From sequence record OR083247.1: a stretch of DNA of 64,000 nucleotides. One strand, 5' to 3'. The notes under the pieces were generated by a model. The model saw only the letters and a list, made by a program, of their open reading frames with translations. It was not told the DNA's origin and did no database searches. Position 1 is the first letter of the stretch. Each line of letters opens with the position of its first letter. This DNA is from Escherichia phage Bf23. Below are positions 1 through 64,000 of this stretch, one piece after another. The translations under genes and the position numbers were made by a program.

Positions 1-1239
1 TTTGGTCTAGGAACTTCTTGGGAAGCACGTCTAGTACAGAAAGCAATACTGAAAGTACGTATGGATGGCCTAGGCATCAATAAACGTACAGCTATCTTTC
101 CGAAACTGGTGTTTGTTCTGCGTGATGGCGTAAATATGAAGCCAGGAGATGTTAATTATGACATCAAGAAGTTAGCTATGAAATGTACTGCTGAACGTAT
201 GTATCCCGACTATATCAGCTACGATAAGGTTGTGGAAGTTACTGGTGACTATAAAGTTTCTATGGGCTGCCGTTCATTCCTGGCTGCTACAGAGGATGGT
301 GAAACTGCCGGTCGTAATAACTTAGGTGTTGTTTCTGTAAACTTGCCTAGAATTGCTATCGAAGCTGAAGGGAATATTGATCTATTCTTTGATTTGCTTG
401 AGCTACGTGTGGATACAGCGTTAAAAGCATTGGAGTGGAGAGTTGATCGCTTAAAATACATTCAAGCTAAAGCTGCGCCTATCCTCTATATGTCAGGAGC
501 CTTTGGATTACGCTTAGGGCCTGATGAATATGTATTCGATCATTTCTATAACCGTGCTTCTGTATCTCTGGGGTATATTGGTTGCCATGAAATGCTACAG
601 TTCATGTTTGGCAAAGATGTAGATACAATGTCTGAGACCTGCATCAAGTTTGTTCAGCGTGTGCTGCAGTACATGCGGGATAGGGTCGATCAGAAGAAGG
701 AAGAGACTAAGTTAGGTTATAGCCTGTATGCTACACCATCAGAGTCCCTATGTGATCGCTTTTGTCGTCTAGACCGTGAATATTTCCCGGAGCATGAAGA
801 TATTCTGTCCAAAGGATACTACACTAACTCTCACCACCTTGATGTGGAACGTAAAGTTGCTCCTAACGTGAAATTTGATTATGAATCTAACTTTACTCCG
901 ATTGCTTCTGGTGGATGTATCTCTTATGTAGAACTACCAGATATGAAACGATTCCCGGATGCACTGGAATGGGTTATTAATTATGCTGCTAGTAAGGTTC
1001 ATTACTTCGGTATTAATACTCCAGTGGATTCCTGTGGTAAATGTGGATTCTTAGGTGAAACAGTAGCATCCGAAGATGGATTCAAGTGCCCTATCTGTGG
1101 TAATCATGACCCTGAAACTCTTGAAGTAACTCGTCGAGTTTGTGGGTATCTTGGAAATCCAGGTGCTCGTCCGTTTAACCCAGGAAAACAACATGAGGTT
1201 ATGGGCAGGGTGAAACATCAGGATATTCGAGCTAAATAA
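1..1239 (+). CDS. nrdD: Anaerobic (class III) ribonucleoside-triphosphate reductase, C-terminal part; 5' end lies upstream of the window
   Basis: Reading frame is open from base 1 (first ATG at 61 is internal). C-terminal Cys cluster CGKCG..CPICG and glycyl-radical motif RVCGYLG near the C-terminus are typical of NrdD. Confidence 0.85.
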   Translation, partial: FGLGTSWEARLVQKAILKVRMDGLGINKRTAIFPKLVFVLRDGVNMKPGDVNYDIKKLAMKCTAERMYPDYISYDKVVEVTGDYKVSMGCRSFLAATEDGETAGRNNLGVVSVNLPRIAIEAEGNIDLFFDLLELRVDTALKALEWRVDRLKYIQAKAAPILYMSGAFGLRLGPDEYVFDHFYNRASVSLGYIGCHEMLQFMFGKDVDTMSETCIKFVQRVLQYMRDRVDQKKEETKLGYSLYATPSESLCDRFCRLDREYFPEHEDILSKGYYTNSHHLDVERKVAPNVKFDYESNFTPIASGGCISYVELPDMKRFPDALEWVINYAASKVHYFGINTPVDSCGKCGFLGETVASEDGFKCPICGNHDPETLEVTRRVCGYLGNPGARPFNPGKQHEVMGRVKHQDIRAK

Positions 1240-1247
1240 GCTAAACA

Positions 1248-1280
1248 GCCAGGTTGCTAGTCGACCTGGCTTTTATTTTA
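1248..1280 (+). terminator. Rho-independent terminator after nrdD
   Basis: Stem GCCAGGT / ACCTGGC with 9-nt loop followed by TTTTATTTT. Confidence 0.6.
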
Positions 1281-1325
1281 TTTGCTTTCAGCTAAAAATA
1301 TATGTATAATAGATTTATAAATTTG
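1280..1325 (+). promoter_or_regulatory. Strong sigma70 early promoter (T5 early-promoter family)
   Basis: TTGCTT (1282-1287), 17-bp AT-rich spacer, TATAAT (1305-1310), then conserved leader ATAAATTTGAGAGGAG carrying the RBS. Confidence 0.7.
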
Positions 1326-1338
1326 AGAGGAGAAAGAT

Positions 1339-1620
1339 ATGAGCGAATTGCTTCCGAAAGTAGATATTTCTCATCTTGGAGAGCCTAGTGAAGAACGTAA
1401 GGCTCTTGATTGGCTAGGTTACTTTGATTATCGTCGTGTTGTTGCAACATGGAATGATAAGAAAGTTAAGAAGTTTCGGGTACATTATGTAGGTAAAGAC
1501 AAGTGGCTCTGGATTGATTATGAAGAATCGAAGGGGTCTACTAAGGCTGTGAAAATTTATTGTATGTATGGGTATTATTATGCTCACTGTGATAAGAATG
1601 AATTTACAGTACAGAACTAA
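1339..1620 (+). CDS. Hypothetical protein (93 aa)
   Basis: ORF directly downstream of the promoter and RBS; no recognisable motif (no CxxxCxxC, so not NrdG). Confidence 0.5.
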   Translation: MSELLPKVDISHLGEPSEERKALDWLGYFDYRRVVATWNDKKVKKFRVHYVGKDKWLWIDYEESKGSTKAVKIYCMYGYYYAHCDKNEFTVQN

Positions 1621-1629
1621 GGAACAAGA

Positions 1630-1833
1630 ATGAAAAACGTAAAACATCTTAAATATCGCTTAATCTATAATGGACGTATGGAAACTGAAGAGCTAGCTCA
1701 ATTAGCTATTAACTCTAATGAGGTTATGGTGCGTGCGCTAGCAATTGAAAAGTTGCGGGCTTCTTATGAAAGTCGTATTATGGAACTAGAGGAGAAACTT
1801 TATGGCATTCTCGAAGCCGATGCTACCCGATAA
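1630..1833 (+). CDS. Hypothetical protein (67 aa)
   Basis: ORF with RBS AAGGAA upstream, tightly packed in the + strand gene chain. Confidence 0.4.
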   Translation: MKNVKHLKYRLIYNGRMETEELAQLAINSNEVMVRALAIEKLRASYESRIMELEEKLYGILEADATR

Positions 1834-2023
1834 TGGCTTAAATGCTGCGCTGGAAAATGCATTGATGCAGCAGTGGGAGGCTGGATATAAGGATGGGGTT
1901 GAATCTTGTGCGAAAATAATGGATATAATGGCTAATTCTGTAGTTGGGAAAGCCCATCCAGAAGTATCTGATATACTCCATAACCTTAGTAAAAACTTCA
2001 GAGAGCAGGTGAAAAATGCGTAG
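1802..2023 (+). CDS. Hypothetical protein (73 aa)
   Basis: ORF overlapping both neighbours in the + strand chain. Confidence 0.4.
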   Translation: MAFSKPMLPDNGLNAALENALMQQWEAGYKDGVESCAKIMDIMANSVVGKAHPEVSDILHNLSKNFREQVKNA

Positions 2024-2852
2024 ATTAATTATTATTAGTGGTGCAGGTTTGAGTGTTGAAAGTGGTGTACGAGCCTTCCGTACTGATACTGCTAGTGGTA
2101 AAGCATTGTGGGATGATTATGACTTAGAAGAGGTATGTAATATTCATGCCTTTCGTGGTAATTTTTATCATAAAACCCACACGTTTTACAACAAACGTCG
2201 TGAAGAGTTAGAAACTGTTGAACCCAATCTTGCACACCTGCGTATTGGTGAATGGTATAAGAAATATCCGGGTCAAGTAGTAAACTTAACTACCAACGTT
2301 GATGACCTTATTGAGCGTGCTGGCGTTCCACATAGTGACATTCTGCACATTCATGGGTATTTAAAAGAGATTGTTGTAGCTGATAGCTACAATAGTAGCA
2401 ATAAACGAGTTATTGATGTTGGGTATAACTCTATTGACCCAGATGATTATAAATGGGTTAAACCTAATGTAGTCTTCTTCGGAGAACATGCTCCAGCATA
2501 TGCAGAAATGTACAATGTTTTTGATGGTATTACCAGTCAAGATATGATCATTGTGGTTGGTTGCTCTAACCAAGTAATTAACTTCTACTGGGAATTATTC
2601 CCTGTTCTTAATCTGACTGCTGCAAAACTTATGGTAGTTAACTACTACGATAGTGCCTTAGCGGCGGAACCAGGCTATCAAGGTATGACTCGTAGTGATA
2701 TGTACCAACTGGAAGATCGTGGTATTCCTTACTGGAGTAAAGGTGCGGTAGATGCTTTCAGTGACCCTGGTTTTATTGCTCGTGTGGAAGCTCATCTAGA
2801 GGGTAGGCCTTATGTGCCGGAGAGAAGGGGAAACAGATATGTCCATAGTTAA
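2016..2852 (+). CDS. Sir2-family (sirtuin-like) NAD-binding protein without the zinc-ribbon cysteines
   Basis: Sirtuin signature motifs read from the translation: GAGLSVESGVRAFR, TTNVDDLIERAG, HIHG, VVFFGE, VVGCS. No CxxC..CxxC Zn module between HG and VFFGE. Confidence 0.7.
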   Translation: MRRLIIISGAGLSVESGVRAFRTDTASGKALWDDYDLEEVCNIHAFRGNFYHKTHTFYNKRREELETVEPNLAHLRIGEWYKKYPGQVVNLTTNVDDLIERAGVPHSDILHIHGYLKEIVVADSYNSSNKRVIDVGYNSIDPDDYKWVKPNVVFFGEHAPAYAEMYNVFDGITSQDMIIVVGCSNQVINFYWELFPVLNLTAAKLMVVNYYDSALAAEPGYQGMTRSDMYQLEDRGIPYWSKGAVDAFSDPGFIARVEAHLEGRPYVPERRGNRYVHS

Positions 2853-3021
2853 ATCTGTATATACACATCCCGATGATATATTTGTATGGGCGGATGGTAG
2901 TTGGTGCTATCGATGTGAGCTATGGGAAATGGACTATAAATCCGATGACTATGGTGTCATATATGTTGATACAGTTGAGTATGATACGTTCTTAGAAAGG
3001 GACAAAAATGAAAATAAGTAA
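2839..3021 (+). CDS. Hypothetical protein (about 60 aa; start chosen at ATG 2839 after RBS GGGGAAACAG)
   Basis: ORF 2812-3021 in the track; the internal ATG with a better RBS is preferred. Confidence 0.4.
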   Translation: MSIVKSVYTHPDDIFVWADGSWCYRCELWEMDYKSDDYGVIYVDTVEYDTFLERDKNENK

Positions 3022-3514
3022 TACTCCAATTATTTTTCTAGATATTGATGGGGTGCTCAACTCGAGCATCTCCCATCACCATGCACCTGATGATGAAAAG
3101 ATTTTCTTTGGAAGTGACTGGGTCTTTAAACCGCTTCTCAAGGCTTTTCAGGACTTTATTCGTCCTTCTCCAATAATGATTGTTGGGGTATCTTCATGGT
3201 TCTCTGTTAGGAATGAGGTGGAGAACGTTCAGATTATGACCGGATTAGATCTTATCGATCGTTTTCTTGGTACAACGGATTTTACTGGTGGTGGATTATC
3301 TAGAGGTAATTCTGTTCTTCGCTTCGTTGAAAAGCATAAGCTCAAACATTGGTGTGTGCTGGATGACGCTGGTGCTATGATGTACCAGTATCCAACGGTT
3401 ATAGTCAACGGTAGAACTGGAATAAATCTTCAAGATTTAAGAGCTGTTAGCTATATGCTAGAATTTAGCCCAGATCTTGAAATGTGTAAATCCTTACAAC
3501 AATTTAAGGTGTAA
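3008..3514 (+). CDS. HAD-superfamily-like putative phosphatase/hydrolase
   Basis: N-terminal IIFLDIDGVLNS resembles HAD motif I (hhhhDxDGxh). Weak call. Confidence 0.45.
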   Translation: MKISNTPIIFLDIDGVLNSSISHHHAPDDEKIFFGSDWVFKPLLKAFQDFIRPSPIMIVGVSSWFSVRNEVENVQIMTGLDLIDRFLGTTDFTGGGLSRGNSVLRFVEKHKLKHWCVLDDAGAMMYQYPTVIVNGRTGINLQDLRAVSYMLEFSPDLEMCKSLQQFKV

Positions 3515-3516
3515 AT

Positions 3517-3945
3517 ATGTTCAATAATGTATTCTCTAAAGAAGCTAACCCAATTTTGGTTAATTTTTGGCGTACTCTTCCAGCCAACCTGTACAATGAG
3601 GCTATTAATGCTCTGAAAATATGGTGTGAGAATAATGAAATCTCCTTTGCTTTTAAGGGTGAGATTGAAGAAGCTCCCTGTATTGGTTTAATTGTGCAGG
3701 TAGAGGATGGTTTGGAAGAGATTGTCGGCTGGAAAGAGTTGGATGAAATGGGGTTGGTTTTTGCATTAAACTATAAGCTATTTATGCCCAATAAACACCG
3801 TATTGTTGTTAACTATAAAACCAGTGAATCTCCGGGCTTTCAAGTTAATGAACATTACGGTTGGTCTTACTCACCGGAAGAAGTAAATGATGGTATCCAA
3901 AAACTTCGTCGTTTTGGTTATCAAATTCCGGGTTTAACCGCCTAA
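3517..3945 (+). CDS. Hypothetical protein, tandem paralogue A (142 aa)
   Basis: Shares CIG..(E)L(D)..MGL(V/I)(F/V)ALN(Y/F)(K/S)LF(M/H)P and a C-terminal ..(I/Y)(Q/V)(I)PGL block with the next ORF. Confidence 0.55.
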   Translation: MFNNVFSKEANPILVNFWRTLPANLYNEAINALKIWCENNEISFAFKGEIEEAPCIGLIVQVEDGLEEIVGWKELDEMGLVFALNYKLFMPNKHRIVVNYKTSESPGFQVNEHYGWSYSPEEVNDGIQKLRRFGYQIPGLTA

Positions 3946-3954
3946 GGGGGCACA

Positions 3955-4347
3955 ATGGAACAAGTATATTGGCGTCAGATTGATCCTAGTTTGGTGAAGC
4001 GTGCGGAGAAGCTGCTACAACGTTGGTTGGGGGTAAGACAAGCCTCCTTCACTTTTCCGGAGCAGCAAATAGACGATCCCTGTATTGGTGTTTTCCTATC
4101 AGGCTACGCTAGGGAATGGGAATTGGATTGGAATGAGTTGTCTGCTATGGGTTTAATTGTTGCACTAAATTTCTCTTTGTTCCATCCACGTGGTTTGGCC
4201 CTATGTCGTGTGCCTGATGACGGTTGTTCGCCCCATCTTTTACAGGTGGAAGATGATATTTGGGAGTACACTCCAGATATTCTCAAAGAAGCTAAAGAAC
4301 AGTTAAACCATGTTGGGATCTATGTTCCAGGCTTGAATGATGAATGA
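3955..4347 (+). CDS. Hypothetical protein, tandem paralogue B (130 aa)
   Basis: Paralogue of 3517-3945 by eye; RBS AAGGGGG upstream. Confidence 0.55.
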   Translation: MEQVYWRQIDPSLVKRAEKLLQRWLGVRQASFTFPEQQIDDPCIGVFLSGYAREWELDWNELSAMGLIVALNFSLFHPRGLALCRVPDDGCSPHLLQVEDDIWEYTPDILKEAKEQLNHVGIYVPGLNDE

Positions 4348-4370
4348 TTTTTATTAGCTGAACTCTGATT

Positions 4371-4396
4371 ACCGAGTCATTTTGGCTCGGTTTTCT
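4371..4396 (+). terminator. Rho-independent terminator
   Basis: Stem ACCGAGTC / GGCTCGGT (one G-U pair), loop ATTTT, followed by TTTTCTCTGT. Confidence 0.55.
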
Positions 4397-4438
4397 CTGT
4401 GCTTAAAGACACTGATAGCACCTTTGGGAAAAATTTAC

Positions 4439-4480
4439 TTGCATGATGCCCAAAATCTTGATATAATATTTATATTGAAT
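4439..4480 (+). promoter_or_regulatory. sigma70 early promoter with extended -10, followed by an atypically long (about 490 nt) untranslated leader
   Basis: TTGCAT (4439-4444), 17-bp spacer, TGaTATAAT (-10 at 4462-4467), family leader TATTGAATTGAGAGA. Confidence 0.6.
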
Positions 4481-4964
4481 TGAGAGACATTAGTAAAAAT
4501 TGATTTTGCTAATTTTTCTTGTTTACAATCCGCGATACGGAACAGTTAGGCTGCCCCATTAAGGGTTGTTTTAACTATTACTAGTGTTTATATTGCATTA
4601 GTTAATCTTCAATTAAGTGATCTGTGTACCCTGAATTCGGAAAGGTAAATCCAAACCGTGCATATTTAGCTCGTTATATAGGCAGAGTTTTATATGGGGG
4701 TGCGAACGAAAAGAGCAGCGAATGGCGGCACGTACAGTAGTCACCTACCAATAGGATAGTGAGGACAAATAGAATCGGCTTAGCGGCCAATGACCTAGGT
4801 TCTATTCTGTATATGAGCGAAGAGAGCACAGCACTGAGATATGATAACTTATTCATATTGTTTGATGATAATTGATGTTTACGTAAATAGTAGTAATAGT
4901 TGTTCTATTCTTTCTGAATAGTCCTAAAGAAAAGATTTCGATTAACCAACATAGGAGTATTGTT

Positions 4965-7754
4965 GTGTTTTCTATCCTCCAAGGTCACGCCGGGTTTTCT
5001 CGTGATTTAGCAACAGGTATTTGGCGAGAAATCAAAGCGGAAGATTATACCTTTGCCAAGCGATTCTCGAAAGAGCATCCAGAAGGTAAACCAGCTTCTA
5101 TGCCCTTCAAATTTGATGTAATAGAAGAGCACGACCCACAAAGCCTTGCCGAAATGTTACCCCTTATGAGACGTTTAACGTCTGATCCTCATATCGTTGC
5201 GGTACGAGGTCGATGTCTTGCACCTAAAAATAATGTGCGGCGTAAGAAAGGTAACTTTAATGTATCTAATCCTAGTAATATTATTGCTATGGACGTGGAT
5301 GGTATCCTAGATACCGGTGGGTACGACAAATTTAATCTTGTTGGTATGGCTCGCCACATTATTAAGATGTTGAATAGTATTAGTGAGGATATGTTCCCTC
5401 TTGATGCAGGCTTTATAGCTCATGCATCGTCTTCGGCTGGGCTAAAACCAGGTATCCGAATGCACTTAATGCTAGAATCTAATGTCAAGGTAACTCAGGG
5501 TCAGCTAAAGTTCTTATTTACATCTATCAACGATAGTAGTAAGCAAAAATTTGGTTTTGATATTGCCGACCTAGCTTATTATTCATCTGTCCAGCTCCAC
5601 TATTTTGCCGACCCCTTATTTAGCGATGGTATTGTTGATCCGTTTAAAGCGGAGAGTAAGCCACGTCTGGTGTATGTTAAAGGTTCGAAAGTAAATTTGC
5701 CCAATAATCTGGTTGACTATGAAACAACTAGAGGGGAGTTTAAGGAAGAGTTTTATTCCTTACTTGATCAAATTAAAGGCAAAAAGATTGCTTCTGATAA
5801 AGTAGAAGAAACCATCAGCGAGTTAGAAGAGGCTGATGATGGGGTGTATTTGCGTATTATCCCCAAACTATACCATAGAGCATTAGAGGATGGGGTTGAT
5901 TTTGCATGGCTAGAACGTGAGATTAAACCAGCTTTATCTGAATATATTGCAACTAAAGATAACAGTCGTAATATTCAAGATTACTTTAATAACGGTCGTA
6001 AGCAGGCTCTCAAAGCGTTTGTTAATAATTCTAAACGTGAGATTCCATTAAATCTGAAAGGTGTTCCACTTAAGAAATTAGAAGTGGATTCTCCACCAGA
6101 AGTTCCATACCTGAAGATTAACATTGTGCCCCCCAAAGGCCATATAACATTTGTTAAGGCAAGTCTTGGTACTGGTAAAACTACGGCAGTAACTAAATGG
6201 CTGGACGCAGGTGTTCTTCCGGGCAACTTTTTAGCAGTTACAAATACTAGAGCACTGGTATCTTCAAATGCCAAGAAATTTAGTGCAGGACAATACGATA
6301 AGTCTGTAGATATGCTCAACTTTAAACGTGGAGCTATTGATCGTATGTCCACAACTATTCACTCTTTGCATAAGTTCAAAAGTTTTATTGGGCAAATAGA
6401 CACCATTTTTATTGATGAATGTGACGCTGTAATGAATGACCTATTATTCGCCCCTGTTGTTAAACAACGTCGCGAGTGTATTCAAGTTCTACGTGACATC
6501 CTCATGACAGCTAAGACTGTAATCTTATCCGATGGTGATATTAGCGCTGAGACGATTGAAGCATATGGTTCTCTAATTGATTTTGATAAACCAGTAGCAT
6601 TTTATAATCATCACCGTAAAATGCTGTCAAAAGCACACGCTTATGAGTTCCCTGATGAATCCAGTATTTGGGTTGCACTTCAGACTTCTCTAGAGATGGG
6701 TGAGAAATCTATTCTAGTATCTGATTGTGGTCCTGATGAGCTGAATGAGAAGGGTATGGCACTACGTCGTAATACTGGTGCGTTAGTTAAGGAAATCCAT
6801 TCAAACTCTACGTCAGATGTGGATATTCGACGTATTCTGGATTATACAACTAATGAGCTAATTGATCAACAAATTGATTGCTTATTATGTAGCCCATCCG
6901 TAACGAGTGGTGTTGACTTTAACTACTTTGATAACGTATTTGTTATTACTAGAACCAGTAATCAAGCGCCAAACATGCGTTTCCAAGCAATCAGGCGCGA
7001 CCGTGGTGCTCAGAATATCTATTATTTTATTGATAAATCCACTAGTGGGTTCTCCGCAGGTTCTGAACAATATAATATTGATGAAGGTTGGCTGGAGTTA
7101 GCACAGCAATTATACGCACGTCGCAGGGAACTGGAATCCAGGAACTATACTAGTACTTTACGTTATTACTTGCTTGATCAAGGTGCAACTATTGATATTT
7201 TCAGCGAAAGCTGGGGAACTATTGAAGGTGCTGGTAAAGAGTACACAGAAGAGCGAATCAAAGCTATTCTGCATTCAACTCCAGATTATTGTGCTCCACG
7301 TCATGCGGATGCGTATGAAGCTAAACTACTTCTTGTTCGCTATTATCATCTTGAGTCTATTAAAGATGTAACAGTTGAGCATGTTGAACAATATATCAAA
7401 GATAAACCGAATGATCGAGCTGCATTCTTCCATAAGATGCACGAGATGTTTTGGGAAGATATTAAGAAGTGTTCAAACGTCACTATCAAACCATTCATAG
7501 AAGCTCTGAAAGGTAAGAAGAAAGATTTCTTCCTTAAAACAGGTCAGAGTGCTAATGCAAAATATGCTAGAATGTATCTTGGTATGATGGGCATTGGTAA
7601 AGATATGAACACGGAGAATATTGTAGACTGGTATAGAACCTATTGTAAAATCGAGTGTATGCCAATTCCTTATAAGTTCATGACTGACGAGGAAAAACAT
7701 ATGCATGATGAAGCAATGTCAGAGCTAGGTGCTAGAAATGACAGTGAAGAATAA
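4965..7754 (+). CDS. Large P-loop ATPase, putative replication-initiation/origin-binding helicase-like protein (929 aa)
   Basis: GTG start with RBS AGGAG; Walker A SLGTGKTT, Walker B-like FIDECDAV. Function inferred from motifs and its position at the head of the replication module. Confidence 0.55.
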   Translation: MFSILQGHAGFSRDLATGIWREIKAEDYTFAKRFSKEHPEGKPASMPFKFDVIEEHDPQSLAEMLPLMRRLTSDPHIVAVRGRCLAPKNNVRRKKGNFNVSNPSNIIAMDVDGILDTGGYDKFNLVGMARHIIKMLNSISEDMFPLDAGFIAHASSSAGLKPGIRMHLMLESNVKVTQGQLKFLFTSINDSSKQKFGFDIADLAYYSSVQLHYFADPLFSDGIVDPFKAESKPRLVYVKGSKVNLPNNLVDYETTRGEFKEEFYSLLDQIKGKKIASDKVEETISELEEADDGVYLRIIPKLYHRALEDGVDFAWLEREIKPALSEYIATKDNSRNIQDYFNNGRKQALKAFVNNSKREIPLNLKGVPLKKLEVDSPPEVPYLKINIVPPKGHITFVKASLGTGKTTAVTKWLDAGVLPGNFLAVTNTRALVSSNAKKFSAGQYDKSVDMLNFKRGAIDRMSTTIHSLHKFKSFIGQIDTIFIDECDAVMNDLLFAPVVKQRRECIQVLRDILMTAKTVILSDGDISAETIEAYGSLIDFDKPVAFYNHHRKMLSKAHAYEFPDESSIWVALQTSLEMGEKSILVSDCGPDELNEKGMALRRNTGALVKEIHSNSTSDVDIRRILDYTTNELIDQQIDCLLCSPSVTSGVDFNYFDNVFVITRTSNQAPNMRFQAIRRDRGAQNIYYFIDKSTSGFSAGSEQYNIDEGWLELAQQLYARRRELESRNYTSTLRYYLLDQGATIDIFSESWGTIEGAGKEYTEERIKAILHSTPDYCAPRHADAYEAKLLLVRYYHLESIKDVTVEHVEQYIKDKPNDRAAFFHKMHEMFWEDIKKCSNVTIKPFIEALKGKKKDFFLKTGQSANAKYARMYLGMMGIGKDMNTENIVDWYRTYCKIECMPIPYKFMTDEEKHMHDEAMSELGARNDSEE

Positions 7755-7971
7755 AAAATGGGAAACAAGGAAGTTTCCAGTAAAGGAACGTAAAGTTCCT
7801 GTTTATGATACTTCGGAAAAGCTATGTAGGGTGGTACCACATAGATTAGCTGGTATCCCTAACATATCCGAGTGGTTACTTAAACAACGGAGGACTAACG
7901 TATCTCTTCGCATAGGGTTTGAGTTAGATAAAGTATATGCTGAACTTTCTTCTTTGCTCAAAGAATCATAA
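7729..7971 (+). CDS. Hypothetical protein (80 aa)
   Basis: ORF overlapping the 3' end of the upstream gene; no motif. Confidence 0.35.
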   Translation: MLEMTVKNKKWETRKFPVKERKVPVYDTSEKLCRVVPHRLAGIPNISEWLLKQRRTNVSLRIGFELDKVYAELSSLLKES

Positions 7972-7977
7972 AAAATT

Positions 7978-8030
7978 TATTTGCTTTCAGGAAAATTTTT
8001 CTGTATAATAGATTTATAAATTTGAGAGAG
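7978..8030 (+). promoter_or_regulatory. Strong sigma70 early promoter, near-identical to the classical T5 PN25 promoter as I recall it
   Basis: TTGCTT (7981-7986), 17-bp spacer, TATAAT (8004-8009), leader ATAAATTTGAGAGAGGAG; surrounding sequence TCATAAAAAATTTATTTGCTTTCAGGAAAATTTTTCTGTATAATAGATT. Confidence 0.75.
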
Positions 8031-8040
8031 GAGTTTAAAT

Positions 8041-8745
8041 ATGGCTGGTTCTCGCAGAAAGAAACATATCCATGAAATCCCGGATGAAGTCTTTAAAAAA
8101 GTTATAGAGCATCTGGAGAACGGTGGTACTAAGAAAGCAGCATGTGAAATGCTCGGGGTATCATCCAACCCAACTATGGAAAGGATGATAGAAGAATGGC
8201 AAGATCGCCAAATTCAAGTTGCCGAGATGAAGAAAAAGAAACGTGGTACACTCATTGAAGGTATTGAGTTGGCCAACGTTATTGAACAGTATCTATCTGG
8301 CGATTCTTTTGAAGAGATTGCCGATCGTAATTACCGCTCTGTAGCAATGGTTAAATCTGTTCTGGAACGATATGGTGCTCTACTTCGTTTGAACGATATT
8401 GTAGACCCATTGAATCCTCCAATTATCCCTGACGATGCTGTAGCAGAAGAATTTGAAGTTGGAGAACTAGTTTGGGTTCCTGGATACCAGTGTATCGGTG
8501 AAATCAAAAAAGCAATGGATAATCCTGTTGGTTGTTATCGAGTCTGGTTACTATCGGAAGGCAAACAACAGAACGTTCATTATATGAATTATGAGCTGGC
8601 TTCTGTTAAACATCTGGAAAAGTTAGGGGTTGACGTAAAATCTCTGGGGTACAAGTGGACTCGTGAAGAAGTTATTACGTTGATTAACGAAGCTGTTAAG
8701 GCTGCCCTGAAACTTGATAAAGAAAAAGGAAAACGCCGTGAGTAG
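8041..8745 (+). CDS. Putative DNA-binding protein with N-terminal HTH (234 aa)
   Basis: N-terminus ..GGTKKAACEMLGVSSNPTMERM.. looks like a helix-turn-helix; first gene after the PN25-like promoter. Confidence 0.5.
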   Translation: MAGSRRKKHIHEIPDEVFKKVIEHLENGGTKKAACEMLGVSSNPTMERMIEEWQDRQIQVAEMKKKKRGTLIEGIELANVIEQYLSGDSFEEIADRNYRSVAMVKSVLERYGALLRLNDIVDPLNPPIIPDDAVAEEFEVGELVWVPGYQCIGEIKKAMDNPVGCYRVWLLSEGKQQNVHYMNYELASVKHLEKLGVDVKSLGYKWTREEVITLINEAVKAALKLDKEKGKRRE

Positions 8746-8989
8746 ACTAACCGATTTACTTAAAGATGGGGAAGTAAAAACACTATATCGTAGAAGCTGG
8801 GATAACGATAATAACGGCTTAGTGTTATTAACTTTAGATGCTGACTCAGATGTAGCTACTCAGCATACCTGGGTAGCGGGTAACTATCCCTATAGCGAGA
8901 TTGTTCCATTAACAGTATGCGAAGCTATTGCGGACGATTGGGAGGTTGCCAGCATTGATGATATGCTCGCTGTTGGCCTGGTGGAGTAA
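8714..8989 (+). CDS. Hypothetical protein (91 aa; alternative GTG start near 8741)
   Basis: ORF overlapping the end of the upstream gene. Confidence 0.4.
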   Translation: MIKKKENAVSRLTDLLKDGEVKTLYRRSWDNDNNGLVLLTLDADSDVATQHTWVAGNYPYSEIVPLTVCEAIADDWEVASIDDMLAVGLVE

Positions 8990-9004
8990 CTACTTAAAAA
9001 TTTC

Positions 9005-9050
9005 AGTTGCTTAATCCTACAATTCTTGATATAATATTCTCATAGTTTGA
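9005..9050 (+). promoter_or_regulatory. sigma70 early promoter
   Basis: TTGCTT (9007-9012), 17-bp spacer, TATAAT (9030-9035). Confidence 0.6.
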
Positions 9051-9092
9051 AAGAACTATTCTGTTTAATTCTTAATTAAGGAAATATAAAAT

Positions 9093-9503
9093 ATGACTAC
9101 TCCAACTCAGTGGACTGATGAACTGTTCGAAAAAATGTCTTCCGAATACGTTGCTCGTATGGAGCAATTCCCAGAGGATGAACGTCCGGGTGTTAGCATG
9201 GAAATTGTTAGCGAAATTGCCCAGGAAAATGGTGTAACTCCGAACGGTTTTCGTATGAAGCTGACTAAAGCAGGTTTGTATATCAAGAAAGCTGCTGGCT
9301 CTGCTTCTAAATCTAGCGCATCTACTGGAGAAAAAGCTTCCGGTGGTTCTCGTACCTCCAAAGCTCAAGCCCATGCCGACCTTCGTTCAGCTTTCTCTGA
9401 TGCTGGCTTAGCACCAGATTTTCTGGATGATGCAATTATCGACAAACTGACCGGTAAAGCGGCTGCTCATCTGGCAGAAGCAATCCGAGCTATCACTAAG
9501 TAA
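9093..9503 (+). CDS. Hypothetical protein (136 aa), Ala/Ser-rich middle
   Basis: ORF with RBS AAGGAAAT; host-like codon usage (GCT, CGT, CTG, GGT). Confidence 0.5.
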   Translation: MTTPTQWTDELFEKMSSEYVARMEQFPEDERPGVSMEIVSEIAQENGVTPNGFRMKLTKAGLYIKKAAGSASKSSASTGEKASGGSRTSKAQAHADLRSAFSDAGLAPDFLDDAIIDKLTGKAAAHLAEAIRAITK

Positions 9504-9540
9504 TATTTAGATAAATCCACCAACAAAAGGAACTATAGCT

Positions 9541-9837
9541 ATGACTAAAGCTGAAATTATTGCACAGTGCGAAAAATTTGGTGAGTTTTATCTTCATTAC
9601 GAGAAACTTCGTCAGAAAGGAACCACGTACCTTCAGGGTACAATGGAATTTGATCCGGCCCAAGATAAATATCTGGCTGAGCGTATTAAACGTGAACGTA
9701 TTCGTAAAGCGAAAGATGATGAAATCCTTGTCTTCTCTCGTACTAATGATAGCTTCCGTTTTATTCCTGTCGAGAAAGTTCGTCGTGTGACTAGCCTCCA
9801 ATCAGAGTTAGATCGTGCTTCTCCAGTAGGCCGATAA
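9541..9837 (+). CDS. Hypothetical protein (98 aa)
   Basis: ORF with RBS AAAGGAAC; terminator immediately downstream. Confidence 0.5.
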   Translation: MTKAEIIAQCEKFGEFYLHYEKLRQKGTTYLQGTMEFDPAQDKYLAERIKRERIRKAKDDEILVFSRTNDSFRFIPVEKVRRVTSLQSELDRASPVGR

Positions 9838-9847
9838 GAAAACAATT

Positions 9848-9869
9848 AGCCCCTATATGGGGCTTTTTG
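9848..9869 (+). terminator. Rho-independent terminator
   Basis: AGCCCC-TATAT-GGGGCT followed by TTTTT. Confidence 0.7.
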
Positions 9870-9887
9870 TGTATTTGGGATATGTAA

Positions 9888-10196
9888 ATGAGCGAACAGG
9901 TAAATCAAAACTATGAAGGACACGTTGATGACCAGTCCATCATACTTTGGGAGAAGGAGGGGGAACAAGTAAGATTAACAGTATCTGAATTTCGTGGGAA
10001 TCTATACATGGGTATTCGTTACTGGCTTCTTGATATTAATGATGAATGGTTTCCAACGAAATCTGGCTTCTCTTTTCCTTACACCCTAGAAACAACATCA
10101 CAGCTTTTCTATGCGTTTACACAGATTCTTAGCGAATCTGAGGTTTTACATGAAGTACAGAAACGAGCTGAAGAACTCAAAGCCAAGAATGCCTAG
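9888..10196 (+). CDS. PC4/Sub1-like ssDNA-binding protein
   Basis: VRLTVSEFRGNLYMGIRYW and PTKSGFSFP resemble the PC4 C-terminal domain (..VSVRDFKGK.LIDIREYW..P.RKGISL). A PC4-like protein is known from T5-like phages. Confidence 0.55.
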   Translation: MSEQVNQNYEGHVDDQSIILWEKEGEQVRLTVSEFRGNLYMGIRYWLLDINDEWFPTKSGFSFPYTLETTSQLFYAFTQILSESEVLHEVQKRAEELKAKNA

Positions 10197-10210
10197 TTCT
10201 TGGCTTTTTC
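10182..10210 (+). terminator. Rho-independent terminator overlapping the stop of the PC4-like gene
   Basis: GCCAAGAA-TGCCTAG-TTCTTGGC followed by TTTTTCTTT. Confidence 0.65.
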
Positions 10211-10220
10211 TTTATAAATG

Positions 10221-10275
10221 TATTTGCTTTCAACTCAGTTTTGTTATATAATATTTATATAAATTAATGAGAGAT
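10221..10275 (+). promoter_or_regulatory. sigma70 early promoter
   Basis: TTGCTT (10224-10229), 17-bp spacer, TATAAT (10247-10252), leader ATAAATTAATGAGAGA. Confidence 0.65.
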
Positions 10276-10283
10276 ATAAATAA

Positions 10284-11255
10284 ATGACCAATGTAAAAGA
10301 ATTTATTAAACGCTGTCAAGAAGCATATTATCAAGGTATGTCTTTAATCTCTGATGAGGAGTATGATTGCCTAGTAAAACGCTTCCCGTTAGAGGAAGAG
10401 ATCGGGCCTAAGGGTGATATTCCACATCTGTATCGTATGTATTCTTTACAGAAAGTTTACTATAACCGTGGAGATAAACCACCATTCAATCCTTTAGGTC
10501 AGGTGGAAACCGATAAGTTAGATGGTTGTGCAATTTCTCTGCTATATATTAATGGCGAATTTGTTCAAGCACTAACTCGTGGTAATGGTATTCTGGGGAA
10601 TGATGTCACAAGCAACATAAGATTGCTGAACATCCCTAAAAAGATTTCCCAAAAAGTACCTACTCAAATCACTGGTGAAGTTCTAATTACAAAAGAAGTA
10701 GAAAATAAACGTAACTTTGCCTCTGGTGCTATTAACCTCAAAGATAGCGATGATTTCGTACAACGTATCGGGGAAGGTGGTTTAATCTTTGTTGCTTATG
10801 GTATCCAATGTTCTGCTGAATCTGTGGGTATTACAGAAGCATATTTAAAAGATATGCTTTGGCTAGAGAATGAGAACTTCTTAACAGTTGTTAATGTGCG
10901 TTCCTTCTTTAAATGGATTCCGACGGACGGTAAAGTTGTTCGTATTAATGACAACAACAAATTCTTCCGTGAAGGCTGGACTAATAAATTCCCTCGTGGA
11001 GCATTCGCCATTAAAGAGGATGAAGAAGGCGAGATTACAACTCTTACTAAGGTTGAATGGCAGGTAGGGGCTTCTGGTAAAGTAACTCCAGTTGGTTATT
11101 TCGAACCGGTAATTATTGATGATGCTACAATTGTTAAAGCGACTCTTAATAACGTTGATTATATTAACTCTCTCGATCTAGAGATCGGTTGCCAGATTCG
11201 AGTGATTCGTGCTGGTGGTGTAATCCCGTGCATAGTAGAGCGAGTATACGATTAA
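10284..11255 (+). CDS. ligA: NAD-dependent DNA ligase, adenylation (N-terminal) subunit
   Basis: Adenylation motif I KLDG in ETDKLDGCAISLLY; size and position fit a split ligase. Confidence 0.75.
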   Translation: MTNVKEFIKRCQEAYYQGMSLISDEEYDCLVKRFPLEEEIGPKGDIPHLYRMYSLQKVYYNRGDKPPFNPLGQVETDKLDGCAISLLYINGEFVQALTRGNGILGNDVTSNIRLLNIPKKISQKVPTQITGEVLITKEVENKRNFASGAINLKDSDDFVQRIGEGGLIFVAYGIQCSAESVGITEAYLKDMLWLENENFLTVVNVRSFFKWIPTDGKVVRINDNNKFFREGWTNKFPRGAFAIKEDEEGEITTLTKVEWQVGASGKVTPVGYFEPVIIDDATIVKATLNNVDYINSLDLEIGCQIRVIRAGGVIPCIVERVYD

Positions 11256-11395
11256 TACATAATCCTTTGCTACCCATCTACCATATCGGAATTATAAAGT
11301 GGTTATTGACATTTTCGCCGCTTAGGTATATACTATTATCATTCAGTTGAGGGATAGAAAGTTATGGCGAGGGTAAGCAAAGTTAGTTAAAATTG

Positions 11396-11445
11396 TAGTT
11401 GCTAAATGCTTAAATACTTGCTATAATATTTATATAAATTGATAA
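11396..11445 (+). promoter_or_regulatory. sigma70 early promoter inside the ligase split
   Basis: TTGCTA (11399-11404), 17-bp spacer, TATAAT (11422-11427), leader TATAAATTGATAAGGAAG. Confidence 0.6.
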
Positions 11446-11454
11446 GGAAGAAAT

Positions 11455-12237
11455 TTGATGAAAATCGAAATTCCAACACAATGTCCCTCTTGTGGTTCTA
11501 AGCTAGATCTTGTCAACGGACAATTATTTTGTCGTAATAAGTCCAACTGTCCAGCGCAATCAAGTAAGTTAATTGAGAACTTCTGTACAAAAATGAAGTT
11601 AAAGGGTTTTGGCCCGAAAACTATTGAGAAGCTGGAGCTGACGAAGATTTCAGAACTATTTTACCTAACCGAAGAAGATTTGGTTAGAGCCGTGGGTAGC
11701 AAGGTTGCCGCTAAGTTAATTAGCGAATTAAATACTAAAGTTCGCGGAGACATTGACTTTGGTTCAGTTCTCGGTTCTTTAGGAATCTCTCTAATTGGAG
11801 AGGTTGCAGCAAAGAAATTATCCCAAAATTGCACTAGCTTCCACGATGTGAAGGCTGACGGCAAGGCTGGAGAAAACTATAAAGCCTGGCTAAATTCCCC
11901 ACAAGGCAAGGATGTTATCGAATTACCGTGGAAATTCACAACTGGTATTAAAGGTGCTAAAGCTGACATCATCATTACTGATGGTCTAGTAGCCCAACCA
12001 AACGGAATAACGGTATGTATTACCGGATCTTTGCAAGATTTTGCAAATAGAACGGATGCAACAAACTATTTAGAAGGTCTAGGATATACGGTTAAGAAAT
12101 CCGTTACCAAAGACGTCAAATACCTAATCTGTGAGGATGAATCGAAGCGTTCTTCCTCATCTTATAAGAAAGCCGAAACGAATGGGATAGAAATCCTGTC
12201 GATTAAAGAACTATTGGAGAAAAATAATAATGTCTAA
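11455..12237 (+). CDS. ligB: NAD-dependent DNA ligase, C-terminal subunit (Zn finger / HhH / BRCT-like part)
   Basis: Cys4 zinc finger CPSCGSKLD..CRNKSNCP at the N-terminus, as in the C-terminal half of LigA-type ligases. Confidence 0.65.
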   Translation: MMKIEIPTQCPSCGSKLDLVNGQLFCRNKSNCPAQSSKLIENFCTKMKLKGFGPKTIEKLELTKISELFYLTEEDLVRAVGSKVAAKLISELNTKVRGDIDFGSVLGSLGISLIGEVAAKKLSQNCTSFHDVKADGKAGENYKAWLNSPQGKDVIELPWKFTTGIKGAKADIIITDGLVAQPNGITVCITGSLQDFANRTDATNYLEGLGYTVKKSVTKDVKYLICEDESKRSSSSYKKAETNGIEILSIKELLEKNNNV

Positions 12238-12997
12238 ACTGAACTGGAACGTAGAAGGTGTAACCGAGTCTCTGAAAGCAAAAGCCACTGCTCTGGGTGT
12301 TGATGTAATCTCTCAAGAACAAGTAGCTGCTATCGCCGCTGAACTGGCTGCTGAAACTGGCAAAGACGTTACCGCTCGCTCTGTTGGCTCTAAGCTGCGT
12401 AAAGAAGGTTTCGAAGTACAGAAAGCTAACGAAGTACAGAAATCCCCGTGGACTCCTGAGCAGGAAGCTGAACTGGTTGATTTCCTGAACGCTCACGCTG
12501 GTCAGTATACCTATGCTGAAATCGCTGCTGCTGTAGCTGGTGGTCAGTTCGGTGCTAAACAGGTACAGGGTAAGATCCTGAGTCTGGAAATGACCGCTTC
12601 TGTTAAACCAACTGAAAAAGCTGCTGCTGTTCGTTCCTTCACTCCGGATGAAGAAACTGATTTTGTTAATCAGGTTGTTGCTGGTGCTACTATTGAAGCT
12701 ATCGCTGCTCACTTCGGTCGTAATATCAAGCAGATCCGTGGTAAAGCTCTGAGCCTGCTTCGTGAAGGTCGTATCGCTGCTATGCCGGTACAGGAAACCT
12801 CAAGTGCTAAAACTCGTGAAGATCTGTTAGAAGGTCTGGATCTGGTTAACATGACTGTTGCTGAGATCGCTGAGAAAACTGGTAAATCTGAGCGCGGTGT
12901 TAAATCTATGCTGTCTCGTCGTGGTCTGGTTGCTAAGGACTATGATGGTGCCGCTAAGCGTGCTAAACTGGATGCAAAAGCTGCGGCTGCTGAATAA
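12230..12997 (+). CDS. Hypothetical, probably abundant Ala-rich protein with an internal duplication (255 aa); possibly a D5-like DNA-binding protein
   Basis: Strongly host-like codon usage (CTG, CGT, GGT, GCT); two similar segments by eye (..TPEQEAELVDFLNAHAG..AEIAAAV.. and ..TPDEETDFVNQVVAGAT..IAAHF..). Confidence 0.55.
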   Translation: MSKLNWNVEGVTESLKAKATALGVDVISQEQVAAIAAELAAETGKDVTARSVGSKLRKEGFEVQKANEVQKSPWTPEQEAELVDFLNAHAGQYTYAEIAAAVAGGQFGAKQVQGKILSLEMTASVKPTEKAAAVRSFTPDEETDFVNQVVAGATIEAIAAHFGRNIKQIRGKALSLLREGRIAAMPVQETSSAKTREDLLEGLDLVNMTVAEIAEKTGKSERGVKSMLSRRGLVAKDYDGAAKRAKLDAKAAAAE

Positions 12998-13028
12998 TCT
13001 GGTAAATTAAACCTAAGGGGAGGGGGCT

Positions 13029-14552
13029 ATGCTCCTTCCCCTTTTTGCATTTAGAAGGCACGAAAGCGTGCAAAGGAGAATGACCTTGTTTAACGTGCAA
13101 GCTGTAGTGTTGAAGATGCTTCTAGCTTCCGAACAGAAGCAAATAGCATTGGAAACATTCTCAAAACTGCATAAAGATCATTTTAATGACGCTTTCTCCT
13201 CAATTTACCAAGCCGTCCAGAATTATTATAAAAAATATAACACAATGCCGTCCATTGACGCACTTATGCTTGAAGCTAATAGGAACGCCCGCCTTTCTCA
13301 AGCTCTAGTCGTCTTAGCTAACACTCAAATTCCAGAAGTGAGCATGGAACAGGCACTTGAAGTCCTAGAGGCTGAATATACACAGGATTTATTCCTGAAG
13401 CTTCTAGAAACAGACGTGCTTCAAGATTTAACAATGCTGGATCAGGGAGAAATTCTCAACCGAGTTGCCTCCCTTCACTTAAAATTAGAAGAGAAAGTAA
13501 CGAATACTGGAAAAGTATTCAACGCAGATAACATGCGTATTTTCCAGAGAGAAGAAGATACCAAACTGAACTTAATCGCTCTTGGTATTTGTAATGAGTT
13601 CGACGCTCAAATTGGTTTAGCTCGCACAGAAACGTTACTGCTTGGTGGTTGGCGTGGTACTGGTAAATCCATTATCTGTTCAAACATACAGGTTCAGCAA
13701 TATTTGAATGGGGATATTGCTCCATACTTCTCAATTGAGATGAAAGAACATGAAGTATTTAGACGTAATCTAGCCATGTTAGCTGGTGTATCAGCACTAG
13801 CAATGCGTAATAATACTCTAGAAGGTGCGGCTCTGTTGAGATTAGCCAGAACTAGAGCTAGGATGTTTAACGGTGGTGAAGAGCTTTTCGATAACTTCGT
13901 TAAACAGTACACAATGGCTAAGATGAGTGATTTCTACGATATGGAAAGTAAGCTAATAGAAGGGTATGAGCTACATACTCCTATGATTATTGTTTATGAT
14001 CCTGAGCTGTCTATTACAACAGTTGACGTAGAATTAAATAAATTAGTTGCTAGATATGGGGATAAAGTTACAGTAGCTTTACTTGACTATATTAACCAAA
14101 CCCGACTTCCAGATTCTAAAACCATTGATATGTATGACTGGAAAGAACAGATGGTTGTTAGCTCGTCTTTCAAATCTATCTGTCAGAAACATAACGTGGC
14201 TGGTGTAGCTCCTTACCAGATCGATCAAGATGGTAGAACACGTATGTCAAAAGGGATTCTTGATTCCGCAGACATGGCTGCTAATCTTAACGCTGCAAAA
14301 GCTGATAATGGTCAAGGTGCTATTATGTTTGACTTCGTTAAGACTCGTTCTTCTGATAGCGTGAAGTTTATGCCTAAAATGAACTGGGAAACCCTGCGGA
14401 TGGATAACACTACCAACCTAGCAATGGAAGATATATCTCAAATGGAAGCTGAGTTCGTTATCCCTATTGAGAAGGATAAGCCGGCTCAATCTAAACGTGC
14501 TAAGAAAGACAAAGCTGAAAATTCAACAGGTGAACAGGCCAGCGATATATGA
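13029..14552 (+). CDS. Replicative DNA helicase (RecA-fold P-loop ATPase; alternative start at ATG 13080)
   Basis: Walker A GGWRGTGKS, Walker B-like MIIVYDPEL; 4-nt overlap with the downstream primase gene. Confidence 0.65.
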   Translation: MLLPLFAFRRHESVQRRMTLFNVQAVVLKMLLASEQKQIALETFSKLHKDHFNDAFSSIYQAVQNYYKKYNTMPSIDALMLEANRNARLSQALVVLANTQIPEVSMEQALEVLEAEYTQDLFLKLLETDVLQDLTMLDQGEILNRVASLHLKLEEKVTNTGKVFNADNMRIFQREEDTKLNLIALGICNEFDAQIGLARTETLLLGGWRGTGKSIICSNIQVQQYLNGDIAPYFSIEMKEHEVFRRNLAMLAGVSALAMRNNTLEGAALLRLARTRARMFNGGEELFDNFVKQYTMAKMSDFYDMESKLIEGYELHTPMIIVYDPELSITTVDVELNKLVARYGDKVTVALLDYINQTRLPDSKTIDMYDWKEQMVVSSSFKSICQKHNVAGVAPYQIDQDGRTRMSKGILDSADMAANLNAAKADNGQGAIMFDFVKTRSSDSVKFMPKMNWETLRMDNTTNLAMEDISQMEAEFVIPIEKDKPAQSKRAKKDKAENSTGEQASDI

Positions 14553-15439
14553 GTAGAATAACAGAACTACTTGATCTGAAAGGCATTGAATATAAAGACA
14601 CAGGTGGGGACATCCTCATCTGTTGTCTCAATCCAGATCATGACGATAAACACCCAAGTTTGCGTATTGACCCTGAAACAGGTATTATGCACTGCTTGAG
14701 TTGTGGCTTCGGTAAGGGTATACCGAGCATTTACCATTATTTTAATGAGACTCAGTACCGACAGTCCCCAAGGCTATCGCAAGTACGTAAAAAGATTTCA
14801 GAGATTAGGAATGGATCAACGAATCTTGCAATCCCTGAATCTGCTTACCTTTTCGAAGGTGATTTCCGAGGTATAAGTTCTAAGACCTTGAAGAAATATT
14901 TTGCTTTCCAACACCAAGCAGACTGGGAAGGCAGAATTGTATTCCCAATCACAGATGCTGTTGGACGCAATATCCTATTTTTGGGTCGTTCTATAAACAG
15001 TTCTGCCCCTCCTAAATACTTAGTAAAACCAAAACAAGTTTCACCACCAATTTTTCCTGTACGATATAATACTCCAGTCCTTATTCTAGTTGAAGGCATC
15101 TTTGATATGCTAAACCTAGAGGATAATGGTATAGACTATGCTTCTTGTTGCTTTGGTACACATCAGTTTACTTCGGATAACATTGCAGATAAGTTCAGTC
15201 CTTATATTATTGCCGGCGTAAAAGTTGTTGTTATCTTACTAGATAATGATGCTTCTGGTAATAAAGCTGCACAAGCATTGGCCAAGCTAATTCGTACAAA
15301 AACGCGTTTAACACCTATAGTTGCTAACTTTCTTCTGCCTGAAGGTAAAGACCCTGGTGACTTAAATAAAGAAGAGATTGATATGTTAGCAAAACGTATT
15401 GAAATTTTAGTTGCTGAATCGCTTAAAGATTTGGTATAA
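14549..15439 (+). CDS. DNA primase (DnaG-like: CHC2 zinc finger plus TOPRIM)
   Basis: Zinc finger CCLNPDHDDKHPSLRID..HCLSCGFGKG; TOPRIM-like LVEGIFDMLNL and LLDNDASGNKAA. Confidence 0.8.
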   Translation: MSRITELLDLKGIEYKDTGGDILICCLNPDHDDKHPSLRIDPETGIMHCLSCGFGKGIPSIYHYFNETQYRQSPRLSQVRKKISEIRNGSTNLAIPESAYLFEGDFRGISSKTLKKYFAFQHQADWEGRIVFPITDAVGRNILFLGRSINSSAPPKYLVKPKQVSPPIFPVRYNTPVLILVEGIFDMLNLEDNGIDYASCCFGTHQFTSDNIADKFSPYIIAGVKVVVILLDNDASGNKAAQALAKLIRTKTRLTPIVANFLLPEGKDPGDLNKEEIDMLAKRIEILVAESLKDLV

Positions 15440-15465
15440 TAGTCCTAAATAACTGAGGAGCTACT

Positions 15466-15795
15466 ATGGAATATGTATATATTTATGAGGATGTTCCAGT
15501 ATACGATAGTATAACACACGAAGAGGTTAAACTAGAGCTGTTTACAGTACTAGAGTCCCTTAATAAACGGAAGGATTTTCATTTATTTGGTGATCCTAAA
15601 TTACCTGCATCTTATATTTTCTTTAAAGTAAAAGATACAGGTCAAGAGGTGTATCTAACTTATGATTGGGCTGTTGTAGAAAATACTGAGCAATCTATGA
15701 AAGTGTTAGGCGCTTTTCTGCGTATAGATGAAGAATTTCAGGCACTAGAAAAGCAGCGCAATGAAATGCGTAAATTACTACATACCTATAAATAG
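15466..15795 (+). CDS. Hypothetical protein (109 aa)
   Basis: ORF with RBS GAGGAG upstream. Confidence 0.45.
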   Translation: MEYVYIYEDVPVYDSITHEEVKLELFTVLESLNKRKDFHLFGDPKLPASYIFFKVKDTGQEVYLTYDWAVVENTEQSMKVLGAFLRIDEEFQALEKQRNEMRKLLHTYK

Positions 15796-15804
15796 TATTT
15801 GCTA

Positions 15805-15850
15805 TTATCCCAATATTTTGATATAATATATTGGTAAGTTAGAGAAGAAA
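15805..15850 (+). promoter_or_regulatory. sigma70 promoter (extended -10, weak -35) upstream of the DNA polymerase gene, followed by a leader hairpin
   Basis: TGaTATAAT (-10 at 15832-15837); leader contains inverted repeat TGGTAAGT..ACTTACCA. Confidence 0.5.
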
Positions 15851-15888
15851 CACTGAAGTTATACTTACTTACCAAGAGGAGATTAAAT

Positions 15889-18456
15889 TTGAAAATCGCA
15901 GTAGTTGATAAAGCTCTAAACAACACTCGTTATGATAAACATTTCCAGCTATACGGCGAGGAAGTTGATGTATTCCATATGTGTAACGAGAAGTTATCCG
16001 GTCGTTTGCTCAAAAAGCATATTACCATCGGGACTCCGGAAAACCCATTTGACCCAAATGATTATGATTTTGTTATACTGGTAGGTGCCGAACCTTTCCT
16101 GTACTTTGCAGGTAAGAAAGGTATTGGTGATTATACCGGTAAACGTGTAGAGTATAATGGATATGCTAACTGGATTGCGAGTATCAGCCCAGCCCAGTTA
16201 CACTTTAAACCTGAAATGAAACCAGTTTTTGATGCAACAGTAGAGAATATCCACGATATTATCAACGGTCGTGAGAAGATTGCAAAAGCTGGTGATTACC
16301 GTCCTATTACTGACCCTGATGAGGCAGAAGAATATATCAAGATGGTGTATAATATGGTTATCGGACCTGTCGCATTCGACTCCGAAACCTCAGCACTATA
16401 CTGTCGAGATGGTTATCTGCTTGGTGTTTCTATGTCTCACCAAGAGTATCAGGGTGTATATATCGATTCTGATTGTCTCACAGAGGTTGCAGTATATTAT
16501 CTCCAGAAAATTCTGGATAGTGAAAACCACACTATTGTTTTTCACAACTTGAAGTTTGATATGCACTTTTATAAGTACCATCTGGGGCTTACTTTTGATA
16601 AAGCACATAAAGAACGCAGGCTCCATGATACCATGTTGCAGCACTATGTTCTAGATGAACGTCGTGGTACTCATGGCTTGAAGTCTCTAGCAATGAAGTA
16701 TACCGATATGGGTGACTATGACTTTGAACTGGATAAGTTCAAAGATGATTACTGCAAAGCACATAAAATCAAGAAAGAAGATTTCACCTATGATTTAATT
16801 CCGTTTGATATTATGTGGCCTTACGCTGCGAAAGATACAGATGCCACCATACGTTTGCACAACTTCTTCTTACCAAAGATTGAGAAGAATGAAAAACTTT
16901 GCAGTCTGTATTACGATGTTTTGATGCCTGGTTGCGTATTCTTGCAACGTGTTGAAGATCGTGGTGTACCTATTTCTATCGATCGTTTAAAAGAAGCTCA
17001 GTATCAGTTAACCCATAATCTGAATAAAGCCCGTGAGAAACTGTACACTTATCCAGAAGTTAAACAGCTAGAACAAGATCAGAATGAAGCGTTTAACCCG
17101 AACTCTGTTAAGCAACTTCGTGTTCTTCTGTTCGATTATGTTGGTTTGACTCCAACTGGTAAGTTAACAGATACTGGGGCAGATTCTACGGATGCAGAAG
17201 CTCTGAATGAACTGGCTACGCAGCATCCGATTGCTAAAACTCTTCTAGAGATTCGTAAGCTGACTAAGCTAATCTCTACTTATGTTGAGAAGATTCTTCT
17301 GAGTATTGATGCAGATGGTTGCATTCGTACTGGTTTTCATGAACATATGACTACTTCTGGTCGTCTGAGTTCTTCTGGCAAACTGAACCTGCAACAGTTA
17401 CCCCGTGATGAATCTATTATCAAAGGTTGTGTAGTAGCTCCTCCTGGGTATCGTGTAATCGCGTGGGACTTAACAACTGCGGAAGTTTATTATGCTGCTG
17501 TTCTATCTGGGGATAGAAATATGCAACAGGTATTTATCAACATGAGAAATGAACCTGATAAATACCCAGACTTCCACTCTAACATCGCACACATGGTGTT
17601 TAAGCTGCAATGCGAACCCCGTGATGTTAAGAAGTTGTTCCCAGCACTACGTCAGGCAGCTAAGGCAATTACCTTTGGTATTTTGTATGGTTCTGGCCCA
17701 GCTAAAGTAGCTCATTCTGTTAATGAGGCTCTTCTGGAACAGTCTGCTAAAACAGGCGAACCGTTTGTTGAATGTACTGTTGCGGATGCGAAGGACTATA
17801 TCGAAACTTACTTCGGTCAGTTCCCACAGCTTAAGCGTTGGATTGATAAGTGCCACGATCAGATCAAGAATCATGGATTTATCTATAGTCACTTTGGTCG
17901 TAAACGTCGTCTGCATAATATCCATTCCGAAGACCGTGGCGTTCAGGGTGAAGAAATTCGTTCTGGATTTAACGCAATCATTCAGTCTGCTTCTTCTGAT
18001 AGTCTCCTTTTAGGTGCTGTAGATGCAGATAATGAGATCATTTCTCTTGGCTTAGAACAAGAGATGAAGATTGTTATGCTGGTTCATGACTCCGTAGTTG
18101 CTATTGTTCGCGAGGATTTGATCGACCAGTACAATGAAATCCTGATTCGTAATATTCAGAAAGACCGTGGTATCAGTATTCCTGGCTGTCCTATTGGTAT
18201 TGATTCAGATTCTGAAGCTGGAGGTTCTCGTGACTATTCTTGTGGTAAGATGAAGAAACAGCACCCATCAATCGCTTGTATTGATGATGATGAATATACT
18301 CGTTATGTCAAGGGTGTATTACTTGATGCAGAGTTCGAGTATAAGAAACTAGCTGCAATGGATAAAGAGCATCCAGACCACAGCAAGTACAAGGATGATA
18401 AGTTTATTGCTGTATGTAAAGATCTGGATAACGTGAAAAGGATTCTCGGTGCTTAA
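15889..18456 (+). CDS. DNA polymerase, family A, with 3'-5' proofreading exonuclease domain (855 aa)
   Basis: TTG start with RBS AGAGGAG; exo motif VAFDSETSAL, pol motif B RQAAKAITFGILYGSG, motif C VHDSVV. Length equals that recalled for T5 DNA polymerase. Confidence 0.9.
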   Translation: MKIAVVDKALNNTRYDKHFQLYGEEVDVFHMCNEKLSGRLLKKHITIGTPENPFDPNDYDFVILVGAEPFLYFAGKKGIGDYTGKRVEYNGYANWIASISPAQLHFKPEMKPVFDATVENIHDIINGREKIAKAGDYRPITDPDEAEEYIKMVYNMVIGPVAFDSETSALYCRDGYLLGVSMSHQEYQGVYIDSDCLTEVAVYYLQKILDSENHTIVFHNLKFDMHFYKYHLGLTFDKAHKERRLHDTMLQHYVLDERRGTHGLKSLAMKYTDMGDYDFELDKFKDDYCKAHKIKKEDFTYDLIPFDIMWPYAAKDTDATIRLHNFFLPKIEKNEKLCSLYYDVLMPGCVFLQRVEDRGVPISIDRLKEAQYQLTHNLNKAREKLYTYPEVKQLEQDQNEAFNPNSVKQLRVLLFDYVGLTPTGKLTDTGADSTDAEALNELATQHPIAKTLLEIRKLTKLISTYVEKILLSIDADGCIRTGFHEHMTTSGRLSSSGKLNLQQLPRDESIIKGCVVAPPGYRVIAWDLTTAEVYYAAVLSGDRNMQQVFINMRNEPDKYPDFHSNIAHMVFKLQCEPRDVKKLFPALRQAAKAITFGILYGSGPAKVAHSVNEALLEQSAKTGEPFVECTVADAKDYIETYFGQFPQLKRWIDKCHDQIKNHGFIYSHFGRKRRLHNIHSEDRGVQGEEIRSGFNAIIQSASSDSLLLGAVDADNEIISLGLEQEMKIVMLVHDSVVAIVREDLIDQYNEILIRNIQKDRGISIPGCPIGIDSDSEAGGSRDYSCGKMKKQHPSIACIDDDEYTRYVKGVLLDAEFEYKKLAAMDKEHPDHSKYKDDKFIAVCKDLDNVKRILGA

Positions 18457-18946
18457 TTTCAATCTGCCCGTCTATGCGTTACGGGCGTTTGTATCAATTG
18501 AGCAAGAAGGTGATTATTCCGTAATTACAACAAGATATAATAAATATGTGCTAGATAACAGGAAGTTGCCTGGCACGTTTTCTCAACGTAGGCTTATTCT
18601 ATTTGAGAAACGGAAAGAATTACCATACAAGCTCTATCCTATTAGGGGCAGAATATCAATGTTGTCTCAATTAGTTGGGTCAAAGCGTAACCAATTTATA
18701 GATTCTGATGGAAATCTTATTAATTGGAAGAAAACTACGTTCTATGATGTTGTCACCTCTAAAGTTTTACATTCAGCTAGAATTTATAATGGAAAATACC
18801 AATGCTATGTGGCTAAAGTCCCTTATCCATTTGTATTATCCTATGTTCCAGCTTATATAAGCTATATTCTGGTAAATAATAGCCCTGTTATTTATCAAGT
18901 CCATCAAGAGGAGCCTGAAATTCCTAGACTTAGAATAAAATTATGA
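18449..18946 (+). CDS. Hypothetical protein (165 aa)
   Basis: ORF overlapping both the polymerase and the downstream helicase gene. Confidence 0.45.
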   Translation: MLNFNLPVYALRAFVSIEQEGDYSVITTRYNKYVLDNRKLPGTFSQRRLILFEKRKELPYKLYPIRGRISMLSQLVGSKRNQFIDSDGNLINWKKTTFYDVVTSKVLHSARIYNGKYQCYVAKVPYPFVLSYVPAYISYILVNNSPVIYQVHQEEPEIPRLRIKL

Positions 18947-20295
18947 AGGTTGTTATATCTAATAAAGCCTATTTCAAGCCCGATGATGAACTTTGGGATT
19001 ATTGTAGTAAGCAAACCACTTATCACATAGAGACAATGACTAGTAAATACCCTATCATGTATAAGAATAGTGGTGTTGTTGCCAAAGAGATTAAGTGGAT
19101 TCCTATTACGCGTCTGGACTTACTAGATGCTAAAGGAGTAAAATACGAATTAGTCGATAAACGCACATTAGCTCCGGTAGATATACCAAAACCTAAGTTC
19201 AAGCTGCGTGAAGAAGATCAGCTTCCAATATACGAAGAATGCGATGATACCTGTATTATTAATGGTAAGCCTGGATTTGGTAAAACTATCCTAGCCCTTG
19301 CACTTGCGTATAAATTTGGCCAGAAAACTTTGGTAATCTGTACGAATACATCCATTCGTGAAATGTGGGCGGCAGAAGTTCGTAAATGGTTTGGGTTTGA
19401 ACCAGGCATCATAGGTTCTGGGAAATACAATATTGATCCACCAATTGTAGTCAGTAATATTCAAACAGTGAATAAACATGCGAATAATCTTTCTAAAGTA
19501 TTCGGTACTGTTATAGTTGATGAAGTTCACCATTGTGTGGCTACAACTTTCACTAACTTCCTAGAAATATCATGTGCTCGCTATAAAATTGGACTATCTG
19601 GTACACTAAAACGAAAAGATGGTTTACAAGTTATGTTCAAAGATTTCTTTGGATATAAGATATTTAGCCCACCGGTTAATAATACTGTTGCACCTACAAT
19701 CCATAGGTACTCCGTGCCTGTTGAGCTATCAGGAAACCAAAACGTACCGTGGGCATTACGTGCTAACGATGTGTATAACCATCCTGAATATCGAGAGACT
19801 ATTATAAACCTAGCACATTTATATGTGAATATGGGACATAAAGTACTCATTGTAAGTGATAGAACAGAGTTAATCCAAACAGTACTAGAAGCACTATCTC
19901 AGCGAGGAGTCACAACCTATGAGATTATTGGCGCAACCCACTTAGATGACCGATTAAAAATTCAGGAAGATATAGCAAAAGGTGGGCCTTGTGTGCTTGC
20001 AGCAGCTCAAAGTATCTTCTCGGAAGGTATTTCCCTTAATGAGCTATCTTGTTTAATAATGGGAAGCCTCATTAATAATGAATCTCTCATTGAACAGCTT
20101 GCAGGCCGTGTTCAACGTATTGTTGATGGTAAACTCGACCCTATTGTTGTAGATCTAATTATGAAAGGTGGCACTGGGCTAAGACAGGCTTCTGGACGTA
20201 TGGCAGTATATCGTAACAATGGGTGGAAAACTATTACTATGACTCCGGAGAAAGCAGTTCAATTAGCTAAAATTGCATTTGGCAACAGCTCATAA
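18943..20295 (+). CDS. SF2 DNA helicase (DExH box), T5 D10-like
   Basis: Walker A GKPGFGKT, Walker B VIVDEVHH. Confidence 0.75.
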   Translation: MKVVISNKAYFKPDDELWDYCSKQTTYHIETMTSKYPIMYKNSGVVAKEIKWIPITRLDLLDAKGVKYELVDKRTLAPVDIPKPKFKLREEDQLPIYEECDDTCIINGKPGFGKTILALALAYKFGQKTLVICTNTSIREMWAAEVRKWFGFEPGIIGSGKYNIDPPIVVSNIQTVNKHANNLSKVFGTVIVDEVHHCVATTFTNFLEISCARYKIGLSGTLKRKDGLQVMFKDFFGYKIFSPPVNNTVAPTIHRYSVPVELSGNQNVPWALRANDVYNHPEYRETIINLAHLYVNMGHKVLIVSDRTELIQTVLEALSQRGVTTYEIIGATHLDDRLKIQEDIAKGGPCVLAAAQSIFSEGISLNELSCLIMGSLINNESLIEQLAGRVQRIVDGKLDPIVVDLIMKGGTGLRQASGRMAVYRNNGWKTITMTPEKAVQLAKIAFGNSS

Positions 20296-20325
20296 ATGAT
20301 GTATAATATATACATAAATTTGAGA
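20279..20325 (+). promoter_or_regulatory. sigma70 early promoter (first of a tandem pair)
   Basis: TTGGCA (20279-20284), 17-bp spacer, TATAAT (20302-20307), leader ACATAAATTTGAGAGAGAAAG. Confidence 0.55.
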
Positions 20326-20378
20326 GAGAAAGTTTCGGATTGATAAGAAAGTCCGAAGCAGAAAAATAAAAATTTTAG

Positions 20379-20425
20379 TTGCTAAATTCTCTCGAAATCT
20401 AGTATAATATATACATAAATTCGAG
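20379..20425 (+). promoter_or_regulatory. sigma70 early promoter (second of the tandem pair)
   Basis: TTGCTA (20379-20384), 18-bp spacer, TATAAT (20403-20408), leader ACATAAATTCGAGGAGAAAAC. Confidence 0.6.
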
Positions 20426-20515
20426 GAGAAAACAAAAATTAAATTCTTCGATTATGAAAAGCTATACTTACTAGCTAGAGGAAATTCCGACCTAATTATT
20501 AAGCTCTTTAAAAGA

Positions 20516-20800
20516 ATGCTTACAGAGCCTGATGCTCACCAATTATTGGTCGGTTCCTCATTCATTTTGAATGAATCAACAATAGTTGATAATACAAATA
20601 AATTGTCTAATAGACAACTGGCAGAATATCTAGGAATTTTAAGTCTACGAAATTATGCCGAATACAAGTTTACAAACGATCCTAGCTTGGACATACAATA
20701 TGTTCCAGTATGGATACCACGTTTAGTAATCGACACTAACCCACTAATCGCAATTAACAAATCGAAATTAATCTTTAAAGAGGAAATAAAATATGGCTAA
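20516..20800 (+). CDS. Hypothetical protein (94 aa)
   Basis: ORF between the tandem promoters and the next gene; no motif. Confidence 0.35.
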   Translation: MLTEPDAHQLLVGSSFILNESTIVDNTNKLSNRQLAEYLGILSLRNYAEYKFTNDPSLDIQYVPVWIPRLVIDTNPLIAINKSKLIFKEEIKYG

Positions 20801-21566
20801 GTCTTGGGGCGAAACTACTGGCGGTTCTAACGATAAAATCGAATTCCTGAAGTTCAACAACGGTATCACTCGTGTTCGTATCGTTTCTGGTGTTCTTCCA
20901 CGTTATGTCTATTGGCTGACTAATAAAGAAGGTAGCGTAGCTCCTTTCGAATGTCTCCGTTTTAACCGCGACAAAGAGAGCTTTGTTCGTGGTAAAGCTG
21001 ATCCGGTTCATGAGATGGGCTTCTTTGAGAAAGAGCTAGATAAAGATGGTAATCGCGTTCCGCTGAAACCAAAGAAAAACTATATCGCTTTTGTTATCGA
21101 CCGTTCTGATAACAAACTGAAAGTAATGGAAGTCAAAGCTACTATTCTGAAAGGCATCCAGTCTATCATGAAGCAGTTGAATCTGGCAACTCCGTTTGAT
21201 ATTGATATTTCTATCGAGAAAAAAGGCAAAGGTTTCGATACTGAGTATGATGTACAACAGATTGCTGCTATGCAGTTCCAGATTAAGCTGCAAGATCCTA
21301 ATAGTGCAGAATCTAAGCAATATGCTGCTGATGTAGATCTGATCGGTGAAGCTATGTGTGACGAAGATGGCGACATCATTAAGTTCGAAAAAGTTCCTTC
21401 TCTGGAACAAACCTATCCGGTTCCTACCTATGAAGAGCAGAAAGAAGCAATTCAAGCCTTCATGGAAGGTCGCGAGAATAAAGATGATGATGCCAAATCT
21501 GGTAACAGCAATGCTGGTTCCCAGAAAGGTATTGATCACGAAGCTGCAAGCGATCTGGATGACTAA
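20793..21566 (+). CDS. Putative ssDNA-binding protein with acidic C-terminal tail (257 aa)
   Basis: Host-like codon usage; acidic C-terminus ..HEAASDLDD as in SSB/gp32-type proteins. Speculative call. Confidence 0.45.
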   Translation: MAKSWGETTGGSNDKIEFLKFNNGITRVRIVSGVLPRYVYWLTNKEGSVAPFECLRFNRDKESFVRGKADPVHEMGFFEKELDKDGNRVPLKPKKNYIAFVIDRSDNKLKVMEVKATILKGIQSIMKQLNLATPFDIDISIEKKGKGFDTEYDVQQIAAMQFQIKLQDPNSAESKQYAADVDLIGEAMCDEDGDIIKFEKVPSLEQTYPVPTYEEQKEAIQAFMEGRENKDDDAKSGNSNAGSQKGIDHEAASDLDD

Positions 21567-21572
21567 TAGATA

Positions 21573-21597
21573 GAGGGGCTTCGGCCCCTTTCTTTTT
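21573..21597 (+). terminator. Rho-independent terminator
   Basis: GGGGC-TTCG-GCCCC tetraloop hairpin followed by TTTCTTTTT. Confidence 0.75.
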
Positions 21598-21602
21598 AAC
21601 TT

Positions 21603-22580
21603 ATGAGAATATTATTTAGTGCTGATCATCATATCAAACTAGGACAAGATAAAGTTCCAAAGGAATGGCAGAAGCGTCGCTTCCTGATGCTAGGAGAACG
21701 GTTAAATGATATATTCCATAATCATAACTGTGATCTTCATATTGCTGGTGGTGATATACTTGATGTTGCCGACCCGTCGTCAGAAGAAATAGAACTGCTT
21801 GAACAGTTCATGTCAAGACTTGACCATCCAGGCAAAATCTTTACTGGAAATCATGAAATGTTAACTAAAACCATTTCGTGTCTGTATCATTACGCGGGGG
21901 TTATTAATAAAGTAACTAGTGGGAAGTGGGAAGTAATTACCAAACCATATCGTTCCCCTGAATTTGATATTGTTCCATATGATGAGATCCATAAATCTAA
22001 GTGGAAACCTCCTGTATCAAAACTATGTTTCACGCATGTTCGTGGTGAAATCCCTCCACATGTAAAACCAGAAATTGATCTAACTAAGTACAACTGTTAT
22101 GATACTGTAATTGCTGGCGATTTACATTCTTATACTAATAGCCAGACTATCGGATCTACTAGACTTCTCTACCCAGGATCTCCATTAACTACATCGTTCC
22201 ATAGAGAACGCACAAAAGGTACAAATGGTTGTTTTATCGTTGATACCGACACATTAAAAGTAGAATGGATTGAACTAGGTGATTTACCACAACTGATTCG
22301 TAAAACAATCGGAGCAGGTGAAGAGATGGAACCTAGTGATTATGATCGTGTAGTCTACGAAGTTACTGGTGACGTTGTTCAATTAAAGTCTATTAAAGAC
22401 TCTGATTTATTAGATAAGAAGATTAACCATCGAGTTACTAAAGATGCTAAGTTAAATCTTGTTGATCTTGATATGTTGGGCGAACTTGAACTTTACTTCC
22501 GTGAAGTCGAGAAGCTATCTCAAGGCGACATTGATAGAATCTTGGCTAGAGCTGCGAAATATGTCAAAGATTACAATTAA
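21603..22580 (+). CDS. sbcD: SbcD/Mre11-like nuclease subunit
   Basis: Calcineurin-like phosphoesterase motifs LFSADHH and FTGNHEM. Confidence 0.85.
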   Translation: MRILFSADHHIKLGQDKVPKEWQKRRFLMLGERLNDIFHNHNCDLHIAGGDILDVADPSSEEIELLEQFMSRLDHPGKIFTGNHEMLTKTISCLYHYAGVINKVTSGKWEVITKPYRSPEFDIVPYDEIHKSKWKPPVSKLCFTHVRGEIPPHVKPEIDLTKYNCYDTVIAGDLHSYTNSQTIGSTRLLYPGSPLTTSFHRERTKGTNGCFIVDTDTLKVEWIELGDLPQLIRKTIGAGEEMEPSDYDRVVYEVTGDVVQLKSIKDSDLLDKKINHRVTKDAKLNLVDLDMLGELELYFREVEKLSQGDIDRILARAAKYVKDYN

Positions 22581-24399
22581 GACACTAAAATTTAGTAACG
22601 TTATGTCTTACGGTAAGGACATCGTAATTCATTTCGATAAGAATCCAGTTACTCAATTAATTGGTGGCAATGGGCTAGGGAAGTCCACCATCGCCACGGT
22701 TATCGAGGAATTGTTTTATAACAAGAACTCTCGAGGTATCAAGAAGGATGCTCTATTCTCCTGGGCTTCTCCGAAGAAAGAGTATGATATGCACGCTTAC
22801 TTCTCAAAAGATGAAGATGAGTATGAATTGCATAAAGTAGTTAAATCAACTGCTAAGATTACACTCATTAAGAATGGGGAAGATATTAGCGGACATACGG
22901 CAACCCAAACATATAAGATGATTGAAGAAATTATGGGTGGTGACTTTCAAACATTCACCAAACTGATTTATCAATCAGTGGGTTCCAACCTAGATTTTCT
23001 AAAAGCAACAGATGCAACACGTAAGGCTTTTCTTGTTAATTTGTTCAATCAAGAACAGTACAAAGAAATGTCGGAAACTATTAAGGCTGACCGTAAAGAA
23101 ATAGCAAATACCTTAAATAATTTGCAGGGCCAAATGGCTGTAATTACAAAAATCCTTAATGGAAAAAATAATCTAGGAACTTTGCAGGAACCTGTAGAAG
23201 TACCGGAGTTTGATGAAGAGCCATTAGCACAAGAACTTACTGAATCGAAAATTAAGGCGGCATTAGCCAAGTCTCAAGAGGCTAATATTACTAAGTTGCG
23301 TAATTTGGACAAAGCTGTACAAGTTGCCGAACAATCTTTCGAACCTTTCAAAAATTTGCCCGCGCCCACCGACCTAAATGAAGAGATCTCGAGTGTTACG
23401 CGTGACCTAACGATTGTGACCTCACGTGCGAGCGAAGTTAAGAAACGTTATCAGAAGTTCAAGCAAGAGGCTTCAAATACTGAATGTCCTACTTGTGGTA
23501 CTCATCTGGATACAACTGCTGCTCAAAAAGCAATGGATATGGCTAGAGTAGAATATGATCCTCTGTTCAAAGAGAAGCAATCTCTTGAAGCTAAGCTAGA
23601 ACAGTTGAAGAAAGAACAACTTGAGTACGTTGCGTATACTAGAGCAAAGGATGCTTTGGATAAAGCAGTGGTAGCTAGAGACGAGTTCAAAAATTCAATG
23701 AGTGATGCTTCTTTTGAAGAACTCAATGTGCAAATCCTACAGGTGCAAATCCGACAACTAGAACAGGAAATCGCTGATGGCCGCTCTAAGGTTGCAATTG
23801 CCAAAGAGCATAATGCAAATGTCGAATTAGCCAATGCAAAATATAAAGCAAAGTTAGAGCAGATTGAGAAAGCAGAAGCAGAAATGACTGAGATTACTTC
23901 CAAACTTGATGGAGTAGCCGAAGCTGTAGCTGATCTCGATATTCTAATTGCTGCATTGAAAAATCTGGTGGGGTATAAACTAGAGCATAGTGTGAAAGTA
24001 TTTGAAGAGCTAATTAATAAATACCTTTCTATTATGACTGGCGGTAAATTCGCACTTGGATTTGAACTAGATGAAACTAAATTACAAGTAGTAATCTTCA
24101 ATGATGGAAATCGTACCAGTATGGAGAACTGCTCTACTGGTCAGCAAAGTCGAATCAACCTAGCAACTCTGTTAGCGATTCGTATGCTGTTAACATCTAT
24201 TAGTAAAGTTAATATTAATCTTCTATTCCTTGATGAAGTAATTAGCTTTATTGATACGAAAGGGCTTGATACTCTCGTTGAACTATTAAATGAGGAAGAA
24301 AGTCTAAATTCTATCATTGTTTCTCATGGGCATACGCATCCATTAGCTCATAAGATTACTGTCAAAAAAGATGCAGAAGGATTTTCCTACTTAGAATAA
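22561..24399 (+). CDS. sbcC: SbcC/Rad50-like ATPase subunit (start moved to ATG 22561, MSKITIKTL..)
   Basis: Walker A GGNGLGKST, long coiled-coil middle with zinc hook CPTCGT, Walker B LLFLDEVISFID. The upstream in-frame stretch from 22459 overlaps sbcD and is probably not translated. Confidence 0.85.
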   Translation: MSKITIKTLKFSNVMSYGKDIVIHFDKNPVTQLIGGNGLGKSTIATVIEELFYNKNSRGIKKDALFSWASPKKEYDMHAYFSKDEDEYELHKVVKSTAKITLIKNGEDISGHTATQTYKMIEEIMGGDFQTFTKLIYQSVGSNLDFLKATDATRKAFLVNLFNQEQYKEMSETIKADRKEIANTLNNLQGQMAVITKILNGKNNLGTLQEPVEVPEFDEEPLAQELTESKIKAALAKSQEANITKLRNLDKAVQVAEQSFEPFKNLPAPTDLNEEISSVTRDLTIVTSRASEVKKRYQKFKQEASNTECPTCGTHLDTTAAQKAMDMARVEYDPLFKEKQSLEAKLEQLKKEQLEYVAYTRAKDALDKAVVARDEFKNSMSDASFEELNVQILQVQIRQLEQEIADGRSKVAIAKEHNANVELANAKYKAKLEQIEKAEAEMTEITSKLDGVAEAVADLDILIAALKNLVGYKLEHSVKVFEELINKYLSIMTGGKFALGFELDETKLQVVIFNDGNRTSMENCSTGQQSRINLATLLAIRMLLTSISKVNINLLFLDEVISFIDTKGLDTLVELLNEEESLNSIIVSHGHTHPLAHKITVKKDAEGFSYLE

Positions 24400-24402
24400 A
24401 AC

Positions 24403-24885
24403 ATGGCTGTAGATAGTAGAGATAAAGGTAAACGTGGTGAATATCAGGTAAGAGATATTCTACGTGAGCGTACAGGTCTTGAGTGGGAACGTGTTCCTGG
24501 CTCTGGTGCTTTTGGCCAGAGCCACGGACTGAAAGGTGACATCTACCTTCCACCACAAAGTGGACACATTAGTAAATACTGCTTCGAAGTTAAGTGGTAT
24601 AAAGATGATAATATATCAAGTAATTTATTTAATGTTGGTGAATCCACTCTAGAGAAGTGGTGGCAGCAGTGCTCACGTGAAGGTGAGCAGATGAACTCCA
24701 AACCTGCATTAATATTCAAAAAAGACAGAGGACAGTGGTTAATAGCTTTGGATAGCTCAGACCCGATGGTTGACAACTTAATGAGTCGTACCCATATGGT
24801 GTTAAATAAGAAAGGCATGGAAATCGTAATCGGTTTATTTGAGCCGTGGCTACATAATGCATCTGTTGAGGACTTAATTAAATAA
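24403..24885 (+). CDS. PD-(D/E)xK-type putative nuclease (160 aa)
   Basis: ..GDIYL.. followed by FEVKW fits the D..(D/E)xK core. Weak call. Confidence 0.45.
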   Translation: MAVDSRDKGKRGEYQVRDILRERTGLEWERVPGSGAFGQSHGLKGDIYLPPQSGHISKYCFEVKWYKDDNISSNLFNVGESTLEKWWQQCSREGEQMNSKPALIFKKDRGQWLIALDSSDPMVDNLMSRTHMVLNKKGMEIVIGLFEPWLHNASVEDLIK

Positions 24886-25760
24886 TGAGTAAATCCTGGG
24901 GAAAATTTATTGAAGAAGAGGAAGCTGAAATGGCTTCCCGTCGTAACCTAATGATTGTCGATGGAACTAACTTAGGCTTTCGCTTCAAACATAACAACAG
25001 TAAAAAACCATTTGCCTCAAGTTATGTTTCCACTATCCAGTCTCTAGCAAAATCTTATTCTGCTAGAACTACAATAGTTTTAGGGGATAAAGGGAAGTCT
25101 GCATTCCGCTTAGAGCATCTTCCTGAGTATAAGGGGAATCGAGATGAGAAATACTCGCAGCGTACGGAAGAGGAGAAAGCACTAGATGAGCAGTTCTTCG
25201 AGTATTTGAGAGATGCTTTCGAATTATGTGAAACTACATTCCCAACTTTCACTATTCGTGGTGTAGAAGCAGATGATATGGCGGCTTATATTGTTAAACT
25301 CATTGGGCATCTATATGATCATGTTTGGTTAATCTCTACAGACGGTGACTGGGATACTTTACTAACAGATAAAGTTTCTCGTTTTTCTTTCACAACACGT
25401 CGTGAATATCATCTTCGTGATATGTATGAGCATCATAATGTTGACAATGTAGAGCAGTTTATCTCTCTAAAAGCAATTATGGGGGATCTAGGAGATAATA
25501 TTCGTGGTGTTGAAGGTATTGGGGCAAAACGCGGATATAATATTATTCGTGAGTTTGGCAACGTACTGGATATTATTGATCAGCTCCCACTACCTGGAAA
25601 ACAGAAATATATACAGAATTTAAATGCTTCGGAAGAATTGCTTTACCGAAACCTAATTCTGGTTGATTTACCTACCTACTGTGTGGATGCTATTGCTGCT
25701 GTAGGTCAAGACGTATTAGATAAGTTTACAAAAGATATTTTGGAGATTGCAGGACAATGA
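24885..25760 (+). CDS. 5'-3' exonuclease / flap endonuclease (T5 D15-like)
   Basis: N-terminal MIVDGTNLGFRF and H3TH motif GDLGDNIRGVEGIGAKRG; 291 aa as recalled for T5 flap endonuclease. Confidence 0.9.
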   Translation: MSKSWGKFIEEEEAEMASRRNLMIVDGTNLGFRFKHNNSKKPFASSYVSTIQSLAKSYSARTTIVLGDKGKSAFRLEHLPEYKGNRDEKYSQRTEEEKALDEQFFEYLRDAFELCETTFPTFTIRGVEADDMAAYIVKLIGHLYDHVWLISTDGDWDTLLTDKVSRFSFTTRREYHLRDMYEHHNVDNVEQFISLKAIMGDLGDNIRGVEGIGAKRGYNIIREFGNVLDIIDQLPLPGKQKYIQNLNASEELLYRNLILVDLPTYCVDAIAAVGQDVLDKFTKDILEIAGQ

Positions 25761-26203
25761 TTAAAATTAAATTAACTCATCCAGATTGTATGCCTAAGAT
25801 TGGTTCCGAAGATGCCGCAGGTATGGATCTGCGGGCATTCTTTGGTACTAACCCTGCAGCGGATTTACGTGCTATTGCACCAGGCAAATCCCTAATGATT
25901 GACACCGGTGTTGCGGTAGAAATTCCGCGAGGTTGGTTCGGTTTAGTGGTTCCGCGTAGTTCTTTAGGAAAGCGCCATTTGATGATCGCAAACACCGCAG
26001 GAGTGATCGACTCAGACTATCGTGGAACTATTAAGATGAACCTGTTCAACTACGGTTCTGAAATTCAAACTCTGGAGAATTTCGAGAGACTTTGTCAACT
26101 AGTGGTACTACCACATTACTCAACCCATAATTTTAAAATCGTTGACGAACTAGAGGAGACTATTCGTGGAGAAGGTGGATTTGGAAGCTCAGGAAGCAAG
26201 TAA
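25757..26203 (+). CDS. dut: dUTP diphosphatase
   Basis: dUTPase motifs AAGMDLRA, PRSSLGKRH, GVIDSDYRG, RGEGGFGSSG. Confidence 0.85.
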   Translation: MIKIKLTHPDCMPKIGSEDAAGMDLRAFFGTNPAADLRAIAPGKSLMIDTGVAVEIPRGWFGLVVPRSSLGKRHLMIANTAGVIDSDYRGTIKMNLFNYGSEIQTLENFERLCQLVVLPHYSTHNFKIVDELEETIRGEGGFGSSGSK

Positions 26204-26429
26204 TTTTGTTGATCCTAGTATGATAGGTATTGATACTAATATGTCAACTTATCGAACTAAAACTACAGAACCAGAAACATTTGTACTAAAAACAGACAAA
26301 GAAGGTAATGTTACTTTCTGGGATCCTGAAGGTTTTGTAGAGCTTTGTAATAATACAGATAATGAGCAGTTAAAATTACTACTAACTATTTATAATCTTG
26401 GTATTATAGAAGGTTGTAGAAGCAAATAA
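26166..26429 (+). CDS. Hypothetical protein (87 aa from GTG 26166; alternative ATG 26220)
   Basis: ORF overlapping the 3' end of dut; start uncertain. Confidence 0.35.
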   Translation: MEKVDLEAQEASNFVDPSMIGIDTNMSTYRTKTTEPETFVLKTDKEGNVTFWDPEGFVELCNNTDNEQLKLLLTIYNLGIIEGCRSK

Positions 26430-26435
26430 TAGAAA

Positions 26436-26471
26436 AACCCCAGTGGACAAAATCCACTGGGGTTTCTTTTT
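26436..26471. terminator. Bidirectional rho-independent terminator between the convergent early (+) and late (-) modules
   Basis: 12-bp stem AACCCCAGTGGA / TCCACTGGGGTT with A-run on one side and T-run on the other. Confidence 0.75.
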
Positions 26472-26475
26472 ATAT

Positions 26476-29400
26476 TTAACTATTTTTCATAGTAGTCAAC
26501 AAGTGCTCTACTACAGTTTTCAAATCTTCCACATCTTTCTCAAGTTTATTAATACGTTCGGTTTTCTCCTCATCCCGTTGTGCTAATACTTTTATAGCAC
26601 ATAGCGCGTCTAGTAAAAGAACGTTATTATCTAGAACGATCCTTTCCTTCGTATCAGTATACCCTTGAACAACCCCATCATCATCAACAATGGGTTCCCC
26701 ACATGGTTCATATGTGTGCTTGACGTATGTAGGATCTATCTCCTCAATCTGTTGAGCAATGACCCCTCTGCGAGTACGTTTTTTCTCATCATCCTTAAAT
26801 ACAAAAGTAACAAGATCCATAGCCTTAATATTTTCTATGGAACGAATACCATCATATTCTTCTATGTTAGTCTTGTAGTTAATGTCAGATGTTCCACTTA
26901 ATGCAAGTGTACCCGCCGCTGTAGGAAAGTTAATGATCCATTGTCCAGTATTGTTAGCATTATTACGACGTGCTACATATAATGCACCATCGGGAGATAC
27001 TTCAAATAAGTTACGTGTACCAACTGTCGCATCACCTTTAGCAGTAGTAGTAATAGCAATGCCACTATATCTTGTAGTAGTTACATCTACAGAACCTTTA
27101 GACGTCCATCCCTGCTCAAACCTAGTATTTAGAGTAAAGTAAGAACTTACCCCCAATTTAAGCTCGTTCTGAGTACGACTATAGTTGAATAGTTCAGCTC
27201 CAGCAGTGCTATCTCTATTAAGTCTAAACCCACCACCATCTGCTACAAACATGTAAGTAGAGTTATCTGCGTCAGACTCCACAAATGATAGCGTTGGATT
27301 ACCAGACTTAAGAGTAAGCGGATTGGCAGCACTACATAGAATATCTCCAAGAAAAGTATTACTTCCTGTGAATCTATTATCCAGCTCTAGCATCGCAGCA
27401 CTTTTCCAAGGAACATCCGTTTTTGAGGTTGTAGGCTGATTAGTTGTTAGAAATCTGCTGTAGAGTCTTCCAGCACCATCAATCCAGCTCTGCATAATGC
27501 GGTTTTCAGCATAACTAGACTGAAAACCACCACCGTTGCTAGGTGCCCAGGAAGGGTCCCCCGCGTTATCACTGATGAAACCATCTCGTGCATCCGTAGG
27601 AATTTTAGGGGCTAATGTAGCAGTAATAAGTTTTAACCATTCACCTACAGTACCCCCTTCAATACTTCTAGCAAAGAATTTTGAGTTACGTCCGGCAAAT
27701 TGGGTTGCGTATGTGCCGCTAAATCCAACATGAAAACCACCATAAGTTATGCTGCTTTCAGGTGTGTTAAGATTCCCGGCAATAGCTTTAAATTTGTTTA
27801 CGCCGTCTGACTGCTGAGCGTTCCAGTCCTGGTCTGAATACGTTCCCAATCCGTTTGGTGGCTGTATAATTCCGTTTGCTTGTACAACCTGGTAAGAGTC
27901 ACCATACTTATTGCGGTATGTATCGCTGCAATAAAATCCTGTTGCACCCGATGTAAAATCAAGTAAATTTCCGTATATACCTAGACCACCGTCAATGCCG
28001 TCACTTGCATCTGAGATACCCCATTTATAAACAGGAGCATCACTTGCAGTTGCTGGCGACCAATCTGCTGTAGGAATGGTGATAGTAGATCCTACTGTTG
28101 CAGCAAGTCTAATTGGGAAAGCGTCACCGCGAACATAGATCGCGTTATGTGGATAGTATGCCTTGTCAGTACCACGCACGCAAAGTATAGCTACCTCACC
28201 AGAATCATAGCAATGGTAGTGCCCAAAAGCTCCCTGACCCATATCAGACCAACCAGCATCACGAATCCACATATGTATCATGTTACAGTTTGGCTCCTGT
28301 GATCCACTAAGAGATCGTGTACGCATTGATACTTCTACAAATGCATCGCCATTCCATCCTGCCGGATGACTAATAATTACTGGGTAATACTTTTTAGCTT
28401 CAGCTCCTGCGGGGGCATTATAGTCATACCAACGAGATAATCCAGTATTAGGAATTAATAGACTATCTTTTGTTTGTTGCAATTTTGCTTTGGGAACGGA
28501 TAGAAGAGCAGCCTGTACATTTGGTAAATCAATCTGGTCATTTTTATAGCTATAACCTATTACGTATTCACCATTATACCCGTCTCCATCTTTTTGTATA
28601 CGCCAGTTACCACCATCAAAAATGAAGTTGTAGTAAGGGGCATTAGCTGGGCGATCAGTTTCATTGAATTGGATCGTAGGATGCTGGCTTGTCAGAGTTA
28701 GTGGGTTACTTACATTAGATCTTAATTCAGCACTAGAACCAATAAATTTTCCATTAGTGGCTACGTTGCCATCTTCGTCCATTCCAAGATACTGATTTTT
28801 ATCGCCAGTTTGTAGATGCAAGGTAGCCCATCCGCGGTTATCTCCTCGAAATTCTGGGTATAAGCGAAGCCTCGTTCTTTGTGTACCGGCACCATTATTT
28901 AGAATGCACTGTAATATACCACCAGCCACCTGATTTGCATCGGAAGATCTTACAAGATTAAGAGCGTAGAATTGTGGAGTACTTGTCCAATCATATGACT
29001 GAAAAATCTTCCACTCGGTCCACTCCCAGCCAGTTGTCGAGGATTGCTTGATATATTGGCGCATATAGAACGAACCATTAATGGAGTTGTAAGGAAAGTA
29101 TAGCTGAGTACCTCCTTGCGGGCCATTAGCGTTATTCTGCATTACAAGAAGTGCACCAGCACTAGTTACAGGGAAGTGGTTCGCCGACGTAGCACCAGCA
29201 TTGGCACCTTGATGATAAAAACCTGCCCTAGTACCATCAAGCGTGTTAAGATCAGTACCATTAAGATCTGCTTTTTGGTCTCTCATTGCATTAAGATTGG
29301 TTAACGCAGAATTATAGTCACGTGCACCAGTACCACCCTGCTCTATTGCTAATGGCTTCCAATTTTGATCAGCTGGACTGTAATATCCCCATCTTCCACT

Positions 29401-30273
29401 AGCATCAAGCTGTAAATAACACCCTGTACTTTTATCGTCAGATGAAAATATAACTGTTCTTTCGCTGGAGCTATGACTGAATCTCGAAACCTCATCTTTA
29501 CGTGCATGACGTGTCCACTGTGGGCCTAGATTGCTTGCCCAACGATAGGTGTATAATGAGCGACTACTCCATCCCTGAAAAATACCAGTATAAGAAGGAG
29601 AGCCATCATTAATAGATATAAAACCTGTTAAGTAGGCTTCTCCCGATGCAATAGAAGGCCACCCAGGCACACCCTCACGAATACGCATAAAACCAATATA
29701 CGCAGAAGGATTACCGGAAATATCCGGGCAATCACGAACTGAATTACCAAGGCCTATAGAAGCTTTCATACCAGAAGCTACATTTTCAGCTTTAGTAGCA
29801 GATGCCGCCGCATTAGTTTCTGAGGTCTTAGCATTGGTTTCTGATGCTTTAGCAGCATTAGCACTGTTAGCAGCAGCAGTTTTACTATTATTAGCATTAG
29901 TTTCTGAAGTTTTAGCAGCCGTCTCACTAGCTTTTGCGTTAGTCTCAGAAGTCTTAGCAGCTTTAGCACTATTAGCAGAAGCAGTAGCAGAAGAAGCAGA
30001 CTGAGTTGCAGACTGCTGGGAAGATGCCGCAGAAATTTCTGCTTCATTCTCAGAATCTTTGGCATTTAGCTCTGACTGTTTTGCATTAATTTCAGATTGT
30101 TTAGCTGCTGCTGCAGAAGTCTTAGAGGATTCTATTGCAGTAGTTAGCTCACCAGCAGTGATAGAACTAATAGAATTAGAAAGCACAACTGTATACTTAG
30201 GATATTTACTTGCAGTTATACTATTCTGGTCCATAGTGACCATTTGCTGTAGAATTATTTTAGTTATAGCCAT
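26476..30273 (-). CDS. ltf: L-shaped tail fibre protein with C-terminal intramolecular-chaperone (peptidase S74-like) domain
   Basis: 1265 aa; low-complexity coiled N-terminal region; C-terminal ..SDINYKTNIEEYDG.. chaperone-type motif; position at the distal end of the tail module. Confidence 0.8.
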   Translation of the reverse strand: MAITKIILQQMVTMDQNSITASKYPKYTVVLSNSISSITAGELTTAIESSKTSAAAAKQSEINAKQSELNAKDSENEAEISAASSQQSATQSASSATASANSAKAAKTSETNAKASETAAKTSETNANNSKTAAANSANAAKASETNAKTSETNAAASATKAENVASGMKASIGLGNSVRDCPDISGNPSAYIGFMRIREGVPGWPSIASGEAYLTGFISINDGSPSYTGIFQGWSSRSLYTYRWASNLGPQWTRHARKDEVSRFSHSSSERTVIFSSDDKSTGCYLQLDASGRWGYYSPADQNWKPLAIEQGGTGARDYNSALTNLNAMRDQKADLNGTDLNTLDGTRAGFYHQGANAGATSANHFPVTSAGALLVMQNNANGPQGGTQLYFPYNSINGSFYMRQYIKQSSTTGWEWTEWKIFQSYDWTSTPQFYALNLVRSSDANQVAGGILQCILNNGAGTQRTRLRLYPEFRGDNRGWATLHLQTGDKNQYLGMDEDGNVATNGKFIGSSAELRSNVSNPLTLTSQHPTIQFNETDRPANAPYYNFIFDGGNWRIQKDGDGYNGEYVIGYSYKNDQIDLPNVQAALLSVPKAKLQQTKDSLLIPNTGLSRWYDYNAPAGAEAKKYYPVIISHPAGWNGDAFVEVSMRTRSLSGSQEPNCNMIHMWIRDAGWSDMGQGAFGHYHCYDSGEVAILCVRGTDKAYYPHNAIYVRGDAFPIRLAATVGSTITIPTADWSPATASDAPVYKWGISDASDGIDGGLGIYGNLLDFTSGATGFYCSDTYRNKYGDSYQVVQANGIIQPPNGLGTYSDQDWNAQQSDGVNKFKAIAGNLNTPESSITYGGFHVGFSGTYATQFAGRNSKFFARSIEGGTVGEWLKLITATLAPKIPTDARDGFISDNAGDPSWAPSNGGGFQSSYAENRIMQSWIDGAGRLYSRFLTTNQPTTSKTDVPWKSAAMLELDNRFTGSNTFLGDILCSAANPLTLKSGNPTLSFVESDADNSTYMFVADGGGFRLNRDSTAGAELFNYSRTQNELKLGVSSYFTLNTRFEQGWTSKGSVDVTTTRYSGIAITTTAKGDATVGTRNLFEVSPDGALYVARRNNANNTGQWIINFPTAAGTLALSGTSDINYKTNIEEYDGIRSIENIKAMDLVTFVFKDDEKKRTRRGVIAQQIEEIDPTYVKHTYEPCGEPIVDDDGVVQGYTDTKERIVLDNNVLLLDALCAIKVLAQRDEEKTERINKLEKDVEDLKTVVEHLLTTMKNS

Positions 30274-30695
30274 TATTGAGTTACTCCATCACTAATATAA
30301 ACCTTGCCTTCCATAATACGGAAAGAACTAGCAGCACTACCAACAGCTGTTCTAGTAATAATTACATCATAGTATCCAGCCAATCTCTGTCTAGGGTTAT
30401 ATCTATCTCTTTCTTTGGATGCTTTGGAAGCAATAGTAGTTACAGCACTAACAGGTAGACTTATAGAGGCTACTCCTTGTGCAGCATCAACAATAGATGT
30501 AGTAAAAGATGCTAAAGTTTCAGCCCCGTCTTCTAAGCTACTTTTAATACTTCCTCTAAGAGAAAAGCCAGTAAGATCTACCGGCTTAGATGTAGCAGGA
30601 TAAACACTATCATCTACATCCATAAATTGCATAAGTAAACCATAAGGTACGTTCTCATCTACTACTAAATCAATAACTCTATTTTCTGTACTCAT
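30273..30695 (-). CDS. Small tail protein, T5 p132-like (collar) candidate (140 aa)
   Basis: Size and position between the tail fibre and pb4-like genes. Confidence 0.5.
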
Positions 30696-30699
30696 TATT

Positions 30700-32820
30700 T
30701 TACCTTATATGGATATACCCGTTTTGCAGGTCTATCTTCATTTTGTAAGATCCCTCTGGATTAGAGGATAGTGCTGCTGCACGATCATATATAATATTTA
30801 CACCAATTTGTGATAAGAAAGCATTGTTAGCAACAATTTTACTGGCAGTTACCGTACCATTAACTATCATATCTCCATGTAAAACCATTGCAGGGCTAGT
30901 CCATGCTGAACCATTCCACTGCCTAGTAAACGCTGTTCCTGGTGCCCCACTTTTATACTCAGTTAATACATCATATTTAACAGGACCAGTACCAAAGTTA
31001 GATGTAAAAAACGCATTAGCCTGAGAATCGTTCCATGCCGTTAAATTAGCAATAGCAAGAGAGTACATTCCAGGACCACGTTGTCCATTATCACCTGGTC
31101 GTCCATCTGCTCCTGGTTTACCATCAGCTCCTGGTTTACCATCCGCTCCGGGTCTACCATCAACACCTTCTGTACCACTCCATTGAACTACGTCTGACCA
31201 GCTAGTTCCAGATACTAATTGATTAGTAACAGGATCTAAAGTACCTGTAGAACAGTAAATATTTTGAGTATTAGATGTTCTATTGGGTGGAGTTTTTGAC
31301 CAGCCTGAAGGCGGATATGCAGGGCTTGTAGGCTTAGCAGGTAGTGAGGTTCCTAGAGTATAGATAAATACTGTTTGCTTACCTTGTATACCTGTTGCTA
31401 TATCGATGTCACCGTTAGGTGTACCAATTACAACCCCACTAGAGATTCTTAATGTATCACCGTCATAACGAATGTACTGGGTAGCATTGCCAATATCCAG
31501 TTTTGGTTTAGCAGTAGCATTATCCATACCCATCCAGATACCAGATCTTGTATCACCCCAAGTTTTGCCTTGAGTATAAATTGCTGGGTTATCTTGACCG
31601 GTTAAATTAGTCATGACAAAGTTAGCAGCGTTAATAGTTTTAGTTATTACACTTCCATCAACGTTAACTATCTTTTTAATAGGGTCAAAGGATATTGGAG
31701 CTTTTCCTTCCGCATCTAGAAGACCTATATTAATAGCACCAGTAGCAGCATCTATCAGGAAAGTTTGTTTCCAAGTAGAACCATCTTTGATCTTACCTTT
31801 AATATACGCGTAGTTTACCTCAATACCAGTTTCATTTACAAAACTATTATCTAGTGGAGTATCCTCCTTTAGTATAAAAGTTTGTACAGCAGAGTCGGTA
31901 ATATCCTGCTTACTTGGCCCCCAGGCAATAGACGACACTTTAAATTTATGCTCTACTTTCCACGGGAATGATATAATTGTTGCTGATTGGGCAGCACCCA
32001 CGTTAATTTTTTGTGCTTTAGTCCATCCAGTTCTTGCAAACTCTGCTGAATCTATATAGGATAGAACAAACTCACGAACATTAGCCCCTGCACCTCTATT
32101 CCAATCCCACTGAACACGCAAATCATAGCGTTCTTTACCGTCGGCTATACGTGCTGCTTTAAACTCAATATTAGTAGGTGCGGTAGGAGGAACAAAATTA
32201 TAGTTAACTTCAAAGACAGTAGGATACTCATAGTATCCAGATGAATCAATAGTAACACCGTCTGGTAGGCTTATTTGACCAGAAATTCTTACTTTATAGA
32301 ATCCGATTGGCACGCCCCCAAACATAATAGTTGGCATTAGTGCACCAACGTAATATTTAACCCACGGATTATTAGCATTAGAATTGTTTTTTAACTCTAT
32401 AGTACAATAATCAGCTTCTCCAGTAGTATCGATAAAAACTATGGGTGCTCCAACACCAACATCTACTGGTTCTGACTCACATCGAGCGCCAGTGATTCTG
32501 GGTGCTGATTTCATTTTAAGAGTTTGTTTGTCAGATAAATTAATACCTATCTGAGCATTAAGTAGTTCAGAGTCTATTATAGAATCATAAAATGCACCCT
32601 GAACTTCATAAGTTGTTGTAGGTTTTAGGTTATTAATAGTTACAGAGAAGGTATCAACTCCAGTAAAATCTCTACGAGTAACGTTGCTACCTTCTTTAAG
32701 CCAAAAAGATCTGCCTATAACGTCATAATCAGAATAGATAGAATGCTGGATATACGCCAACGTATATCCAGTTAAGACGCTATTTAGGACCATTTTAGCT
32801 GGTGCATTATTTGAAATCAT
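30700..32820 (-). CDS. Tail tip/central fibre protein, T5 pb4-like, with a collagen-like Gly-X-Y stretch
   Basis: 706 aa; [30 protein letters not shown]; gene order. Confidence 0.6.
31085..31178 (-). repeat. Collagen-like triplet (Gly-X-Y) tandem repeat inside the pb4-like gene
   Basis: DNA repeats of CCTGGTTTACCATC(A/C)GCTCC on the + strand encoding [13 protein letters not shown]. Confidence 0.7.
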
Positions 32821-35670
32821 TTAAATAGTAGCCCAACCAACAGATTGCTCACCATTTTCCCCTTCTGCTCTAATCCTAAATCGTAGTTTACGATTAATTC
32901 CTAAAGCACCAGAGTTTAATAGTGCAAAATCCGCCTTATTATATGTTAATAGATAGTCATAAGTACAGGCATCCTCTATCCTAATACTACGAAGCATTCT
33001 ATCCTGAGAATCATGTATTTCTAGAGTATAATAAATTTCTGGAATTATTTCTTCCTCAGGTATCTTATCCCAAGCAAGTTTCACGTCTGGTCCAACAAAT
33101 TCAGTCACGTCTCCAGAAGCTGTATTAGTTACTCTAAAGTTACTAACTACACTTAAGTTTCTAGCAGAATTAAGATCCACGGAAAGAGTAACAGGAGAAC
33201 TACGTCTACCATTAATATCAACGGCACGTAATTCAAAAATAGCTAAACCAGCAGGCTCACCTATAATCTCCTGAATCATCCTTTCATTAGGATTATTCTC
33301 TAATTGCTGAATTATGTAAGGATCTACATGACCTGAATGAGCTATAGAGTAATATACTACGTTATTAGTAAAACTAGGTAGCCAAGATAGTTCCCCATTT
33401 TTACCTATAGCACCTATCGTACCACCAGGAGTTGGTGTATACTTAAAGTCTCTAGGAGGAAGAACATTATTACTAATATCTGGAATATCATTACCACTAT
33501 TATCTACTTGATCAGAGTTGATAAATACATCTTCACCATACTCTTGTAGTGTTAAGTTAATCCTACCATCACGAGTATTTTCTACTTCATCTACTAGGAA
33601 GAACTTGTCTTTCCACCCATAACGCTCATAAGTAAACGCAATCGGATCATTTGGCTCTATACCAATGAATTTATAAGGTACTGAGAAGCTAAGCGTACGT
33701 GAGTATCTAGATTTTTTAAGCTCCCTATCTGCATAACTACGAGCAGTGTAGTAGTTAGTAATATTTGCAAAAGATAGCTGAAGTTTTTTATCCAAGCCCT
33801 TGTCTTGTTCTTTAAACTTAGAGTTATAGAATGTAATAGAGTTTGTTTTCCAACTTAGCGCAGGGTCTACTAGGGATGCTTGTACTGAGTTAAACTTATT
33901 TCTACCAGTAGTATCAGATAAGTCTAAGTCCCCATAAGTATCTAGAAAACTTATATTCAAAGGAGTTGTAGAGTGCTTCTCTACAGTTATTCTATACTCA
34001 CCAGATAAGTTATTTATAGCTCCTCCAAAAGAATCCAGTACTCCTTGAACATTTTTAAATACTGATTCGGAGGTATCTAATATAGTGTTTAACTGAACTA
34101 CTTGGCGATGTTCAGAAATAGAATCACTCCAACCAACATATCTCCAATATGGTTGCCAGCTAATCTGATAAGATTCATCAATTATATCTAGAATTTTTGC
34201 TTCTGATATAATCTTTTGTAGGGGGAACTGATCTAGAGTTATATTAGCTCCATAACGTTCAGAGGTTAGATAGTCCATAAGCTGCCAGATACCGTTAAGG
34301 CTAGTTTTATCAGCTTTAACAGACCCATCAGAACTATATACTTTGACTTTCTTACCTTGTACTTCAGCACTAATTTCTGGAATTTCAGTTCTATTCTCAT
34401 TAATAGTAAATCTAACTACAGCGTAGGCTGTGTCTAAGAGCTTATAACGAGAATCCCAGTATTCAGGTCCATTGCCGTTTTGATTCTGTAAATAGAAACC
34501 TTTTCTTTTAGCAATATCCACTAATACTTGAGCTGCTGTCTGGTCTGGTTTGCCATGAAAGGTCCATATTCTTATGTCACCATTACCATCATTATACTTA
34601 TACTCCTGACCATGAACAGAAGGTTGAGAAGTACTTGTACCCGCAGCTAGTCTATGCATTGTATCACCCACTAGTTTCTTACGACCGAAGCAGGTTCTAG
34701 TATTGGAATCCGTTTCATCGAAACAGATCATTGGGCTGTCCCCAATATAGAAATCCAGGAATCCGTCTATTTCTCCTTCCGAAAAAGCATAGACTACATA
34801 CACTATATTAGGGTTATTTAGCTCAGTATCTGCAAAAATAGGGATACCAGGAATTTTCTGAACCCCATATACAACAGGTATAAATTTAGCTGCTAAGTTA
34901 AAGTCCAGGTCCACTTCTTTAGTTACAGTCTCATAATACTTTTTAAGACTGTAACTTCTTGATAGACCAAAGAGCTTCTTCTTGGACTGAAGTTTATAGC
35001 GTTCTTCTTTTACTTGATACTTAGCTAAGATAGTGGTACTTTTATTAGAGTGGAAGAATCCATAGTCTTCTTGATATTCAGGACGTTTAGCACCATTAGA
35101 AGGTTGTAATTGTCCATTAACAACTTCAAGTCCTCGGTGGGAAGCATCATCGGTATAACGACCATTCACCCTATCAAAGTCATAGAACTGGTTGGAACAG
35201 TTCCATGTGATAACAGAAGTTCCTATTCCTGAAGTAGTAACATTATCTTTTATTCCGCCTCCGGTAATTCTACCACGGAAGAATAATAAAGGGCCGTCTG
35301 TACTAGGATCTACTGGAAGAATATTTCCTTCTTCATCAATTATCGCTTGATGTATAGTAATAGTTCTATCTAAGAAAGATACCCCATTTTGAACTAGTTT
35401 TAATACTTCATCTTCTGCTGTACCAGTTATAGTGAAAGATAAACTACCAATAGATAATTGACGGTTCTGCTTATGGGAGCTTATACTTTTTACTTTACCT
35501 GATCTATATAAGATTCCGCTATAAGTAACATCTCTAAAATAGTCTGTCAGGTAGATATAAGTAGCTGCGGAACCAGATGAACTAGGAAGCTCTAAAGCTA
35601 TAAGACAAGCTGTTTTTAGCTTGTCATGAGTATTAAGATATGTTTTAGCACTATCGAGTATCTGCTTCAT
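32821..35670 (-). CDS. Baseplate hub / tail-associated lysin-like protein, T5 pb3-like (949 aa)
   Basis: Size equals that recalled for T5 pb3; position between Dit-like and pb4-like genes. Confidence 0.65.
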   Translation of the reverse strand: MKQILDSAKTYLNTHDKLKTACLIALELPSSSGSAATYIYLTDYFRDVTYSGILYRSGKVKSISSHKQNRQLSIGSLSFTITGTAEDEVLKLVQNGVSFLDRTITIHQAIIDEEGNILPVDPSTDGPLLFFRGRITGGGIKDNVTTSGIGTSVITWNCSNQFYDFDRVNGRYTDDASHRGLEVVNGQLQPSNGAKRPEYQEDYGFFHSNKSTTILAKYQVKEERYKLQSKKKLFGLSRSYSLKKYYETVTKEVDLDFNLAAKFIPVVYGVQKIPGIPIFADTELNNPNIVYVVYAFSEGEIDGFLDFYIGDSPMICFDETDSNTRTCFGRKKLVGDTMHRLAAGTSTSQPSVHGQEYKYNDGNGDIRIWTFHGKPDQTAAQVLVDIAKRKGFYLQNQNGNGPEYWDSRYKLLDTAYAVVRFTINENRTEIPEISAEVQGKKVKVYSSDGSVKADKTSLNGIWQLMDYLTSERYGANITLDQFPLQKIISEAKILDIIDESYQISWQPYWRYVGWSDSISEHRQVVQLNTILDTSESVFKNVQGVLDSFGGAINNLSGEYRITVEKHSTTPLNISFLDTYGDLDLSDTTGRNKFNSVQASLVDPALSWKTNSITFYNSKFKEQDKGLDKKLQLSFANITNYYTARSYADRELKKSRYSRTLSFSVPYKFIGIEPNDPIAFTYERYGWKDKFFLVDEVENTRDGRINLTLQEYGEDVFINSDQVDNSGNDIPDISNNVLPPRDFKYTPTPGGTIGAIGKNGELSWLPSFTNNVVYYSIAHSGHVDPYIIQQLENNPNERMIQEIIGEPAGLAIFELRAVDINGRRSSPVTLSVDLNSARNLSVVSNFRVTNTASGDVTEFVGPDVKLAWDKIPEEEIIPEIYYTLEIHDSQDRMLRSIRIEDACTYDYLLTYNKADFALLNSGALGINRKLRFRIRAEGENGEQSVGWATI

Positions 35671-36281
35671 AGACTTTCCCTCAAGGAAAGTGAAATACCA
35701 GAATAAGTACCATTGTTATTTAGGGTAGAACCGAAGGAATCTCCGTTCATTAGCTTAGTTCTAAATAAGATACCATTAAAAACTGGTTTTTCACTACCCG
35801 TAGTAGTAATAAATAGATCAGGATATAGGGAAATATTCCATACGTTTCCTGAGCTACTAAAATTTGTTATTTTATAAACTTTAGGATGATTAGATAACTT
35901 AAATAAATCCCCAGCTTTTGGCTGCCCAGTCAAGGTTCCATTAGTATTTAGTATAATTTGAGAACCTTTTTGACCGGCAGGTATGGTAACACTCTTAGTA
36001 TCACCACGTACTCTAAATGCTTCATACTGAGGCAGGAGTACATCTAAATAATCTCCAGTTCTTTTATATTCTAAAAGCCTAGAGTCTAGAAATGCATATT
36101 CATCCGGGAAAAGTTCCGGGTATGAGATATTAATTCCCCAGTATTGAGCAGATATTTTAACCTCTTTGACTTTACCATTAGGTAATTCATCACGAATCAT
36201 AGGGTCGTTATCTACTAAATTGACGCTTTCAAAACCTAACCCTGGGTACTCTGGGTTCGTGTATGGATCTGGTAGTCTCAT
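35667..36281 (-). CDS. Distal tail protein (Dit), T5 pb9-like (204 aa)
   Basis: Size and position immediately downstream of the tape measure gene; 4-nt overlap with the pb3-like gene. Confidence 0.6.
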   Translation of the reverse strand: MRLPDPYTNPEYPGLGFESVNLVDNDPMIRDELPNGKVKEVKISAQYWGINISYPELFPDEYAFLDSRLLEYKRTGDYLDVLLPQYEAFRVRGDTKSVTIPAGQKGSQIILNTNGTLTGQPKAGDLFKLSNHPKVYKITNFSSSGNVWNISLYPDLFITTTGSEKPVFNGILFRTKLMNGDSFGSTLNNNGTYSGISLSLRESL

Positions 36282-36390
36282 AGTTAATTTCTCCTCTTTA
36301 ATAACAATATTATAATAGTATTGGAAAATTTTATCAAGAAATTTTTATTTTTCCATAAAGAAAAGGAGGACATAAAGTCCTCCTCCAATA

Positions 36391-39300
36391 TTAAGAATTA
36401 CCAAGAGATTTCAGGGTGGTTCCATTCTCATTAAGAGCCAGTTCCACGGCATCCCTGAAAGCAGTACTATTATTCGATGCAAAATCTCTGAAGCTTGCTG
36501 CATCCATAGTGCTGATATTCAGGATAATAGGTCTACCAGAAGAGGACCTTGATCCTTCGGAAAGCTGATCATTAGGCGTAGCTTTCATAGGAACCATAGG
36601 AGTAATTACCTCGGTACCATGCTCACCCATTTGATAGCTTACTCCAGGATACATCATACCGCCTTCCGCACGTGGAACAAAGGAGTTAGCATTACCGATA
36701 CCTTTATCACCACGTAGATAGGATAATTCTCCTGAGCTAGCTTGCATAGATACATCAACGTTCTTCTGTCGTTCACCTAGAGTTAAGTACTGAGTAGTAT
36801 CTGCCCCAGAATCCGCAATAGAAGACATGCCAGATGCAGAAGATGCTTGAGCAAGAGCTAACGCACCTGCTAAACCTGCCGCCACCATCAAAGGAATAGA
36901 GAACGGATATGGTACAGCTGTTGCTGCTTGCATTACTGCTACTGCTGTCTGGATGATGATCTGTTTCTTAGCTGCATCTTGCTGAATCTTCAGCTTTTCA
37001 GCTTCTAATTTTTTCAGCTTAGCTTTAGATGCCTCAGATTTGCCATCACGCTTCTGCTCTGCTGCAATAGCCTGATCAATTGCACTAACCTGCTGACTAG
37101 TACTGTATTGAATCATAGAAGCCACAGTCTGCATACCAGAAGCAATCATAGATGTAGTATCTAAAGACCCCTGGGAGAACTGAATCATAGAGTTGGTTAA
37201 ATTACCCATACTCTGAGCCACCGCGGTTGCTTCAGAATTTAATTCAGATAGCTTAGAGATCGCCTGGTCATAGGAGGCCATTCTATTCTGCATATCAGCA
37301 AAATCTTTATCCTCTCCAGATAGCCCAGTTGTAGGAGTATACGTAGCTCCCACAGAAGATCCTACTTGTTGCTGCATCTGACTTTCTCTCTGCTTTCTAA
37401 GTTGCTCTAAAGCGGCAGCAGTTTTATAAATCTCATTACGATACTTAAGCTCTTCTTCTGTATTACCCTTAGATAGCTCCAGCTGTTGCTGCAGAATGGA
37501 TAATCTTTCCGTAAGAATTTGGGATTGGCCAGTAACATTTCTTTGTGTTTGGCTGACTTCTAGTGCATCCATGAGAGCTGATACATGTGAGGCAGTTGCC
37601 TGCTTTTCTGCTTCCCATAGCTCTCTACTTATCTGTGCCTGAGCACGTCTTGACTGTTCTACCTTAGCTTGACCATCCGCTTGTTTAGAGTATAACTTCG
37701 CTTTTTCCTGCTCTAACTGCAGCTCTAGTCTTAACTGCGCCAAACGATACTGAGTACTCGTCATAGTGCGGTCATTCAGAAGAGCTATTTCTCTGTCAAC
37801 ACCAAGAATCTTATCAGTATAGTCTTTAACTTTCTTCTGAGCTTCCATACCCTGATTGGTAAGTTTAAGTTTCTCTAGCTGAATTTTTTCAATTTCTTTC
37901 TCAACAGCTTTATTCCCCTGGTTTGTTTGAAGAACACGGCGTAAAGCAGCTTCTTGCTCTTCTAACTGTTGCAACTCTAAACGTCTACCAGCTTCCTGAG
38001 CTTTTTCCTTATCCTTAGTTTGATTATATACATCAGCTATCTTCTGTTGAACTGCTAACTGATTTTTAGTCTCATTACCTGTTAATTTAACATATTCAGA
38101 TAGAGCTTGAGAAGCAGTTTTCATTTCAGATAGGGTATTAAACCCTAAGTTAAGATTTTTAACATACTCATCCGCACTCTTACCAGTTCCTGCGGAGAGA
38201 GATTCTACATTTCTAATTACCTCTTCAAAAGTTGCACTAGTTTTAGCAGCGGTATCTGTACTACTAGCTATATTTTGAAAGTCATTAGCTAAATCACTAG
38301 ACGTTTTCTTAGTTTGGTTATATGCTTTTTGTTGCTCTGTCAGACCTTTTAGAGCAGCAGAATTAAAGTCATATACAGCATCTGGGTCATATATATCTTT
38401 CTGTAGGTTAATCTGTTTCTGGAACTCTGGGTTAGCTTTTGTAGCAGCAGCCCCCGCGGTTTGAAATGCAGATTTCCAGGCATTGAGGTTCTCGGTAGAA
38501 TCAGTAACTTCTTTATCCAAGCGTGCTACTTGTAGACCCATAGCTGCAGTTTCTGCTACAAATTGCTTATTGGCCTCCGAAGCACCTGCTGCTGCAAGAC
38601 CAACAGGAATACCTTCACCAACTTGACGTATAGCTAATTTTGTATAGAAATCTGCTTGTTCCATTCGTTTATCGAACTCAGATTTTAGCTTATTACGCTT
38701 ATCAAGGGATTCCCTATACATATCTAGAGCTTTATTATATCCTTCCTCAGAAGCAGCCAAACTTAAAGCAACAGCACCAACGTTGGTAGGATCTATCTGT
38801 TTATTAGTTTTTTCTTGAGCTCTAGCTGCCTCAGCAGATACAGAAGCCTGAGATATATAGAATACCGTATTGATGGCATCGACTACTGGCCCTAAATACT
38901 TAGCAGCAGCTTGTTGTATTGTTCTTAGTGCAGCATCTGCGTTAGCAGCAAACTGCTCCCACGGAGTAGCACGCAGAACTTCATCTAGATATCCGAATTG
39001 TTTAGTAGATTCTGCTATAGCAGCCTTAGCGTATGCCTGCTGTTTCTGGAAAGTAGTAAGACTATTAATGTTATAAGTTATACCCGTGTTAGCAGCATTT
39101 AGCTGTTTAACATAGTCAGCATAAGCATCGTTAAGACGAATAGTAATACCAAGTTCATCCATAAGTTCGATTTCTTGTTTAGATATACCCTTAATTACAC
39201 GGTTAAGTGCATCAGTCATATCAACACCAAGAACAGCAGCTGCACGACGTGCTATCAAACCAAACTGCTCCAGTTGTTCCCTGTCAAATCCATAAGCGGA

Positions 39301-40071
39301 GGCAGTAGATGCTTGCCTCATAGCTTCTTCAAAAGAGATTGCATAGCCAGCTGCCTCTTGTAGTGATCTAGCAAGGGACTGAACAGGAGTACCTGTTATG
39401 GTGCCAACAATAGTACCAAACTGTTCTAACCTGTTTAGCTGATCACCTACTTTTAGGCTCTCAAAAGCAGTCTGTAGGACGAATACGTTAGAAGCAATAG
39501 CAGCGTATAATATTGGTAAACCACCACCAACTTTAGCCATTGCAGCAAAGTCACGAGTAGCTCCGCGTGCGGAACCGGAAGTATTACCTAAAGCTCTAGA
39601 AGCCCTACCAGCAGCACCAGCAGTGTCATTAAAACCTCTAGTTGTACCGCCTAAAACTCTATTGGTGTCATACAATCTATCTTGAACTTTCTCTGTTGCA
39701 GCTGCAACATCATTACCCATTGCTTTAACAGATCTAGAAACTCCATCAAATCCAATTTCTAGTTTATCTGTTACTTCAATAAGTTGGATAGCCAGGTAAT
39801 CTAGCTTATCACCAATACCATCAATGGATTTAGTGATGCCAGCCATACCCCTACTAGCTTGCATTTTAGTAAGACTTTTTGCTGCCCTGTCTGCTGCCCT
39901 CTCAATGGAGTATAGAGTTTTGGGCATTTTACCTAACTGTTCATTTGTCAGTTCGGAAGCAGCAGCAGCATTTTCTAATGCATCAGATACGTTTTCAATA
40001 GACTTTGCAGTACGGGTTGCCCCCTTCTGTTTAACGTCTATCAGTAATTCTCGTATTAGCTTATCAGTCAT
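36391..40071 (-). CDS. Tail tape measure protein, T5 pb2-like (1226 aa)
   Basis: Very long, Ala/Gln/Leu-rich, largely coiled-coil protein with hydrophobic segments near the C-terminus; canonical position. Confidence 0.85.
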   Translation of the reverse strand: MTDKLIRELLIDVKQKGATRTAKSIENVSDALENAAAASELTNEQLGKMPKTLYSIERAADRAAKSLTKMQASRGMAGITKSIDGIGDKLDYLAIQLIEVTDKLEIGFDGVSRSVKAMGNDVAAATEKVQDRLYDTNRVLGGTTRGFNDTAGAAGRASRALGNTSGSARGATRDFAAMAKVGGGLPILYAAIASNVFVLQTAFESLKVGDQLNRLEQFGTIVGTITGTPVQSLARSLQEAAGYAISFEEAMRQASTASAYGFDREQLEQFGLIARRAAAVLGVDMTDALNRVIKGISKQEIELMDELGITIRLNDAYADYVKQLNAANTGITYNINSLTTFQKQQAYAKAAIAESTKQFGYLDEVLRATPWEQFAANADAALRTIQQAAAKYLGPVVDAINTVFYISQASVSAEAARAQEKTNKQIDPTNVGAVALSLAASEEGYNKALDMYRESLDKRNKLKSEFDKRMEQADFYTKLAIRQVGEGIPVGLAAAGASEANKQFVAETAAMGLQVARLDKEVTDSTENLNAWKSAFQTAGAAATKANPEFQKQINLQKDIYDPDAVYDFNSAALKGLTEQQKAYNQTKKTSSDLANDFQNIASSTDTAAKTSATFEEVIRNVESLSAGTGKSADEYVKNLNLGFNTLSEMKTASQALSEYVKLTGNETKNQLAVQQKIADVYNQTKDKEKAQEAGRRLELQQLEEQEAALRRVLQTNQGNKAVEKEIEKIQLEKLKLTNQGMEAQKKVKDYTDKILGVDREIALLNDRTMTSTQYRLAQLRLELQLEQEKAKLYSKQADGQAKVEQSRRAQAQISRELWEAEKQATASHVSALMDALEVSQTQRNVTGQSQILTERLSILQQQLELSKGNTEEELKYRNEIYKTAAALEQLRKQRESQMQQQVGSSVGATYTPTTGLSGEDKDFADMQNRMASYDQAISKLSELNSEATAVAQSMGNLTNSMIQFSQGSLDTTSMIASGMQTVASMIQYSTSQQVSAIDQAIAAEQKRDGKSEASKAKLKKLEAEKLKIQQDAAKKQIIIQTAVAVMQAATAVPYPFSIPLMVAAGLAGALALAQASSASGMSSIADSGADTTQYLTLGERQKNVDVSMQASSGELSYLRGDKGIGNANSFVPRAEGGMMYPGVSYQMGEHGTEVITPMVPMKATPNDQLSEGSRSSSGRPIILNISTMDAASFRDFASNNSTAFRDAVELALNENGTTLKSLGNS

Positions 40072-40085
40072 AATTTATTTTTCCC

Positions 40086-40118
40086 AATAAAAAAGGCTCT
40101 GGGCAAATCACCCAGAGC
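40086..40118 (-). terminator. Rho-independent terminator upstream of the tape measure gene
   Basis: On the - strand: GGCTCTGGG-loop-CCCAGAGCC followed by TTTTTTATT; shares the module TTTTTTATTGGGAAAAATAAAT with 45079-45100. Confidence 0.65.
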
Positions 40119-40154
40119 CAAGCCTCATCGTGGAACGCCCATTGGAGGAAACTT

Positions 40155-40523
40155 TTACCGTGCGCGAGATCTAGCATGTGGCTTAACGTTAGGAATCCTT
40201 CCGTTTTGCGGTTTATGCTTCTCAGCACGTTTACGTGCAGCATCTACAGCTTTAGCATCAAATATATTGATAATGTGTAGAACAAATTCTTTTTCTATGG
40301 GATCAGTAATCCCATAAATATCAAATAAAACACCTAAAGCAGCCTTGTCTTTACCTATAAAAATAGGGAAGTCACCAGGTATGAAACAGTCAACTAGACT
40401 ATTATAAATATTCATACTAATAGCTACAATAGGTGGAAAGTCTTCAAGTTCAACAGGCATAGCTTTAGGATCAGGCTCTATACCCATTGATTCACAAAGT
40501 ATTAAATATTGTTGTTTAGTCAT
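40155..40523 (-). CDS. Putative tail assembly chaperone (122 aa)
   Basis: Position immediately upstream of the tape measure gene; weak own RBS; its frame is open for 9 codons into the 3' end of the upstream gene. Confidence 0.45.
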   Translation of the reverse strand: MTKQQYLILCESMGIEPDPKAMPVELEDFPPIVAISMNIYNSLVDCFIPGDFPIFIGKDKAALGVLFDIYGITDPIEKEFVLHIINIFDAKAVDAARKRAEKHKPQNGRIPNVKPHARSRAR

Positions 40524-40584
40524 TTTAGATGCTGAGCTTTTAATACACTTATCTGCAAAATCAGCAACAGCATCTAGTAATTCT

Positions 40585-40989
40585 TTACGCTTTTGAGCTA
40601 CGAAAAGTATCTAAGTGGAACACTGTCTGGTTGATCCAAGAATCAAACGCAGCAGAGTTCTGCATAAGCATTACAGCATTATCACGACTAAATGGAACTT
40701 CAGTAGCAGGATCAGCATCTGTTTCAATCAGCATGAGTTTTTCAACGTCACCTACAGTCAAACCAGTCCAACCTTTAATCGCAGCATCAACGAAAGCTTC
40801 AATGAACTTATCATCATCCTGTACCTGAATCAAAGTACCATTAACCCACTCATCACGCTTAGCAGAGGTGATAACTCGTTTAGAAGTAGCACGAGACATA
40901 TAATTAAGCTCTAGCTTAAAGTTTGGCATACCTGGGTATGCAAGAGTGACAGTACGAGTTTCTAAAGTAATATCTTTTAAGTTAATCAT
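40585..40989 (-). CDS. Putative tail assembly chaperone (134 aa)
   Basis: Position between tail tube-side genes and the tape measure gene. Confidence 0.45.
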   Translation of the reverse strand: MINLKDITLETRTVTLAYPGMPNFKLELNYMSRATSKRVITSAKRDEWVNGTLIQVQDDDKFIEAFVDAAIKGWTGLTVGDVEKLMLIETDADPATEVPFSRDNAVMLMQNSAAFDSWINQTVFHLDTFRSSKA

Positions 40990-41885
40990 TATTTTCTTTC
41001 TCCAAAGAAGTTTATTTCTACAGGATCTGAATCAGCAGTAGGAATTACATCATACTCTACCTGATACAAATCTGAGAATTTTAGGCGTTTTGAAATACGT
41101 GCTAAAGGAAATGTTACAGAAACATATTTATTTTTAATAATTAGTGGAGTTCTTGTTTCAGGATCTAGATTCAAGAACTTATCTCCTACCAATCTCTTAA
41201 CGTAATAGAAAGCTAACGTTGCAGAAGCATTCATTTCATTGACATAAGCTCGTTTATTAGTATAAACTTTATTTATATCAAATATACTTCTATCTTCTCT
41301 CCAAGAACATTGTTGCTGGAAGGACATAGATGCTGAAACTAATGCAGGCAATGGTGCGCTATTAGTATACACAGCTGGAGGACTATATGGGAGTACTTCA
41401 CCTTGTGTAATCGTATATCCATCACGGAAAGTAGATACTTCAGAGAATTTTCCAGACTCAATACCAACATTTAGGATCGGTATACTCTTATCTAGAGAAA
41501 AGTCAACTGTTGATACATAACAGTTTTCAAAGTAAATACAGCTATTATTACGGTTAATAATATACATATTGAACATAATAGGTTCAATATTGGGAGTATT
41601 TCTTGGCAAAAATAAAGAATTTCCCTCACGCGTGAATCCCATCCAATCAAAGAAGTTAGATTCAATAAGCGTAGTACTGAAATTTATTGCCAATGAAATA
41701 GATGAAGGATCTTGAGCATTAATAATAGAGTCTGCATAGTTTGTACGATTATGAATAGTACGTCTAAGAGTTTTAAACTCTTGAAAAGACGTACTAGCGT
41801 CATAGTTAGAGAGGGCATCGAAATGATACCCTCTACCGTCGTACTCAATAACTATTTTAGACTCTCGCATGAGAGAATAAAACAT
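40989..41885 (-). CDS. Minor tail protein, T5 p140-like candidate (298 aa)
   Basis: Gene order directly downstream of the tail tube gene; no motif. Confidence 0.5.
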   Translation of the reverse strand: MFYSLMRESKIVIEYDGRGYHFDALSNYDASTSFQEFKTLRRTIHNRTNYADSIINAQDPSSISLAINFSTTLIESNFFDWMGFTREGNSLFLPRNTPNIEPIMFNMYIINRNNSCIYFENCYVSTVDFSLDKSIPILNVGIESGKFSEVSTFRDGYTITQGEVLPYSPPAVYTNSAPLPALVSASMSFQQQCSWREDRSIFDINKVYTNKRAYVNEMNASATLAFYYVKRLVGDKFLNLDPETRTPLIIKNKYVSVTFPLARISKRLKFSDLYQVEYDVIPTADSDPVEINFFGERK

Positions 41886-41889
41886 TTAA

Positions 41890-43284
41890 TTAACCACCTG
41901 CTGTTACAGTAATAACTTTAGTGCCTTTAACACCAGAGCCATCTTTAGCCGTAGCTTCAACAGTTACCGCACCTGTTTTACTAGCATCTGCTGTTAACAG
42001 TCCTGTTGCATTGATAGTAGCTGCATCACCGGCAGTGATAGCCCAAGTAACTTCCTTATTCTTTGCGGAAGAAGGAGTAACTTCAACACTCATCTGAAGA
42101 GTAGCTGATCTATTTAATGTAGCAACATTTCCAGCAGACTTAACAGTAATTGCGGTTACAGCTTCAGAAGCACCGTCACCATTAACAATTAGATTATTAA
42201 TAGTTGTTCTAGTATACTTACTAGAGAAGCCTAAGTAACCTTCGTCACCAGCATCCAGATCTGACGGAATAGCCTTAAATTCTACTGAAGTACCAAGCAC
42301 ATCATCAGTCTCAATAGTAGGAATATTAACGTGCGCCTGTTTAGCTACCAGAATGGCAGCAGGACGTTCCTCGTCATATTCGCCACCAAGTACTAGAGCA
42401 ATTTCGAAGCGGTTAACTACCTTCAGAGTTTTGATAAGATCTTTATATAGTTCCATAGAACCAAGAGATTTATCATTCAGGTAAGCAGTTAATGAACCAG
42501 TTAACTCAAAAGCACCAGTAAATGAGCCGATCGGAATAGTAACACGAGACATTACGTTAGGTGTTAGGTAAGTAATGTTGTTGTTAATAGTAAAAGTACC
42601 ACCGGTAATCGGTATATCATAAGACTTATCGGTATCCATGTCCTTGATCTTCAAGATCGTTAGTTTGTTCTTAATGTAAGAACCCTGGATAGTCATATAA
42701 GTTTCGTCATCAATACCTATTTGATCTGGATCAAATGGTTGCTCATCCAGTGGGATTAGCTGGTTACCATTACCAGACCAAGTTACACGACCAATATCTT
42801 CAATATCAACGTTAACTTCTGCCTGATTAATCTGACAGGAATCGATATAACTCCATGTTTTATCAGTCAGAATGTAAATATGTAACATTGCTAACTCATG
42901 ATAGGAGTTATCTTTAAAGTTAACCATGAAGTTAGTAGCATTATTATGTGCTCCAGTAGTTCCTTCAAGATTAATAGCTCTACCACTAGAAAGTGCATGC
43001 CATAACATATAGTCAGGAACAATTTGTTTGCTAGTAGTTTTATCTTTATACGGCAGGATGTAAGTAGAGAAACTCCACTCAGCTGCGTTTAAAGAGTCGT
43101 TAAAACGTTTAGAACCACGAGTTGGACGCGGACCAGCTTCATTAACAGTAATATCTGTTGAGTTACTGTCCTGACCCCAAGAAATATCATCCTGAACTAG
43201 AATCTCTTGCGTGTTGGTCTTATTGTGACCAGTCTTAACCGTAGACACGAAGATTCGAGTATTACGTAATAGTTGTAAAGACAT
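41890..43284 (-). CDS. Major tail tube protein, T5 pb6-like, with C-terminal Ig-like (Big_2-type) domain
   Basis: 464 aa as recalled for T5 pb6; C-terminal ..VTWAITAGDAATINATGLLTA..VTVEATAKDG.. Ig-like pattern. Confidence 0.75.
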   Translation of the reverse strand: MSLQLLRNTRIFVSTVKTGHNKTNTQEILVQDDISWGQDSNSTDITVNEAGPRPTRGSKRFNDSLNAAEWSFSTYILPYKDKTTSKQIVPDYMLWHALSSGRAINLEGTTGAHNNATNFMVNFKDNSYHELAMLHIYILTDKTWSYIDSCQINQAEVNVDIEDIGRVTWSGNGNQLIPLDEQPFDPDQIGIDDETYMTIQGSYIKNKLTILKIKDMDTDKSYDIPITGGTFTINNNITYLTPNVMSRVTIPIGSFTGAFELTGSLTAYLNDKSLGSMELYKDLIKTLKVVNRFEIALVLGGEYDEERPAAILVAKQAHVNIPTIETDDVLGTSVEFKAIPSDLDAGDEGYLGFSSKYTRTTINNLIVNGDGASEAVTAITVKSAGNVATLNRSATLQMSVEVTPSSAKNKEVTWAITAGDAATINATGLLTADASKTGAVTVEATAKDGSGVKGTKVITVTAGG

Positions 43285-43310
43285 TTAATTATTTTCTCCT
43301 AATCTGTAAC

Positions 43311-43796
43311 TTATCTGCGAAGTGACCTACGTGGAGGCTGATACCTCACTGTTACATTTATTTCTGCTAAACCATATGGGGCCAGTAGACCCTCATCTGT
43401 ACTAACTGATGTAATGATCATATCAGTTGCCTCACATGGGAAGGTCGATCCATTAGGTTTACTAACAGTATATTCTAAATTTCCACCTGTGTCAATAACG
43501 GTTTTTATATCCGCTACGAGTTTTTCAAGTTGCTCTTGAATGTCTGTTTTCTCTTTATCGTACACCAGGATTGGAAGTTCTAAAAACATCCACTGTTGGC
43601 CTGAAGGAAGATACTGCCCAGTTTCAGTTCCGATATGAACTGCTACATAAGGAAACTCTCGTATTTCCTCAAATTTATAAGTTTGACGAGAAACGTTTCC
43701 ATATAGGTTATTAAAATATTCGTCAGGTTGAGAACCATCCATTTGTTTAGAGATTCGGTCAACCATAGCTTGTGCAATACTTGTTCTATGGTCCAT
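43311..43796 (-). CDS. Tail terminator-like protein (161 aa)
   Basis: Position just upstream of the tail tube gene; size. Confidence 0.5.
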   Translation of the reverse strand: MDHRTSIAQAMVDRISKQMDGSQPDEYFNNLYGNVSRQTYKFEEIREFPYVAVHIGTETGQYLPSGQQWMFLELPILVYDKEKTDIQEQLEKLVADIKTVIDTGGNLEYTVSKPNGSTFPCEATDMIITSVSTDEGLLAPYGLAEINVTVRYQPPRRSLRR

Positions 43797-43799
43797 TTA

Positions 43800-44567
43800 T
43801 TAGGTTCCTTGATTAACCTTAATTTTATATCTGGAGTGAATCAGGTCTCTTGCAGCTTTTGCTATAGCCTCACCAATAAGTTTTTGTGGGTTTCTAGCGC
43901 CAGGATAAGGTCGTAGAGATAATCTTCTATATGTAGATACTGCTGGGTTGAATACAGAATATGGACGAGTCATATAATTATATGTTACGTTTAATTCAGG
44001 AGAGCCTTTACTAATTTCAGAATCACGAAGCATAACATCTTTAATTTTTAAAGAGTTTGCAAAGCGACCAGTTCTAAATTTTAACGGTGCTCCAGCTTTT
44101 TTCATATCCTTTATTAAGTATTCTTTAGCAACTATCTCTAATATAATTTTCATATTGCTGTTAGACACGAAACGTCCAGAAGCACCTGTTACTGCACCAG
44201 AATATCCATCTTCAACATCACTAGGATCACCAAAGTTTACCTGCACTCTACCAGTAGAACGTTTTTTACCTACTGAGGATTTTTTACCAGCGGTTGCTTG
44301 TATTAGGCTCTCCAGAGCACCTAAATCTCCAGAAAGATCTAAACTAGAGGATATAGCCTTTAATATAGAAGCTGTTCTAATGTTAAGGAGATCTTGTGAT
44401 ACAGGTTTTGAAAACTTAAAAGATACTTGAGCAACAGTACCATCTCTAGTAGGATCTTTTAATCCTGTTTCAACAGAGTATACAACAGTATTCTTATTGT
44501 TCTCAGATCGGCTTGCAGTATCTAGCTGCTCTTTAATAATTTGTCTAGCTAGATCAGAAAGAGACAT
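43800..44567 (-). CDS. Putative tail completion / neck protein (255 aa)
   Basis: Gene order between head and tail genes only. Confidence 0.45.
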   Translation of the reverse strand: MSLSDLARQIIKEQLDTASRSENNKNTVVYSVETGLKDPTRDGTVAQVSFKFSKPVSQDLLNIRTASILKAISSSLDLSGDLGALESLIQATAGKKSSVGKKRSTGRVQVNFGDPSDVEDGYSGAVTGASGRFVSNSNMKIILEIVAKEYLIKDMKKAGAPLKFRTGRFANSLKIKDVMLRDSEISKGSPELNVTYNYMTRPYSVFNPAVSTYRRLSLRPYPGARNPQKLIGEAIAKAARDLIHSRYKIKVNQGT

Positions 44568-45079
44568 TATACTCTCCTATATACTTCAATAATAGTACGA
44601 ATATGCTCTGGAATACCAGATTTAGTATTATTGAATGTTACTGTTTCACCACCAATTGTTTTAGCTTGGCGATAATCTTGTTTGTGCCAATGATCTACTA
44701 GCATACATGCTGCAAGTTTGAGATCTTCAGGCATTGGATTAAATCCACCTTGTGTATATTCTACGTCCATATAACCTTCCGGAGGGTTAAATTTAAGAAG
44801 TATAACCCCATCAGAATACAGCTTATACTGTTCGGGATCTATCTCCTTATCATTAATAGTCATTTTGGTTACTGAAGTAGCTGAGGGAGAACTTAAAAAG
44901 TATTTTTTTCGAGCAGGTTTTGTATTGATTAACTGGTCTACCGCATCAGCATCATCCATACCTAAAAGGCTAGTAATCAGCGCATTGGCAGCAGTAATCA
45001 TCACCTCTACTCCAGATTCTAGTTCCGGTCGTTTTAACCCGCCGTATAATCTATAGTCTTCAGCTGTGATTATTTGCAT
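44567..45079 (-). CDS. Putative head completion / head-tail adaptor protein (170 aa)
   Basis: Gene order directly downstream of the major capsid gene and terminator. Confidence 0.45.
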   Translation of the reverse strand: MQIITAEDYRLYGGLKRPELESGVEVMITAANALITSLLGMDDADAVDQLINTKPARKKYFLSSPSATSVTKMTINDKEIDPEQYKLYSDGVILLKFNPPEGYMDVEYTQGGFNPMPEDLKLAACMLVDHWHKQDYRQAKTIGGETVTFNNTKSGIPEHIRTIIEVYRRV

Positions 45080-45089
45080 TTATTTTTCC

Positions 45090-45118
45090 CAATAAAAAAG
45101 GAGAGCCGAAGCTCTCCT
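45090..45118 (-). terminator. Rho-independent terminator downstream of the major capsid gene
   Basis: On the - strand: GGAGAGC-TTCG-GCTCTCC followed by TTTTTTATT; same flanking module as 40086-40118. Confidence 0.7.
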
Positions 45119-45138
45119 TATCGGCTGAAAAGCCTGTA

Positions 45139-46515
45139 TTAAGATGCAGCGTAAGTACCAGATACAACGCCATTATTAAAGTAACGTTGCAGGTTAACAC
45201 GCTGAGTAACGTAGTATGCATCACGCTGTTTACCAGCTTGGCGCTCACGTTCAACAGTAACAGCACGCTGACGCGGCATTACGAAGTTATCTTTATAAAC
45301 AATAACTGCGAACTCTGCTGAGTTAGCTTTAGCTGGGAAGAATTCAGAAACTACAACCGGCAGACCATAAATACGACCAACCTGACCTTGCAGTTTAACA
45401 GCATCGTTACCAACCTGTGCAACATCCTGCCATTCTTCATCTTCCAGCAGATCGTAGTAAGCATCCATAGATACGATCAGTACCAGCTTACTCAGTTTCA
45501 GACCATGACGGCCCAGTTTACGACGCAGTTTAGAGATAGTCTTAGCAGTTACTTTTATGGAACCATCAGCTTTAGCTTCTGTAACAACCTTAGCACTATC
45601 TTCACTAGCAAGGGTCAACAGACCTTTCGGCTTACCAGAACCATCACCAGTCATAAACGCTTCTTCGATAGAAACAGCGTGTGCTTCAATCAGACGCTTA
45701 CGCAGCAGCGGCAGCAGGGAGAAGATTGCATCTTCTTCAGTTTCATCAGTAATGAAGGATTTAGCAGCCAGTTTGTAGGTTTTAAAACTAATTTCAGTTA
45801 ATGTACCTTTAACTTCGTTACCAGTAGTAGTATCAGTACCATAAGCGGAAGCATCTACCCAAGTAGCTTTACCAGCTTCTGGTTCAACCAGCATAGTAAG
45901 AATCTTACTAGACATCGGCAGCTCTTCGAACAGTGCGCCAACTACCAGTTCTTTCTGCAGGTCACGAATGATACGGGTAGAGAAAATAGTTTCGTAGTTT
46001 TCGCTAGAAACCTGAACTGAGGAAGAAGTGTTTACAGCTTTAAGGTGATTCTGACCATGTTCAGTTTCGAATACGCCTTTTTCCATTACATAAGATAACA
46101 GAACCAGTTTTTCAACTTCATCTTCAAAGGCTTCCTGAGTACCGTACAGTGCTTTAGCAACACTATCACCAACGAAGGAACGACCTTCACGAGCTGTTAG
46201 CAGAGATTTGATTTCGTCCTGAAGACCAACAATAGTTTCCTGCTGTTTTTCTACGGTTTGTGCAAACAGTTCTGCACTCTTCTTAGATTTCTCATCCAGC
46301 GACTTAACCAGTTCCAGAGCCTCTTCCAGACGCTTACGGTCTTCGCCAACTGCTTTAGAAACCAGGTCATTCATACGAGCCAGTTCTTTTTCTTCCTGCT
46401 CTTTACGCATACGTTCAGCTTCCTGAGCTTTCTGAGCAGCGGTCAGACCTTCCAGAGATTTAGCCAGATCACCCAGACCAAGTTCTTCTTTCAGCTTATT
46501 AATATCAATAGTCAT
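45139..46515 (-). CDS. Major capsid protein precursor, T5 pb8-like (458 aa)
   Basis: N-terminal coiled-coil scaffolding-like region (MTIDINKLKEELGLG..KEQEEKELARM..), size equals that recalled for T5 pb8; followed by a terminator. Confidence 0.8.
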   Translation of the reverse strand: MTIDINKLKEELGLGDLAKSLEGLTAAQKAQEAERMRKEQEEKELARMNDLVSKAVGEDRKRLEEALELVKSLDEKSKKSAELFAQTVEKQQETIVGLQDEIKSLLTAREGRSFVGDSVAKALYGTQEAFEDEVEKLVLLSYVMEKGVFETEHGQNHLKAVNTSSSVQVSSENYETIFSTRIIRDLQKELVVGALFEELPMSSKILTMLVEPEAGKATWVDASAYGTDTTTGNEVKGTLTEISFKTYKLAAKSFITDETEEDAIFSLLPLLRKRLIEAHAVSIEEAFMTGDGSGKPKGLLTLASEDSAKVVTEAKADGSIKVTAKTISKLRRKLGRHGLKLSKLVLIVSMDAYYDLLEDEEWQDVAQVGNDAVKLQGQVGRIYGLPVVVSEFFPAKANSAEFAVIVYKDNFVMPRQRAVTVERERQAGKQRDAYYVTQRVNLQRYFNNGVVSGTYAAS

Positions 46516-46532
46516 TTTTAAATAATTCTCCG

Positions 46533-47165
46533 TTATTCTTTAACGTAGCCTAAAGCTATCGCAAGTTTTTCTAGTTCAGAAAGATTACGTTCTTGAGCTG
46601 GGACAGCTTTAGAACTTATTGCAGTAAAAGATTTACGCCATTCAGTATAATCATGACCATTCATGCTCTTAGCGAGATTGAACGTTGAGTCTTGATTACA
46701 AGGTACAGAAACTACCGAAACTTCGTATAGTTCTAAATCTTTAATAATAAATATATCAGTAGCTTCATCCCACTCTGCATCTAGGCAGCGGAATCCGATA
46801 CTAAAAGTTTTCAGTACACCGTTCTTAATTAGTGAAAAGATAGCCGGATCAGAACTTTCATAGATCTCGCATTCTATTTCGAGACCCATTTCAGTAGGGT
46901 TAAGATCAATACACTTACCGATTGGACGACGATGATCGTGTCCGAAAAGAATAATCGGGTTTTTCATGTAGTTAGTAAGTGCATTAGACGTTTTCCACGC
47001 AGAAGCAGGAATTACATCACCAGCGCGATCTTTACTAATTGTATTAGCGAATCCACGGATTTTTACAACACCTTCTTTGGATTCGCTATCAATAGATTTA
47101 ATATAAGCATCTAAATGAACGGGTGCTGATTTTAACTTGTTATAGTCAATAGCAGCTTGTGTCAT
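46533..47165 (-). CDS. Prohead protease, T5 pb11-like (210 aa)
   Basis: Position immediately upstream of the major capsid gene; size. Call by synteny. Confidence 0.6.
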   Translation of the reverse strand: MTQAAIDYNKLKSAPVHLDAYIKSIDSESKEGVVKIRGFANTISKDRAGDVIPASAWKTSNALTNYMKNPIILFGHDHRRPIGKCIDLNPTEMGLEIECEIYESSDPAIFSLIKNGVLKTFSIGFRCLDAEWDEATDIFIIKDLELYEVSVVSVPCNQDSTFNLAKSMNGHDYTEWRKSFTAISSKAVPAQERNLSELEKLAIALGYVKE

Positions 47166-47168
47166 TTA

Positions 47169-47660
47169 TTAGCCTCCAACACCAGGGTTAACTGTCACAG
47201 TACACGCAGTAGAGTCCTTACTTACTCGCTTACTATCTGTTACAGTTACTTTATAAGAGCCGGCATCCTCAGCTGCTGCTGCAGGCTTAGTATATGTAGC
47301 TCCTGAAGCTTCCGGAATAGGGGAACCATCTTTAGTCCATGCATAAGTATATGGACCAGTACCACCAGTTGCAGTAACAGAAAGAGTTAACGTTGCTCCA
47401 GTATCAACTGACATGCTAGCAGTTAAATCTTTAGAAAGAGTTAACGGTGGGGCCGGTGGAGCAGGAGGAACTGCTTTACCATAAGCCTCTACAAATTTCT
47501 TCCATACTTTACGGTTAGTATGCGCAGATGAAAGCCCTAGTTCTCTACGCAGAAAAGCATAGCTAGGAACATATTTATGCGCAGCAACCGTAGCAAAGAA
47601 GATATGAGATTCTGGCAGTTTTTCACCAAAAATGGTCTTTAGACCATTATAATCAATCAT
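47169..47660 (-). CDS. Capsid decoration protein with Ig-like C-terminal domain, T5 pb10-like
   Basis: C-terminal ..LTLSVTATGGTGPYTYAWTKDGSPIPEASGATYTKPAAAAEDAGSYKVTVTD.. Ig-like pattern. Confidence 0.6.
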   Translation of the reverse strand: MIDYNGLKTIFGEKLPESHIFFATVAAHKYVPSYAFLRRELGLSSAHTNRKVWKKFVEAYGKAVPPAPPAPPLTLSKDLTASMSVDTGATLTLSVTATGGTGPYTYAWTKDGSPIPEASGATYTKPAAAAEDAGSYKVTVTDSKRVSKDSTACTVTVNPGVGG

Positions 47661-48874
47661 TCTTTATCTCCCTCGGTGGAACCTTGAGGTCTACCACCTT
47701 CTTGACCAGATACACCTGTTGCAGAACCAGCAACGTTAGCAGGAATACGAATCCTATCCATCTGCTCATCATCTAAAGGTTCAAGGTTCAGCTCTAAACG
47801 AGCTTCGTTACCAGTCATAATACCATTATTAACCAATGAGGTTAAATGTTTAGCCTCAGCTTCTTTATCTGGTGTTAATGCAGCTACCTCCTTAGTATTA
47901 GGGGTAATCTTATAACCAAAAAAGAAAGTAAGAGAACTAGTCAGTTTGTTCAGCATAGGAATGATAGTCATATAATAGAACAATTCGATGTTTGGTCGAA
48001 TATTCGCATTATTACCACCATCAAGCAGTACTTGCGGAACTCCAAAGGCTAGACAAATAGATTTATTAAATCCTTCGATGTCTTCCTTAAAGTCTAGATC
48101 TTTAAAAGAGGATATTTGGGAGTACGGTTTAGCTTTCATACCACCATCTAGAATCAGGACAGAAGACTGACCCGTACTAGGATTATAATCGAGTTGTAAT
48201 TCTTCTTGTTTACGCTCACGCAATTTCTTGTTCAGGATTTCATCCGTTTCAAGAATAAGACCAATCACGGTTCCGTTATCGAGGAATTTCTCTTTAAAGT
48301 TAAGCATTTTAGAACGCTTTTCAAGGGAATCAATAACAGTAGCAACACGAGATTGTCCAGAAATTTGAGAGTTTGTGCCACACACGTAACTGTTATCCTT
48401 TATAAAGATAATCTCATCTACGCGATAGTTTATCTGATTATTAAATATAAATTTTTTGATAAACTTATTGGCATCTGCCTCGACCTGCATAAGAGCAGCC
48501 GGGACATGGTAAAGCGATGTGCCATCCCAATAGATGTATGCACAACCTTCAAAAAGTAGGTCAGTGACTACAAGTCTACGGAATGTGCTTATATCCATGA
48601 ATGGATTAGGTCGTACATTTAAGAGAGTGTCTAGAGTCTTTGTCTTGACGCCATTGGCATACGTGACAATATTATATTTATCTCCGACAGTATAAGAACA
48701 CTCCGCCGCACTATCTATAACCATATTAGCAGTTCGATTGAGAATCTCAATCTTGCTATAGGCTTGTCCAGTGGTAAAAGGCTTACGGTTAGTGCGATGA
48801 CTAACTGGTTCCATGTCTCTTATAATACGTTGACCCGGATTTAGCTTTTCAGTAATCCAGCTTTTAAAACCCAT
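47657..48874 (-). CDS. Portal protein, T5 pb7-like (405 aa)
   Basis: Size and position between the terminase-side genes and the head genes. Confidence 0.7.
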   Translation of the reverse strand: MGFKSWITEKLNPGQRIIRDMEPVSHRTNRKPFTTGQAYSKIEILNRTANMVIDSAAECSYTVGDKYNIVTYANGVKTKTLDTLLNVRPNPFMDISTFRRLVVTDLLFEGCAYIYWDGTSLYHVPAALMQVEADANKFIKKFIFNNQINYRVDEIIFIKDNSYVCGTNSQISGQSRVATVIDSLEKRSKMLNFKEKFLDNGTVIGLILETDEILNKKLRERKQEELQLDYNPSTGQSSVLILDGGMKAKPYSQISSFKDLDFKEDIEGFNKSICLAFGVPQVLLDGGNNANIRPNIELFYYMTIIPMLNKLTSSLTFFFGYKITPNTKEVAALTPDKEAEAKHLTSLVNNGIMTGNEARLELNLEPLDDEQMDRIRIPANVAGSATGVSGQEGGRPQGSTEGDKE

Positions 48875-49311
48875 TATAAGAACCTTGAGAATCCTGATTT
48901 TGTTTCAGTCTTGACTTGTGTCTTTTCTTGAGGATTCTGTATTTTGTCTTTCTGCTTTTGAACCCATGCTTTCTGTTTATTAGCAGAAAATAATGGAGGT
49001 TCTTTTGTGTAAACCTTATGTAGTAGTTGGTGATGGTGTACACAAAGGGTAACAGTGTCTTCTACTAGCTCATGCCTATATCGATCATAGAATGCCGTCC
49101 TATTTGAAAGGACTGTTTCTTCGTCAGTGAAATCCAATTGGAGTTCTTTAGCAAATTTTTTAACTAGTAGAGACACCGTATGGTAATGATGAAGCTCTAA
49201 TTCTTCAGCACAACCGCAGATAGCACATTGAGAGTCTTTTTTATATTGACTTTTTATTCCGTCTCTCATAAGGGATATAGCATCGCGTTTATATTTTATA
49301 TTGCTTGCCAT
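48874..49311 (-). CDS. HNH endonuclease-like protein (145 aa from ATG 49311 after RBS GAGGAG)
   Basis: CAICGC..ELHHYH..N..CVHHHQLLH fits the HNH zinc-finger nuclease pattern. Confidence 0.6.
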   Translation of the reverse strand: MASNIKYKRDAISLMRDGIKSQYKKDSQCAICGCAEELELHHYHTVSLLVKKFAKELQLDFTDEETVLSNRTAFYDRYRHELVEDTVTLCVHHHQLLHKVYTKEPPLFSANKQKAWVQKQKDKIQNPQEKTQVKTETKSGFSRFL

Positions 49312-49425
49312 AGTGTTCTCCTCAACTGTATGAATATAGTATACATAATCGTATCGAATTTGTAAAGGGGATTTTAAAATGCAGGAATGGGATACCAACT
49401 GAGTAGTATCCCATCCTATACTTAT

Positions 49426-50742
49426 TTATTTACCACGGGAAATAGAGTAAATTCCATAGCGGAGCGCATCACAAAGGTGAGAGTTAGCATCATGACGTGG
49501 TTTTTCACGCGATAATTTCTCTTCACCTTCTTGGAAGTCCCACTTATAGTTCTGCAATGCATGAATTAAGGAAGAACATGAGGCATCCACAATAATCTTA
49601 CCCTGCTGGAATAACGCTTGCAAACATGCTAGGCCATCTAGGACAGATTTTTTAGCTGGAGCTGATGCAATTTCGTGCTCGTAAGCTAAGTCCTGGCGGA
49701 ACTGAGCGGCGGCAGAGTCAACAAAAATACGATCAACTTTATAACGATCTATACAGTGCTGAATATAAGCAGCATGCTGAGCTGTAGTTTTCTCCGCCTG
49801 CTGGTATTCTTCTAGTACATAGTAGGTATCCGTATCGTAATGATATTTAATAGTAAGAACTGCTGTAGGATCACGATAACCAACGTCAATACCAAGCAAT
49901 GTTTCGAATGCTTCATCATCTTTAAAGAAGTGACGCATACCTTTGAGGTCTTTAACATGATCGATAGCATTAAAGGTATCAAAGATCTGACCTTCGAATA
50001 CAGAGAAGTCAGCCTCGTATTCCTGGCGGAAGTAGTTTTTACTAACTGTACGCCGTGCTTCCTCAATGTCATTCAGGTCAGCACGTGGGTTATCACGGTA
50101 TGTACCATGAATAGATACCCAGTTAGGTAACGTATCATCAAATCCGTAGGCGTAAAATTCTTTAAACCAGTTACCTCCACGAGGTGTGGAAATAAATAGA
50201 GCCTTAGAGTTAGGTTTATCTAGAGTAGGACGCAGCTGAACCCTGAAGGCATCACCACCCACATCGGAAATTGCCGCTTCGTCAAAGATGATAAAATCAT
50301 ATGAACGTCCAACTGCGGAGTCAGCCTGGGCCGCGGAAGCTAGTTTAAATAGAGAACCATTAGCTAACTCAATCTCTTTATCTTTAGCGTTCTCACGTTC
50401 TGTTTGCAACCCATACTTCTTAATAAGACCACGAATCTGAGACCATCCGATATTGGCCAGTGAGTAGTTCGGGGCAACTACTAGTACCTTCACATTAGGT
50501 TCCAGCAATTTTAGGAACCCAAGTGTATATGCTATAAAAGATTTACCTACACGGCGTGATACACACGCCGTTACAAAACGATGTCTAGGGTCTTCTAGGG
50601 CATTGATAATTGCTATTTGAGGGCCGTTAGGTGTAATACCCTCTTGTGCTAATATTCCAGAAACAGGTAGACGGAAGAAACGTTTGTCTATTCCGAAATC
50701 AATAACGTCTACTGTATTAACATAGGGTCTTGATACTTCCAT
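49426..50742 (-). CDS. Terminase large subunit
   Basis: Walker A-like ACVSRRVGKS, Walker B FIIFDEAA, C-terminal nuclease-like region; canonical position. Confidence 0.85.
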   Translation of the reverse strand: MEVSRPYVNTVDVIDFGIDKRFFRLPVSGILAQEGITPNGPQIAIINALEDPRHRFVTACVSRRVGKSFIAYTLGFLKLLEPNVKVLVVAPNYSLANIGWSQIRGLIKKYGLQTERENAKDKEIELANGSLFKLASAAQADSAVGRSYDFIIFDEAAISDVGGDAFRVQLRPTLDKPNSKALFISTPRGGNWFKEFYAYGFDDTLPNWVSIHGTYRDNPRADLNDIEEARRTVSKNYFRQEYEADFSVFEGQIFDTFNAIDHVKDLKGMRHFFKDDEAFETLLGIDVGYRDPTAVLTIKYHYDTDTYYVLEEYQQAEKTTAQHAAYIQHCIDRYKVDRIFVDSAAAQFRQDLAYEHEIASAPAKKSVLDGLACLQALFQQGKIIVDASCSSLIHALQNYKWDFQEGEEKLSREKPRHDANSHLCDALRYGIYSISRGK

Positions 50743-51224
50743 TACTTTTTACCTCCAGTAGCTAGGGAAGTAATTAAGTCCATGTAGTTTTGGTCCCCAG
50801 CTCCAGCAATAATGTTATTCTGAATATTGGTCTGATTAGCAGGAGCACGGACAGCAGCTTTAGCTTTTTCTAACTCCACCATCATTTTCATCTCTTCCAT
50901 CTTCATTTTGTGTGCTTTCCAGAGAATATCCATAATATCCTGGTCAGAACCCATGCCAGTTTCTTCTAGCTCCTCTAGTTTACGTTTAATAACTTCATCT
51001 AGAACACCAAACAAACGATCCCTATTACGGAATCCACTTTCCATAAAAATATCATTTAAGTAGTTCTTAACTTCACTACGATTCATAATATCTCGGAAAG
51101 CAATTTCGGACATTCCAAGACTCCGTGCGGCAGAAGGCACATCACTGCCGCACTGTAAATAAGCTTCAATCACATCCATCCCTTCAGGGGACATAAGATC
51201 TGGTACTAATACATCATTTGCCAT
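50742..51224 (-). CDS. Putative terminase small subunit / HTH DNA-binding protein (160 aa)
   Basis: HTH-like segment [19 protein letters not shown]; directly upstream of and overlapping the terminase large subunit gene. Confidence 0.5.
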
Positions 51225-51234
51225 ATTTCCTCCT

Positions 51235-53022
51235 TTAGGTAAGGCGTTGAATTGTTACTCTTAATCTAGGTAAGAAGACGGCGGCGGATTCATTTGCATG
51301 TATAACCACACCTAGCTCAGCATTACCATTACCCAGATTTTTAATAGTATAAATAAACCCACTTCTACGAAATGTTAAATCATCTGGTCGGCTAGCCCAC
51401 CGTTGTGTATAACTATAGGAAGCTGTAGTATGAAATGGCACCAAATGGTTAGGAGGTAGGGTTAATATTTGATGAAATATCCCATCACCTCCTGTATAAC
51501 TTTGCTGCCTTCTCCCCTGCACTTGCCATGCAGTGCCACCATATGTTCGTATAGGACCTCCTGCTGTATTAAGATTTCCAGCAACCACCTCAGTAGTTAG
51601 GATTACTGTAGAGTTTGCATTTGGTAGCCCAAGACTTACTGTGGATAAGGCTACATACTTATTACCTGTACCCGGGTAAGAAGGGTTTATATCATCGCCT
51701 ATGTAAGTACTGGCTACGTTATTTGGTAGTAATCGTAAAGGCACTGACGAAGGTCCCCAAACAACCCCGTGCTCATTACCTATAGTATTATTGTTGGAAT
51801 TAACGTACCATTGTTTACCGGCGGAGAACTTGTAAATACTTATCTGAGACTTAGAACCCCCATAATTTACGGGAGACCATAGAGACCCCTTATTAGACCC
51901 CACAATTTCGCATCTTGCTGTAGTATCTCCAAATACTCCAGTATAAGCAACGTTATTTCCAATATATTCCATATCAGGCCTATACCCTAAGTTACCAAAA
52001 GCATTCTGATTAATAAATTTGTAGCTAGTATTTGGAAGACTAACACCTTTTATAGTAAAGTTAGAGGGGCTTATACGAATATCGGATCCAGTAAATGGAT
52101 TACTAGCAACGCTCATACCACCATTAGAGTACCTAAGATTCAGCACATACCAGATAACTTTGGTTGGAGTAATATTATAACTATCCTGCACATACTGCTT
52201 CTTTGCTGCTTGTGATGCTAAGTTAGATGTTGAGCCTCTACATACATAAACCTTATCTGGGTAGGTTGAAGAGTTGTATAGTACACTAACATTACTTGGC
52301 GTAGTACCTTTTTTACCAGCGTATCCACGTATATTGGAGTTACAAACATAAAACCAAGTATGCCCCCTTTTCCCCGCCCCTATAGGAGCCTGCCAGTTAG
52401 GGTGCCAGAAGTCAACATTACCACTATTTATCGATACTTTAGATGCTCCGGCTGGAAATCCTGCTAAAGTCCACGCTCTGCCCATAGCTTCAGCAGCGTA
52501 CGCCCCTCCTGGTCCGTATAAGTTAAACCCAGAAGCCTGTGATATAGTACCACCAGTACCTTGTCTAGCTATTGACTCCTCATGGCCTAGACTAGAGCTA
52601 TACGTATAGGTACCATGTGCTAAACTATTACCAGATGCAAAAGCTGATGTAAGACCTACTTCAGCACCAGCCCTACCAATAGGGGGGTCTTCAAAAAATG
52701 CAAGAAATTGTCCAACTTGGGATTGAGTACCATTCAAAAAACCACGATGAGTACCATTAATTTCAACAGCGGTTAGTATAACTCTACCAGGATCATTGCT
52801 CTTTAGATTAGCTATTACAGAAGGCATTTGGCATACAAAGAACCCATTACCCGCGTTACTTAACGCACTCTCATATGTACTCTCGACTAGAACAAATGGC
52901 ATATCAGAATGAAATATAGTATTGGCGTTAGGAGTTTTGTGAGCATTAATATCCCCACCATTCACCTTGTTTAGTGATAATACAGTTTTACCATCACTAT
53001 ATTTTCCAGCGAAAAAACCCAT
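51235..53022 (-). CDS. Receptor-binding tail protein, T5 pb5-like (595 aa)
   Basis: First gene of the late strand, divergent from llp; N-terminus MGFFAGK..TIFHSDM resembles my recollection of pb5. Receptor specificity cannot be read from sequence. Confidence 0.6.
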
Positions 53023-53047
53023 ATAATCTCCTATTATAAAAATGTAT

Positions 53048-53095
53048 TTGCTTTTATCTCTCTATTTTGCTATAATAGACTCATAAATTAGAAAT
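53048..53095 (+). promoter_or_regulatory. sigma70 early promoter for llp
   Basis: TTGCTT (53048-53053), 17-bp spacer, TATAAT (53071-53076), leader TCATAAATTAGAAATGGAGAG. Confidence 0.65.
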
Positions 53096-53107
53096 GGAGA
53101 GATAAAT

Positions 53108-53374
53108 ATGAAAAAGTTTGTGATTGCACTAGTTGCCGCAGTTATGTTATCTGGTTGTGCACCTGCTCCCAAACCATTTTGTACGGGATTTGTAAAATCT
53201 TTTGGTGGTGCGGGAGAGGAACATTACGGTCTCAAGGTTCAGAAAGTTCGTATTAAGGGAGATCGCTTTCCAGTAGTACAGCTCCGTACTAAGTTTGGGT
53301 GGTGGGATCTCAGTCAGTTTGACCTTAAATACGGTGATTGTAAATTTAAACTAGAGCAATCTAATTACCTGTAA
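53108..53374 (+). CDS. llp: Lipoprotein, Llp-like superinfection-exclusion (receptor-blocking) protein
   Basis: Signal peptide with lipobox MLSGCAP; small size; divergent from the pb5-like gene. Confidence 0.7.
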   Translation: MKKFVIALVAAVMLSGCAPAPKPFCTGFVKSFGGAGEEHYGLKVQKVRIKGDRFPVVQLRTKFGWWDLSQFDLKYGDCKFKLEQSNYL

Positions 53375-53550
53375 TTAGTATAAAGCAAAAAGACATCCAA
53401 GTAAACTAAATTTTTTATTTCTTGGACGGTATACTGGCAGAAACCACTATATAAGAAAAGTAGAAGTCCTTCTAGGAGTTCACAGGCATGGTTGGTTGTG
53501 CACAAATTATAGACTATTTTAAATATCACAGTTATAGGAGCATGAAAGAT

Positions 53551-53679
53551 ATGTCAAACAAAAGAAAGAGCAGACGCGGAGAAGTGTATGATAGCTGGAT
53601 TAATAGTTTTGGACTTGGGACTATCCTATTCTTTATTTTCGTAGGTTTTTGGTTAGCAGCTATGGCGGGGTGGATTTAA
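53551..53679 (+). CDS. Small membrane protein (42 aa; start at ATG 53551 after RBS AGGAG)
   Basis: Basic N-terminus KRKSRRGE then hydrophobic helix GTILFFIFVGFWLAAMAGWI; first of four overlapping small ORFs. Confidence 0.4.
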   Translation: MSNKRKSRRGEVYDSWINSFGLGTILFFIFVGFWLAAMAGWI

Positions 53680-53786
53680 TGGAATGGGTAATTATTGCAT
53701 TGCTAGGGATTGTGATTATCGGGCAATGTATTTTAGATAATCACTTAGCTAGAATTGAAACTTTATTAACGGAGAAACGTAAATGA
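53679..53786 (+). CDS. Small membrane protein (35 aa; not in the ORF track)
   Basis: ATG overlaps the upstream stop (TAATG); MEWVIIALLGIVIIGQCIL.. hydrophobic helix. Confidence 0.35.
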   Translation: MEWVIIALLGIVIIGQCILDNHLARIETLLTEKRK

Positions 53787-53977
53787 TAGAAGTAGTAGCT
53801 ACACTAATAGTAATACTAGTCTGGGCAACTTTCATTGTTTCTTATAACGCGTATGTTCGCCTAAAAACTCTAGAAGCTCAAGTAAAACAACAACAATTTG
53901 CGCTAGAAAAATTAGTAGAACTGCAACGTTGTGATAGTACCCGCATTCTACAAATTGAGAGGGAATTAGATGTTTAG
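53783..53977 (+). CDS. Small membrane protein with coiled-coil tail (64 aa)
   Basis: ATGA overlap with the upstream ORF; N-terminal helix ATLIVILVWATFIV, then ..LKTLEAQVKQQQFALEKLVEL.. Confidence 0.45.
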   Translation: MIEVVATLIVILVWATFIVSYNAYVRLKTLEAQVKQQQFALEKLVELQRCDSTRILQIERELDV

Positions 53978-54215
53978 TATTATAGTTGCTTTTATTATCG
54001 GGATAATCGCGGGAGTTTTCGGAATGACTGCGGCTATTAACAAGCATCGTAAGTATACTGCGGAAGTATCGCGGGAGATTGCGGAGAGGGAGCGGAAGTT
54101 TGATGAGAAACGTGCGGAGTTTGAGCGGGAGTGGTCGGATGGATCTCGGGCGTCGCGGAAGAGATTTCGTGAGTTTAGACCTGAACATCGGTTTGATGAC
54201 CCTTCTATGCGCTAA
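53970..54215 (+). CDS. Small membrane protein with highly charged E/R/K-rich C-terminal helix (81 aa)
   Basis: 8-nt overlap with the upstream ORF; N-terminal helix IIVAFIIGIIAGVFGMTAAI, tail REIAERERKFDEKRAEFEREW; GAG/CGG-rich codons. Confidence 0.45.
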   Translation: MFSIIVAFIIGIIAGVFGMTAAINKHRKYTAEVSREIAERERKFDEKRAEFEREWSDGSRASRKRFREFRPEHRFDDPSMR

Positions 54216-54379
54216 TTAACTTTTTGCCAAATTTCATAAGATTACACATGAGGATGTGCTCACTGCCTCCGGCGAAAATACTTAGTCTGCTAACCGCCAC
54301 ACCCGTTATTATTACCATGCTAACTGTTTCACCCTGCAACCATTTTAATTGCAAGGTGAAACAATTTCAACCTTAATTA

Positions 54380-55114
54380 TTATGCGACTTTTAGTTTTTC
54401 AATATATTGTTGCGGGCTGCAACTATATTCTGCGCGTTCTTCCTCGGTCATACTTTCCCAACATAATTGCAAGCGATCGGCTAGGAACTGATAATCATTA
54501 TCATCGTCGAGCGATTCATCGATAAAGGTTTCACCTATCAATGTCACGCCGATTGATAGAATATCATTAATAGCTTGTGCGTCCAGCGTTTTAAACCCGT
54601 ATGATGCCGCCGCCGATAGCACGCCCTTATGATCATCAATCATCGTGAAATCAGCGTTTGGATATAGCTGTTTAAATAACTCAAAGTAATGGCTTTTATA
54701 TATAGCATCTTTACTGTGGTATATTTCGCTAACTTTATCAGCCTCAAAATATTTGTGTAGTGTGTCGCGGGAAAATACACGGATATTACTATCCCCACGC
54801 CCTCGCAGTCCTTGTTTGCGTAGGTAATAATAATCTGACTTACTCATCAGTCGAGCGGTACAAATAATGTTTAACGTGTTAACGTCATTCATACATTGGC
54901 GCATATATGTAACAAGCGGCAATAGTGTGTCCTGCATTATTAAATCATGTTTACATGCTTCATTCTTATATTTATTTAAATCTAAATTACCATCGTTATC
55001 AAAGCAAGGCGCTACGCGATGGAATGAGTTAACGATAGTGCCGTCCAGATCCCAGATCATGACGCGGGAAATATGCGGGAAATTACGGGTAATATTCGTT
55101 TTAACTTGATTCAT
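54380..55114 (-). CDS. dmp: 5'-deoxyribonucleotidase, HAD family, T5 Dmp-like (244 aa)
   Basis: HAD motif I in VMIWDLDGTIVNS; size and position among pre-early-type genes. Confidence 0.65.
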   Translation of the reverse strand: MNQVKTNITRNFPHISRVMIWDLDGTIVNSFHRVAPCFDNDGNLDLNKYKNEACKHDLIMQDTLLPLVTYMRQCMNDVNTLNIICTARLMSKSDYYYLRKQGLRGRGDSNIRVFSRDTLHKYFEADKVSEIYHSKDAIYKSHYFELFKQLYPNADFTMIDDHKGVLSAAASYGFKTLDAQAINDILSIGVTLIGETFIDESLDDDNDYQFLADRLQLCWESMTEEERAEYSCSPQQYIEKLKVA

Positions 55115-55188
55115 TTTGTTACGTTCTCCATTAAAGGGATTAAATTAAATTAATCCAGCCCACTGGATGGGCTGGGCTATTCCAGCTA

Positions 55189-55584
55189 TTAAAGACCATA
55201 AGCCAACGCATCAGCGATGACGGTAATATCTTCACCCGATACATCGGAACGGATGCCCGCGCATGTAAATACTTTTGCGCTCATTAGCTGATCATCAAGG
55301 CAAGCGGGACAAGGGGCAACTACTGCGAAAGCTAAACCTGATTTTACGGCATCGATGATAATCGTTTCTTGTTTCACCGTGTCAATATAAACGCCTTTCG
55401 CCTTGATGCGGCTGGATAACTTGCCCGTGGTATAGGCGAAAGTAGTGATCTGTAGCGCCTCGTTAAACTCGATTAAATCATCGACAACGTGACCGGCCTC
55501 AACGTGATACCGCTCACCATTAGAATAAACTAGGACGATAGAAGACTGAGCGCGATCGAATGGAATACGGTTAGAAATAGCCAT
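55189..55584 (-). CDS. Hypothetical protein (131 aa)
   Basis: ORF in the - strand pre-early chain; GC-richer codons. Confidence 0.5.
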   Translation of the reverse strand: MAISNRIPFDRAQSSIVLVYSNGERYHVEAGHVVDDLIEFNEALQITTFAYTTGKLSSRIKAKGVYIDTVKQETIIIDAVKSGLAFAVVAPCPACLDDQLMSAKVFTCAGIRSDVSGEDITVIADALAYGL

Positions 55585-55653
55585 GTTTATAACTCCAATT
55601 AATTTAATAAACTTTTATAGCGGCGGTATATTTCAACCGCCAACCTGATTTAT

Positions 55654-57318
55654 TTACGCAAAAAATTTACCATTCTTAAAGTCAATCAAGGTGCGCTGAC
55701 CGTTTGCATAGGTAATAACATGCGTTTGTGTCCAGCTTGACGCGCCAACGTTGTAACCCATGTCCAGACTACCAGACACGCCAGCGGTGTATACGCCGCC
55801 GTAAATACTGGCGGTATGAGTGTGCCCCGTGTTCAGTTTACCCAATTTCTTAAATTGCTTCGGATTGCCACGGCTCCCGTTAATGCCATTGTGACCGTGT
55901 ACGCCGCATTCAATGCCTGCAATCTTGAAAGATTGGTCAGTCGTTAGGAAAATGGCGTTAAACTCGCAACCTGCAACCTTGCGCAACGCATAATCTAGCA
56001 CGTTGAAAGTATCGTCTTTTTCTGCAATAGCTCCATAAATCGCGGCATTAAGGCGGTGATATAGTTCGGCGTTGGCTGGATCGTCTTTGATGTTAGCATT
56101 ACGATCATCCAGCCAACGGGATAGCGCCAGATCGTGGTTTGATTCTACGATGATCGTTTGAGAAAAATCGCGCTCCATTGATTCCAACACGCGACCGGTA
56201 TCGATAAGATCATCCAGAACTTTATCACGTCCGGCGGCGTATTGTTTTGCTAGGAATACACCCGAAGCGCGATTGTGATGGTTGCGTGATGTAAAATCAT
56301 GCACGTCATGGACAAATTGATATTTTGGTTTAAGAATATCAAGCAAGCTATTTTCGCCAGCCCATGACGCAGCGGCGCAATCATCATCCAGTTTTTCAGC
56401 GTGGACGTCGCCATATTGTAAACCTAAAACGTGCCCCGTTGTTTCATAGCATCCGGCGGGAGTAGCGCAAACATTCAGATCGTAAAAAACGCCGCTTTCG
56501 TCCATAGTTTCAAGCTGGCGCACAAAAAACTCACCGTCCTCGTCGAACTCGACAACAAGCGCACCGAAATTATGCAACGCTTCCGCTTTCTGTCCTGCTT
56601 TCTGCTGGATGTAGTTTTTTAGCGTTGCCGTGCCGGTTGAATACATACGGCGCACTACTTCACCTTTTAAAGCTGGGACGCTCTCGGCGGTGATTTTAGC
56701 CGCTCCAATTGCCAGACCTTCAAGGTTGAGCGCGGTTGCAGTTTCAGCAAATCCAGAAAGCGGATAATCTGCGGTAGGTAAAACGTTAATTTCAGCCATG
56801 AAAGCAAAGCGGCGATTATTCAAAAACACGTTTTTATTGCAGATATATTTGTCAAATGCGGAATCATATTTGATTCCTTCGGCGCCCTCGCCATTTTGAA
56901 AACCGTTTTTGTTATAAATAAACTTGCTAACCAGCAAATCAGCGCCGATATATTTAGCAAATTGCTCCAGTGAGGCTAAAAAGTTTTTATGCGGGAAAGT
57001 ATTATTCTGAATCGACGTAATAATAAAGCGTTTACCCTGCTTTACTTCCCAGCTTTCAACCGTGCTAGAAACAATCCCCGCCGCTTCTGGGCGCTCATCG
57101 TTTTTAATGGCTTTTGCTACTTTCGCCGCTTTCGGTTTAGCTGGTTTATTTGCTTCCAACCAATCACAAATCGCGGTCGAGTGTTTTGTAGTATCATAGA
57201 CCGCCTTTGATATATCGTCGCAGACTTCCAGTTTAGTGGCGCGCAGACGTTTACCATAGAAATTAAAGTCAGCGGCCATTTTCAGGATAACGGTTTGTTT
57301 TTCTGCGGAAATAATCAT
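55654..57318 (-). CDS. A1: Pre-early protein A1-like (554 aa), putative metallophosphoesterase-type nuclease
   Basis: Size close to that recalled for T5 A1; metallophosphatase-like His clusters (..GVHGHNGINGSRG.., ..GHTHTASIYGG..); neighbours dmp and A2-like genes. Confidence 0.65.
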   Translation of the reverse strand: MIISAEKQTVILKMAADFNFYGKRLRATKLEVCDDISKAVYDTTKHSTAICDWLEANKPAKPKAAKVAKAIKNDERPEAAGIVSSTVESWEVKQGKRFIITSIQNNTFPHKNFLASLEQFAKYIGADLLVSKFIYNKNGFQNGEGAEGIKYDSAFDKYICNKNVFLNNRRFAFMAEINVLPTADYPLSGFAETATALNLEGLAIGAAKITAESVPALKGEVVRRMYSTGTATLKNYIQQKAGQKAEALHNFGALVVEFDEDGEFFVRQLETMDESGVFYDLNVCATPAGCYETTGHVLGLQYGDVHAEKLDDDCAAASWAGENSLLDILKPKYQFVHDVHDFTSRNHHNRASGVFLAKQYAAGRDKVLDDLIDTGRVLESMERDFSQTIIVESNHDLALSRWLDDRNANIKDDPANAELYHRLNAAIYGAIAEKDDTFNVLDYALRKVAGCEFNAIFLTTDQSFKIAGIECGVHGHNGINGSRGNPKQFKKLGKLNTGHTHTASIYGGVYTAGVSGSLDMGYNVGASSWTQTHVITYANGQRTLIDFKNGKFFA

Positions 57319-57414
57319 AGTAATAAAGCTCCATTAAAGGGATTAAAAACGTTTGTTATTGGCAAATATTGCCAAATATAACGCCTTGAATAATAGGCGT
57401 TATAATTTGCAACA

Positions 57415-57612
57415 TTAATTTAAAGGCATAAGGCTAGAACTAACACCACAAGCAACGGCGGCAATAAAACAAATCAGACCTAAACGCTTTGCCAATTTAG
57501 ACTTACGCTTAAAATAATATGAATCTAAATCATTTTGAAAGTATGCAAATAATAATGAGGCCGCCATAATAAATAAGCCTAGAATTAACGATTCAGTGGG
57601 GTAAAAGATCAT
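57415..57612 (-). CDS. Small membrane protein (65 aa; start moved to ATG 57612 with RBS GGAG)
   Basis: Two hydrophobic helices; the upstream in-frame extension to 57660 would read through a perfect 20-bp palindrome. Confidence 0.4.
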   Translation of the reverse strand: MIFYPTESLILGLFIMAASLLFAYFQNDLDSYYFKRKSKLAKRLGLICFIAAVACGVSSSLMPLN

Positions 57613-57669
57613 TTTAATAACTCCAGTCAAAGGGAAATTATAGTGGGGAATATTCCCCACTAATTAAAT

Positions 57670-58086
57670 TTATTCACCTGCGGCTTGTTTTACTTCATCG
57701 GCAACGCCTAACAGTTGCGCCACGGCGTCCAGCGTTTCTAACTTTGCGCTTTCCAGACTTGCCAAATCGTCGGCGTCTTTGATAATGCCGGAATCAATAG
57801 CATGTTTAGCGATAACGCGTACATAATGAGCTTTGCGAATTGAACTACCGCCGCCAACTTTGCGCGGCTTATCGCTTTTCTGATACGCTTTCGCGCTGGT
57901 CAATTTTGAGCGAACAGACACGGGAGAAGCCGCGCCAACTGTTTTAGCAATCTCTTTCAGGCCGTCGCTGTTGGCGAACTCCAAGCCGTTTTCGTTGATC
58001 AACTGTTGATACATGGTAACAGCCTGTTGGGTGTTTTCTTCATTCCAAGCAAATTTTGCGGATTTTTCGGTTTTAACGTTAGCCAT
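57670..58086 (-). CDS. A2: Pre-early protein A2-like, putative DNA-binding protein (138 aa)
   Basis: Size and position relative to the A1-like gene; Lys/Ala-rich. Confidence 0.55.
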   Translation of the reverse strand: MANVKTEKSAKFAWNEENTQQAVTMYQQLINENGLEFANSDGLKEIAKTVGAASPVSVRSKLTSAKAYQKSDKPRKVGGGSSIRKAHYVRVIAKHAIDSGIIKDADDLASLESAKLETLDAVAQLLGVADEVKQAAGE

Positions 58087-58184
58087 GATTATAACTCCTA
58101 TTGAATTAATTTAAGGGATAAGATTAACATAATGTTAATCGTTATATACCCCAAACTACTGGGGTATATAAAGTTAACACTAAG

Positions 58185-58436
58185 TTATAAAACAGCTTCC
58201 CATTTTTCGTTGCGTTGAACAACCTTTACAACGTCGCCGGATTTAACGCGAACGCTAAAAACGGTTTTGCCGTTGTTACTACGTTCATTTTCAGCGTATA
58301 CCGCGTCGATTGTATCAAACGGCATAAGCGCCACACCTTTAATGCGTTCGGTTTTTCCGGTTAATTCGTCCGTTTTAGTAACGAAAGGAATAAAAACGGA
58401 TTGACCAATTTTAGGCGCGGTAATAACGTTTTTCAT
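58185..58436 (-). CDS. Hypothetical protein (83 aa)
   Basis: ORF with RBS AGGAG; leader contains a 10-bp-stem hairpin. Confidence 0.45.
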   Translation of the reverse strand: MKNVITAPKIGQSVFIPFVTKTDELTGKTERIKGVALMPFDTIDAVYAENERSNNGKTVFSVRVKSGDVVKVVQRNEKWEAVL

Positions 58437-58663
58437 AGTATAAACTCCTAGTTATTTGGGGATTGTTCCGCATTACCTGCTAGAAAGTAGCAGGTAATAA
58501 GAAAAAATCCGCTCGCCAATATAATCAATTTAAAGAACTCCACTCAGGCCGCTATATCCCAGTTAGGGGGCGGGACACATTATGGTAAGTGCCGACCGTC
58601 AAATTGTATCAAGTTATCGCTCTTATCGAACTGGGTACATCTTAAAGCCTATCGGCTAGGGTG

Positions 58664-58867
58664 TCAAACAATTTTTTGCAGTTTTTTATGATTTTCTTTC
58701 AGGTCAATCATAATATTTCGCCAGATCATTTCCAGACCTTGCTGGCGGCCTTTCTTGTACTGCGTGAATCTATATCTTACGGATTGTTGAGCTACTGTCA
58801 ACAATTTTTTAGTAGTAACATCTAATTTTTTAGCTGGTTTACCAGTGATCAAAAGCGTTTGTTTCAT
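58664..58867 (-). CDS. Small basic protein (67 aa) bracketed by 24-bp inverted repeats
   Basis: Lys/Arg/Gln-rich ORF with RBS AAGGA; inverted repeats at 58633-58654 and 58904-58927. Confidence 0.4.
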   Translation of the reverse strand: MKQTLLITGKPAKKLDVTTKKLLTVAQQSVRYRFTQYKKGRQQGLEMIWRNIMIDLKENHKKLQKIV

Positions 58868-59320
58868 ATCTGCGATTCCTTATATAATTGATAAGTTTAC
58901 CGCCGATAGACTTTAAGATGTACCCAATTTTTAAAGAGCGTGGCGGTAAACTTCCCGCCGTGTAGTTCGTCATTGCCGCCCTACGAGATAAATAATAGGG
59001 GATTCCCAAAAATGGCGCAACCTTATTTTTGTAAAGAAACGTAAAGAAAGCAAATACTCGCAAGGTGTCCGGCGATTGCCCAAGTTTAAAGGAAACGGGC
59101 GCACGAATACCATAAAACCCAGCAGGTTGGCAAGTAATTTTTTCATTTATATTTGCCTTACCCTACTTGACAAAATCTAAAAAGCTCGTGGTAGCGATAA
59201 ACGAGGGTAGGCAATGCAATGGCCTGGCTAAAACTTTCATCGCGTTCTAGGGCGTTTTAGGCGCATTCTAGCCTTGTTGATAACTTATCCCCAGAAGCAA
59301 AAATGAAATTTTCCTAGTTA

Positions 59321-59351
59321 TCCACTTGACTTTTATTTTCCAGTGGATAAC
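59321..59351. promoter_or_regulatory. Inverted pair of DnaA-box-like sequences
   Basis: AGTTATCCACT..AGTGGATAACT around a 14-bp AT-rich centre. Confidence 0.5.
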
Positions 59352-59494
59352 TACTTATTTTATGAAATAAATTAATTGACTTTTATTTGTTAGTATGCAT
59401 CGGAAAGATAGCAGACTAATAATTGCTAGGATGATAATCATGCTGGTGGATTGTAACGGCTTAAACTATCAGCGGACTATTAATCACGGAAAAT

Positions 59495-59545
59495 CTCGTT
59501 AGCTAACTAACTATTTCATGATGTATAATATACATATAAATTAAT
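59495..59545 (+). promoter_or_regulatory. Early-family sigma70 promoter facing the + strand cassette
   Basis: TATAAT (59524-59529) with the family leader ATATAAATTAATGAGAAATAA; -35 is weak (AGCTAA). Confidence 0.5.
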
Positions 59546-59633
59546 GAGAAATAATAATTATAATAAATAATAACTACAGTAAATAATAACTATAAGAAAC
59601 TATCGGCCTAAGTGAGAACCACTATCATTTAAG

Positions 59634-59741
59634 TTATCCACAAGTTTATTAACAGCACAAAATGATTTGACACGATAGGCGGCGATATAAAGACTTATCC
59701 ACAGACTTATCCACAGGTTATCCTACTGTATAAATATACAG
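59634..59741. promoter_or_regulatory. Cluster of three consensus DnaA boxes plus a LexA-box-like palindrome
   Basis: TTATCCACA at 59634-59642, 59695-59703 and 59707-59715; CTGTATAAATATACAG (CTGT-N8-ACAG) at 59726-59741. Confidence 0.6.
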
Positions 59742-60007
59742 GGTAAATGGGTAGTGTTAACAACTGCAATCAATTTTAAGCGGCCTAAAACGCTTTCTAA
59801 CGAGCTAAATGCGGTGGGGTAATATTAAAGTAAAGCCTTCACCCGTCGCCCTGGTGGCTTCGCCGTGTTTTGCTCTTTACTATACCGCTGCGCGGTTAAC
59901 ATAAAAATAAGCGTTAGGCAAGGAAAATAAAAAGGTAAAATAATATTTGCCCCTAGAAAGAAAATACCTTTATCATTCACTCACCGATTAACGAGGGAGG
60001 CCAACAA

Positions 60008-61000
60008 ATGAGGCTATATAAACCAGATAACGCAACCGTCTTAAAAGGTGCGCTGCGTAACCTGCTGGACGGTAGCAGAACAACCAGCATTAAACACTTT
60101 GTTAACAAGGCCGAAGATATTCACCAAAACTTTTTTGATGATTTCGATGCCTATGATATGAGTAGTTTTTTACAACTGTATAAGCAAGGGGCAACGCTTG
60201 TTTTGTATAATCGAGATAATCACCTGCTTACTAGTAGGGGGCCGGATACCGATTTCATAATTGTAAAAGGTAGCACAGTAAAAGCCTATGACACTGGAGC
60301 GGGCTTAGAAGTTTTTTCAATAGAAAACTATGAAGCCAACCCCAATGATCTTTATGACGTTGAAAACTTTCTTGATTCATTTTGGCGTTATTTATCCGTT
60401 GGCTGGAATCGGTCAATTGGTGACGGGTATCGTCTGGCGGCTGTAATGACCTTTGATGATGATGGCAATTTTTTGCTACCGTCGGAAGTATACCCATACG
60501 TATATGATGGGGATATAGAAAGCGCGGGCTTTTCTTTCTGGAAAGAGGGGAATCAGCCTATTGACAACACGGAAAAACATGCTGTAAATTCTAACACTCA
60601 AAGCGTTAATACTCAAATCACTGAAAACAAAGGAAAAAACACCATGACCAAGATCGCTAATATTGTTGCCGCTAATAAATCCGCTGTTGTAAACGCTGCA
60701 AAACTGGAAGCGGGTAAAATTGCACTGACTCAAATTACGAAAGTAGCGGCTAAAAAAGCGCCGTTCATGATCAAAGGCTATATTGATACGCCGATTGGTC
60801 GAGTAGTGATTGCCAACCTGCTTAGCGTAGCGGTTGACCAGTACGCCCCGAGTAACCAGAAAGCGAAAGCGGTAGCAGGGGCAGCTATGGAAGCGGCAAT
60901 GCTAGAAATGGTGCAAAGTTTTAACATCGCTGAGATGATCGATGAAATGGTAAAAGGTATCGATATTTCTACTTTCACCGTTAACAACGAAAGCGAGTAA
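60008..61000 (+). CDS. Hypothetical protein (330 aa)
   Basis: ORF with RBS GAGGGAGG; Ala/Lys-rich C-terminal half; no motif. Confidence 0.5.
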   Translation: MRLYKPDNATVLKGALRNLLDGSRTTSIKHFVNKAEDIHQNFFDDFDAYDMSSFLQLYKQGATLVLYNRDNHLLTSRGPDTDFIIVKGSTVKAYDTGAGLEVFSIENYEANPNDLYDVENFLDSFWRYLSVGWNRSIGDGYRLAAVMTFDDDGNFLLPSEVYPYVYDGDIESAGFSFWKEGNQPIDNTEKHAVNSNTQSVNTQITENKGKNTMTKIANIVAANKSAVVNAAKLEAGKIALTQITKVAAKKAPFMIKGYIDTPIGRVVIANLLSVAVDQYAPSNQKAKAVAGAAMEAAMLEMVQSFNIAEMIDEMVKGIDISTFTVNNESE

Positions 61001-61065
61001 TAATATTAAGCGGGGATTGTTACCCCGCTTTAATGTTCCCTTGTTAATTAATAGGAGGCTAATTA

Positions 61066-61560
61066 ATGGCTGAAGAAAAATATGGCTTCTCACTGGGAGA
61101 AGTGAGCACGGCAAAACATGATATGATCATTTTGGTCGATTGCCATACTGGCTATTGCGGAGAAGGTTGGACGGAGGAACATTTTGTTCCAGCTGGCTGT
61201 AATCTGGACGCTTTCGCTCAGGAAATGGCTATTGATAATGCTTCTCGTTTTGGTAGCGATGGTTACGAAGACGAAGAAACTGGCGAATGGTATGAAAATG
61301 AAAACGTATATGCAAGCCTTTATCATTATCAGCTAAGTAAATCCGGCACATATGTAAACGGCGGCGATCCTATTAATTCCGTCATGAAATTAATTATTAA
61401 ATATGGCGGAGTAGAGATAGTTGGTAACAAAGCGGTAATATACGCAAACCGATTAAAACAGCTTGTTTATATTCCTGATAGTACCCGATGGGATGAATAT
61501 GCTGTTTTGCATGACGAATTGAAACGATGTTTCAATATTGAAACCTTACAAGTAGTCTAA
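61066..61560 (+). CDS. Hypothetical acidic protein (164 aa)
   Basis: ORF with RBS AGGAGG; no motif. Confidence 0.5.
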   Translation: MAEEKYGFSLGEVSTAKHDMIILVDCHTGYCGEGWTEEHFVPAGCNLDAFAQEMAIDNASRFGSDGYEDEETGEWYENENVYASLYHYQLSKSGTYVNGGDPINSVMKLIIKYGGVEIVGNKAVIYANRLKQLVYIPDSTRWDEYAVLHDELKRCFNIETLQVV

Positions 61561-61664
61561 TGTAAAGTTTTGTAAAGGTCGCCTTTTATGGTGGCCTTTT
61601 TTGTTATAATGCTTTTACACCAAAACGGTGGATTGAAAATTTCCCAAAAATTTGGAGGCTTAAA

Positions 61665-61895
61665 ATGGTTGCATATTCTTCTTCTGACGCTCTTTTCACT
61701 GGAAAAGGCTGGGTATCAAATCGCTGGATCATTCATGAAATGGTGCAAGAATACGGCATTGCTAAAACTTACACTACCATCCAGGCGCTTTATGATAATG
61801 ATCAAATTGATCAGCAAACGGCTGGTTTTTTGCTGGATACCCTGAAAGCGGAGCACTGTACTAAAAAACAAGCCGCCAAAATTGTTTTAATGTAA
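61665..61895 (+). CDS. Hypothetical protein (76 aa)
   Basis: ORF with RBS GGAGG upstream. Confidence 0.4.
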   Translation: MVAYSSSDALFTGKGWVSNRWIIHEMVQEYGIAKTYTTIQALYDNDQIDQQTAGFLLDTLKAEHCTKKQAAKIVLM

Positions 61896-61941
61896 TTAAT
61901 AACGGGGCGTTACTTTCGCCCCGCTAACTAGGAGAATGAAA

Positions 61942-62091
61942 ATGGTTATTTTTCGAGCTATTCTAGCAGGTATCTTGGGCGCTATTTTATCCCTTTTTGC
62001 TATAGCTTTTGGCGTTCACGCGGTTACTATTGGTGCTGGCATTGCTGTATTTTCTTATCTGCTGGGCTGCATGACTAGTAAAGGAGAATAA
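61942..62091 (+). CDS. Small hydrophobic membrane peptide (49 aa; not in the ORF track)
   Basis: RBS AGGAGAA then ATG; MVIFRAILAGILGAILSLFAIAFGVHAVTIGAGIAVFSYLLGCM.. Confidence 0.35.
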   Translation: MVIFRAILAGILGAILSLFAIAFGVHAVTIGAGIAVFSYLLGCMTSKGE

Positions 62092-62093
62092 AA

Positions 62094-62306
62094 ATGATCC
62101 GCAACGTTTCTCTTGCACGTTCGAAAGGCTTTAAGCTGGTGGATGTTAACACGTTCGAGCGGGAAGATTGTAAAATCGAATATGTAGCACGTAATAAAAA
62201 TGCCTTTCGTGTTACCGAGAAAAAATTCGATAAGCGGGGCAACGTGATAGCTGAAACGGTTAAACATTTTGCCACCTTTTACGCTGCATTTCGTGGGGTA
62301 CTATGA
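62094..62306 (+). CDS. Hypothetical basic protein (70 aa)
   Basis: ORF with RBS AGGAGAA upstream. Confidence 0.4.
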   Translation: MIRNVSLARSKGFKLVDVNTFEREDCKIEYVARNKNAFRVTEKKFDKRGNVIAETVKHFATFYAAFRGVL

Positions 62307-62427
62307 AAAGCGTTATTGTTGTTATCCTTGCAATGGTTGGAGGTTTTACCGCCACCTTATTTAAGAATGACCCCCTTTTACTGGGGGTTTTTATGCTTTT
62401 ATCTGGATACCTGATTGGGAGGTTATA
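62303..62427 (+). CDS. Small membrane peptide (41 aa; not in the ORF track)
   Basis: ATGA overlap with the upstream ORF; MKSVIVVILAMVGGFTATLF..LLGVFMLLSGYLIG. Confidence 0.3.
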
Positions 62428-62429
62428 AA

Positions 62430-62774
62430 ATGGTTATTTATGAAGGCAACCGCTTTGTTACTAATTGCCGTCCGGCATTACTAGCAAACTACTTAAATCA
62501 GCTTTCCCCAGCTTATAAGGGCGTCATTAATATTTATGAAGGCAAGGCGCATTATAAAATTAATGCGGTCGTTGCCCGTGAACTAGCGTTTCAATTTTTG
62601 ACCTTTGCATCTTGTGATATTCAGGTCATGGGTGAGGCGTTAATTGCAGAAAATGAAGATGATTTTATTAATATTTTTCGCAAAGTATGCACCGAGCGCC
62701 TGATAATGAAAGGCGCATATATTCAATCCACTGCGGATAGTATTGAAACAGCGTTTCGAAAGGTGGCACAATGA
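62430..62774 (+). CDS. Hypothetical protein (114 aa; start at ATG 62430 after RBS GGGAGG)
   Basis: ORF 62415-62774 in the track, trimmed to the ATG with a proper RBS. Confidence 0.45.
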   Translation: MVIYEGNRFVTNCRPALLANYLNQLSPAYKGVINIYEGKAHYKINAVVARELAFQFLTFASCDIQVMGEALIAENEDDFINIFRKVCTERLIMKGAYIQSTADSIETAFRKVAQ

Positions 62775-62874
62775 AATTATATATTTTCGCGGGTAATGTT
62801 GAGGCTGCAAATGATTCCGCTGGTGGCGATAACGTTCGCCACTATTGGCAAAAATATATTTACTAGGCGTTATT

Positions 62875-63069
62875 ATGAGCAATAAAATTATTATAACTAA
62901 AACTACCACAATGGTTGACGTTTTTTATGTGCCCGATACGCTGGAAAACCGGCGAGCGGTCGAGCGGGGCGAATATGATAGCGTTATTTATGATGCCGAT
63001 GGTTACTACCGGCATTTGGTCGATTCCTATGGGGAGGAGGAGAAGATCACGCATCAATTACCGGACTGA
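62875..63069 (+). CDS. Hypothetical protein (64 aa from ATG 62875)
   Basis: ORF 62845-63069 in the track begins at a TTG; the internal ATG is preferred. Confidence 0.4.
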   Translation: MSNKIIITKTTTMVDVFYVPDTLENRRAVERGEYDSVIYDADGYYRHLVDSYGEEEKITHQLPD

Positions 63070-63210
63070 TAACAAGCGGGGAGCAGATCCCCGTTTTTCA
63101 CGCCTCCAGTTAAATACCCCTTTGTTTTAGTATCCCCACCAAAATTAAACGCGTTAGAATGCGATTCAGGACGTTTTAGGCGTATATTAGAATTATTCAC
63201 TACGTAGGAA

Positions 63211-63320
63211 TACTGTATAAATATACAGTAGAATAACTTGGGGATAAGTCTGTGGATAACGCCTCAAAATGGCTGGGATTCTGTCAAGTCAAATCGTGCT
63301 GTTAATAAGTCTGTGGATAA
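63211..63320. promoter_or_regulatory. LexA-box-like palindrome plus two consensus DnaA boxes, in inverted orientation relative to 59634-59741
   Basis: TACTGTATAAATATACAGTA at 63211-63230; TGTGGATAA (reverse complement of TTATCCACA) at 63251-63259 and 63312-63320. Confidence 0.6.
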
Positions 63321-63351
63321 CTTAAATAACAGTGTTTCTCACTTCCGTTTT

Positions 63352-63507
63352 TAAATGCGAATCATTATCATTCGCATTTCACTATCTAACCGATAATCAT
63401 TCCACTTTTTAAATGAGATTGATTCTCATTTCACTTTCTAAATGCGAATTATTATCATTCTCATTCCGCTTTTTAAATGAGAATGATTCTTATTATCATT
63501 CTCATTT
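63352..63507. repeat. Cluster of four related palindromic repeats (AAATG(C/A)GAAT..ATTC(G/T)CATTT units)
   Basis: Four units, each an inverted repeat with 10-13-bp arms around a short AT spacer, at about 63352-63380, 63411-63432, 63440-63468 and 63474-63507. Confidence 0.7.
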
Positions 63508-63531
63508 AGCGCAGGGCAATTGCCCTGCGCT
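63508..63531. repeat. Perfect 24-bp GC-rich palindrome containing two GCGC tetramers
   Basis: AGCGCAGGGCAATTGCCCTGCGCT, followed by TTTTG on the + strand. Confidence 0.7.
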
Positions 63532-63533
63532 TT

Positions 63534-63756
63534 TGTGCAAATCCGACATTTGCTCCAAGGGTTACGTGCTGGCGTATATGTGCAAATCCGACAATTTTTG
63601 GTAGTGTGCAAATCCGACCCGAAAAATTTTTATAGTGTGCGAATCCGACAATGAATTTTCCTAAAAACTCCAGCAATCACGAACTGCGTTCGAATCCTGT
63701 GGGATATGTGCAAATCCGACACGGTTTTTCTAGGGTTAAGATGTGCGAATCCGACA
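63534..63756 (+). repeat. Iteron-like array: six direct copies of TGTGC(A/G)AATCCGAC(A) with irregular AT-rich spacers
   Basis: Copies at 63534, 63579, 63605, 63636, 63707 and 63742, plus one degenerate copy near 63688; spacers 11-56 bp, usually ending in a T-run. Confidence 0.75.
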
Positions 63757-64000
63757 AGATTTTTGTGACTTCGATGGGAGGGTGTGTGATTGTATAGGTT
63801 TGAGGGGAAGATGAGAGAGCGAGAAAAATTTGAGGGGATAGAAGGATGTGGGCGCAGGATTGGTGCGGAGCACCTGATTTGCGGGGATTTTGGGGAAGAG
63901 TTGAGATAATTTGGGAAGATTTGAGATAGGTGCAGAAAAAGTAAAATTTTATTAGCAAAATGGGGCAAAATAGCTTGACAAGTGAAAATTCTTGTGGATC

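Follow-up and report, generated by a model that had tools for sequence, protein, structure and literature searches.

Two modules that combine DnaA boxes with a LexA-like palindrome bracket a block of genes in the 64-kb stretch of phage DNA analysed here (the window), and the question is what sites of this kind do on the DNA of the phage. The window belongs to a T5-like phage, and the region displays 89%–92% DNA identity to T5-like phages. The stop of T5 after 8% entry, and its restart, have been a question since the 1960s, and papers of 2023 and 2026 cite only repeats, palindromes and DnaA boxes. A first-pass annotation of this DNA had proposed that host factors act at both ends of the gene block. 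This reading is partly supported, and the published T5 repeat/DnaA feature went unrecognised in it.

The repeat arms and their counterpart in T5

The two arms (Table 1) form a 147-nt imperfect inverted repeat with 76% complementarity. The right arm shows 93.8% identity over 161 nt to the T5 sequence AY692264. In T5 (L001) the corresponding segments at positions 1501–1631 and 4814–4944, as read from the sequence, are 131 bp each and extend from the 16-mer described below to AGTGTTTCTCACT. The T5 counterpart of the region is in the left terminal repeat, beside the annotated injection stop signal. Location, arm homology and the layout of eight DnaA boxes place the pair in the IRC-spacer-IRD / IRD'-spacer-IRC' set of the first-step-transfer (pre-early) DNA; gene 011 and the A2 operon flank one arm, and the other follows gene 017. 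Further descriptions of the T5 first-step-transfer inverted repeats are said to have been given by Heusterspreute in 1987, Wang in 2005 and Davison in 2015, and the DnaA boxes of the T5 repeat have reportedly been known since 1987. The 131-bp inverted repeat pair was given the above names by Davison (2020; bioRxiv 10.1101/866236). The repeat with its DnaA boxes is an already published T5 feature that is tied to the injection stop signal.

There are six exact copies of TTATCCACA in the window and five of these are in the two modules (59634, 59695 and 59707 on the + strand; 63251 and 63312 on the − strand). Variant boxes TTATTAACA (59646, 63300) and TTATCCCCA (63239) complete four pairs with 3-bp gaps (59634/59646, 59695/59707, 63239/63251 and 63300/63312), i.e. 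eight DnaA or DnaA-variant boxes. The five exact boxes fall within two stretches of ~90 bp, as in a DnaA cluster defined by several TTATNCACA within ~100 bp. Davison (2020) described eight DnaA/DnaA-variant boxes in 3-bp-spaced pairs and gave a DnaA-based arrest model, in which the boxes are proposed to be part of the injection stop signal. According to Davison (2020), the origins of T5 map close to the middle of the genome, and the genes for replication have not yet entered the cell.

Table 1. Repeat arms, cassette genes and neighbouring signals, in positions of the window
Feature	Position	Strand	Remarks
Left arm, T5 "IRC-spacer-IRD"	59610..59756	.	between divergent A2-A1-dmp operon and cassette; inverted repeat I1; homologous to T5 L001 ~1501–1631
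Outer DnaA pair, left: TTATCCACA, 3-bp gap, TTATTAACA	59634..59654	+	pairing fits Davison 2020 description
Inner DnaA pair, left: TTATCCACA, GAC, TTATCCACA	59695..59715	+	exact-box search
Left LexA-type operator TACTGTATAAATATACAGGG	59724..59743	.	21.9 bits; 10 bp from DnaA pair
Conserved inner block GCCTAAAACGC..TTCTAACG	59783..59809	.	inverted repeat I3; third conserved repeat element, cassette side
Cassette promoter, pre-early	59924..60002	+	homology to T5 6411–6489 (TTGCCC-18-TATCAT)
Cassette gene 1, 330 aa, DUF7566	60008..61000	+	79% identical to T5.011
Cassette gene 2, 164 aa, PHROG 6741	61066..61560	+	not in T5; found in My1 and in Sugarland-type phages
Cassette genes 3–9	61665..63069	+	products of 31 to 114 aa, itemised below
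Cassette gene 3, 76 aa	within 61665..63069	+	T5.012-like
Cassette gene 4, 51-aa hydrophobic two-TM peptide	61936–62091	+	T5.013-like
Cassette gene 5, 70 aa	within 61665..63069	+	T5.014-like "endonuclease nicking abasic sites"
Cassette gene 6, 41-aa hydrophobic peptide	62303–62428	+	ORF list
Cassette gene 7, 114 aa	within 61665..63069	+	T5.015-like
Cassette gene 8, 31 aa	62771–62866	+	ORF list
Cassette gene 9, 64 aa	within 61665..63069	+	T5.017-like
Rho-independent terminator closing cassette	63077..63099	+	hairpin found; T5 terminator annotated at homologous place
Right arm, T5 "IRD'-spacer-IRC'"	63198..63344	.	where the non-coding injection-stop region begins
Right LexA-type operator TACTGTATAAATATACAGTA, injection-stop side	63211..63230	.	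26.4 bits; 19/20 consensus matches; 50 of 51 related loci carry a site here
Inner DnaA pair, right: TTATCCCCA, 3-bp gap, TTATCCACA	63239..63259	−	exact-box search
Outer DnaA pair, right: TTATTAACA, 3-bp gap, TTATCCACA	63300..63320	−	inverted repeat I4 and box search
Remaining injection-stop repeat region	63345..63760	.	81–87-nt direct repeats, AT-rich palindromes, six copies of TGTGCAAATCCGACA; T5 "injection stop signal" feature

A LexA-type motif in each arm

The 16-mer CTGTATAAATATACAG is found as two exact copies (59726–59741 and 63213–63228) and nowhere else in the window, and each copy is 10 bp from a DnaA box pair; the two occurrences and the adjoining DnaA boxes had been recorded in the first-pass annotation. 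When up to two mismatches are allowed, the observed count was reached in none of 100 shuffles (expected 0.09). The 16-mer is a near-palindrome whose reverse complement differs only at two central bases, and because of this it was found as a direct repeat (D10). The two modules had been described as mutually inverted. This is true of the arms but not of the 16-mer, as both copies read the same on the + strand.

Scores come from a matrix for which 18 E. coli SOS boxes (PMC3009722 Table 4) were used. The 18 E. coli sites, scored leave-one-out, range from 6.6 to 24.5 bits, and the right box exceeds all of them; the maximum in 50 shuffles of the window is 18.8 bits, which is below both boxes. The phage boxes display the CTGT-N8-ACAG palindrome of a LexA operator with an AT-rich core and scores that reach the range of proven sites, and the sequence is a single mismatch away from the tisB/istR-2 box TACTGTATAAATAAACAGTA. 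Each arm carries a predicted site, near-perfect by motif, for LexA, the repressor of the host SOS response. There is no mention of a LexA box in Davison (2020) or in the searched T5 papers of 2023–2026 (the primary reports of 1987–2015 may differ), and this reading of the T5 repeats seems not to have been reported before.

Conservation and position of the motif

The sequence CTGTAT-N4-ATACAG adjoins DnaA boxes in T5, Sugarlandvirus, Myunavirus, Novosibvirus, three lineages of Vibrio phages and two metagenomic lineages with an A2 protein of only 32%–40% identity. It is kept in nine clades, with the hosts Escherichia, Salmonella, Klebsiella, Pectobacterium, Proteus and Vibrio. When the nine clades are aligned, strong conservation is confined to two blocks, the LexA-type box and the DnaA box; a GCGTTTTAG-type block of the inner element is present in all clades as well. 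The first-pass annotation had named a lack of box conservation as grounds for abandoning its reading. Instead, the boxes are conserved family-wide and fit the consensus sites of LexA and DnaA of the host.

All sampled clades of Demerecviridae, from phages of E. coli to those of Vibrio, have a box of this type on the injection-stop side of the cassette. At least one site of at least 17 bits is present within 9 kb upstream of A2 in 50 of 51 IMG/VR loci, and two or more in 40 of the 51. No site with such a score was found in ~0.39 Mb on the opposite side of A2.

The central four bases vary (AAAT, ATTT, ATCC, ATCT, AAAC, TAAT), and their asymmetry changes direction freely from one close relative to the next, which fits a symmetric dimer as the reader of the box. 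That the box stays on the host consensus while A2 diverges to 32% identity suggests that the reader is probably a host protein rather than a phage protein.

The cassette and its inversion

Nine pre-early open reading frames on the + strand occupy positions 60008–63069 between the arms. As had been annotated, they are transcribed opposite to dmp, A1 and A2 (54380–58086, − strand), and the tiny membrane peptides attributed to the cassette correspond to two small hydrophobic open reading frames (genes 4 and 6 in Table 1). The known cassette promoter is ~185 bp downstream of the left LexA-type box, and known promoters are 185–270 bp from boxes of this type. The right box is past the cassette terminator and has no gene behind it, only non-coding repeats. 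A conserved sigma-70 promoter that overlaps the left or the right box was not found. With no conserved promoter across the boxes, the SOS control that had been proposed for the cassette from the presence of LexA boxes is without anatomical support.

In Sugarlandvirus and Myunavirus, the cassette proteins of 330, 164 and 64 aa have collinear homologues on the A2 strand, with the inner flanks swapped. In the Klebsiella and Pectobacterium relatives the cassette has been inverted, and the breakpoints are inside the repeat. An inverted cassette is found only in Sugarlandvirus, the locus L048 and Myunavirus (A2 55%–64% identical); in 37 of 37 Tequintavirus/Epseptimavirus loci the cassette is opposite to A2. 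A search of eight of the nine cassette proteins (all but the 31-aa product of 62771–62866) with Pfam and PHROGs showed no recombinase, transposase, integrase or invertase domain. Since all 37 loci share one orientation and no recombinase was found in the eight proteins, the cassette is not an invertible switch, and its inversion is, as judged from these genomes, an evolutionary event. Thus the suggestion of an invertible segment holds for evolution, where inversion occurred at least once (Sugarlandvirus, Myunavirus), but not for a switch; that the segment is exchangeable is borne out by the variable cassette content among relatives. The Type 2/3 phages have been reported to show a "replacement by ORFs read in the opposite direction". 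By the present comparison this reported replacement is an inversion of homologous genes, which corrects the published view of a simple replacement.

Proposed role in DNA entry

The favoured explanation, to which we give a probability of roughly 0.45, is that the window carries a copy of the T5 repeat whose LexA/DnaA arrays act in cis on DNA entry or its arrest. Actual binding of LexA and DnaA, and any role in arrest, are inferred. Each arm would be a compact array of sites for proteins that pre-exist in the uninfected cell, with four DnaA boxes in two pairs, the LexA-type operator 10 bp inward, and the conserved block on the cassette side. LexA and DnaA would load on the arrays as the DNA enters the cell, and the loaded arrays would hold or mark the end of the first-step DNA ~0.2–0.3 kb before the arrest point, rather than act as promoter operators; the A1/A2 proteins of the phage would subsequently overcome this block. 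The array on the injection-stop side is the constant one and would be the important one, and the A2-side copy would be a weaker, dispensable duplicate whose inverted homology has let the cassette be swapped and once inverted.

A cis-acting role of the T5 repeats in transfer arrest at ~8% of the genome is a proposal in the literature only. A published viable T5 mutant deleted from hegG to 017 gives only small plaques; this deletion should remove the left module, so that pairing of the two modules would not be essential. The closest relatives, ESCO30 and ESCO40, are among the T5-like phages that were isolated on DH5alpha (recA1), and LexA cleavage is therefore not required for the cycle. LexA is cytoplasmic, and we know of no established way for proteins bound on DNA that has entered to halt further entry.

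A more specific form of this proposal, in which abundant host repressors (LexA, with DnaA and perhaps also Fur at the neighbouring palindromes) use the stop signal as a landing pad and bind its near-consensus operators on the entering DNA, is quite improbable. The bound proteins would serve as a brake or anchor at ~8%, with no phage protein synthesis, until A1/A2 dismantle it or cut past it.

Alternative explanations

The LexA boxes might be classical operators on a promoter of the cassette, of A2-A1-dmp or of a small RNA, so that pre-early expression is tied to the SOS state of the host. The motif quality equals that of strong SOS operators, and the left box is between divergent transcription units, where a leftward promoter-like TTAACA-16-TATATT overlaps it in the window; this site, however, is not kept even in T5, and the characterised cassette promoter is at the distance given above. 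The strongest and universally conserved box is the right one, which is past the terminator, and in Proteus phage 1 a distance of ~270 bp separates the box from the strong promoter of the A2 operon. Within minutes T5 breaks down the host DNA, which could plausibly induce SOS, but derepression is impossible in the recA1 host on which relatives were isolated. For the small-RNA variant, an Rfam search of the region gave no RNA family. Taken together, classical operators are a doubtful explanation, and we consider them improbable. A reading of the palindrome by the phage protein A2 or an A1/A2 complex, as the release site of second-step transfer or as a cut site, with the likeness to an SOS box a coincidence or mimicry, is possible but unlikely. 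A site that co-evolves with a protein at 32%–64% identity would hardly stay on the exact 20-bp host consensus, including the flanking A and T, and the box adjoins sites for another host protein, DnaA. A2 is a DNA-binding protein without which second-step transfer does not take place, and it is conserved throughout these phages; Davison lists palindromes of the region as candidate A1 cleavage sites (the restriction-palindrome idea). In accordance with this reading, there are extra half-degenerate copies ATGTATAAATATACAG of 12–14 bits, which are poor LexA sites yet are conserved in several lineages, and the AAAT/ATTT centre is more uniform than LexA alone needs. The arrest occurs without phage protein synthesis (Davison 2020), so at least the stop cannot need A2.

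That the repeats have no protein-binding function of their own, and are recombination scars or substrates at the edges of an accessory cassette, a degenerate mobile element or an invertible switch, is very improbable. Cassette content does vary widely, as Davison also describes (at least 80% of the region is covered in only 130 of 531 records of the present comparison), and the breakpoints of the inversion are within the repeat. The genes between the arms are nevertheless far less conserved than the non-coding arms themselves, in which specific host-factor motifs of 9 and 16 bp are kept across lineages with no other DNA similarity, and distant lineages keep a lone array on the injection-stop side with no partner. 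No target-site duplication was found in the sequence flanking the arms; the domain search and the single orientation in the 37 close relatives also argue against this explanation.

Significance and comparison with known systems

LexA is dispensable in a sulA background, and there are strains of the lexA(Def) and lexA(Ind-) types. DnaA is an essential protein that cannot easily be removed; this makes LexA an easily tested host candidate for the injection pause. Editing of the T5 terminal repeat now works, according to a recent publication. With a family-wide, consensus-grade LexA-type site 0.2–0.3 kb before the arrest point, a descriptive model becomes a simple genetic and biochemical test. If the landing pad were true, a virulent phage would employ the SOS repressor structurally, in its DNA-entry programme, and not for transcriptional regulation. 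Even if LexA is irrelevant, no element of the stop region is more constrained than this strictly conserved palindrome, which offers a target for mutagenesis.

The cassette resembles segments of the Hin/Gin/Cin type and mobile cassettes bounded by inverted repeats, in that inverted repeats bracket a block found in both orientations across genera. It differs from the Hin/Gin/Cin type in that no recombinase was found in the eight cassette proteins searched, there is no orientation polymorphism in the 37 relatives, and the sites are those of host factors, not recombinase core sites.

Known LexA operators overlap and repress a promoter, and they also occur in colicin operons and in the temperate phages CTXphi and GIL01. 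The phage boxes share with E. coli SOS boxes the 20-bp palindrome TACTGTAT-N4-ATACAGTA and a score at the top of the range of genuine sites; in contrast, they have no overlapping conserved promoter, one is behind a terminator in non-coding DNA, and they belong to a strictly virulent phage, which destroys the chromosome of its host.

The datA and DARS loci of E. coli are DnaA-box clusters outside origins, and the uvrB control region has a DnaA box and a LexA box. The phage arrays are similar in their closely spaced consensus TTATCCACA, apparently for DnaA loading and not origin firing, beside a LexA-type site as at uvrB, but they are on incoming DNA, are duplicated in inverted form and have no known link to replication.

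The closest likeness is to the T5 IRC/IRD repeats, which agree in locus, element order, the four 3-bp-gap DnaA pairs, the 61-bp pair-to-pair spacing and the bracketing of genes 011–017, at ~90%–94% DNA identity. There is no structural difference between the two, and the present analysis adds a reading of the inner 16 bp of IRD/IRD' as a LexA-type operator.

Arms of the inverted repeat

The 16-mer CTGTATAAATATACAG is present in exactly two copies in the window with no third, and with two or fewer mismatches allowed its count is matched by none of 100 shuffles. Five of the six exact TTATCCACA DnaA boxes in the 64 kb adjoin these two copies, and variant boxes TTATTAACA and TTATCCCCA complete four DnaA pairs, each with a 3-bp gap. 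This confirms the first-pass annotation of a 16-mer occurring exactly twice beside consensus DnaA boxes, an arrangement far beyond chance. A repeat finder displays the two modules as the arms of a 147-nt imperfect inverted repeat (76% complementary). The modules had been described as inverted relative to each other; this is correct for the DnaA boxes and flanks but not for the 16-mer, which reads identically on the + strand in both arms. It is a near-palindrome, i.e. its own reverse complement differs solely at the two central bases. Derivation of the arm from an E. coli genome or from a plasmid is rejected, as the 147-nt sequence has zero matches among 5,426 E. coli genomes and 72,556 plasmids.

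Positions of features in the window
Feature	Position	Strand	Remarks
dmp	54380-55114		opposite to cassette
A1	55654-57318		opposite to cassette
A2	57670-58086		opposite to cassette
Near-consensus DnaA cluster	59273-59353		~300 bp left of left arm
Left arm	59610-59756
Left LexA-type box	59724-59743		16-mer at 59726-59741, central bases 59733-59734
Third conserved block, left	59783-59809
Cassette	60008-63069	+	nine ORFs, opposite to dmp, A1, A2
164-aa gene	61066-61560
51-aa ORF	61936-62091	+	short, very hydrophobic
41-aa ORF	62303-62428	+	short, very hydrophobic
31-aa ORF	62771-62866
Hairpin, then T-run	63077-63099		closes cassette
Third conserved block, right	63148-63186
Right arm	63198-63344
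Right LexA-type box	63211-63230		16-mer at 63213-63228, central bases 63220-63221
AT-rich palindromes	63351-63375, 63444-63503		just past right arm
TGTGCAAATCCGACA repeats	63534-63758		six, irregular spacing

LexA-type boxes in the arms

A symmetric weight matrix was built from 18 SOS boxes that precede UV-induced genes of E. coli (PMC3009722 Table 4). It gives the right site, TACTGTATAAATATACAGTA, 26.4 bits compared with 27.8 for the consensus, which is higher than all 18 E. coli sites scored leave-one-out (6.6–24.5 bits), and this site differs from the tisB/istR-2 box by one mismatch. The left site reaches 21.9 bits; shuffling the window 50 times gives 18.8 bits at most, and elsewhere in the window the maximum is 14.3 bits. 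The putative LexA operator within the repeats is real as a motif, family-wide, and unreported as far as searched.

The terms "LexA" and "SOS" are both absent from the text of Davison 2020, and likewise from a 2023 BF23 paper, a 2026 preprint on T5 pre-early genes and a 2026 PNAS paper on Tequintavirus first-step arrest. The 2023 and 2026 papers describe the stop region in terms of repeats, palindromes and DnaA boxes, with the mechanism unknown. A full-text literature search for LexA together with T5-like phages, or for the 16-mer itself, yielded nothing relevant. The LexA reading is apparently new, provisionally, as the search excludes Davison 2015, Wang 2005 and Heusterspreute 1987.

Phylogenetic conservation of the boxes

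Representatives of other Demerecviridae lineages were retrieved via A1 and A2 homology. The motif CTGTAT-N4-ATACAG is found beside DnaA boxes in T5, Klebsiella Sugarland-type phages, Pectobacterium phage My1 and Proteus Novosibvirus, also in Vibrio phages VPT02, phi 3 and 70E37.1, and in metagenomic lineages where A2 is only 32–40% identical. The box centre is variable (AAAT, ATTT, ATCC, ATCT, AAAC, TAAT) and the arms and flanking A/T are constant; for these predicted operators this agrees with how information is distributed along LexA sites. When the arm on the injection-stop side is aligned across nine clades, only aCTGTAta..TATaCAGt and cTGT.gATAAc are strongly conserved.

Sites of at least 17 bits are present within 9 kb upstream of A2 in 50 of 51 IMG/VR loci (at least one site) and in 40 of 51 (at least two); the single locus lacking a site has <2 kb of upstream sequence. 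On the opposite side of A2 there are none in ~0.39 Mb. Of the two sites, the one on the injection-stop side is constant and the stronger. Its A2-side counterpart, typically CCCTGTAT... with a score of 21.9 bits, is weaker and in some phages degenerate. The central bases are AA or TT and vary among close relatives (loci L008–L058) and between the arms: the stop-side/A2-side pair is AA/TT in 18 loci, TT/TT in 10 and AA/AA in 8. The perfectly palindromic consensus centre, TA, is absent from all Tequintavirus-type sites examined.

Reader and function of the palindrome

Three arguments point to a host repressor as the reader of the palindrome. The sites hold the host consensus while A2 diverges to about one third identity, the boxes adjoin sites for another host protein, DnaA, and the central AA/TT (positions 8–9) switches freely, both among close relatives and from one site to the other, as a symmetric dimer predicts. 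A phage protein may nonetheless be the reader, or A2 may compete with LexA, given that extra copies starting with ATGTAT in some lineages are recurrent although they score only 12–14 bits, and that the box centre is more uniform than LexA alone requires.

If host LexA is the reader, its role does not appear to be that of an operator at a promoter. A promoter consensus scan of positions 59200–64000 and of the Proteus phage 1 counterpart gave no conserved sigma-70 promoter over the boxes, and a promoter-operator reading is rejected on this basis. One good promoter-like match, a leftward TTAACA-16-TATATT, lies over the left box and is missing in T5. The characterised promoter upstream of gene 011 is ~185 bp downstream of the left box, and the universally conserved right box comes after the cassette terminator and is followed by non-coding repeats only. 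In Proteus phage 1 the box is ~270 bp from a strong A2-operon promoter. This anatomy is unfavourable to the earlier proposal that SOS controls expression of the cassette, and a transcriptional link to SOS is unsupported. An RNA element is rejected as well; an Rfam search of 54000–64000 at a permissive E-value gave no family in the region, only sub-threshold chance matches (e.g. PrrF, 31.5 bits against a threshold of 90).

Ahead of the A2 operon in Proteus phage 1 (locus L004), the strongest promoter-like site is TTGACA-16-GATAAT at 7198–7225. A consensus DnaA box, TGTGGATAA at 7216, covers its −10, which points to DnaA as a regulator of pre-early transcription in that lineage.

DNA entry and arrest

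Transfer is arrested without phage protein synthesis (Davison 2020), and pre-existing host proteins are therefore natural candidates. Davison (2020) proposed that membrane-bound DnaA leads to arrest of the entering DNA. The T5 right box is at ~9.41 kb and the estimated shear point at ~9.6 kb; the right array thus enters just ahead of the arrest. The favoured inference, unproven, is that the arrays form a cis-acting landing pad for host proteins that would act on DNA entry or arrest, with putative LexA binding joining that of DnaA on the incoming arrays. To our knowledge, no described mechanism would allow proteins sitting on the cytoplasmic side to stop DNA entry.

Isolation of close relatives on the recA1 strain DH5alpha means that LexA cleavage cannot be needed. 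On the same ground, the idea that the block is released when LexA cleaves itself once host DNA has been broken down is rejected as a requirement. A T5 mutant deleted from hegG to 017 is viable with small plaques and should have lost the left arm altogether. Tolerance of this expected loss would fit with the distant lineages, which display the injection-stop-side array only. An Mre11/SbcD-like role of A1 in clearing protein blocks is speculation: A1 has zero Pfam matches, and its "metallo-phosphatase" label comes only from the annotation of others. For the unsolved T5 injection stop, the LexA box supplies a host candidate that is readily approached by genetics.

Neighbouring elements

The AT-rich palindromes AAATGCGAATCATTATCATTCGCATTT and GAGAATGATTCTTATTATC show 3–5 mismatches to the 19-bp Fur-box consensus. 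Fur-like matches in the window are concentrated in the first-step DNA (21, compared with a mean of 5.8 in block shuffles), and the stop region may carry predicted sites for a third abundant host repressor, Fur. Comparable palindromes are present in distant lineages (~3025–3050 in locus L002, and downstream of the modules in loci L057 and L058).

A third conserved block, of the GCGTTTTAG / CTAAAACGC type, is found in all clades compared, 25–45 nt from each box on the cassette side. The "spacer" separating the DnaA pairs has a conserved TTGAC. The DnaA cluster to the left of the left arm is the counterpart of the T5 "Repeat Region 1" and consists of TTATCAACA, TTATCCCCA and two TTATCCACT, the latter two in a 15-nt hairpin-like inverted repeat. 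The TGTGCAAATCCGACA repeats are the "DRD" repeats of T5, recognisable versions of which (GGTGCAAATCC, GGTGCGAATCCGACAAG) are present in the stop region of Vibrio phage VPT02.

Cassette content and orientation

A cassette opposite to dmp, A1 and A2 with at least two tiny membrane peptides had been described, and the nine + strand ORFs agree with this, those of 51 and 41 aa being short and very hydrophobic. T5 genes 011, 013 and 015, reported to be toxic in E. coli, correspond to the 330-aa, 51-aa and 114-aa ORFs. The 164-aa gene is absent from T5 and present in chee24-like phages, My1 and Sugarland-type phages.

Cassette content is highly variable, with at least 80% of the region covered in just 130 of 531 records; according to Davison, T5 genes in Type 2/3 phages are "replaced by other" ORFs. 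Homologues of the 330-aa, 164-aa and 64-aa cassette proteins in Sugarlandvirus and Myunavirus are collinear, yet on the strand of A2. The inner-flank types "aggccgcttaaaat..." and "aggacgttttaggcgtatattag..." have exchanged sides between Sugarland-type phages and T5 while the outer flanks have not moved, which places the inversion breakpoints inside the repeat. Plus/plus BLAST matches are rejected as proof of swapped flanks, since inverted-repeat symmetry predicts them. The T5 orientation also occurs in Proteus and Vibrio phages and is therefore probably the ancestral one.

A mobile element or invertase is rejected. Transposase and recombinase domains were not detected by Pfam/PHROGs in the eight cassette proteins scanned (all but the 31-aa ORF), the window sequence has no target-site duplication around the arms, and close relatives show a single orientation (37 of 37 Tequintavirus/Epseptimavirus loci). 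With this uniform orientation and no encoded recombinase, the event is a rare evolutionary inversion via inverted homology, not a programmed switch. The proposed exchangeable or invertible segment is supported on the evolutionary scale only, in the variable content and the inverted Sugarlandvirus and Myunavirus cassettes.

Relationship to the T5 first-step-transfer repeats

The region is 85–92% identical to several hundred T5-like phages. The homologous stretch of T5 is the left terminal repeat, i.e. the first-step-transfer DNA, and is annotated with genes T5.011–T5.017, a promoter upstream of 011, a terminator and an "injection stop signal". Davison (2020) placed IRC-spacer-IRD, an inverted repeat of 131 bp, within "Repeat Region 2" and its partner IRD'-spacer-IRC' at the beginning of "Repeat Region 3", and counted eight boxes, DnaA or DnaA-variant, that stand in pairs 3 bp apart; this repeat structure is kept in 25 T5-like phages, and the first DnaA boxes were reported in 1987. 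The identical 16-mer is present in T5 at both corresponding places. Counted from the 16-mer to AGTGTTTCTCACT, each T5 arm is 131 bp long, which by our own reading makes the 16-mer the inner end of IRD/IRD'. In structure this rediscovers the first-step-transfer inverted repeats of T5 with their DnaA boxes: the repeat, its DnaA boxes, the cassette and the cassette variability had all been described before.

Follow-up and report, generated by a model that had tools for sequence, protein, structure and literature searches.

The window analysed here, 64,000 nucleotides of record OR083247.1, is by its sequence the final 64 kb of coliphage BF23, and positions 23300-23900 are 100% identical to the BF23 GenBank record X54455. 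The entire left terminal repeat (LTR) of T5 is colinear with window positions 54261-64000, and the terminal repeat (TR) of the window, at 54257-64000, comes to ~9,744 bp, compared with 9,743 bp published for BF23. Base 64000 aligns to the final TR base of T5 (10219) and, in Sw2, to the TR end set by PhageTerm, and the window thus ends at a genome terminus, as had been supposed from its position. This terminus, ...CTGTGGMTC|TAAAAAC, is common to T5, Sw2, Sealy, and KEY. Close to it lies a block of repeats (Table 1), with homologues of the pre-early genes A1, A2, and dmp upstream and a Rho-independent terminator as its left border. Mechanical ORFs of 38-112 aa overlap the block. A coding region was rejected because the T5 reference has no CDS between 9157 and 10936 and because relatives carry a frame-breaking 17-nt indel here, in agreement with the initial annotation, which had seen no credible ORF.

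Positions 63,050-64,000 are colinear with T5 9,264-10,219 at ~88% identity (88.4% over 967 columns, blastn). This T5 interval overlaps misc_feature 9140-10149 of the T5 reference NC_005859, which is annotated as 'injection stop signal (iss)'; the iss of T5 is credited to Heusterspreute et al. 1987. The elements follow the same order in T5 (terminator, palindrome, DnaA boxes, hairpin repeats, GC palindrome with the nick, direct repeats, terminus), and alignment to T5-family terminal repeats showed that the repeats of the block are conserved, being found in >400 T5-like phage records. Davison 2020 (bioRxiv 10.1101/866236) compared Repeat Region 3 across 25 T5-like phages and listed palD, IRD'-spacer-IRC', the DRC palindromes, palJ, the DRD repeats, and eight DnaA boxes, and BF23 uses two-step transfer according to the literature. 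Homology, position, conservation, and geometry, which are what this analysis provides, indicate that the block is very probably the right-terminal-repeat copy of the T5-type iss of BF23 (Davison's Repeat Region 3), made up of several distinct cis-signals and not of a single operator. The feature class has already been described, and the window adds no new element type. The initial annotation had listed six element classes, had suggested the repeat-rich non-coding end of a T5-type terminal repeat, and had guessed at an injection-stop signal. All six classes are present at the positions it gave, far above chance, the terminal repeat is borne out by T5 homology and the terminus alignment, and the guess matches the annotated iss of T5 by alignment.

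Table 1. Features in and around the repeat block of the BF23 right terminal repeat (window coordinates)
Feature	Position	Strand	Sequence and remarks
Upstream inverted partner (Davison Repeat Region 2, IRC-spacer-IRD)	59610-59743		DnaA or DnaA-like boxes at 59634, 59646, 59695, 59707; second palindrome
Second LexA-type palindrome	59724-59743		In the upstream inverted partner
Rho-independent terminator of the rightward pre-early operon	63077-63098	+	Left border of the block; aligns to T5 annotated terminator 9275-9296; stem found by the terminator scan on the opposite strand
LexA-type palindrome (Wang/Davison 'palD')	63211-63230		TACTGTATAAATATACAGTA; 19/20 against textbook consensus TACTGTATATATATACAGTA
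IRD'-spacer-IRC' module	63213-63343		Inverted repeat of 59610-59741; described by Davison 2020
DnaA-box pair 1	63239-63259	-	TGGGGATAA (63239-63247), gtc, TGTGGATAA (consensus TTATCCACA on the minus strand)
DnaA-box pair 2	63300-63320	-	TGTTAATAA (63300-63308), gtc, TGTGGATAA
Four AT-rich palindromic repeats (Davison DRC/palE-I)	63353-63508		Unit AAATGMGAATSATT; 63353-63379, 63411-63431, 63441-63465, 63474-63508; repeat scan and folding
palJ, perfect 24-bp GC-rich palindrome	63508-63531		AGCGCAGGGCAATTGCCCTGCGCT, then TTTT; fold z -5.85, -13.4 kcal/mol
Major nick signal	63524-63566	-	A/GCGCAGG (63530/63531), iteron 1 in the spacer, TTACG at 63562-63566; T5 nick mapping
Six direct repeats (iterons; Davison DRD)	63534-63755	+	TGTGCRAATCCGAC; starts 63534, 63579, 63605, 63636, 63707, 63742
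G-rich short direct repeats	63797-63928	+	TTTGAGGGGA; TTGGGGAAGAGTTGAGATA; repeat scan
Conserved terminus	63975-64000	+	...TTGACAAGTGAAAATTCTTGTGGATC; base 64000 is the physical right end of the genome (T5 and Sw2 alignment)

The block opens with the LexA-type palindrome. The near-consensus LexA box of the initial annotation was recovered as a 19/20 match with 0 expected, since 100 shuffles gave 0 matches at <=3 mismatches, and CTGT-N8-ACAG occurs 4 times in the window compared with 0.95 expected. Both TR copies of the palindrome carry an identical 16-mer, none of 19 distinct close relatives departs from its CTG...CAG, and the palindrome is retained in phages of Klebsiella, Erwinia, Pectobacterium, and Vibrio. 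Some phages have an ACAG->CCAG variant of the site, and a second copy in Vibrio phages reads ATGTAT...ACAG, without the C of CTG. These variants suggest that the conserved entity may be TGTATAWWTATACA, read by another protein.

Behind the palindrome, the two consensus DnaA boxes noted previously were found on the minus strand at 63251-63259 and 63312-63320, the second starting 61 bp after the first. The window holds 6 consensus boxes compared with 0.64 expected, and 5/6 are within the TR. A near-consensus box lies 3 bp ahead of each of the two, which had been overlooked, as had the inverted partner of 63213-63343 at 59610-59741. By blastn, T5 6098-6228 corresponds to window 63343-63213 and T5 9411-9542 to window 59741-59610. 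DnaA or DnaA-like boxes total eight over both modules and are paired 3 bp apart. The offsets of the DnaA boxes from the start of the palindrome (+41 and +102) are identical in T5, Sw2, Sealy, KEY, and DU_PP_V. Close relatives, in which the whole block is 83-95% conserved, are uninformative about motif versus filler, and distant relatives are therefore needed to separate the two. Against the Vibrio and Pectobacterium phages, the positions of the palindrome and DnaA boxes are 85-87% identical compared with 42-56% elsewhere. A new point is that the palindrome and the paired DnaA boxes are preserved in both sequence and spacing among the Klebsiella, Erwinia, Pectobacterium, and Vibrio relatives, whereas the intervening DNA diverges. 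The composite of palindrome and DnaA boxes was found only in viral contigs of 96-128 kb (108-128 kb in all but one), a distribution that is consistent with T5-like genomes.

At the other side of the AT-rich array, AGCGCAGG is present on the minus strand at 63524-63531, and a plus-strand copy lies at 63508. The T5 annotated 'major DNA single-chain interruption' at 9748/9749, also on the minus strand, aligns to window 63530/63531 at the right edge of palJ, where the sequence A/GCGCAGG conforms to R/GCGCRGG, the nick consensus published for T5 (AY543070). The initial annotation had placed, with some doubt, a major nick at a GCGC-containing site, and the T5 alignment bears this out. Elsewhere in the window the minus strand carries the motif just once, at the D13 'major nick site' of BF23 annotated in X54455. 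The site in the block is the predicted 7.9%/99.5% major minus-strand nick of T5-type genomes. Its GCGC motif lies 11 nt ahead of iteron 1 and ~30 nt ahead of a conserved TTACG, and 17 distinct iss loci, like all four major nicks of T5, have TTACR at +29 to +34. The conserved spacing of GCGC and TTACG suggests that the nick signal is bipartite, consisting of R/GCGCRGG and TTACG ~30 nt away. So far as the searchable literature shows, the TTACR element is absent from the published nick consensus.

How these signals might act is a more tentative matter, and we propose as possible rather than probable that a complex of host DnaA, possibly with LexA, stops transfer and that A1/A2 restart it from the iterons. 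The block can be divided into (a) a putative host-factor module of one LexA-type palindrome with two DnaA-box pairs at fixed spacing and an inverted duplicate 3.6 kb upstream, (b) the AT-rich array, (c) the nick signal, (d) 14-bp iterons for a DNA-binding protein conserved family-wide, and (e) the G-rich repeats and the terminus. In the left-repeat copy, module (a) would enter the cell near the end of first-step transfer. Pre-existing host DnaA, and possibly LexA, would bind module (a) and its inverted partner, and an anchored or looped nucleoprotein complex would arrest transfer close to the nick. The iterons just past the stop point would be loading sites for phage A1/A2, which would restart transfer. 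The right-repeat copy in the window would be a duplicate of the same sequence and could not be the first-step stop. With FhuA proteoliposomes in vitro there is no stop and ejection is complete (Davison 2020), and a host factor is therefore needed for the stop; a DnaA-membrane stop model was proposed in the same work. One counter-argument is that it is not obvious how a protein on DNA already in the cell would halt DNA under push from the capsid. The fuller version, in which LexA, DnaA, and perhaps Fur are recruited to the last few hundred bp and to the inverted copy 3.6 kb upstream, and a looped membrane-proximal complex holds transfer until A1/A2 dismantle it, seems unlikely. The AT-rich repeats match the 19-mer of the Fur box at 14-16/19 positions.

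LexA cleavage as a release timer, in which A1 degrades host DNA and the SOS response is induced, is attractive but disfavoured. One T5-like phage is propagated on DH5alpha. The genotype of DH5alpha is recA1, so LexA cleavage cannot be required for restart. Moreover, A2 is needed for restart and is dispensable for DNA degradation. No proposal linking LexA to T5-like phages was found in the searchable literature, which does not extend to Davison's review of 2015 or to the primary papers of 1987 and 2005, where the resemblance to an SOS box may have been mentioned earlier. The text of Davison 2020 mentions neither LexA/SOS nor Fur nor the nick.

The iterons allow another interpretation. The six iteron-like repeats of the initial annotation are six exact copies of TGTGCRAATCCGAC, compared with 0.46 expected from shuffles even with 2 mismatches, and the label 'protein-loading site' that it gave to the block seems a fair description. 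The iterons are nearly invariant in close relatives, have recognisable copies in Pectobacterium and Vibrio phages, and are present in all three subfamilies. Their spacing is irregular (26-71 bp). In T5, Sw2, Sealy, and KEY they occur on both sides of the TR boundary, with 6-7 inside and 3-6 at 87-260 bp or more outside, and a tandem pair lies inside gene D13. Neither the copies outside the TR nor the pair in D13 are predicted by a pure restart role. Further downstream are the G-rich repeats, which had not been noticed before; KEY, Sealy, and VCPH have similar GGGGATAA/GGGGA repeats in the corresponding position. The iterons, the G-rich repeats, and the terminus might be mainly a packaging or terminus-generation signal, with terminase or a terminus-nicking factor binding the array in the concatemer junction and cutting the right TR boundary ~245-466 bp off. 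We consider this somewhat unlikely. It would account for iterons that flank the TR boundary and are conserved family-wide, as terminase is, and for a window ending exactly at the conserved terminus. The left end of T5 is injected first, and a packaging start at the right end would be expected if the last DNA in is the first out. However, the searchable literature describes no T5 pac site or small-terminase binding site, the pair in D13 is far from the termini, and the fixed distance of iteron 1 is to the nick motif (11 nt) and not to the terminus. For the right-repeat copy in the window, packaging would be the relevant function, and it may coexist with the stop function.

Returning to the DnaA-based stop, it must also be weighed against a purely structural one, in which the AT palindromes and the GC palindrome by the nick extrude hairpins or a cruciform that block the tail or membrane channel, with no host DNA-binding protein involved. 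The four related palindromes and the perfect 24-bp GCGC palindrome are where the initial annotation placed them. As single strands, palJ and three of the AT palindromes form much more stable structures than shuffled sequences do; the z-scores of all four AT palindromes are, in order, -5.3, -2.8, -1.9, and -7.9, and the third is thus weak. Furthermore, the nick is at the edge of palJ, and the FST shear point ~9618 (AY587007 numbering) is within the hairpin/nick zone. Nevertheless, a structural stop is quite unlikely. The complete ejection with FhuA proteoliposomes indicates that DNA alone is no absolute block. Interruption-deficient T5 mutants reportedly grow normally. The isolation of such mutants (Rogers et al. 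1979) also counts against it. The AT-hairpin dyads are loosely maintained across 19 relatives, and we rejected the hairpins as selected structures because many pairs are broken and there is only one clear compensatory change; the middle repeats of Vibrio phages are completely different. The conservation of palJ is limited to Tequintavirus, Epseptimavirus, and one Sugarlandvirus, and Sugarlandvirus, Erwinia, Pectobacterium, and Vibrio relatives (Sealy, KEY, DU_PP_V, and the Vibrio phages) lack its left arm. CCTGCGC is kept in Sealy, KEY, and Vibrio Direpillow8 and is missing in DU_PP_V and VCPH. From this pattern, the conserved part is the GCGC motif rather than the palindrome. Conservation is lowest in the hairpins and the GC palindrome, which makes them the weakest candidates for a universal stop.

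It is very unlikely that the block is a transcription-control region or an sRNA locus, with the LexA-type palindrome as the SOS operator of a promoter and palJ with its T-run ending a small transcript. Apart from the near-consensus SOS box, such a locus would explain the promoter-like hexamers that overlap the palindrome on the minus strand, the GC-rich stem of palJ followed by TTTT, and the sub-threshold sRNA matches on the plus strand, all of which stop at palJ. However, the hexamers are weak (9/12 positions only in the scan), and no annotated T5 promoter overlaps either copy of the palindrome. The sRNA scores are far below the gathering thresholds (31.5 versus 90 and 26 versus 45). palJ was not called by the terminator scan, has only 4 T, and is unconserved in distant relatives. 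A known RNA family was rejected, since the Rfam 15 scan of the block (best 31.5 bits versus a threshold of 90) gave no family at its gathering threshold and only sRNA-like hits, scored by E-value, that end at palJ. palJ as a terminator was rejected as well, its stem being strong and its T-run only TTTT where the criterion is >=5, with no call in the scan and poor conservation.

Since the 1960s, textbooks have treated the two-step DNA transfer of T5 as a curiosity. The comparison sharpens the targets for mutation, namely the palindrome and DnaA-box geometry, the nick motif with TTACG, and the iterons. What appears to be new here, as judged from the alignments, is the cross-genus geometry of the palindrome and DnaA boxes, the conservation of GCGC over the palindrome together with TTACG, and the poor AT-hairpin dyads.

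Among known systems, the block shares clustered, close DnaA boxes and a direct-repeat array with oriC-type arrays and iteron or plasmid origins, but the replication origin that was the first impression of the initial annotation is hardly credible: although four DnaA or DnaA-like boxes occur here in pairs and four more upstream, the block is duplicated at both genome ends, the iterons are irregularly spaced, no initiator gene adjoins them, and T5 origins were mapped near the genome centre, the replication genes not being on first-step DNA (Davison 2020). To the E. coli SOS (LexA) box CTGT-N8-ACAG the palindrome has a palindromic likeness that is kept in phages whose hosts share that LexA motif, but it seems to have no convincing promoter overlap, and some variants would weaken the LexA match. 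The major interruption sites of T5 and BF23 have the same motif on the minus strand, at the 7.9%/99.5% nick position of T5. Unlike the other major nick sites, the BF23 iss motif lies inside a palindrome with an iteron next to it. Compared with the iss of T5, the copy seen here belongs to the right repeat and lacks a 17-nt segment of the T5 hairpin array, iteron 5 is displaced by ~10 nt, and the left arm of palJ has a second GCGC that is absent from T5. The first main DnaA box of the T5 iss is TGTTGATAA, whereas both main boxes of BF23 are consensus. Every named element of Davison's Repeat Region 3 (palD, IRD'/IRC', DRC, palE-J, DRD, and the inverted partner in Repeat Region 2) is present in the BF23 block.

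By alignment, the repeat block at 63,050-64,000 is the known, annotated injection-stop region of T5 and BF23, in its right-repeat copy, and no new kind of element. The last kilobase of the window matches 445 phage records, essentially all T5-like, and 407 phage records contain the region at a coverage of at least 80% (database sequence searches). In records that begin at the left terminus, the match to the last kilobase lies 9-10 kb from that end. Window positions 54,261-64,000 are colinear with the T5 left terminal repeat at 84-92% identity, which puts the length of the BF23 repeat near 9,744 bp; published figures are 9,743 bp for the repeat and 114,544 bp for the genome. Base 64,000 aligns to T5 10,219, the final base of the annotated T5 repeat, and to the end that PhageTerm defines for the repeat of Salmonella phage Sw2 (...CTGTGGCTC, followed by TAAAAAC); the last base of the window is therefore the physical right terminus. 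Upstream of the block are homologues of dmp, A1 ('DNA transfer protein') and A2 ('DNA binding protein'). The initial annotation had seen no credible ORF here; ORFs called mechanically do overlap the region, none is annotated in the T5 reference, and a 17-nt indel separates relatives within it. It had also suspected the repeat-rich end of a T5-type terminal repeat, with an injection-stop signal and a nick at a GCGC site, and alignment to the T5 features and to the repeat ends of T5 and Sw2 bears this out. All of the elements that it named are present.

Features of the injection-stop region and its inverted partner
Feature	Window position	T5 position	Strand	Sequence	Source or remark
Injection stop signal (iss)		9,140-10,149			T5 reference annotation
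Terminator	63,077-63,098	9,275-9,296			T5 annotation and alignment
Inverted partner (Davison IRC-spacer-IRD)	59,610-59,741				Sequence comparison with T5
LexA-type box	63,211-63,230			TACTGTATAAATATACAGTA	One position off the textbook SOS consensus
Consensus DnaA boxes	63,251-63,259; 63,312-63,320		minus	TTATCCACA
Four AT-rich palindromes					Repeat finder
Perfect 24-bp palindrome (palJ)	63,508-63,531			AGCGCAGGGCAATTGCCCTGCGCT	Repeat finder
Major DNA single-chain interruption	63,530/63,531	9,748/9,749	minus		T5 annotation and alignment
Iterons, six exact copies	starts 63,534, 63,579, 63,605, 63,636, 63,707, 63,742			TGTGCRAATCCGAC

The LexA-type palindrome and two pairs of DnaA boxes form a module at the left of the block. 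No window shuffle gave a match to the LexA-type box at three or fewer mismatches. The window has six consensus DnaA boxes (0.64 expected), five of them within the final 4.4 kb, and a box with one or two mismatches lies 3 bp before each of the two in the module. The inverted partner holds three consensus and one near-consensus DnaA boxes and a second LexA-type palindrome. More DnaA-like boxes (TGTTGATAA, TTATCCCCA, TTATCCACT, AGTGGATAA) lie to its left in non-coding DNA at 59270-59350, which is probably Davison's Repeat Region 1.

Klebsiella Sugarlandvirus sequences are alignable only over the first 180-260 bp of the region, and the alignment of one Vibrio phage is limited to the palindrome and the first DnaA pair. 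The loci read directly were Sw2 (Salmonella), Sealy and vB_Kpn_3 (Klebsiella), KEY (Erwinia), DU_PP_V (Pectobacterium), and VCPH and Direpillow8 (Vibrio). In all of them the parts run palindrome, DnaA pair, spacer, DnaA pair, short repeats, iteron-like repeats, G-rich repeats, end. Measured from the palindrome, the starts of the consensus boxes fall at +41 and +102 in six enterobacterial lineages; in the Vibrio phages they fall at +39/40 and +90/101. Against the Vibrio and Pectobacterium phages, identity is 85-87% within the palindrome and the boxes and 42-56% at the remaining positions. All 19 distinct close relatives keep the CTG...CAG of the palindrome unchanged. At its asymmetric centre (window 63220-63221) about half of them have AAAT and about half ATTT, each the reverse complement of the other, which would be expected from sequence exchange between the two inverted copies in the repeat; in a third form, ACAG is changed to CCAG. 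Contigs found to carry the palindrome-plus-DnaA composite were all viral and 96-128 kb long (108-128 kb with one exception), a size that fits T5-like genomes. In five Vibrio-type T5-like phages, a second AT-rich palindrome core (ATGTATAAATATACAGTT) abuts the second DnaA box, indicating that core and boxes travel together; this core is without the C of the CTG that LexA would need.

The T5 nick maps to the right edge of the GC palindrome, whose fold as single-stranded DNA has a z of -5.85 against shuffles. The minus strand there reads A/GCGCAGG and fits the published T5 nick consensus, R/GCGCRGG. The sole other minus-strand match in the window (23,359-23,366) coincides with the 'major nick site' of BF23 X54455 and with the T5 nick at 64.8%, which lies in gene D13; window 23,300-23,900 is 100% identical to this GenBank entry (BF23 genes 17/18). 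When conservation was checked across the T5 family, as had been proposed, the iterons held up and the full palindrome did not: Sealy, KEY, DU_PP_V and the Vibrio phages have no left arm. Six lineages retain CCTGCGCY, which starts exactly 11 nt before the first iteron, and a GCGC site precedes the iterons in most loci read, none being found in DU_PP_V. Judged by these alignments, the conserved unit is the nick motif rather than the 24-bp palindrome.

A second element, TTAC(G/A), lies 29-34 nt to the right of CCYGCGCY at each of the four major nicks annotated in T5, at both BF23 minus-strand motifs (63524-63566; 23359-23400) and in 17 distinct iss loci. It is absent at all four plus-strand copies in the window; the background probability of TTACG at +20 to +40 is 0.019. 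This pattern, noticed post hoc and at few independent sites, points to a nick signal in two parts, the spacer between them holding iteron 1. TTAC(G/A) could be the 'additional determinant' that, according to PMC3517423, must exist. The D13 nick site of Yersinia phage phiR201 (CCGCGCTCTTGTGCAAATCCGAC...GTTACGCGTG, the right part also given as GTGTTACGCGTG; about positions 160-210 of the locus) combines an iss-type nick motif, an iteron and TTACG inside the gene, whereas the spacers of the BF23, T5 and KpGranit D13 sites are unrelated to it. The composite points to exchange of sequence among nick sites. In BF23 and many relatives, a further match to the nick consensus, AGCGCAGG, arises from the left arm of the GC palindrome (63508-63515, plus strand); T5 has GAGC there. 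This match falls on the normally un-nicked strand. As it has no TTACG partner, it should stay intact under the two-part model.

For the iterons, the expectation is 0.46 even with two mismatches allowed. Tandem iteron-like 14-mers (TGTGCAAATCCTAC / GGTGCAAATCCGAC) also occur at 23727-23755 inside the SbcC-like D13, some 365 nt to the right of the 64.8% nick. T5 and phiR201 carry the identical pair, and Klebsiella KpGranit lacks it; since the pair codes for VQILQ-VQIRQ, its conservation could be due to protein constraint. The consensus -35 hexamer TTGACA stands 25 nt short of the genome end (63975-64000). Any -10 would fall past the terminus, so that only concatemers or the left-repeat copy could hold the promoter-like site in full; across the boundary T5 reads ...GTGGCTC and then TAAAAACTC.

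The four AT-rich palindromes had been described as hairpin-forming. Folding supports this for the first, second and fourth (z of -5.3, -2.8 and -7.9 as single-stranded DNA, well beyond shuffles), while the third is weak (-1.9). Their dyad symmetry is poorly kept in relatives, with one clear compensatory change only, and Vibrio phages have unrelated short repeats in their place. They thus resemble repeat units particular to a lineage more than hairpins under selection. The Fur-box 19-mer GATAATGATAATCATTATC agrees with these repeats (63351-63503) at 14-16 of its 19 positions, and 19 of the 21 window matches of at least 14/19 are within the terminal repeat; dmp contains a perfect 7-1-7 Fur core (TGATAATCATTATCA; 54489-54503). 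The likeness, not mentioned in Davison 2020, is a lead only. Five sub-threshold Rfam matches fall at 63401-63543 (PrrF, rliI, BSR0653, rli42, mt-tmRNA); the four to sRNA families have plus-strand orientation and stop at the GC palindrome. A generic 'hairpins plus terminator-like stem' shape, and not real RNA, probably accounts for them.

According to the literature, the stop needs no new protein synthesis, and A1 and A2 are both needed for restart. Transfer into FhuA proteoliposomes is complete in vitro (Davison 2020), and therefore something in the cell is needed for the stop. Homology, position, conservation and geometry are what the sequences show; our tentative reading of the mechanism is that a host-bound module arrests transfer near the nick and the iterons load restart proteins. 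Pre-existing DnaA, as Davison proposed, and possibly LexA would occupy the module together with its inverted partner; transfer would be halted by their anchored or looped complex, and the iterons just past the stop would be loading sites for phage proteins. The physics of braking from the cell interior is a point against such a brake, some palindrome variants weaken the LexA match, and iterons beyond the repeat boundary and inside D13 speak against a pure restart-loading role. The main rival, slightly less likely than this reading and compatible with it, is that iterons, G-rich repeats and the conserved terminus serve packaging or terminus formation. In T5, Sw2, Sealy and KEY these elements lie on both sides of the right repeat boundary, and packaging probably starts at the right end. 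A purely structural roadblock, a replication origin and an SOS-regulated promoter or sRNA locus are less likely.

LexA cleavage is disfavoured as the release step, since a T5-like phage is propagated on DH5alpha, which is recA1. The conserved LexA-type palindrome and the proposed bipartite nick signal offer concrete mutation targets for the old question of the stop. The LexA-box resemblance is absent from Davison's text and from searchable papers, although it may have been mentioned earlier elsewhere. The Davison 2020 preprint treats the whole block as 'Repeat Region 3', compares it over 25 T5-like phages and lists palC, palD, IRD'-spacer-IRC', DRE, DRC, palE-J, nine DRD repeats and DRA; its emphasis is on eight DnaA boxes, arranged in pairs.

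Follow-up and report, generated by a model that had tools for sequence, protein, structure and literature searches.

A conserved G-rich, C-poor tract abuts the terminal repeat boundary in T5-like phages and has counterparts in distant relatives

We analysed a 64,000-nt stretch of DNA from Escherichia phage Bf23 (OR083247.1; hereafter the window), at whose right-hand end the initial annotation had pointed to some 230 bp of purine-rich sequence. The last 2 kb of the window match 448 phage records, all of them T5-like (Demerecviridae infecting Salmonella, Escherichia and related hosts), with identities of up to ~92% over the full 2 kb; the best phage records are ~91% identical over the last 20 kb, while over the last 481 nt VAH1 comes closest, with an identity of 96.9%. 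Window positions 63066-64000 are 88% identical to T5 9264-10219, and 63740-64000 are 96% identical to T5 over 261 nt. A plasmid or iteron-origin identity was considered and rejected, the last 2 kb matching no plasmid; the iteron-like layout upstream of the tract is part of the known repeat region of T5.

Homology to both T5 repeats (1..10219 and 111532..121750) delineates a T5-like right terminal repeat (RTR) of ~9,744 bp at 54257..64000, the first base of the repeat mapping to 54257. This is close to the 9,743 bp obtained with PhageTerm for the terminal repeat of BF23. Base 64000 is the homologue of the last base of the left terminal repeat in the T5 annotation (AY543070, 1..10219), corresponds to the annotated repeat end also in Sw2 (1..9816, set by PhageTerm), Shivani (1..11123) and phiR2-01 (1..9901), and coincides with the record ends of HdH2 and NBSal005. 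The repeat/unique boundary in the Sw2, Shivani, phiR2-01, NBSal005 and HdH2 records reads GTGGCTC/TAAAAA (the slash marking the boundary). Two annotations dissent, placing the repeat end 207 nt further in than this consensus in saus47N and at the homologue of the T5 nick in Sugarland. Since base 64000 is the last base of the repeat in T5, Sw2, Shivani and phiR2-01, the window stops at the right physical end of the genome, as judged by homology to these four annotated boundaries and the two record ends. The earlier suggestion that the tract might relate to a genome end is thereby upheld.

Upstream of the tract lie, in order, a LexA-type box, TGTGGATAA boxes, AT-rich hairpin repeats, a nick palindrome and six GTGCRAATCCGACA repeats. 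The near-perfect LexA-type box TACTGTATAAATATACAGTA (63211-63230) is a 20-mer that is invariant in 29 loci. The two DnaA-type boxes TGTGGATAA occupy 63251-63259 and 63312-63320 (DnaA boxes are described in Davison's preprint), and the AT-rich hairpin repeats extend over 63322-63510. The palindrome AGCGCAGGGCAATTGCCCTGCGCT (63508..63531, minus strand) is homologous to the major minus-strand nick site of T5 at 9748/9749, which is the '7.9%' nick, or '99.5%' in the right repeat. The six plus-strand copies of GTGCRAATCCGACA, known as 'DRD' repeats in work on T5, are located at 63535, 63580, 63606, 63637, 63708 and 63743 within a repeat context spanning 63535..63756 (8 matches against 0.31 expected). 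Left-repeat copies of the region carry a 21-nt repeat, CTAAAAACTCCAGCAATCACG (63661-63681 in the window), a second time precisely at the boundary. Three further GTGCRAATCCGACA repeats are found beyond the boundary in these left-repeat copies, so the cut falls within the repeat array.

The T5 annotation carries an 'injection stop signal' at 9140..10149 and the major minus-strand nick at 9748/9749, with the next gene not before 10936. This untranslated 'Repeat Region 3' was described by Wang et al. (2005) and Davison (2015/2020), and the region also appears in the BF23 paper. It is directly homologous to the region studied here, with the same order of DnaA boxes, hairpin repeats, nick palindrome, DRD repeats and repeat end. 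The tract lies in a T5-like genome, inside the long direct repeat and at the terminus, shows homology to T5 ~9990-10219 and follows the same element order; we detect no structural difference. By homology, then, it is the last, right-hand module of T5's Repeat Region 3, annotated there as injection stop signal, and represents another member of a known T5 element to which some new descriptive points can be added.

The base content of 63770-64000 is A 31%, G 36%, T 26% and C 6.9%, which corresponds to 67.1% purine and a GC skew of +0.68. We compared these values with ~6,400 sliding 231-nt windows, taken with a step of 10 over the 64-kb window. None equalled or exceeded the tract in purine content (background mean 0.503, SD 0.044), while its GC skew lies in the top 0.02% (background mean 0.02, SD 0.137) and its C content in the lowest 0.03%; the remaining top-ranked composition windows all overlap 63770-64000. 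The impression that the purine skew is unusual against the rest of the window is thus confirmed quantitatively. The biased tract proper begins at 63757, right after the last GTGCRAATCCGACA repeat, and extends to ~63965, while the final ~60 nt (63941-64000) form a separate, nearly invariant block of ordinary composition.

The G runs mentioned in the initial annotation are also present, with GGGG at 63804, 63834, 63883, 63892 and 63962 and GGG at 63776, 63780, 63850 and 63913. These nine runs of three or more G might suggest that the plus strand forms G-quadruplex DNA or RNA as a structural signal; a canonical motif, GGGGTTAATTGGGGCAATTCGGGGATGATGGGGGCAGGGGG, occurs in the more distant Klebsiella phage Sugarland, and herpesvirus packaging signals have been reported to be capable of forming G-quadruplexes. 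However, the window contains no motif of four such runs even when loops of up to 12 nt are allowed. A canonical motif was found in just one of 33 T5-like relatives (two of 33 with loops up to 12 nt) and not in Javier, and other parts of the window reach a G4Hunter score as high as the maximum of 1.44. The proposal that this is G-quadruplex-prone DNA is therefore not sustained, and a quadruplex-based signal appears very improbable.

Within the tract, TTTGAGGGGA occurs exactly at 63799 and 63829, a variant TTTGCGGGGA is found at 63878, and TTGGGGAAGAGTTGAGATA (63890-63908) and TTTGGGAAGATTTGAGATA (63910-63928) form a tandem pair that is 89% alike. Searched over the whole window with up to one mismatch, TTTGAGGGGA is not above chance (5 found, 3.6 expected). 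The number of 10-mer pairs within the tract differing by at most one mismatch is 17, as against 3.95 +/- 3.3 in composition-matched shuffles (a value of 17 is reached in 2/300), such that the degenerate direct repeats noted earlier are present in greater number than composition explains. Six of the seven TTTG starts fall in the same phase modulo 10, with a period-10 power of 4.1 that is above every background window.

To assess conservation we compared 33 different T5-like sequences of Tequintavirus and Epseptimavirus; annotated records supplied 10 of them and a scan of viral contigs the others. Across this set the tract is 229-235 nt long, with a C content of 6.8-11.3% and a GC skew of +0.50 to +0.70, and the G-rich, C-poor bias is therefore shared by related genomes. 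The 231 nt outside the boundary, as seen in left-repeat copies, have a GC skew of ~-0.1, so the bias halts at the boundary. Three parts are near-invariant (63757-63810, 63881-63900 and 63941-64000), and 63831-63850 is the most variable. The conserved 5' block AAGATTTTTGTGACTTCGATGGGAGGGTGTGTGATTGTATAGGTTTGAGGGGAAG (63757..63810, plus strand), which includes the first TTTGAGGGGA, has a mean majority-base frequency of 0.89-0.99 in the 33 sequences, and in a first alignment of 10 phages 83% of the columns in 63770-63810 were invariant. It is followed by a variable, C-depleted middle (63811..63861, plus strand; conservation 0.63-0.88) with the second TTTGAGGGGA at 63829 and the heptamer GCGCAGG at 63852. 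Then comes a small hairpin or palindrome, GGTGC-GGA-GCACC, with a 5-bp stem (63862..63874); almost all of the 33 sequences retain the stem, the loop is free to vary, and two sequences with GGCGT/ACGCC carry a double compensatory change. T-run/G-run units follow at 63878..63928 on the plus strand, comprising TTTGCGGGGATTTTGGGGAAGAG and then TTGGGGAAGAGTTGAGATA and TTTGGGAAGATTTGAGATA, with 63881-63900 conserved at 0.93-0.94. The nearly invariant terminal block (63941..64000; conservation 0.90-0.99) contains AAATTTTATTAGCAAAATGGGGCAAAATAGCTTGACAAGTGAAAATTCTTGTGGATC and TTGACA at 63975-63980 and ends with the last base of the repeat. In left-repeat copies this conservation runs on for ~50 nt past the boundary, which is followed directly by TAAAAACTCAGGCAATCATGGGCCTTCGGCCCGAAATAATGCTG, at 0.90-0.99 on both sides. 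In the 10-phage alignment, invariant columns make up 47 of the first 60 beyond the boundary, a count that is independent of the pattern used to fish out the sequences.

T5 has the heptamer GCGCAGG 3' of its major nick, but the copy at 63852 is on the other strand, and we rejected it as a candidate nick site. By a rough estimate this heptamer occurs in the window about as often as expected. The tract contains neither Chi nor a close Chi variant. A consensus scan found no promoters or intrinsic terminators within the tract, and a candidate rightward promoter across the boundary (TTGACA at 63975 with TCTAAA as the -10 element) was dismissed because position 6 of TCTAAA is not T and the hexamer consequently fails the scan. 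Rfam gave no match at E values up to 1 in the homologous T5 and Sw2 loci, save for an unrelated weak hit elsewhere.

The absence of a gene from the terminal 230 bp is likewise supported by the relatives. The antisense ORFs at 63630-63968, 63677-63958 and 63736-63873 are intact in only one or two of the 33, length differences of -1, -2, +1 and +4 nt across them break the reading frame, and the two longest have no match in Pfam or PHROGs. Nor does the region prove to be coding in a longer contig, as the left-repeat copies run on beyond the boundary into roughly 700 nt more of non-coding DNA. A 50-aa ORF that spans the boundary, and is called as a gene in the Sw2 and GreteKellenberger records, was discarded for want of an ATG in T5 and DT571/2. 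The tract is located at the terminus, non-coding, extremely strand-biased and conserved.

On the plus strand at 63812-63823, the alignment identifies TGAGAGAGCGAG as a purine-substituted relic of the GTGCGAATCCGAC repeat, which is intact in Epseptimaviruses. These phages have an intact TGCGAATCCGAC repeat where the window has TGAGAGAGCGAG, so part of the tract is a repeat copy without its C's. It is conceivable on this ground that the whole tract lacks a specific function and is a decayed extension of the GTGCRAATCCGACA array, shaped by local mutational bias and kept between functional elements. The middle of the tract is its least conserved portion, and the substitution spectrum is only mildly different from that of the flanks (a mild T-to-G excess and T-to-C deficit only). 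Simple decay nevertheless sits poorly with a length that stays constant at 229-235 nt in 33 sequences, with several blocks conserved at 0.9-0.99 and with a covarying hairpin. Moreover, the bias is an enrichment in G and not the T enrichment expected from cytosine deamination, and the same bias is found with unrelated sequence in four lineages (see below). We consider a functionless tract to be decidedly unlikely.

Remoter Demerecviridae were found via the A1 protein, which is ~73% identical in Klebsiella phage Sugarland, ~42% in Proteus phage PM135 and ~31% in Vibrio phage Javier. In all three a G-rich, C-poor tract follows the block of DnaA boxes, CCTGCGC and repeat array; these tracts are unalignable with that of T5, the bias, strand and place being kept. 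In Sugarland the element order is as in T5, and a boundary motif TTGACA...TTCCTGTGGCTC/TAAAAA comes immediately after a tract whose skew rises to +0.71. Past this boundary there is a hairpin of different sequence at the T5 position and then more repeats. The repeat end assigned to Sugarland by PhageTerm (10138) is the homologue of the T5 nick and is probably a mis-call on it; PhageTerm boundaries in nicked genomes can fall on the nick, and Sugarland appears to be such a case. PM135 shares this element order; its tract is long, consists of GGGGATTTT-type units and reaches a skew of +0.72, and the record has no annotated termini. In Javier an exact 7,651-bp repeat at both record ends sets the terminus. 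The order inside its right boundary is CTGTATAAATATACAG boxes, TGTGGATAA boxes, tandem repeats, CCTGCGC, a GTGCAAATCCGA-type array and the G-rich tract. The final 100 nt before the terminus have 6% C and a skew of +0.68, and the G-run units extend ~30 nt past the terminus.

The opposite end of the repeat offers no counterpart. A telomere-like symmetry, in which both 3' strands would be G-rich, was rejected given skews over the first 90 nt of the repeat of -0.43 in T5-likes, -0.18 in Javier and +0.07 in Sugarland. A search by eye for a motif shared between the left and right repeat boundaries yielded a weak 5/9 match in T5 and none in Javier. An exact-pattern scan for the left-boundary motif gave 5 hits, the left boundary being too poorly conserved for such a scan.

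Published discussion of the untranslated region centres on the part with the DnaA boxes and inverted repeats as the injection stop signal. The tract might be regarded as part of the two-step injection machinery, where a pre-early phage protein (A1/A2) or one from the host would bind it so as to hold or restart DNA transfer. Situated 370-600 bp past the estimated shear point, it would during the pause be in the tail or near the portal and not within the cell. The T5 'injection stop signal' feature contains the tract, which belongs to the conserved Repeat Region 3, and the layout is conserved in all sampled Demerecviridae lineages bearing A1/A2. Davison has proposed a site of A1/A2 action on the right of the iss. 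However, the proposed iss candidates (IRD'-spacer-IRC' and the DRE repeats) are left of the shear point at ~9618, the tract is second-step DNA, and an injection role predicts neither the strand asymmetry nor the abutment on the terminus. Because the tract is to the right of both the shear point and the proposed stop elements, we think such a role unlikely.

The reading we tentatively favour, on sequence grounds, is that the tract is cis-acting DNA for the cutting and packaging of replicated concatemers and may serve as a binding platform at the end that is packaged first. Tailed phages follow a last-in-first-out rule, in which the end injected first is the end packaged last. T5 injects its left end first, and we infer from this that its right end would be the first to be packaged; because of that direction, assembly of the terminase would have to take place immediately within the right end of the repeat. 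The cutting site would then be the ~110 bp of nearly invariant sequence on either side of the boundary, and the tract beside it a putative platform to which the small terminase subunit or an accessory protein would bind. The T-run/G-run units (TTTGAGGGGA and GCGGGGATTTTGGGGAAG), which share one orientation and are spaced in multiples of ~10 bp, would form part of this arrangement together with the repeat arrays that flank the cut. In the same vein, the suggestion made earlier of a strand-specific protein-binding tract is plausible in view of the conserved blocks, the motifs in a single orientation and the ~10-bp phasing.

Several of the features described above argue for a packaging and cutting signal. 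The bias does not extend past the repeat (its skew of +0.50 to +0.70 gives way to ~-0.1 outside), an island of near-invariance runs across the cut from 63941 to ~+50, further conserved blocks stand within the tract at 63757-63810 and 63881-63900, and the layout is conserved in Sugarland, PM135 and Javier. In addition, the TTTG units are oriented and phased, the repeats exceed composition-matched shuffles, and there are arrays on both sides. A packaging role would explain both why the bias ends at the terminus and why the units are conserved and phased. Other observations weigh against it. Across subfamilies the composition is conserved and the sequence is not, which fits an element read by its composition, such as a Rho-loading site, at least equally well. 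The Javier terminus lies inside the G-run tract, not ~35 nt after it, so that the spacing between the G/T/G unit and the end varies. In the T5 record the tract is contained in the 'injection stop signal' (9140..10149), the annotated repeat ends of saus47N and Sugarland are off the consensus, and the left boundary is without a comparable shared motif. Our literature search found no papers on T5 packaging signals.

In lambda cosB, SPP1 pacL/pacR and P1 pac, which are defined by binding and genetics, multiple short sites are located within ~50-250 bp of the cut. Such terminase sites frequently flank the cut or occupy the side that is packaged first, and phasing or bending is common among them. 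The tract is likewise adjacent to the terminus, on what would be the first-packaged side given left-end-first injection, and the repeat arrays flanking the boundary resemble those of SPP1 pacL/pacR in lying on both sides of the cut. To our knowledge, none of these sites shows such extreme strand composition.

A parallel in form is provided by herpesvirus pac1, a T-rich element between G runs that is situated near the terminus in the terminal repeat and directs a phage-type terminase to cut nearby. In the tract, T-rich cores between G runs are found in GCGGGGATTTTGGGGAAG (63881-63898, conserved at 0.93-0.94) and GGGAGGGTGTGTGATTG, and similar units are present in PM135, Javier and Sugarland; the likeness is one of form only, with no sequence homology. 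There are also differences. Cleavage at pac1 takes place at a fixed short distance, whereas the best G/T/G unit of the tract is ~105-120 nt from the end, and in Javier the G/T/G unit is 1-16 nt outside the boundary, so a fixed distance does not apply.

The possibility of a composition-read element leads to the main rival of the packaging reading; these two fit the observations best, although we consider the rival doubtful. The tract may be a Rho-loading (rut) site on a leftward, untranslated RNA that would issue from a conserved promoter in the unique DNA, with Rho terminating transcription before it reaches the nick, repeat and DnaA-box region and the antisense of the pre-early genes. Rut sites such as lambda tR1 are C-rich, G-poor, unstructured stretches of RNA of at least ~80 nt in an untranslated transcript, and the leftward RNA of the tract is alike in composition. 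The RNA from 63850-63773 contains 35 C, 1 G and 27 YC dimers in 78 nt. Its excess of C over G (34) stands against a window-wide mean of 0.7 (SD 6.2) and a next best value on either strand of 20. The transcript is almost devoid of structure (-13.2 kcal/mol over 206 nt), the hairpin at 63862-63874 being the sole stable element in the fold. In sum, the tract holds a stretch of RNA of the requisite length, composition and openness, and the strongest one on either strand.

A near-consensus sigma-70 promoter (TTGACA-17/18-TGT-TATAAT/TATCAT) faces inward from 583-786 nt outside the boundary. It is present in several T5-like lineages and in Sugarland, with conserved hexamers and unrelated spacers, and Javier has a similar inward site at 568 nt. 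In T5 there is no minus-strand ORF longer than 28 aa between this promoter and the boundary, and no ORF in that interval is conserved. Retention of composition without sequence in four lineages is what would be predicted of a host-factor site read by its composition, and the tract adjoins other host-factor sites (the DnaA-type and LexA-type boxes). A Rho-loading role would therefore explain how composition is kept while the sequence drifts. Against this, rut function needs ~80 nt, and the tract also has sequence-conserved blocks, a covarying hairpin and phased units; moreover, Rho loading gives no reason for the bias to end at the repeat boundary. The strict promoter pattern found no match in one of the examined loci (L015). 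The right-repeat copy is at the genome end, where no transcription can enter from outside, which would confine the action of a rut site to the left-repeat junction or to concatemers.

A variant of this proposal, drawn by analogy with the pausing of T7 RNA polymerase, is that a stalled or terminating complex might help mark the boundary for processing. At the T7 concatemer junction, short repeat arrays lie beside the terminal repeat, and pausing of RNA polymerase is needed for processing. T7 resembles the present case in its exact direct terminal repeat and in the strand-asymmetric short repeats beside the boundary, and transcription across its concatemer junction is linked to processing. It differs in having a 160-bp repeat and its own RNA polymerase, whereas T5 has a repeat of ~10 kb and relies on the host polymerase. 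The packaging and Rho readings are not mutually exclusive, and because they overlap, the probabilities that we attach to the various explanations do not add up precisely to 1.

Davison's preprint contains none of the words 'purine', 'promoter', 'Vibrio' and 'Klebsiella', and we found no mention in the preprint or the BF23 paper of a purine-rich, G-skewed tract as such, of the conservation of its composition throughout the family, of an inward promoter, of a LexA-type box, or of relatives from Klebsiella, Proteus or Vibrio. To the published picture of the untranslated region the present analysis adds that its last ~230 bp are a distinct module abutting the physical terminus, that the strand bias, unlike the sequence, persists well outside the T5-like genera, that the module is not a G-quadruplex element in T5-like phages, and that a conserved promoter faces it.

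These points bear on two long-standing questions in T5 biology, namely how the exact repeats of ~10 kb are cut and duplicated, and what role is played by the conserved, untranslated end of the repeat. A broader and more speculative proposal, which we regard as unlikely, is that Demerecviridae, from phages of E. coli to those of Vibrio, share a strand-specific element, defined largely by composition, that couples host-polymerase transcription from the inward promoter, which Rho would terminate or stall on the C-rich RNA, to terminase cutting at the repeat boundary, or that this is a pac1-like G/T/G signal shared in form between tailed phages and herpesviruses, or both. If true, such coupling would be a host-factor version of the paused polymerase at the T7 concatemer junction, and either form of the proposal would provide a first handle on the cutting and duplication of T5-type long terminal repeats.

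The PhageTerm-predicted repeat end of Klebsiella phage Sugarland (MG459987) lies at position 10138, at CCTGCGC/T, which is the homologue of the major nick site of T5. The T5-type boundary motif GTGGCTC/TAAAAA is found in the same genome at ~10491, ~353 nt to the right of 10138. The nick was probably mistaken for a terminus, which would have left the annotated Sugarland repeat too short. In saus47N (MF431733) the annotated end of the left terminal repeat, at 1469 of the fetched locus (L043), is 207 nt short of the consensus boundary and falls within the purine tract (...GGGTGTGTGATTG/TATGGG); this discrepancy probably reflects a difference in annotation and not another terminus.

A predicted hairpin is located just outside the boundary, at +19 to +33 in the left-repeat copies (T5 locus L001, 3738-3752; Sugarland locus L040, ~10507-10523). 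It occupies the same position throughout, whereas its sequence is lineage-specific, being GGGCC-TTCG-GGCCC in the T5-like phages and CACGGTG-ACA-CACCGTG in Sugarland, and it is flanked by conserved sequence on both sides (...TAAAAA on one and ATTTCAGGAG on the other). The element is conserved as a structure and not as a sequence. A direct repeat of 21 nt with the sequence CTAAAAACTC(C)AG(G)CAATCA(C/T)G is present within the repeat array at window positions 63661-63681 and has a second copy at the boundary in the left-repeat copies. This second copy begins at the first base beyond the terminal repeat, such that the cut falls exactly at its start, and a third, shorter copy is found at +68 (left-repeat copies). 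These direct repeats may correspond to the 'DRA' repeats described by Wang et al. Repeats of AACCGCCCT were also noticed by eye in T5, Sugarland and the Proteus phage PM135.

Beyond the repeat boundary, in unique DNA, there is a strong and conserved near-consensus sigma-70 promoter (TTGACA-17/18-TGT-TATAAT; minus strand, L001 4352-4380, equivalent to T5 10851-10879) and is directed at the boundary. It has the same relative position in five other loci (L003, L011, L012, L013 and Sugarland L040), and its counterpart in the Vibrio phage Javier (L041) is ~568 nt ahead of the repeat. The spacers of this promoter are unrelated from lineage to lineage, and no conserved ORF was found downstream of it. 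The arrangement implies a putative leftward non-coding transcript of ~600 nt which would run into the repeat. By eye, CTAG units (TCTAGAA, CCTAGAA and CCCTAGA) are frequent in the non-coding unique DNA to the right of the boundary in both T5 (L001 3720-4300) and the distant Javier (L041 2200-2795).

The homologue of window 63520-64000 contains an HNH homing endonuclease gene in Shivani (L007 1244-1783), and likewise in FGS017 and S.Kent 1-2-1, which breaks the match to 63520-64000 into two pieces; the region therefore tolerates an insertion of ~0.5 kb. Further to the left, a near-perfect LexA (SOS) box, TACTGTATAAATATACAGTA, is positioned at 63211-63230, immediately left of the DnaA-type boxes. 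This 20-mer is invariant across 29 fetched loci and has near matches in Sugarland, PM135 and Javier (two in the last); the word LexA is absent from the text of the Davison preprint.

Elsewhere in the window, two further GTGCAAATCC(T/G)A copies, spaced by 15 nt, are present at 23728-23754 and encode ...NVQILQVQIRQL... as part of a 646-aa coiled-coil ORF (22459-24399). They may have arisen by coincidence in coding sequence, or they may form a second binding site. At its left terminus the repeat opens with 90 nt (54257-54346) that are C-rich on the plus strand (C 33%, G 13%, skew -0.43), mirroring the right end in the T5-like phages, a bias which is not kept in Javier or Sugarland.

The E. coli Chi sequence, GCTGGTGG, occurs seven times in the window compared with 0.77 expected, a count reached in none of 100 shuffles. 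Six of the seven sites are on the plus strand (11211, 12536, 21744, 59442, 62135 and 62819) and one is on the minus strand (28919). Three fall within the right terminal repeat, in an orientation that suits recognition by RecBCD coming in from the right genome end.
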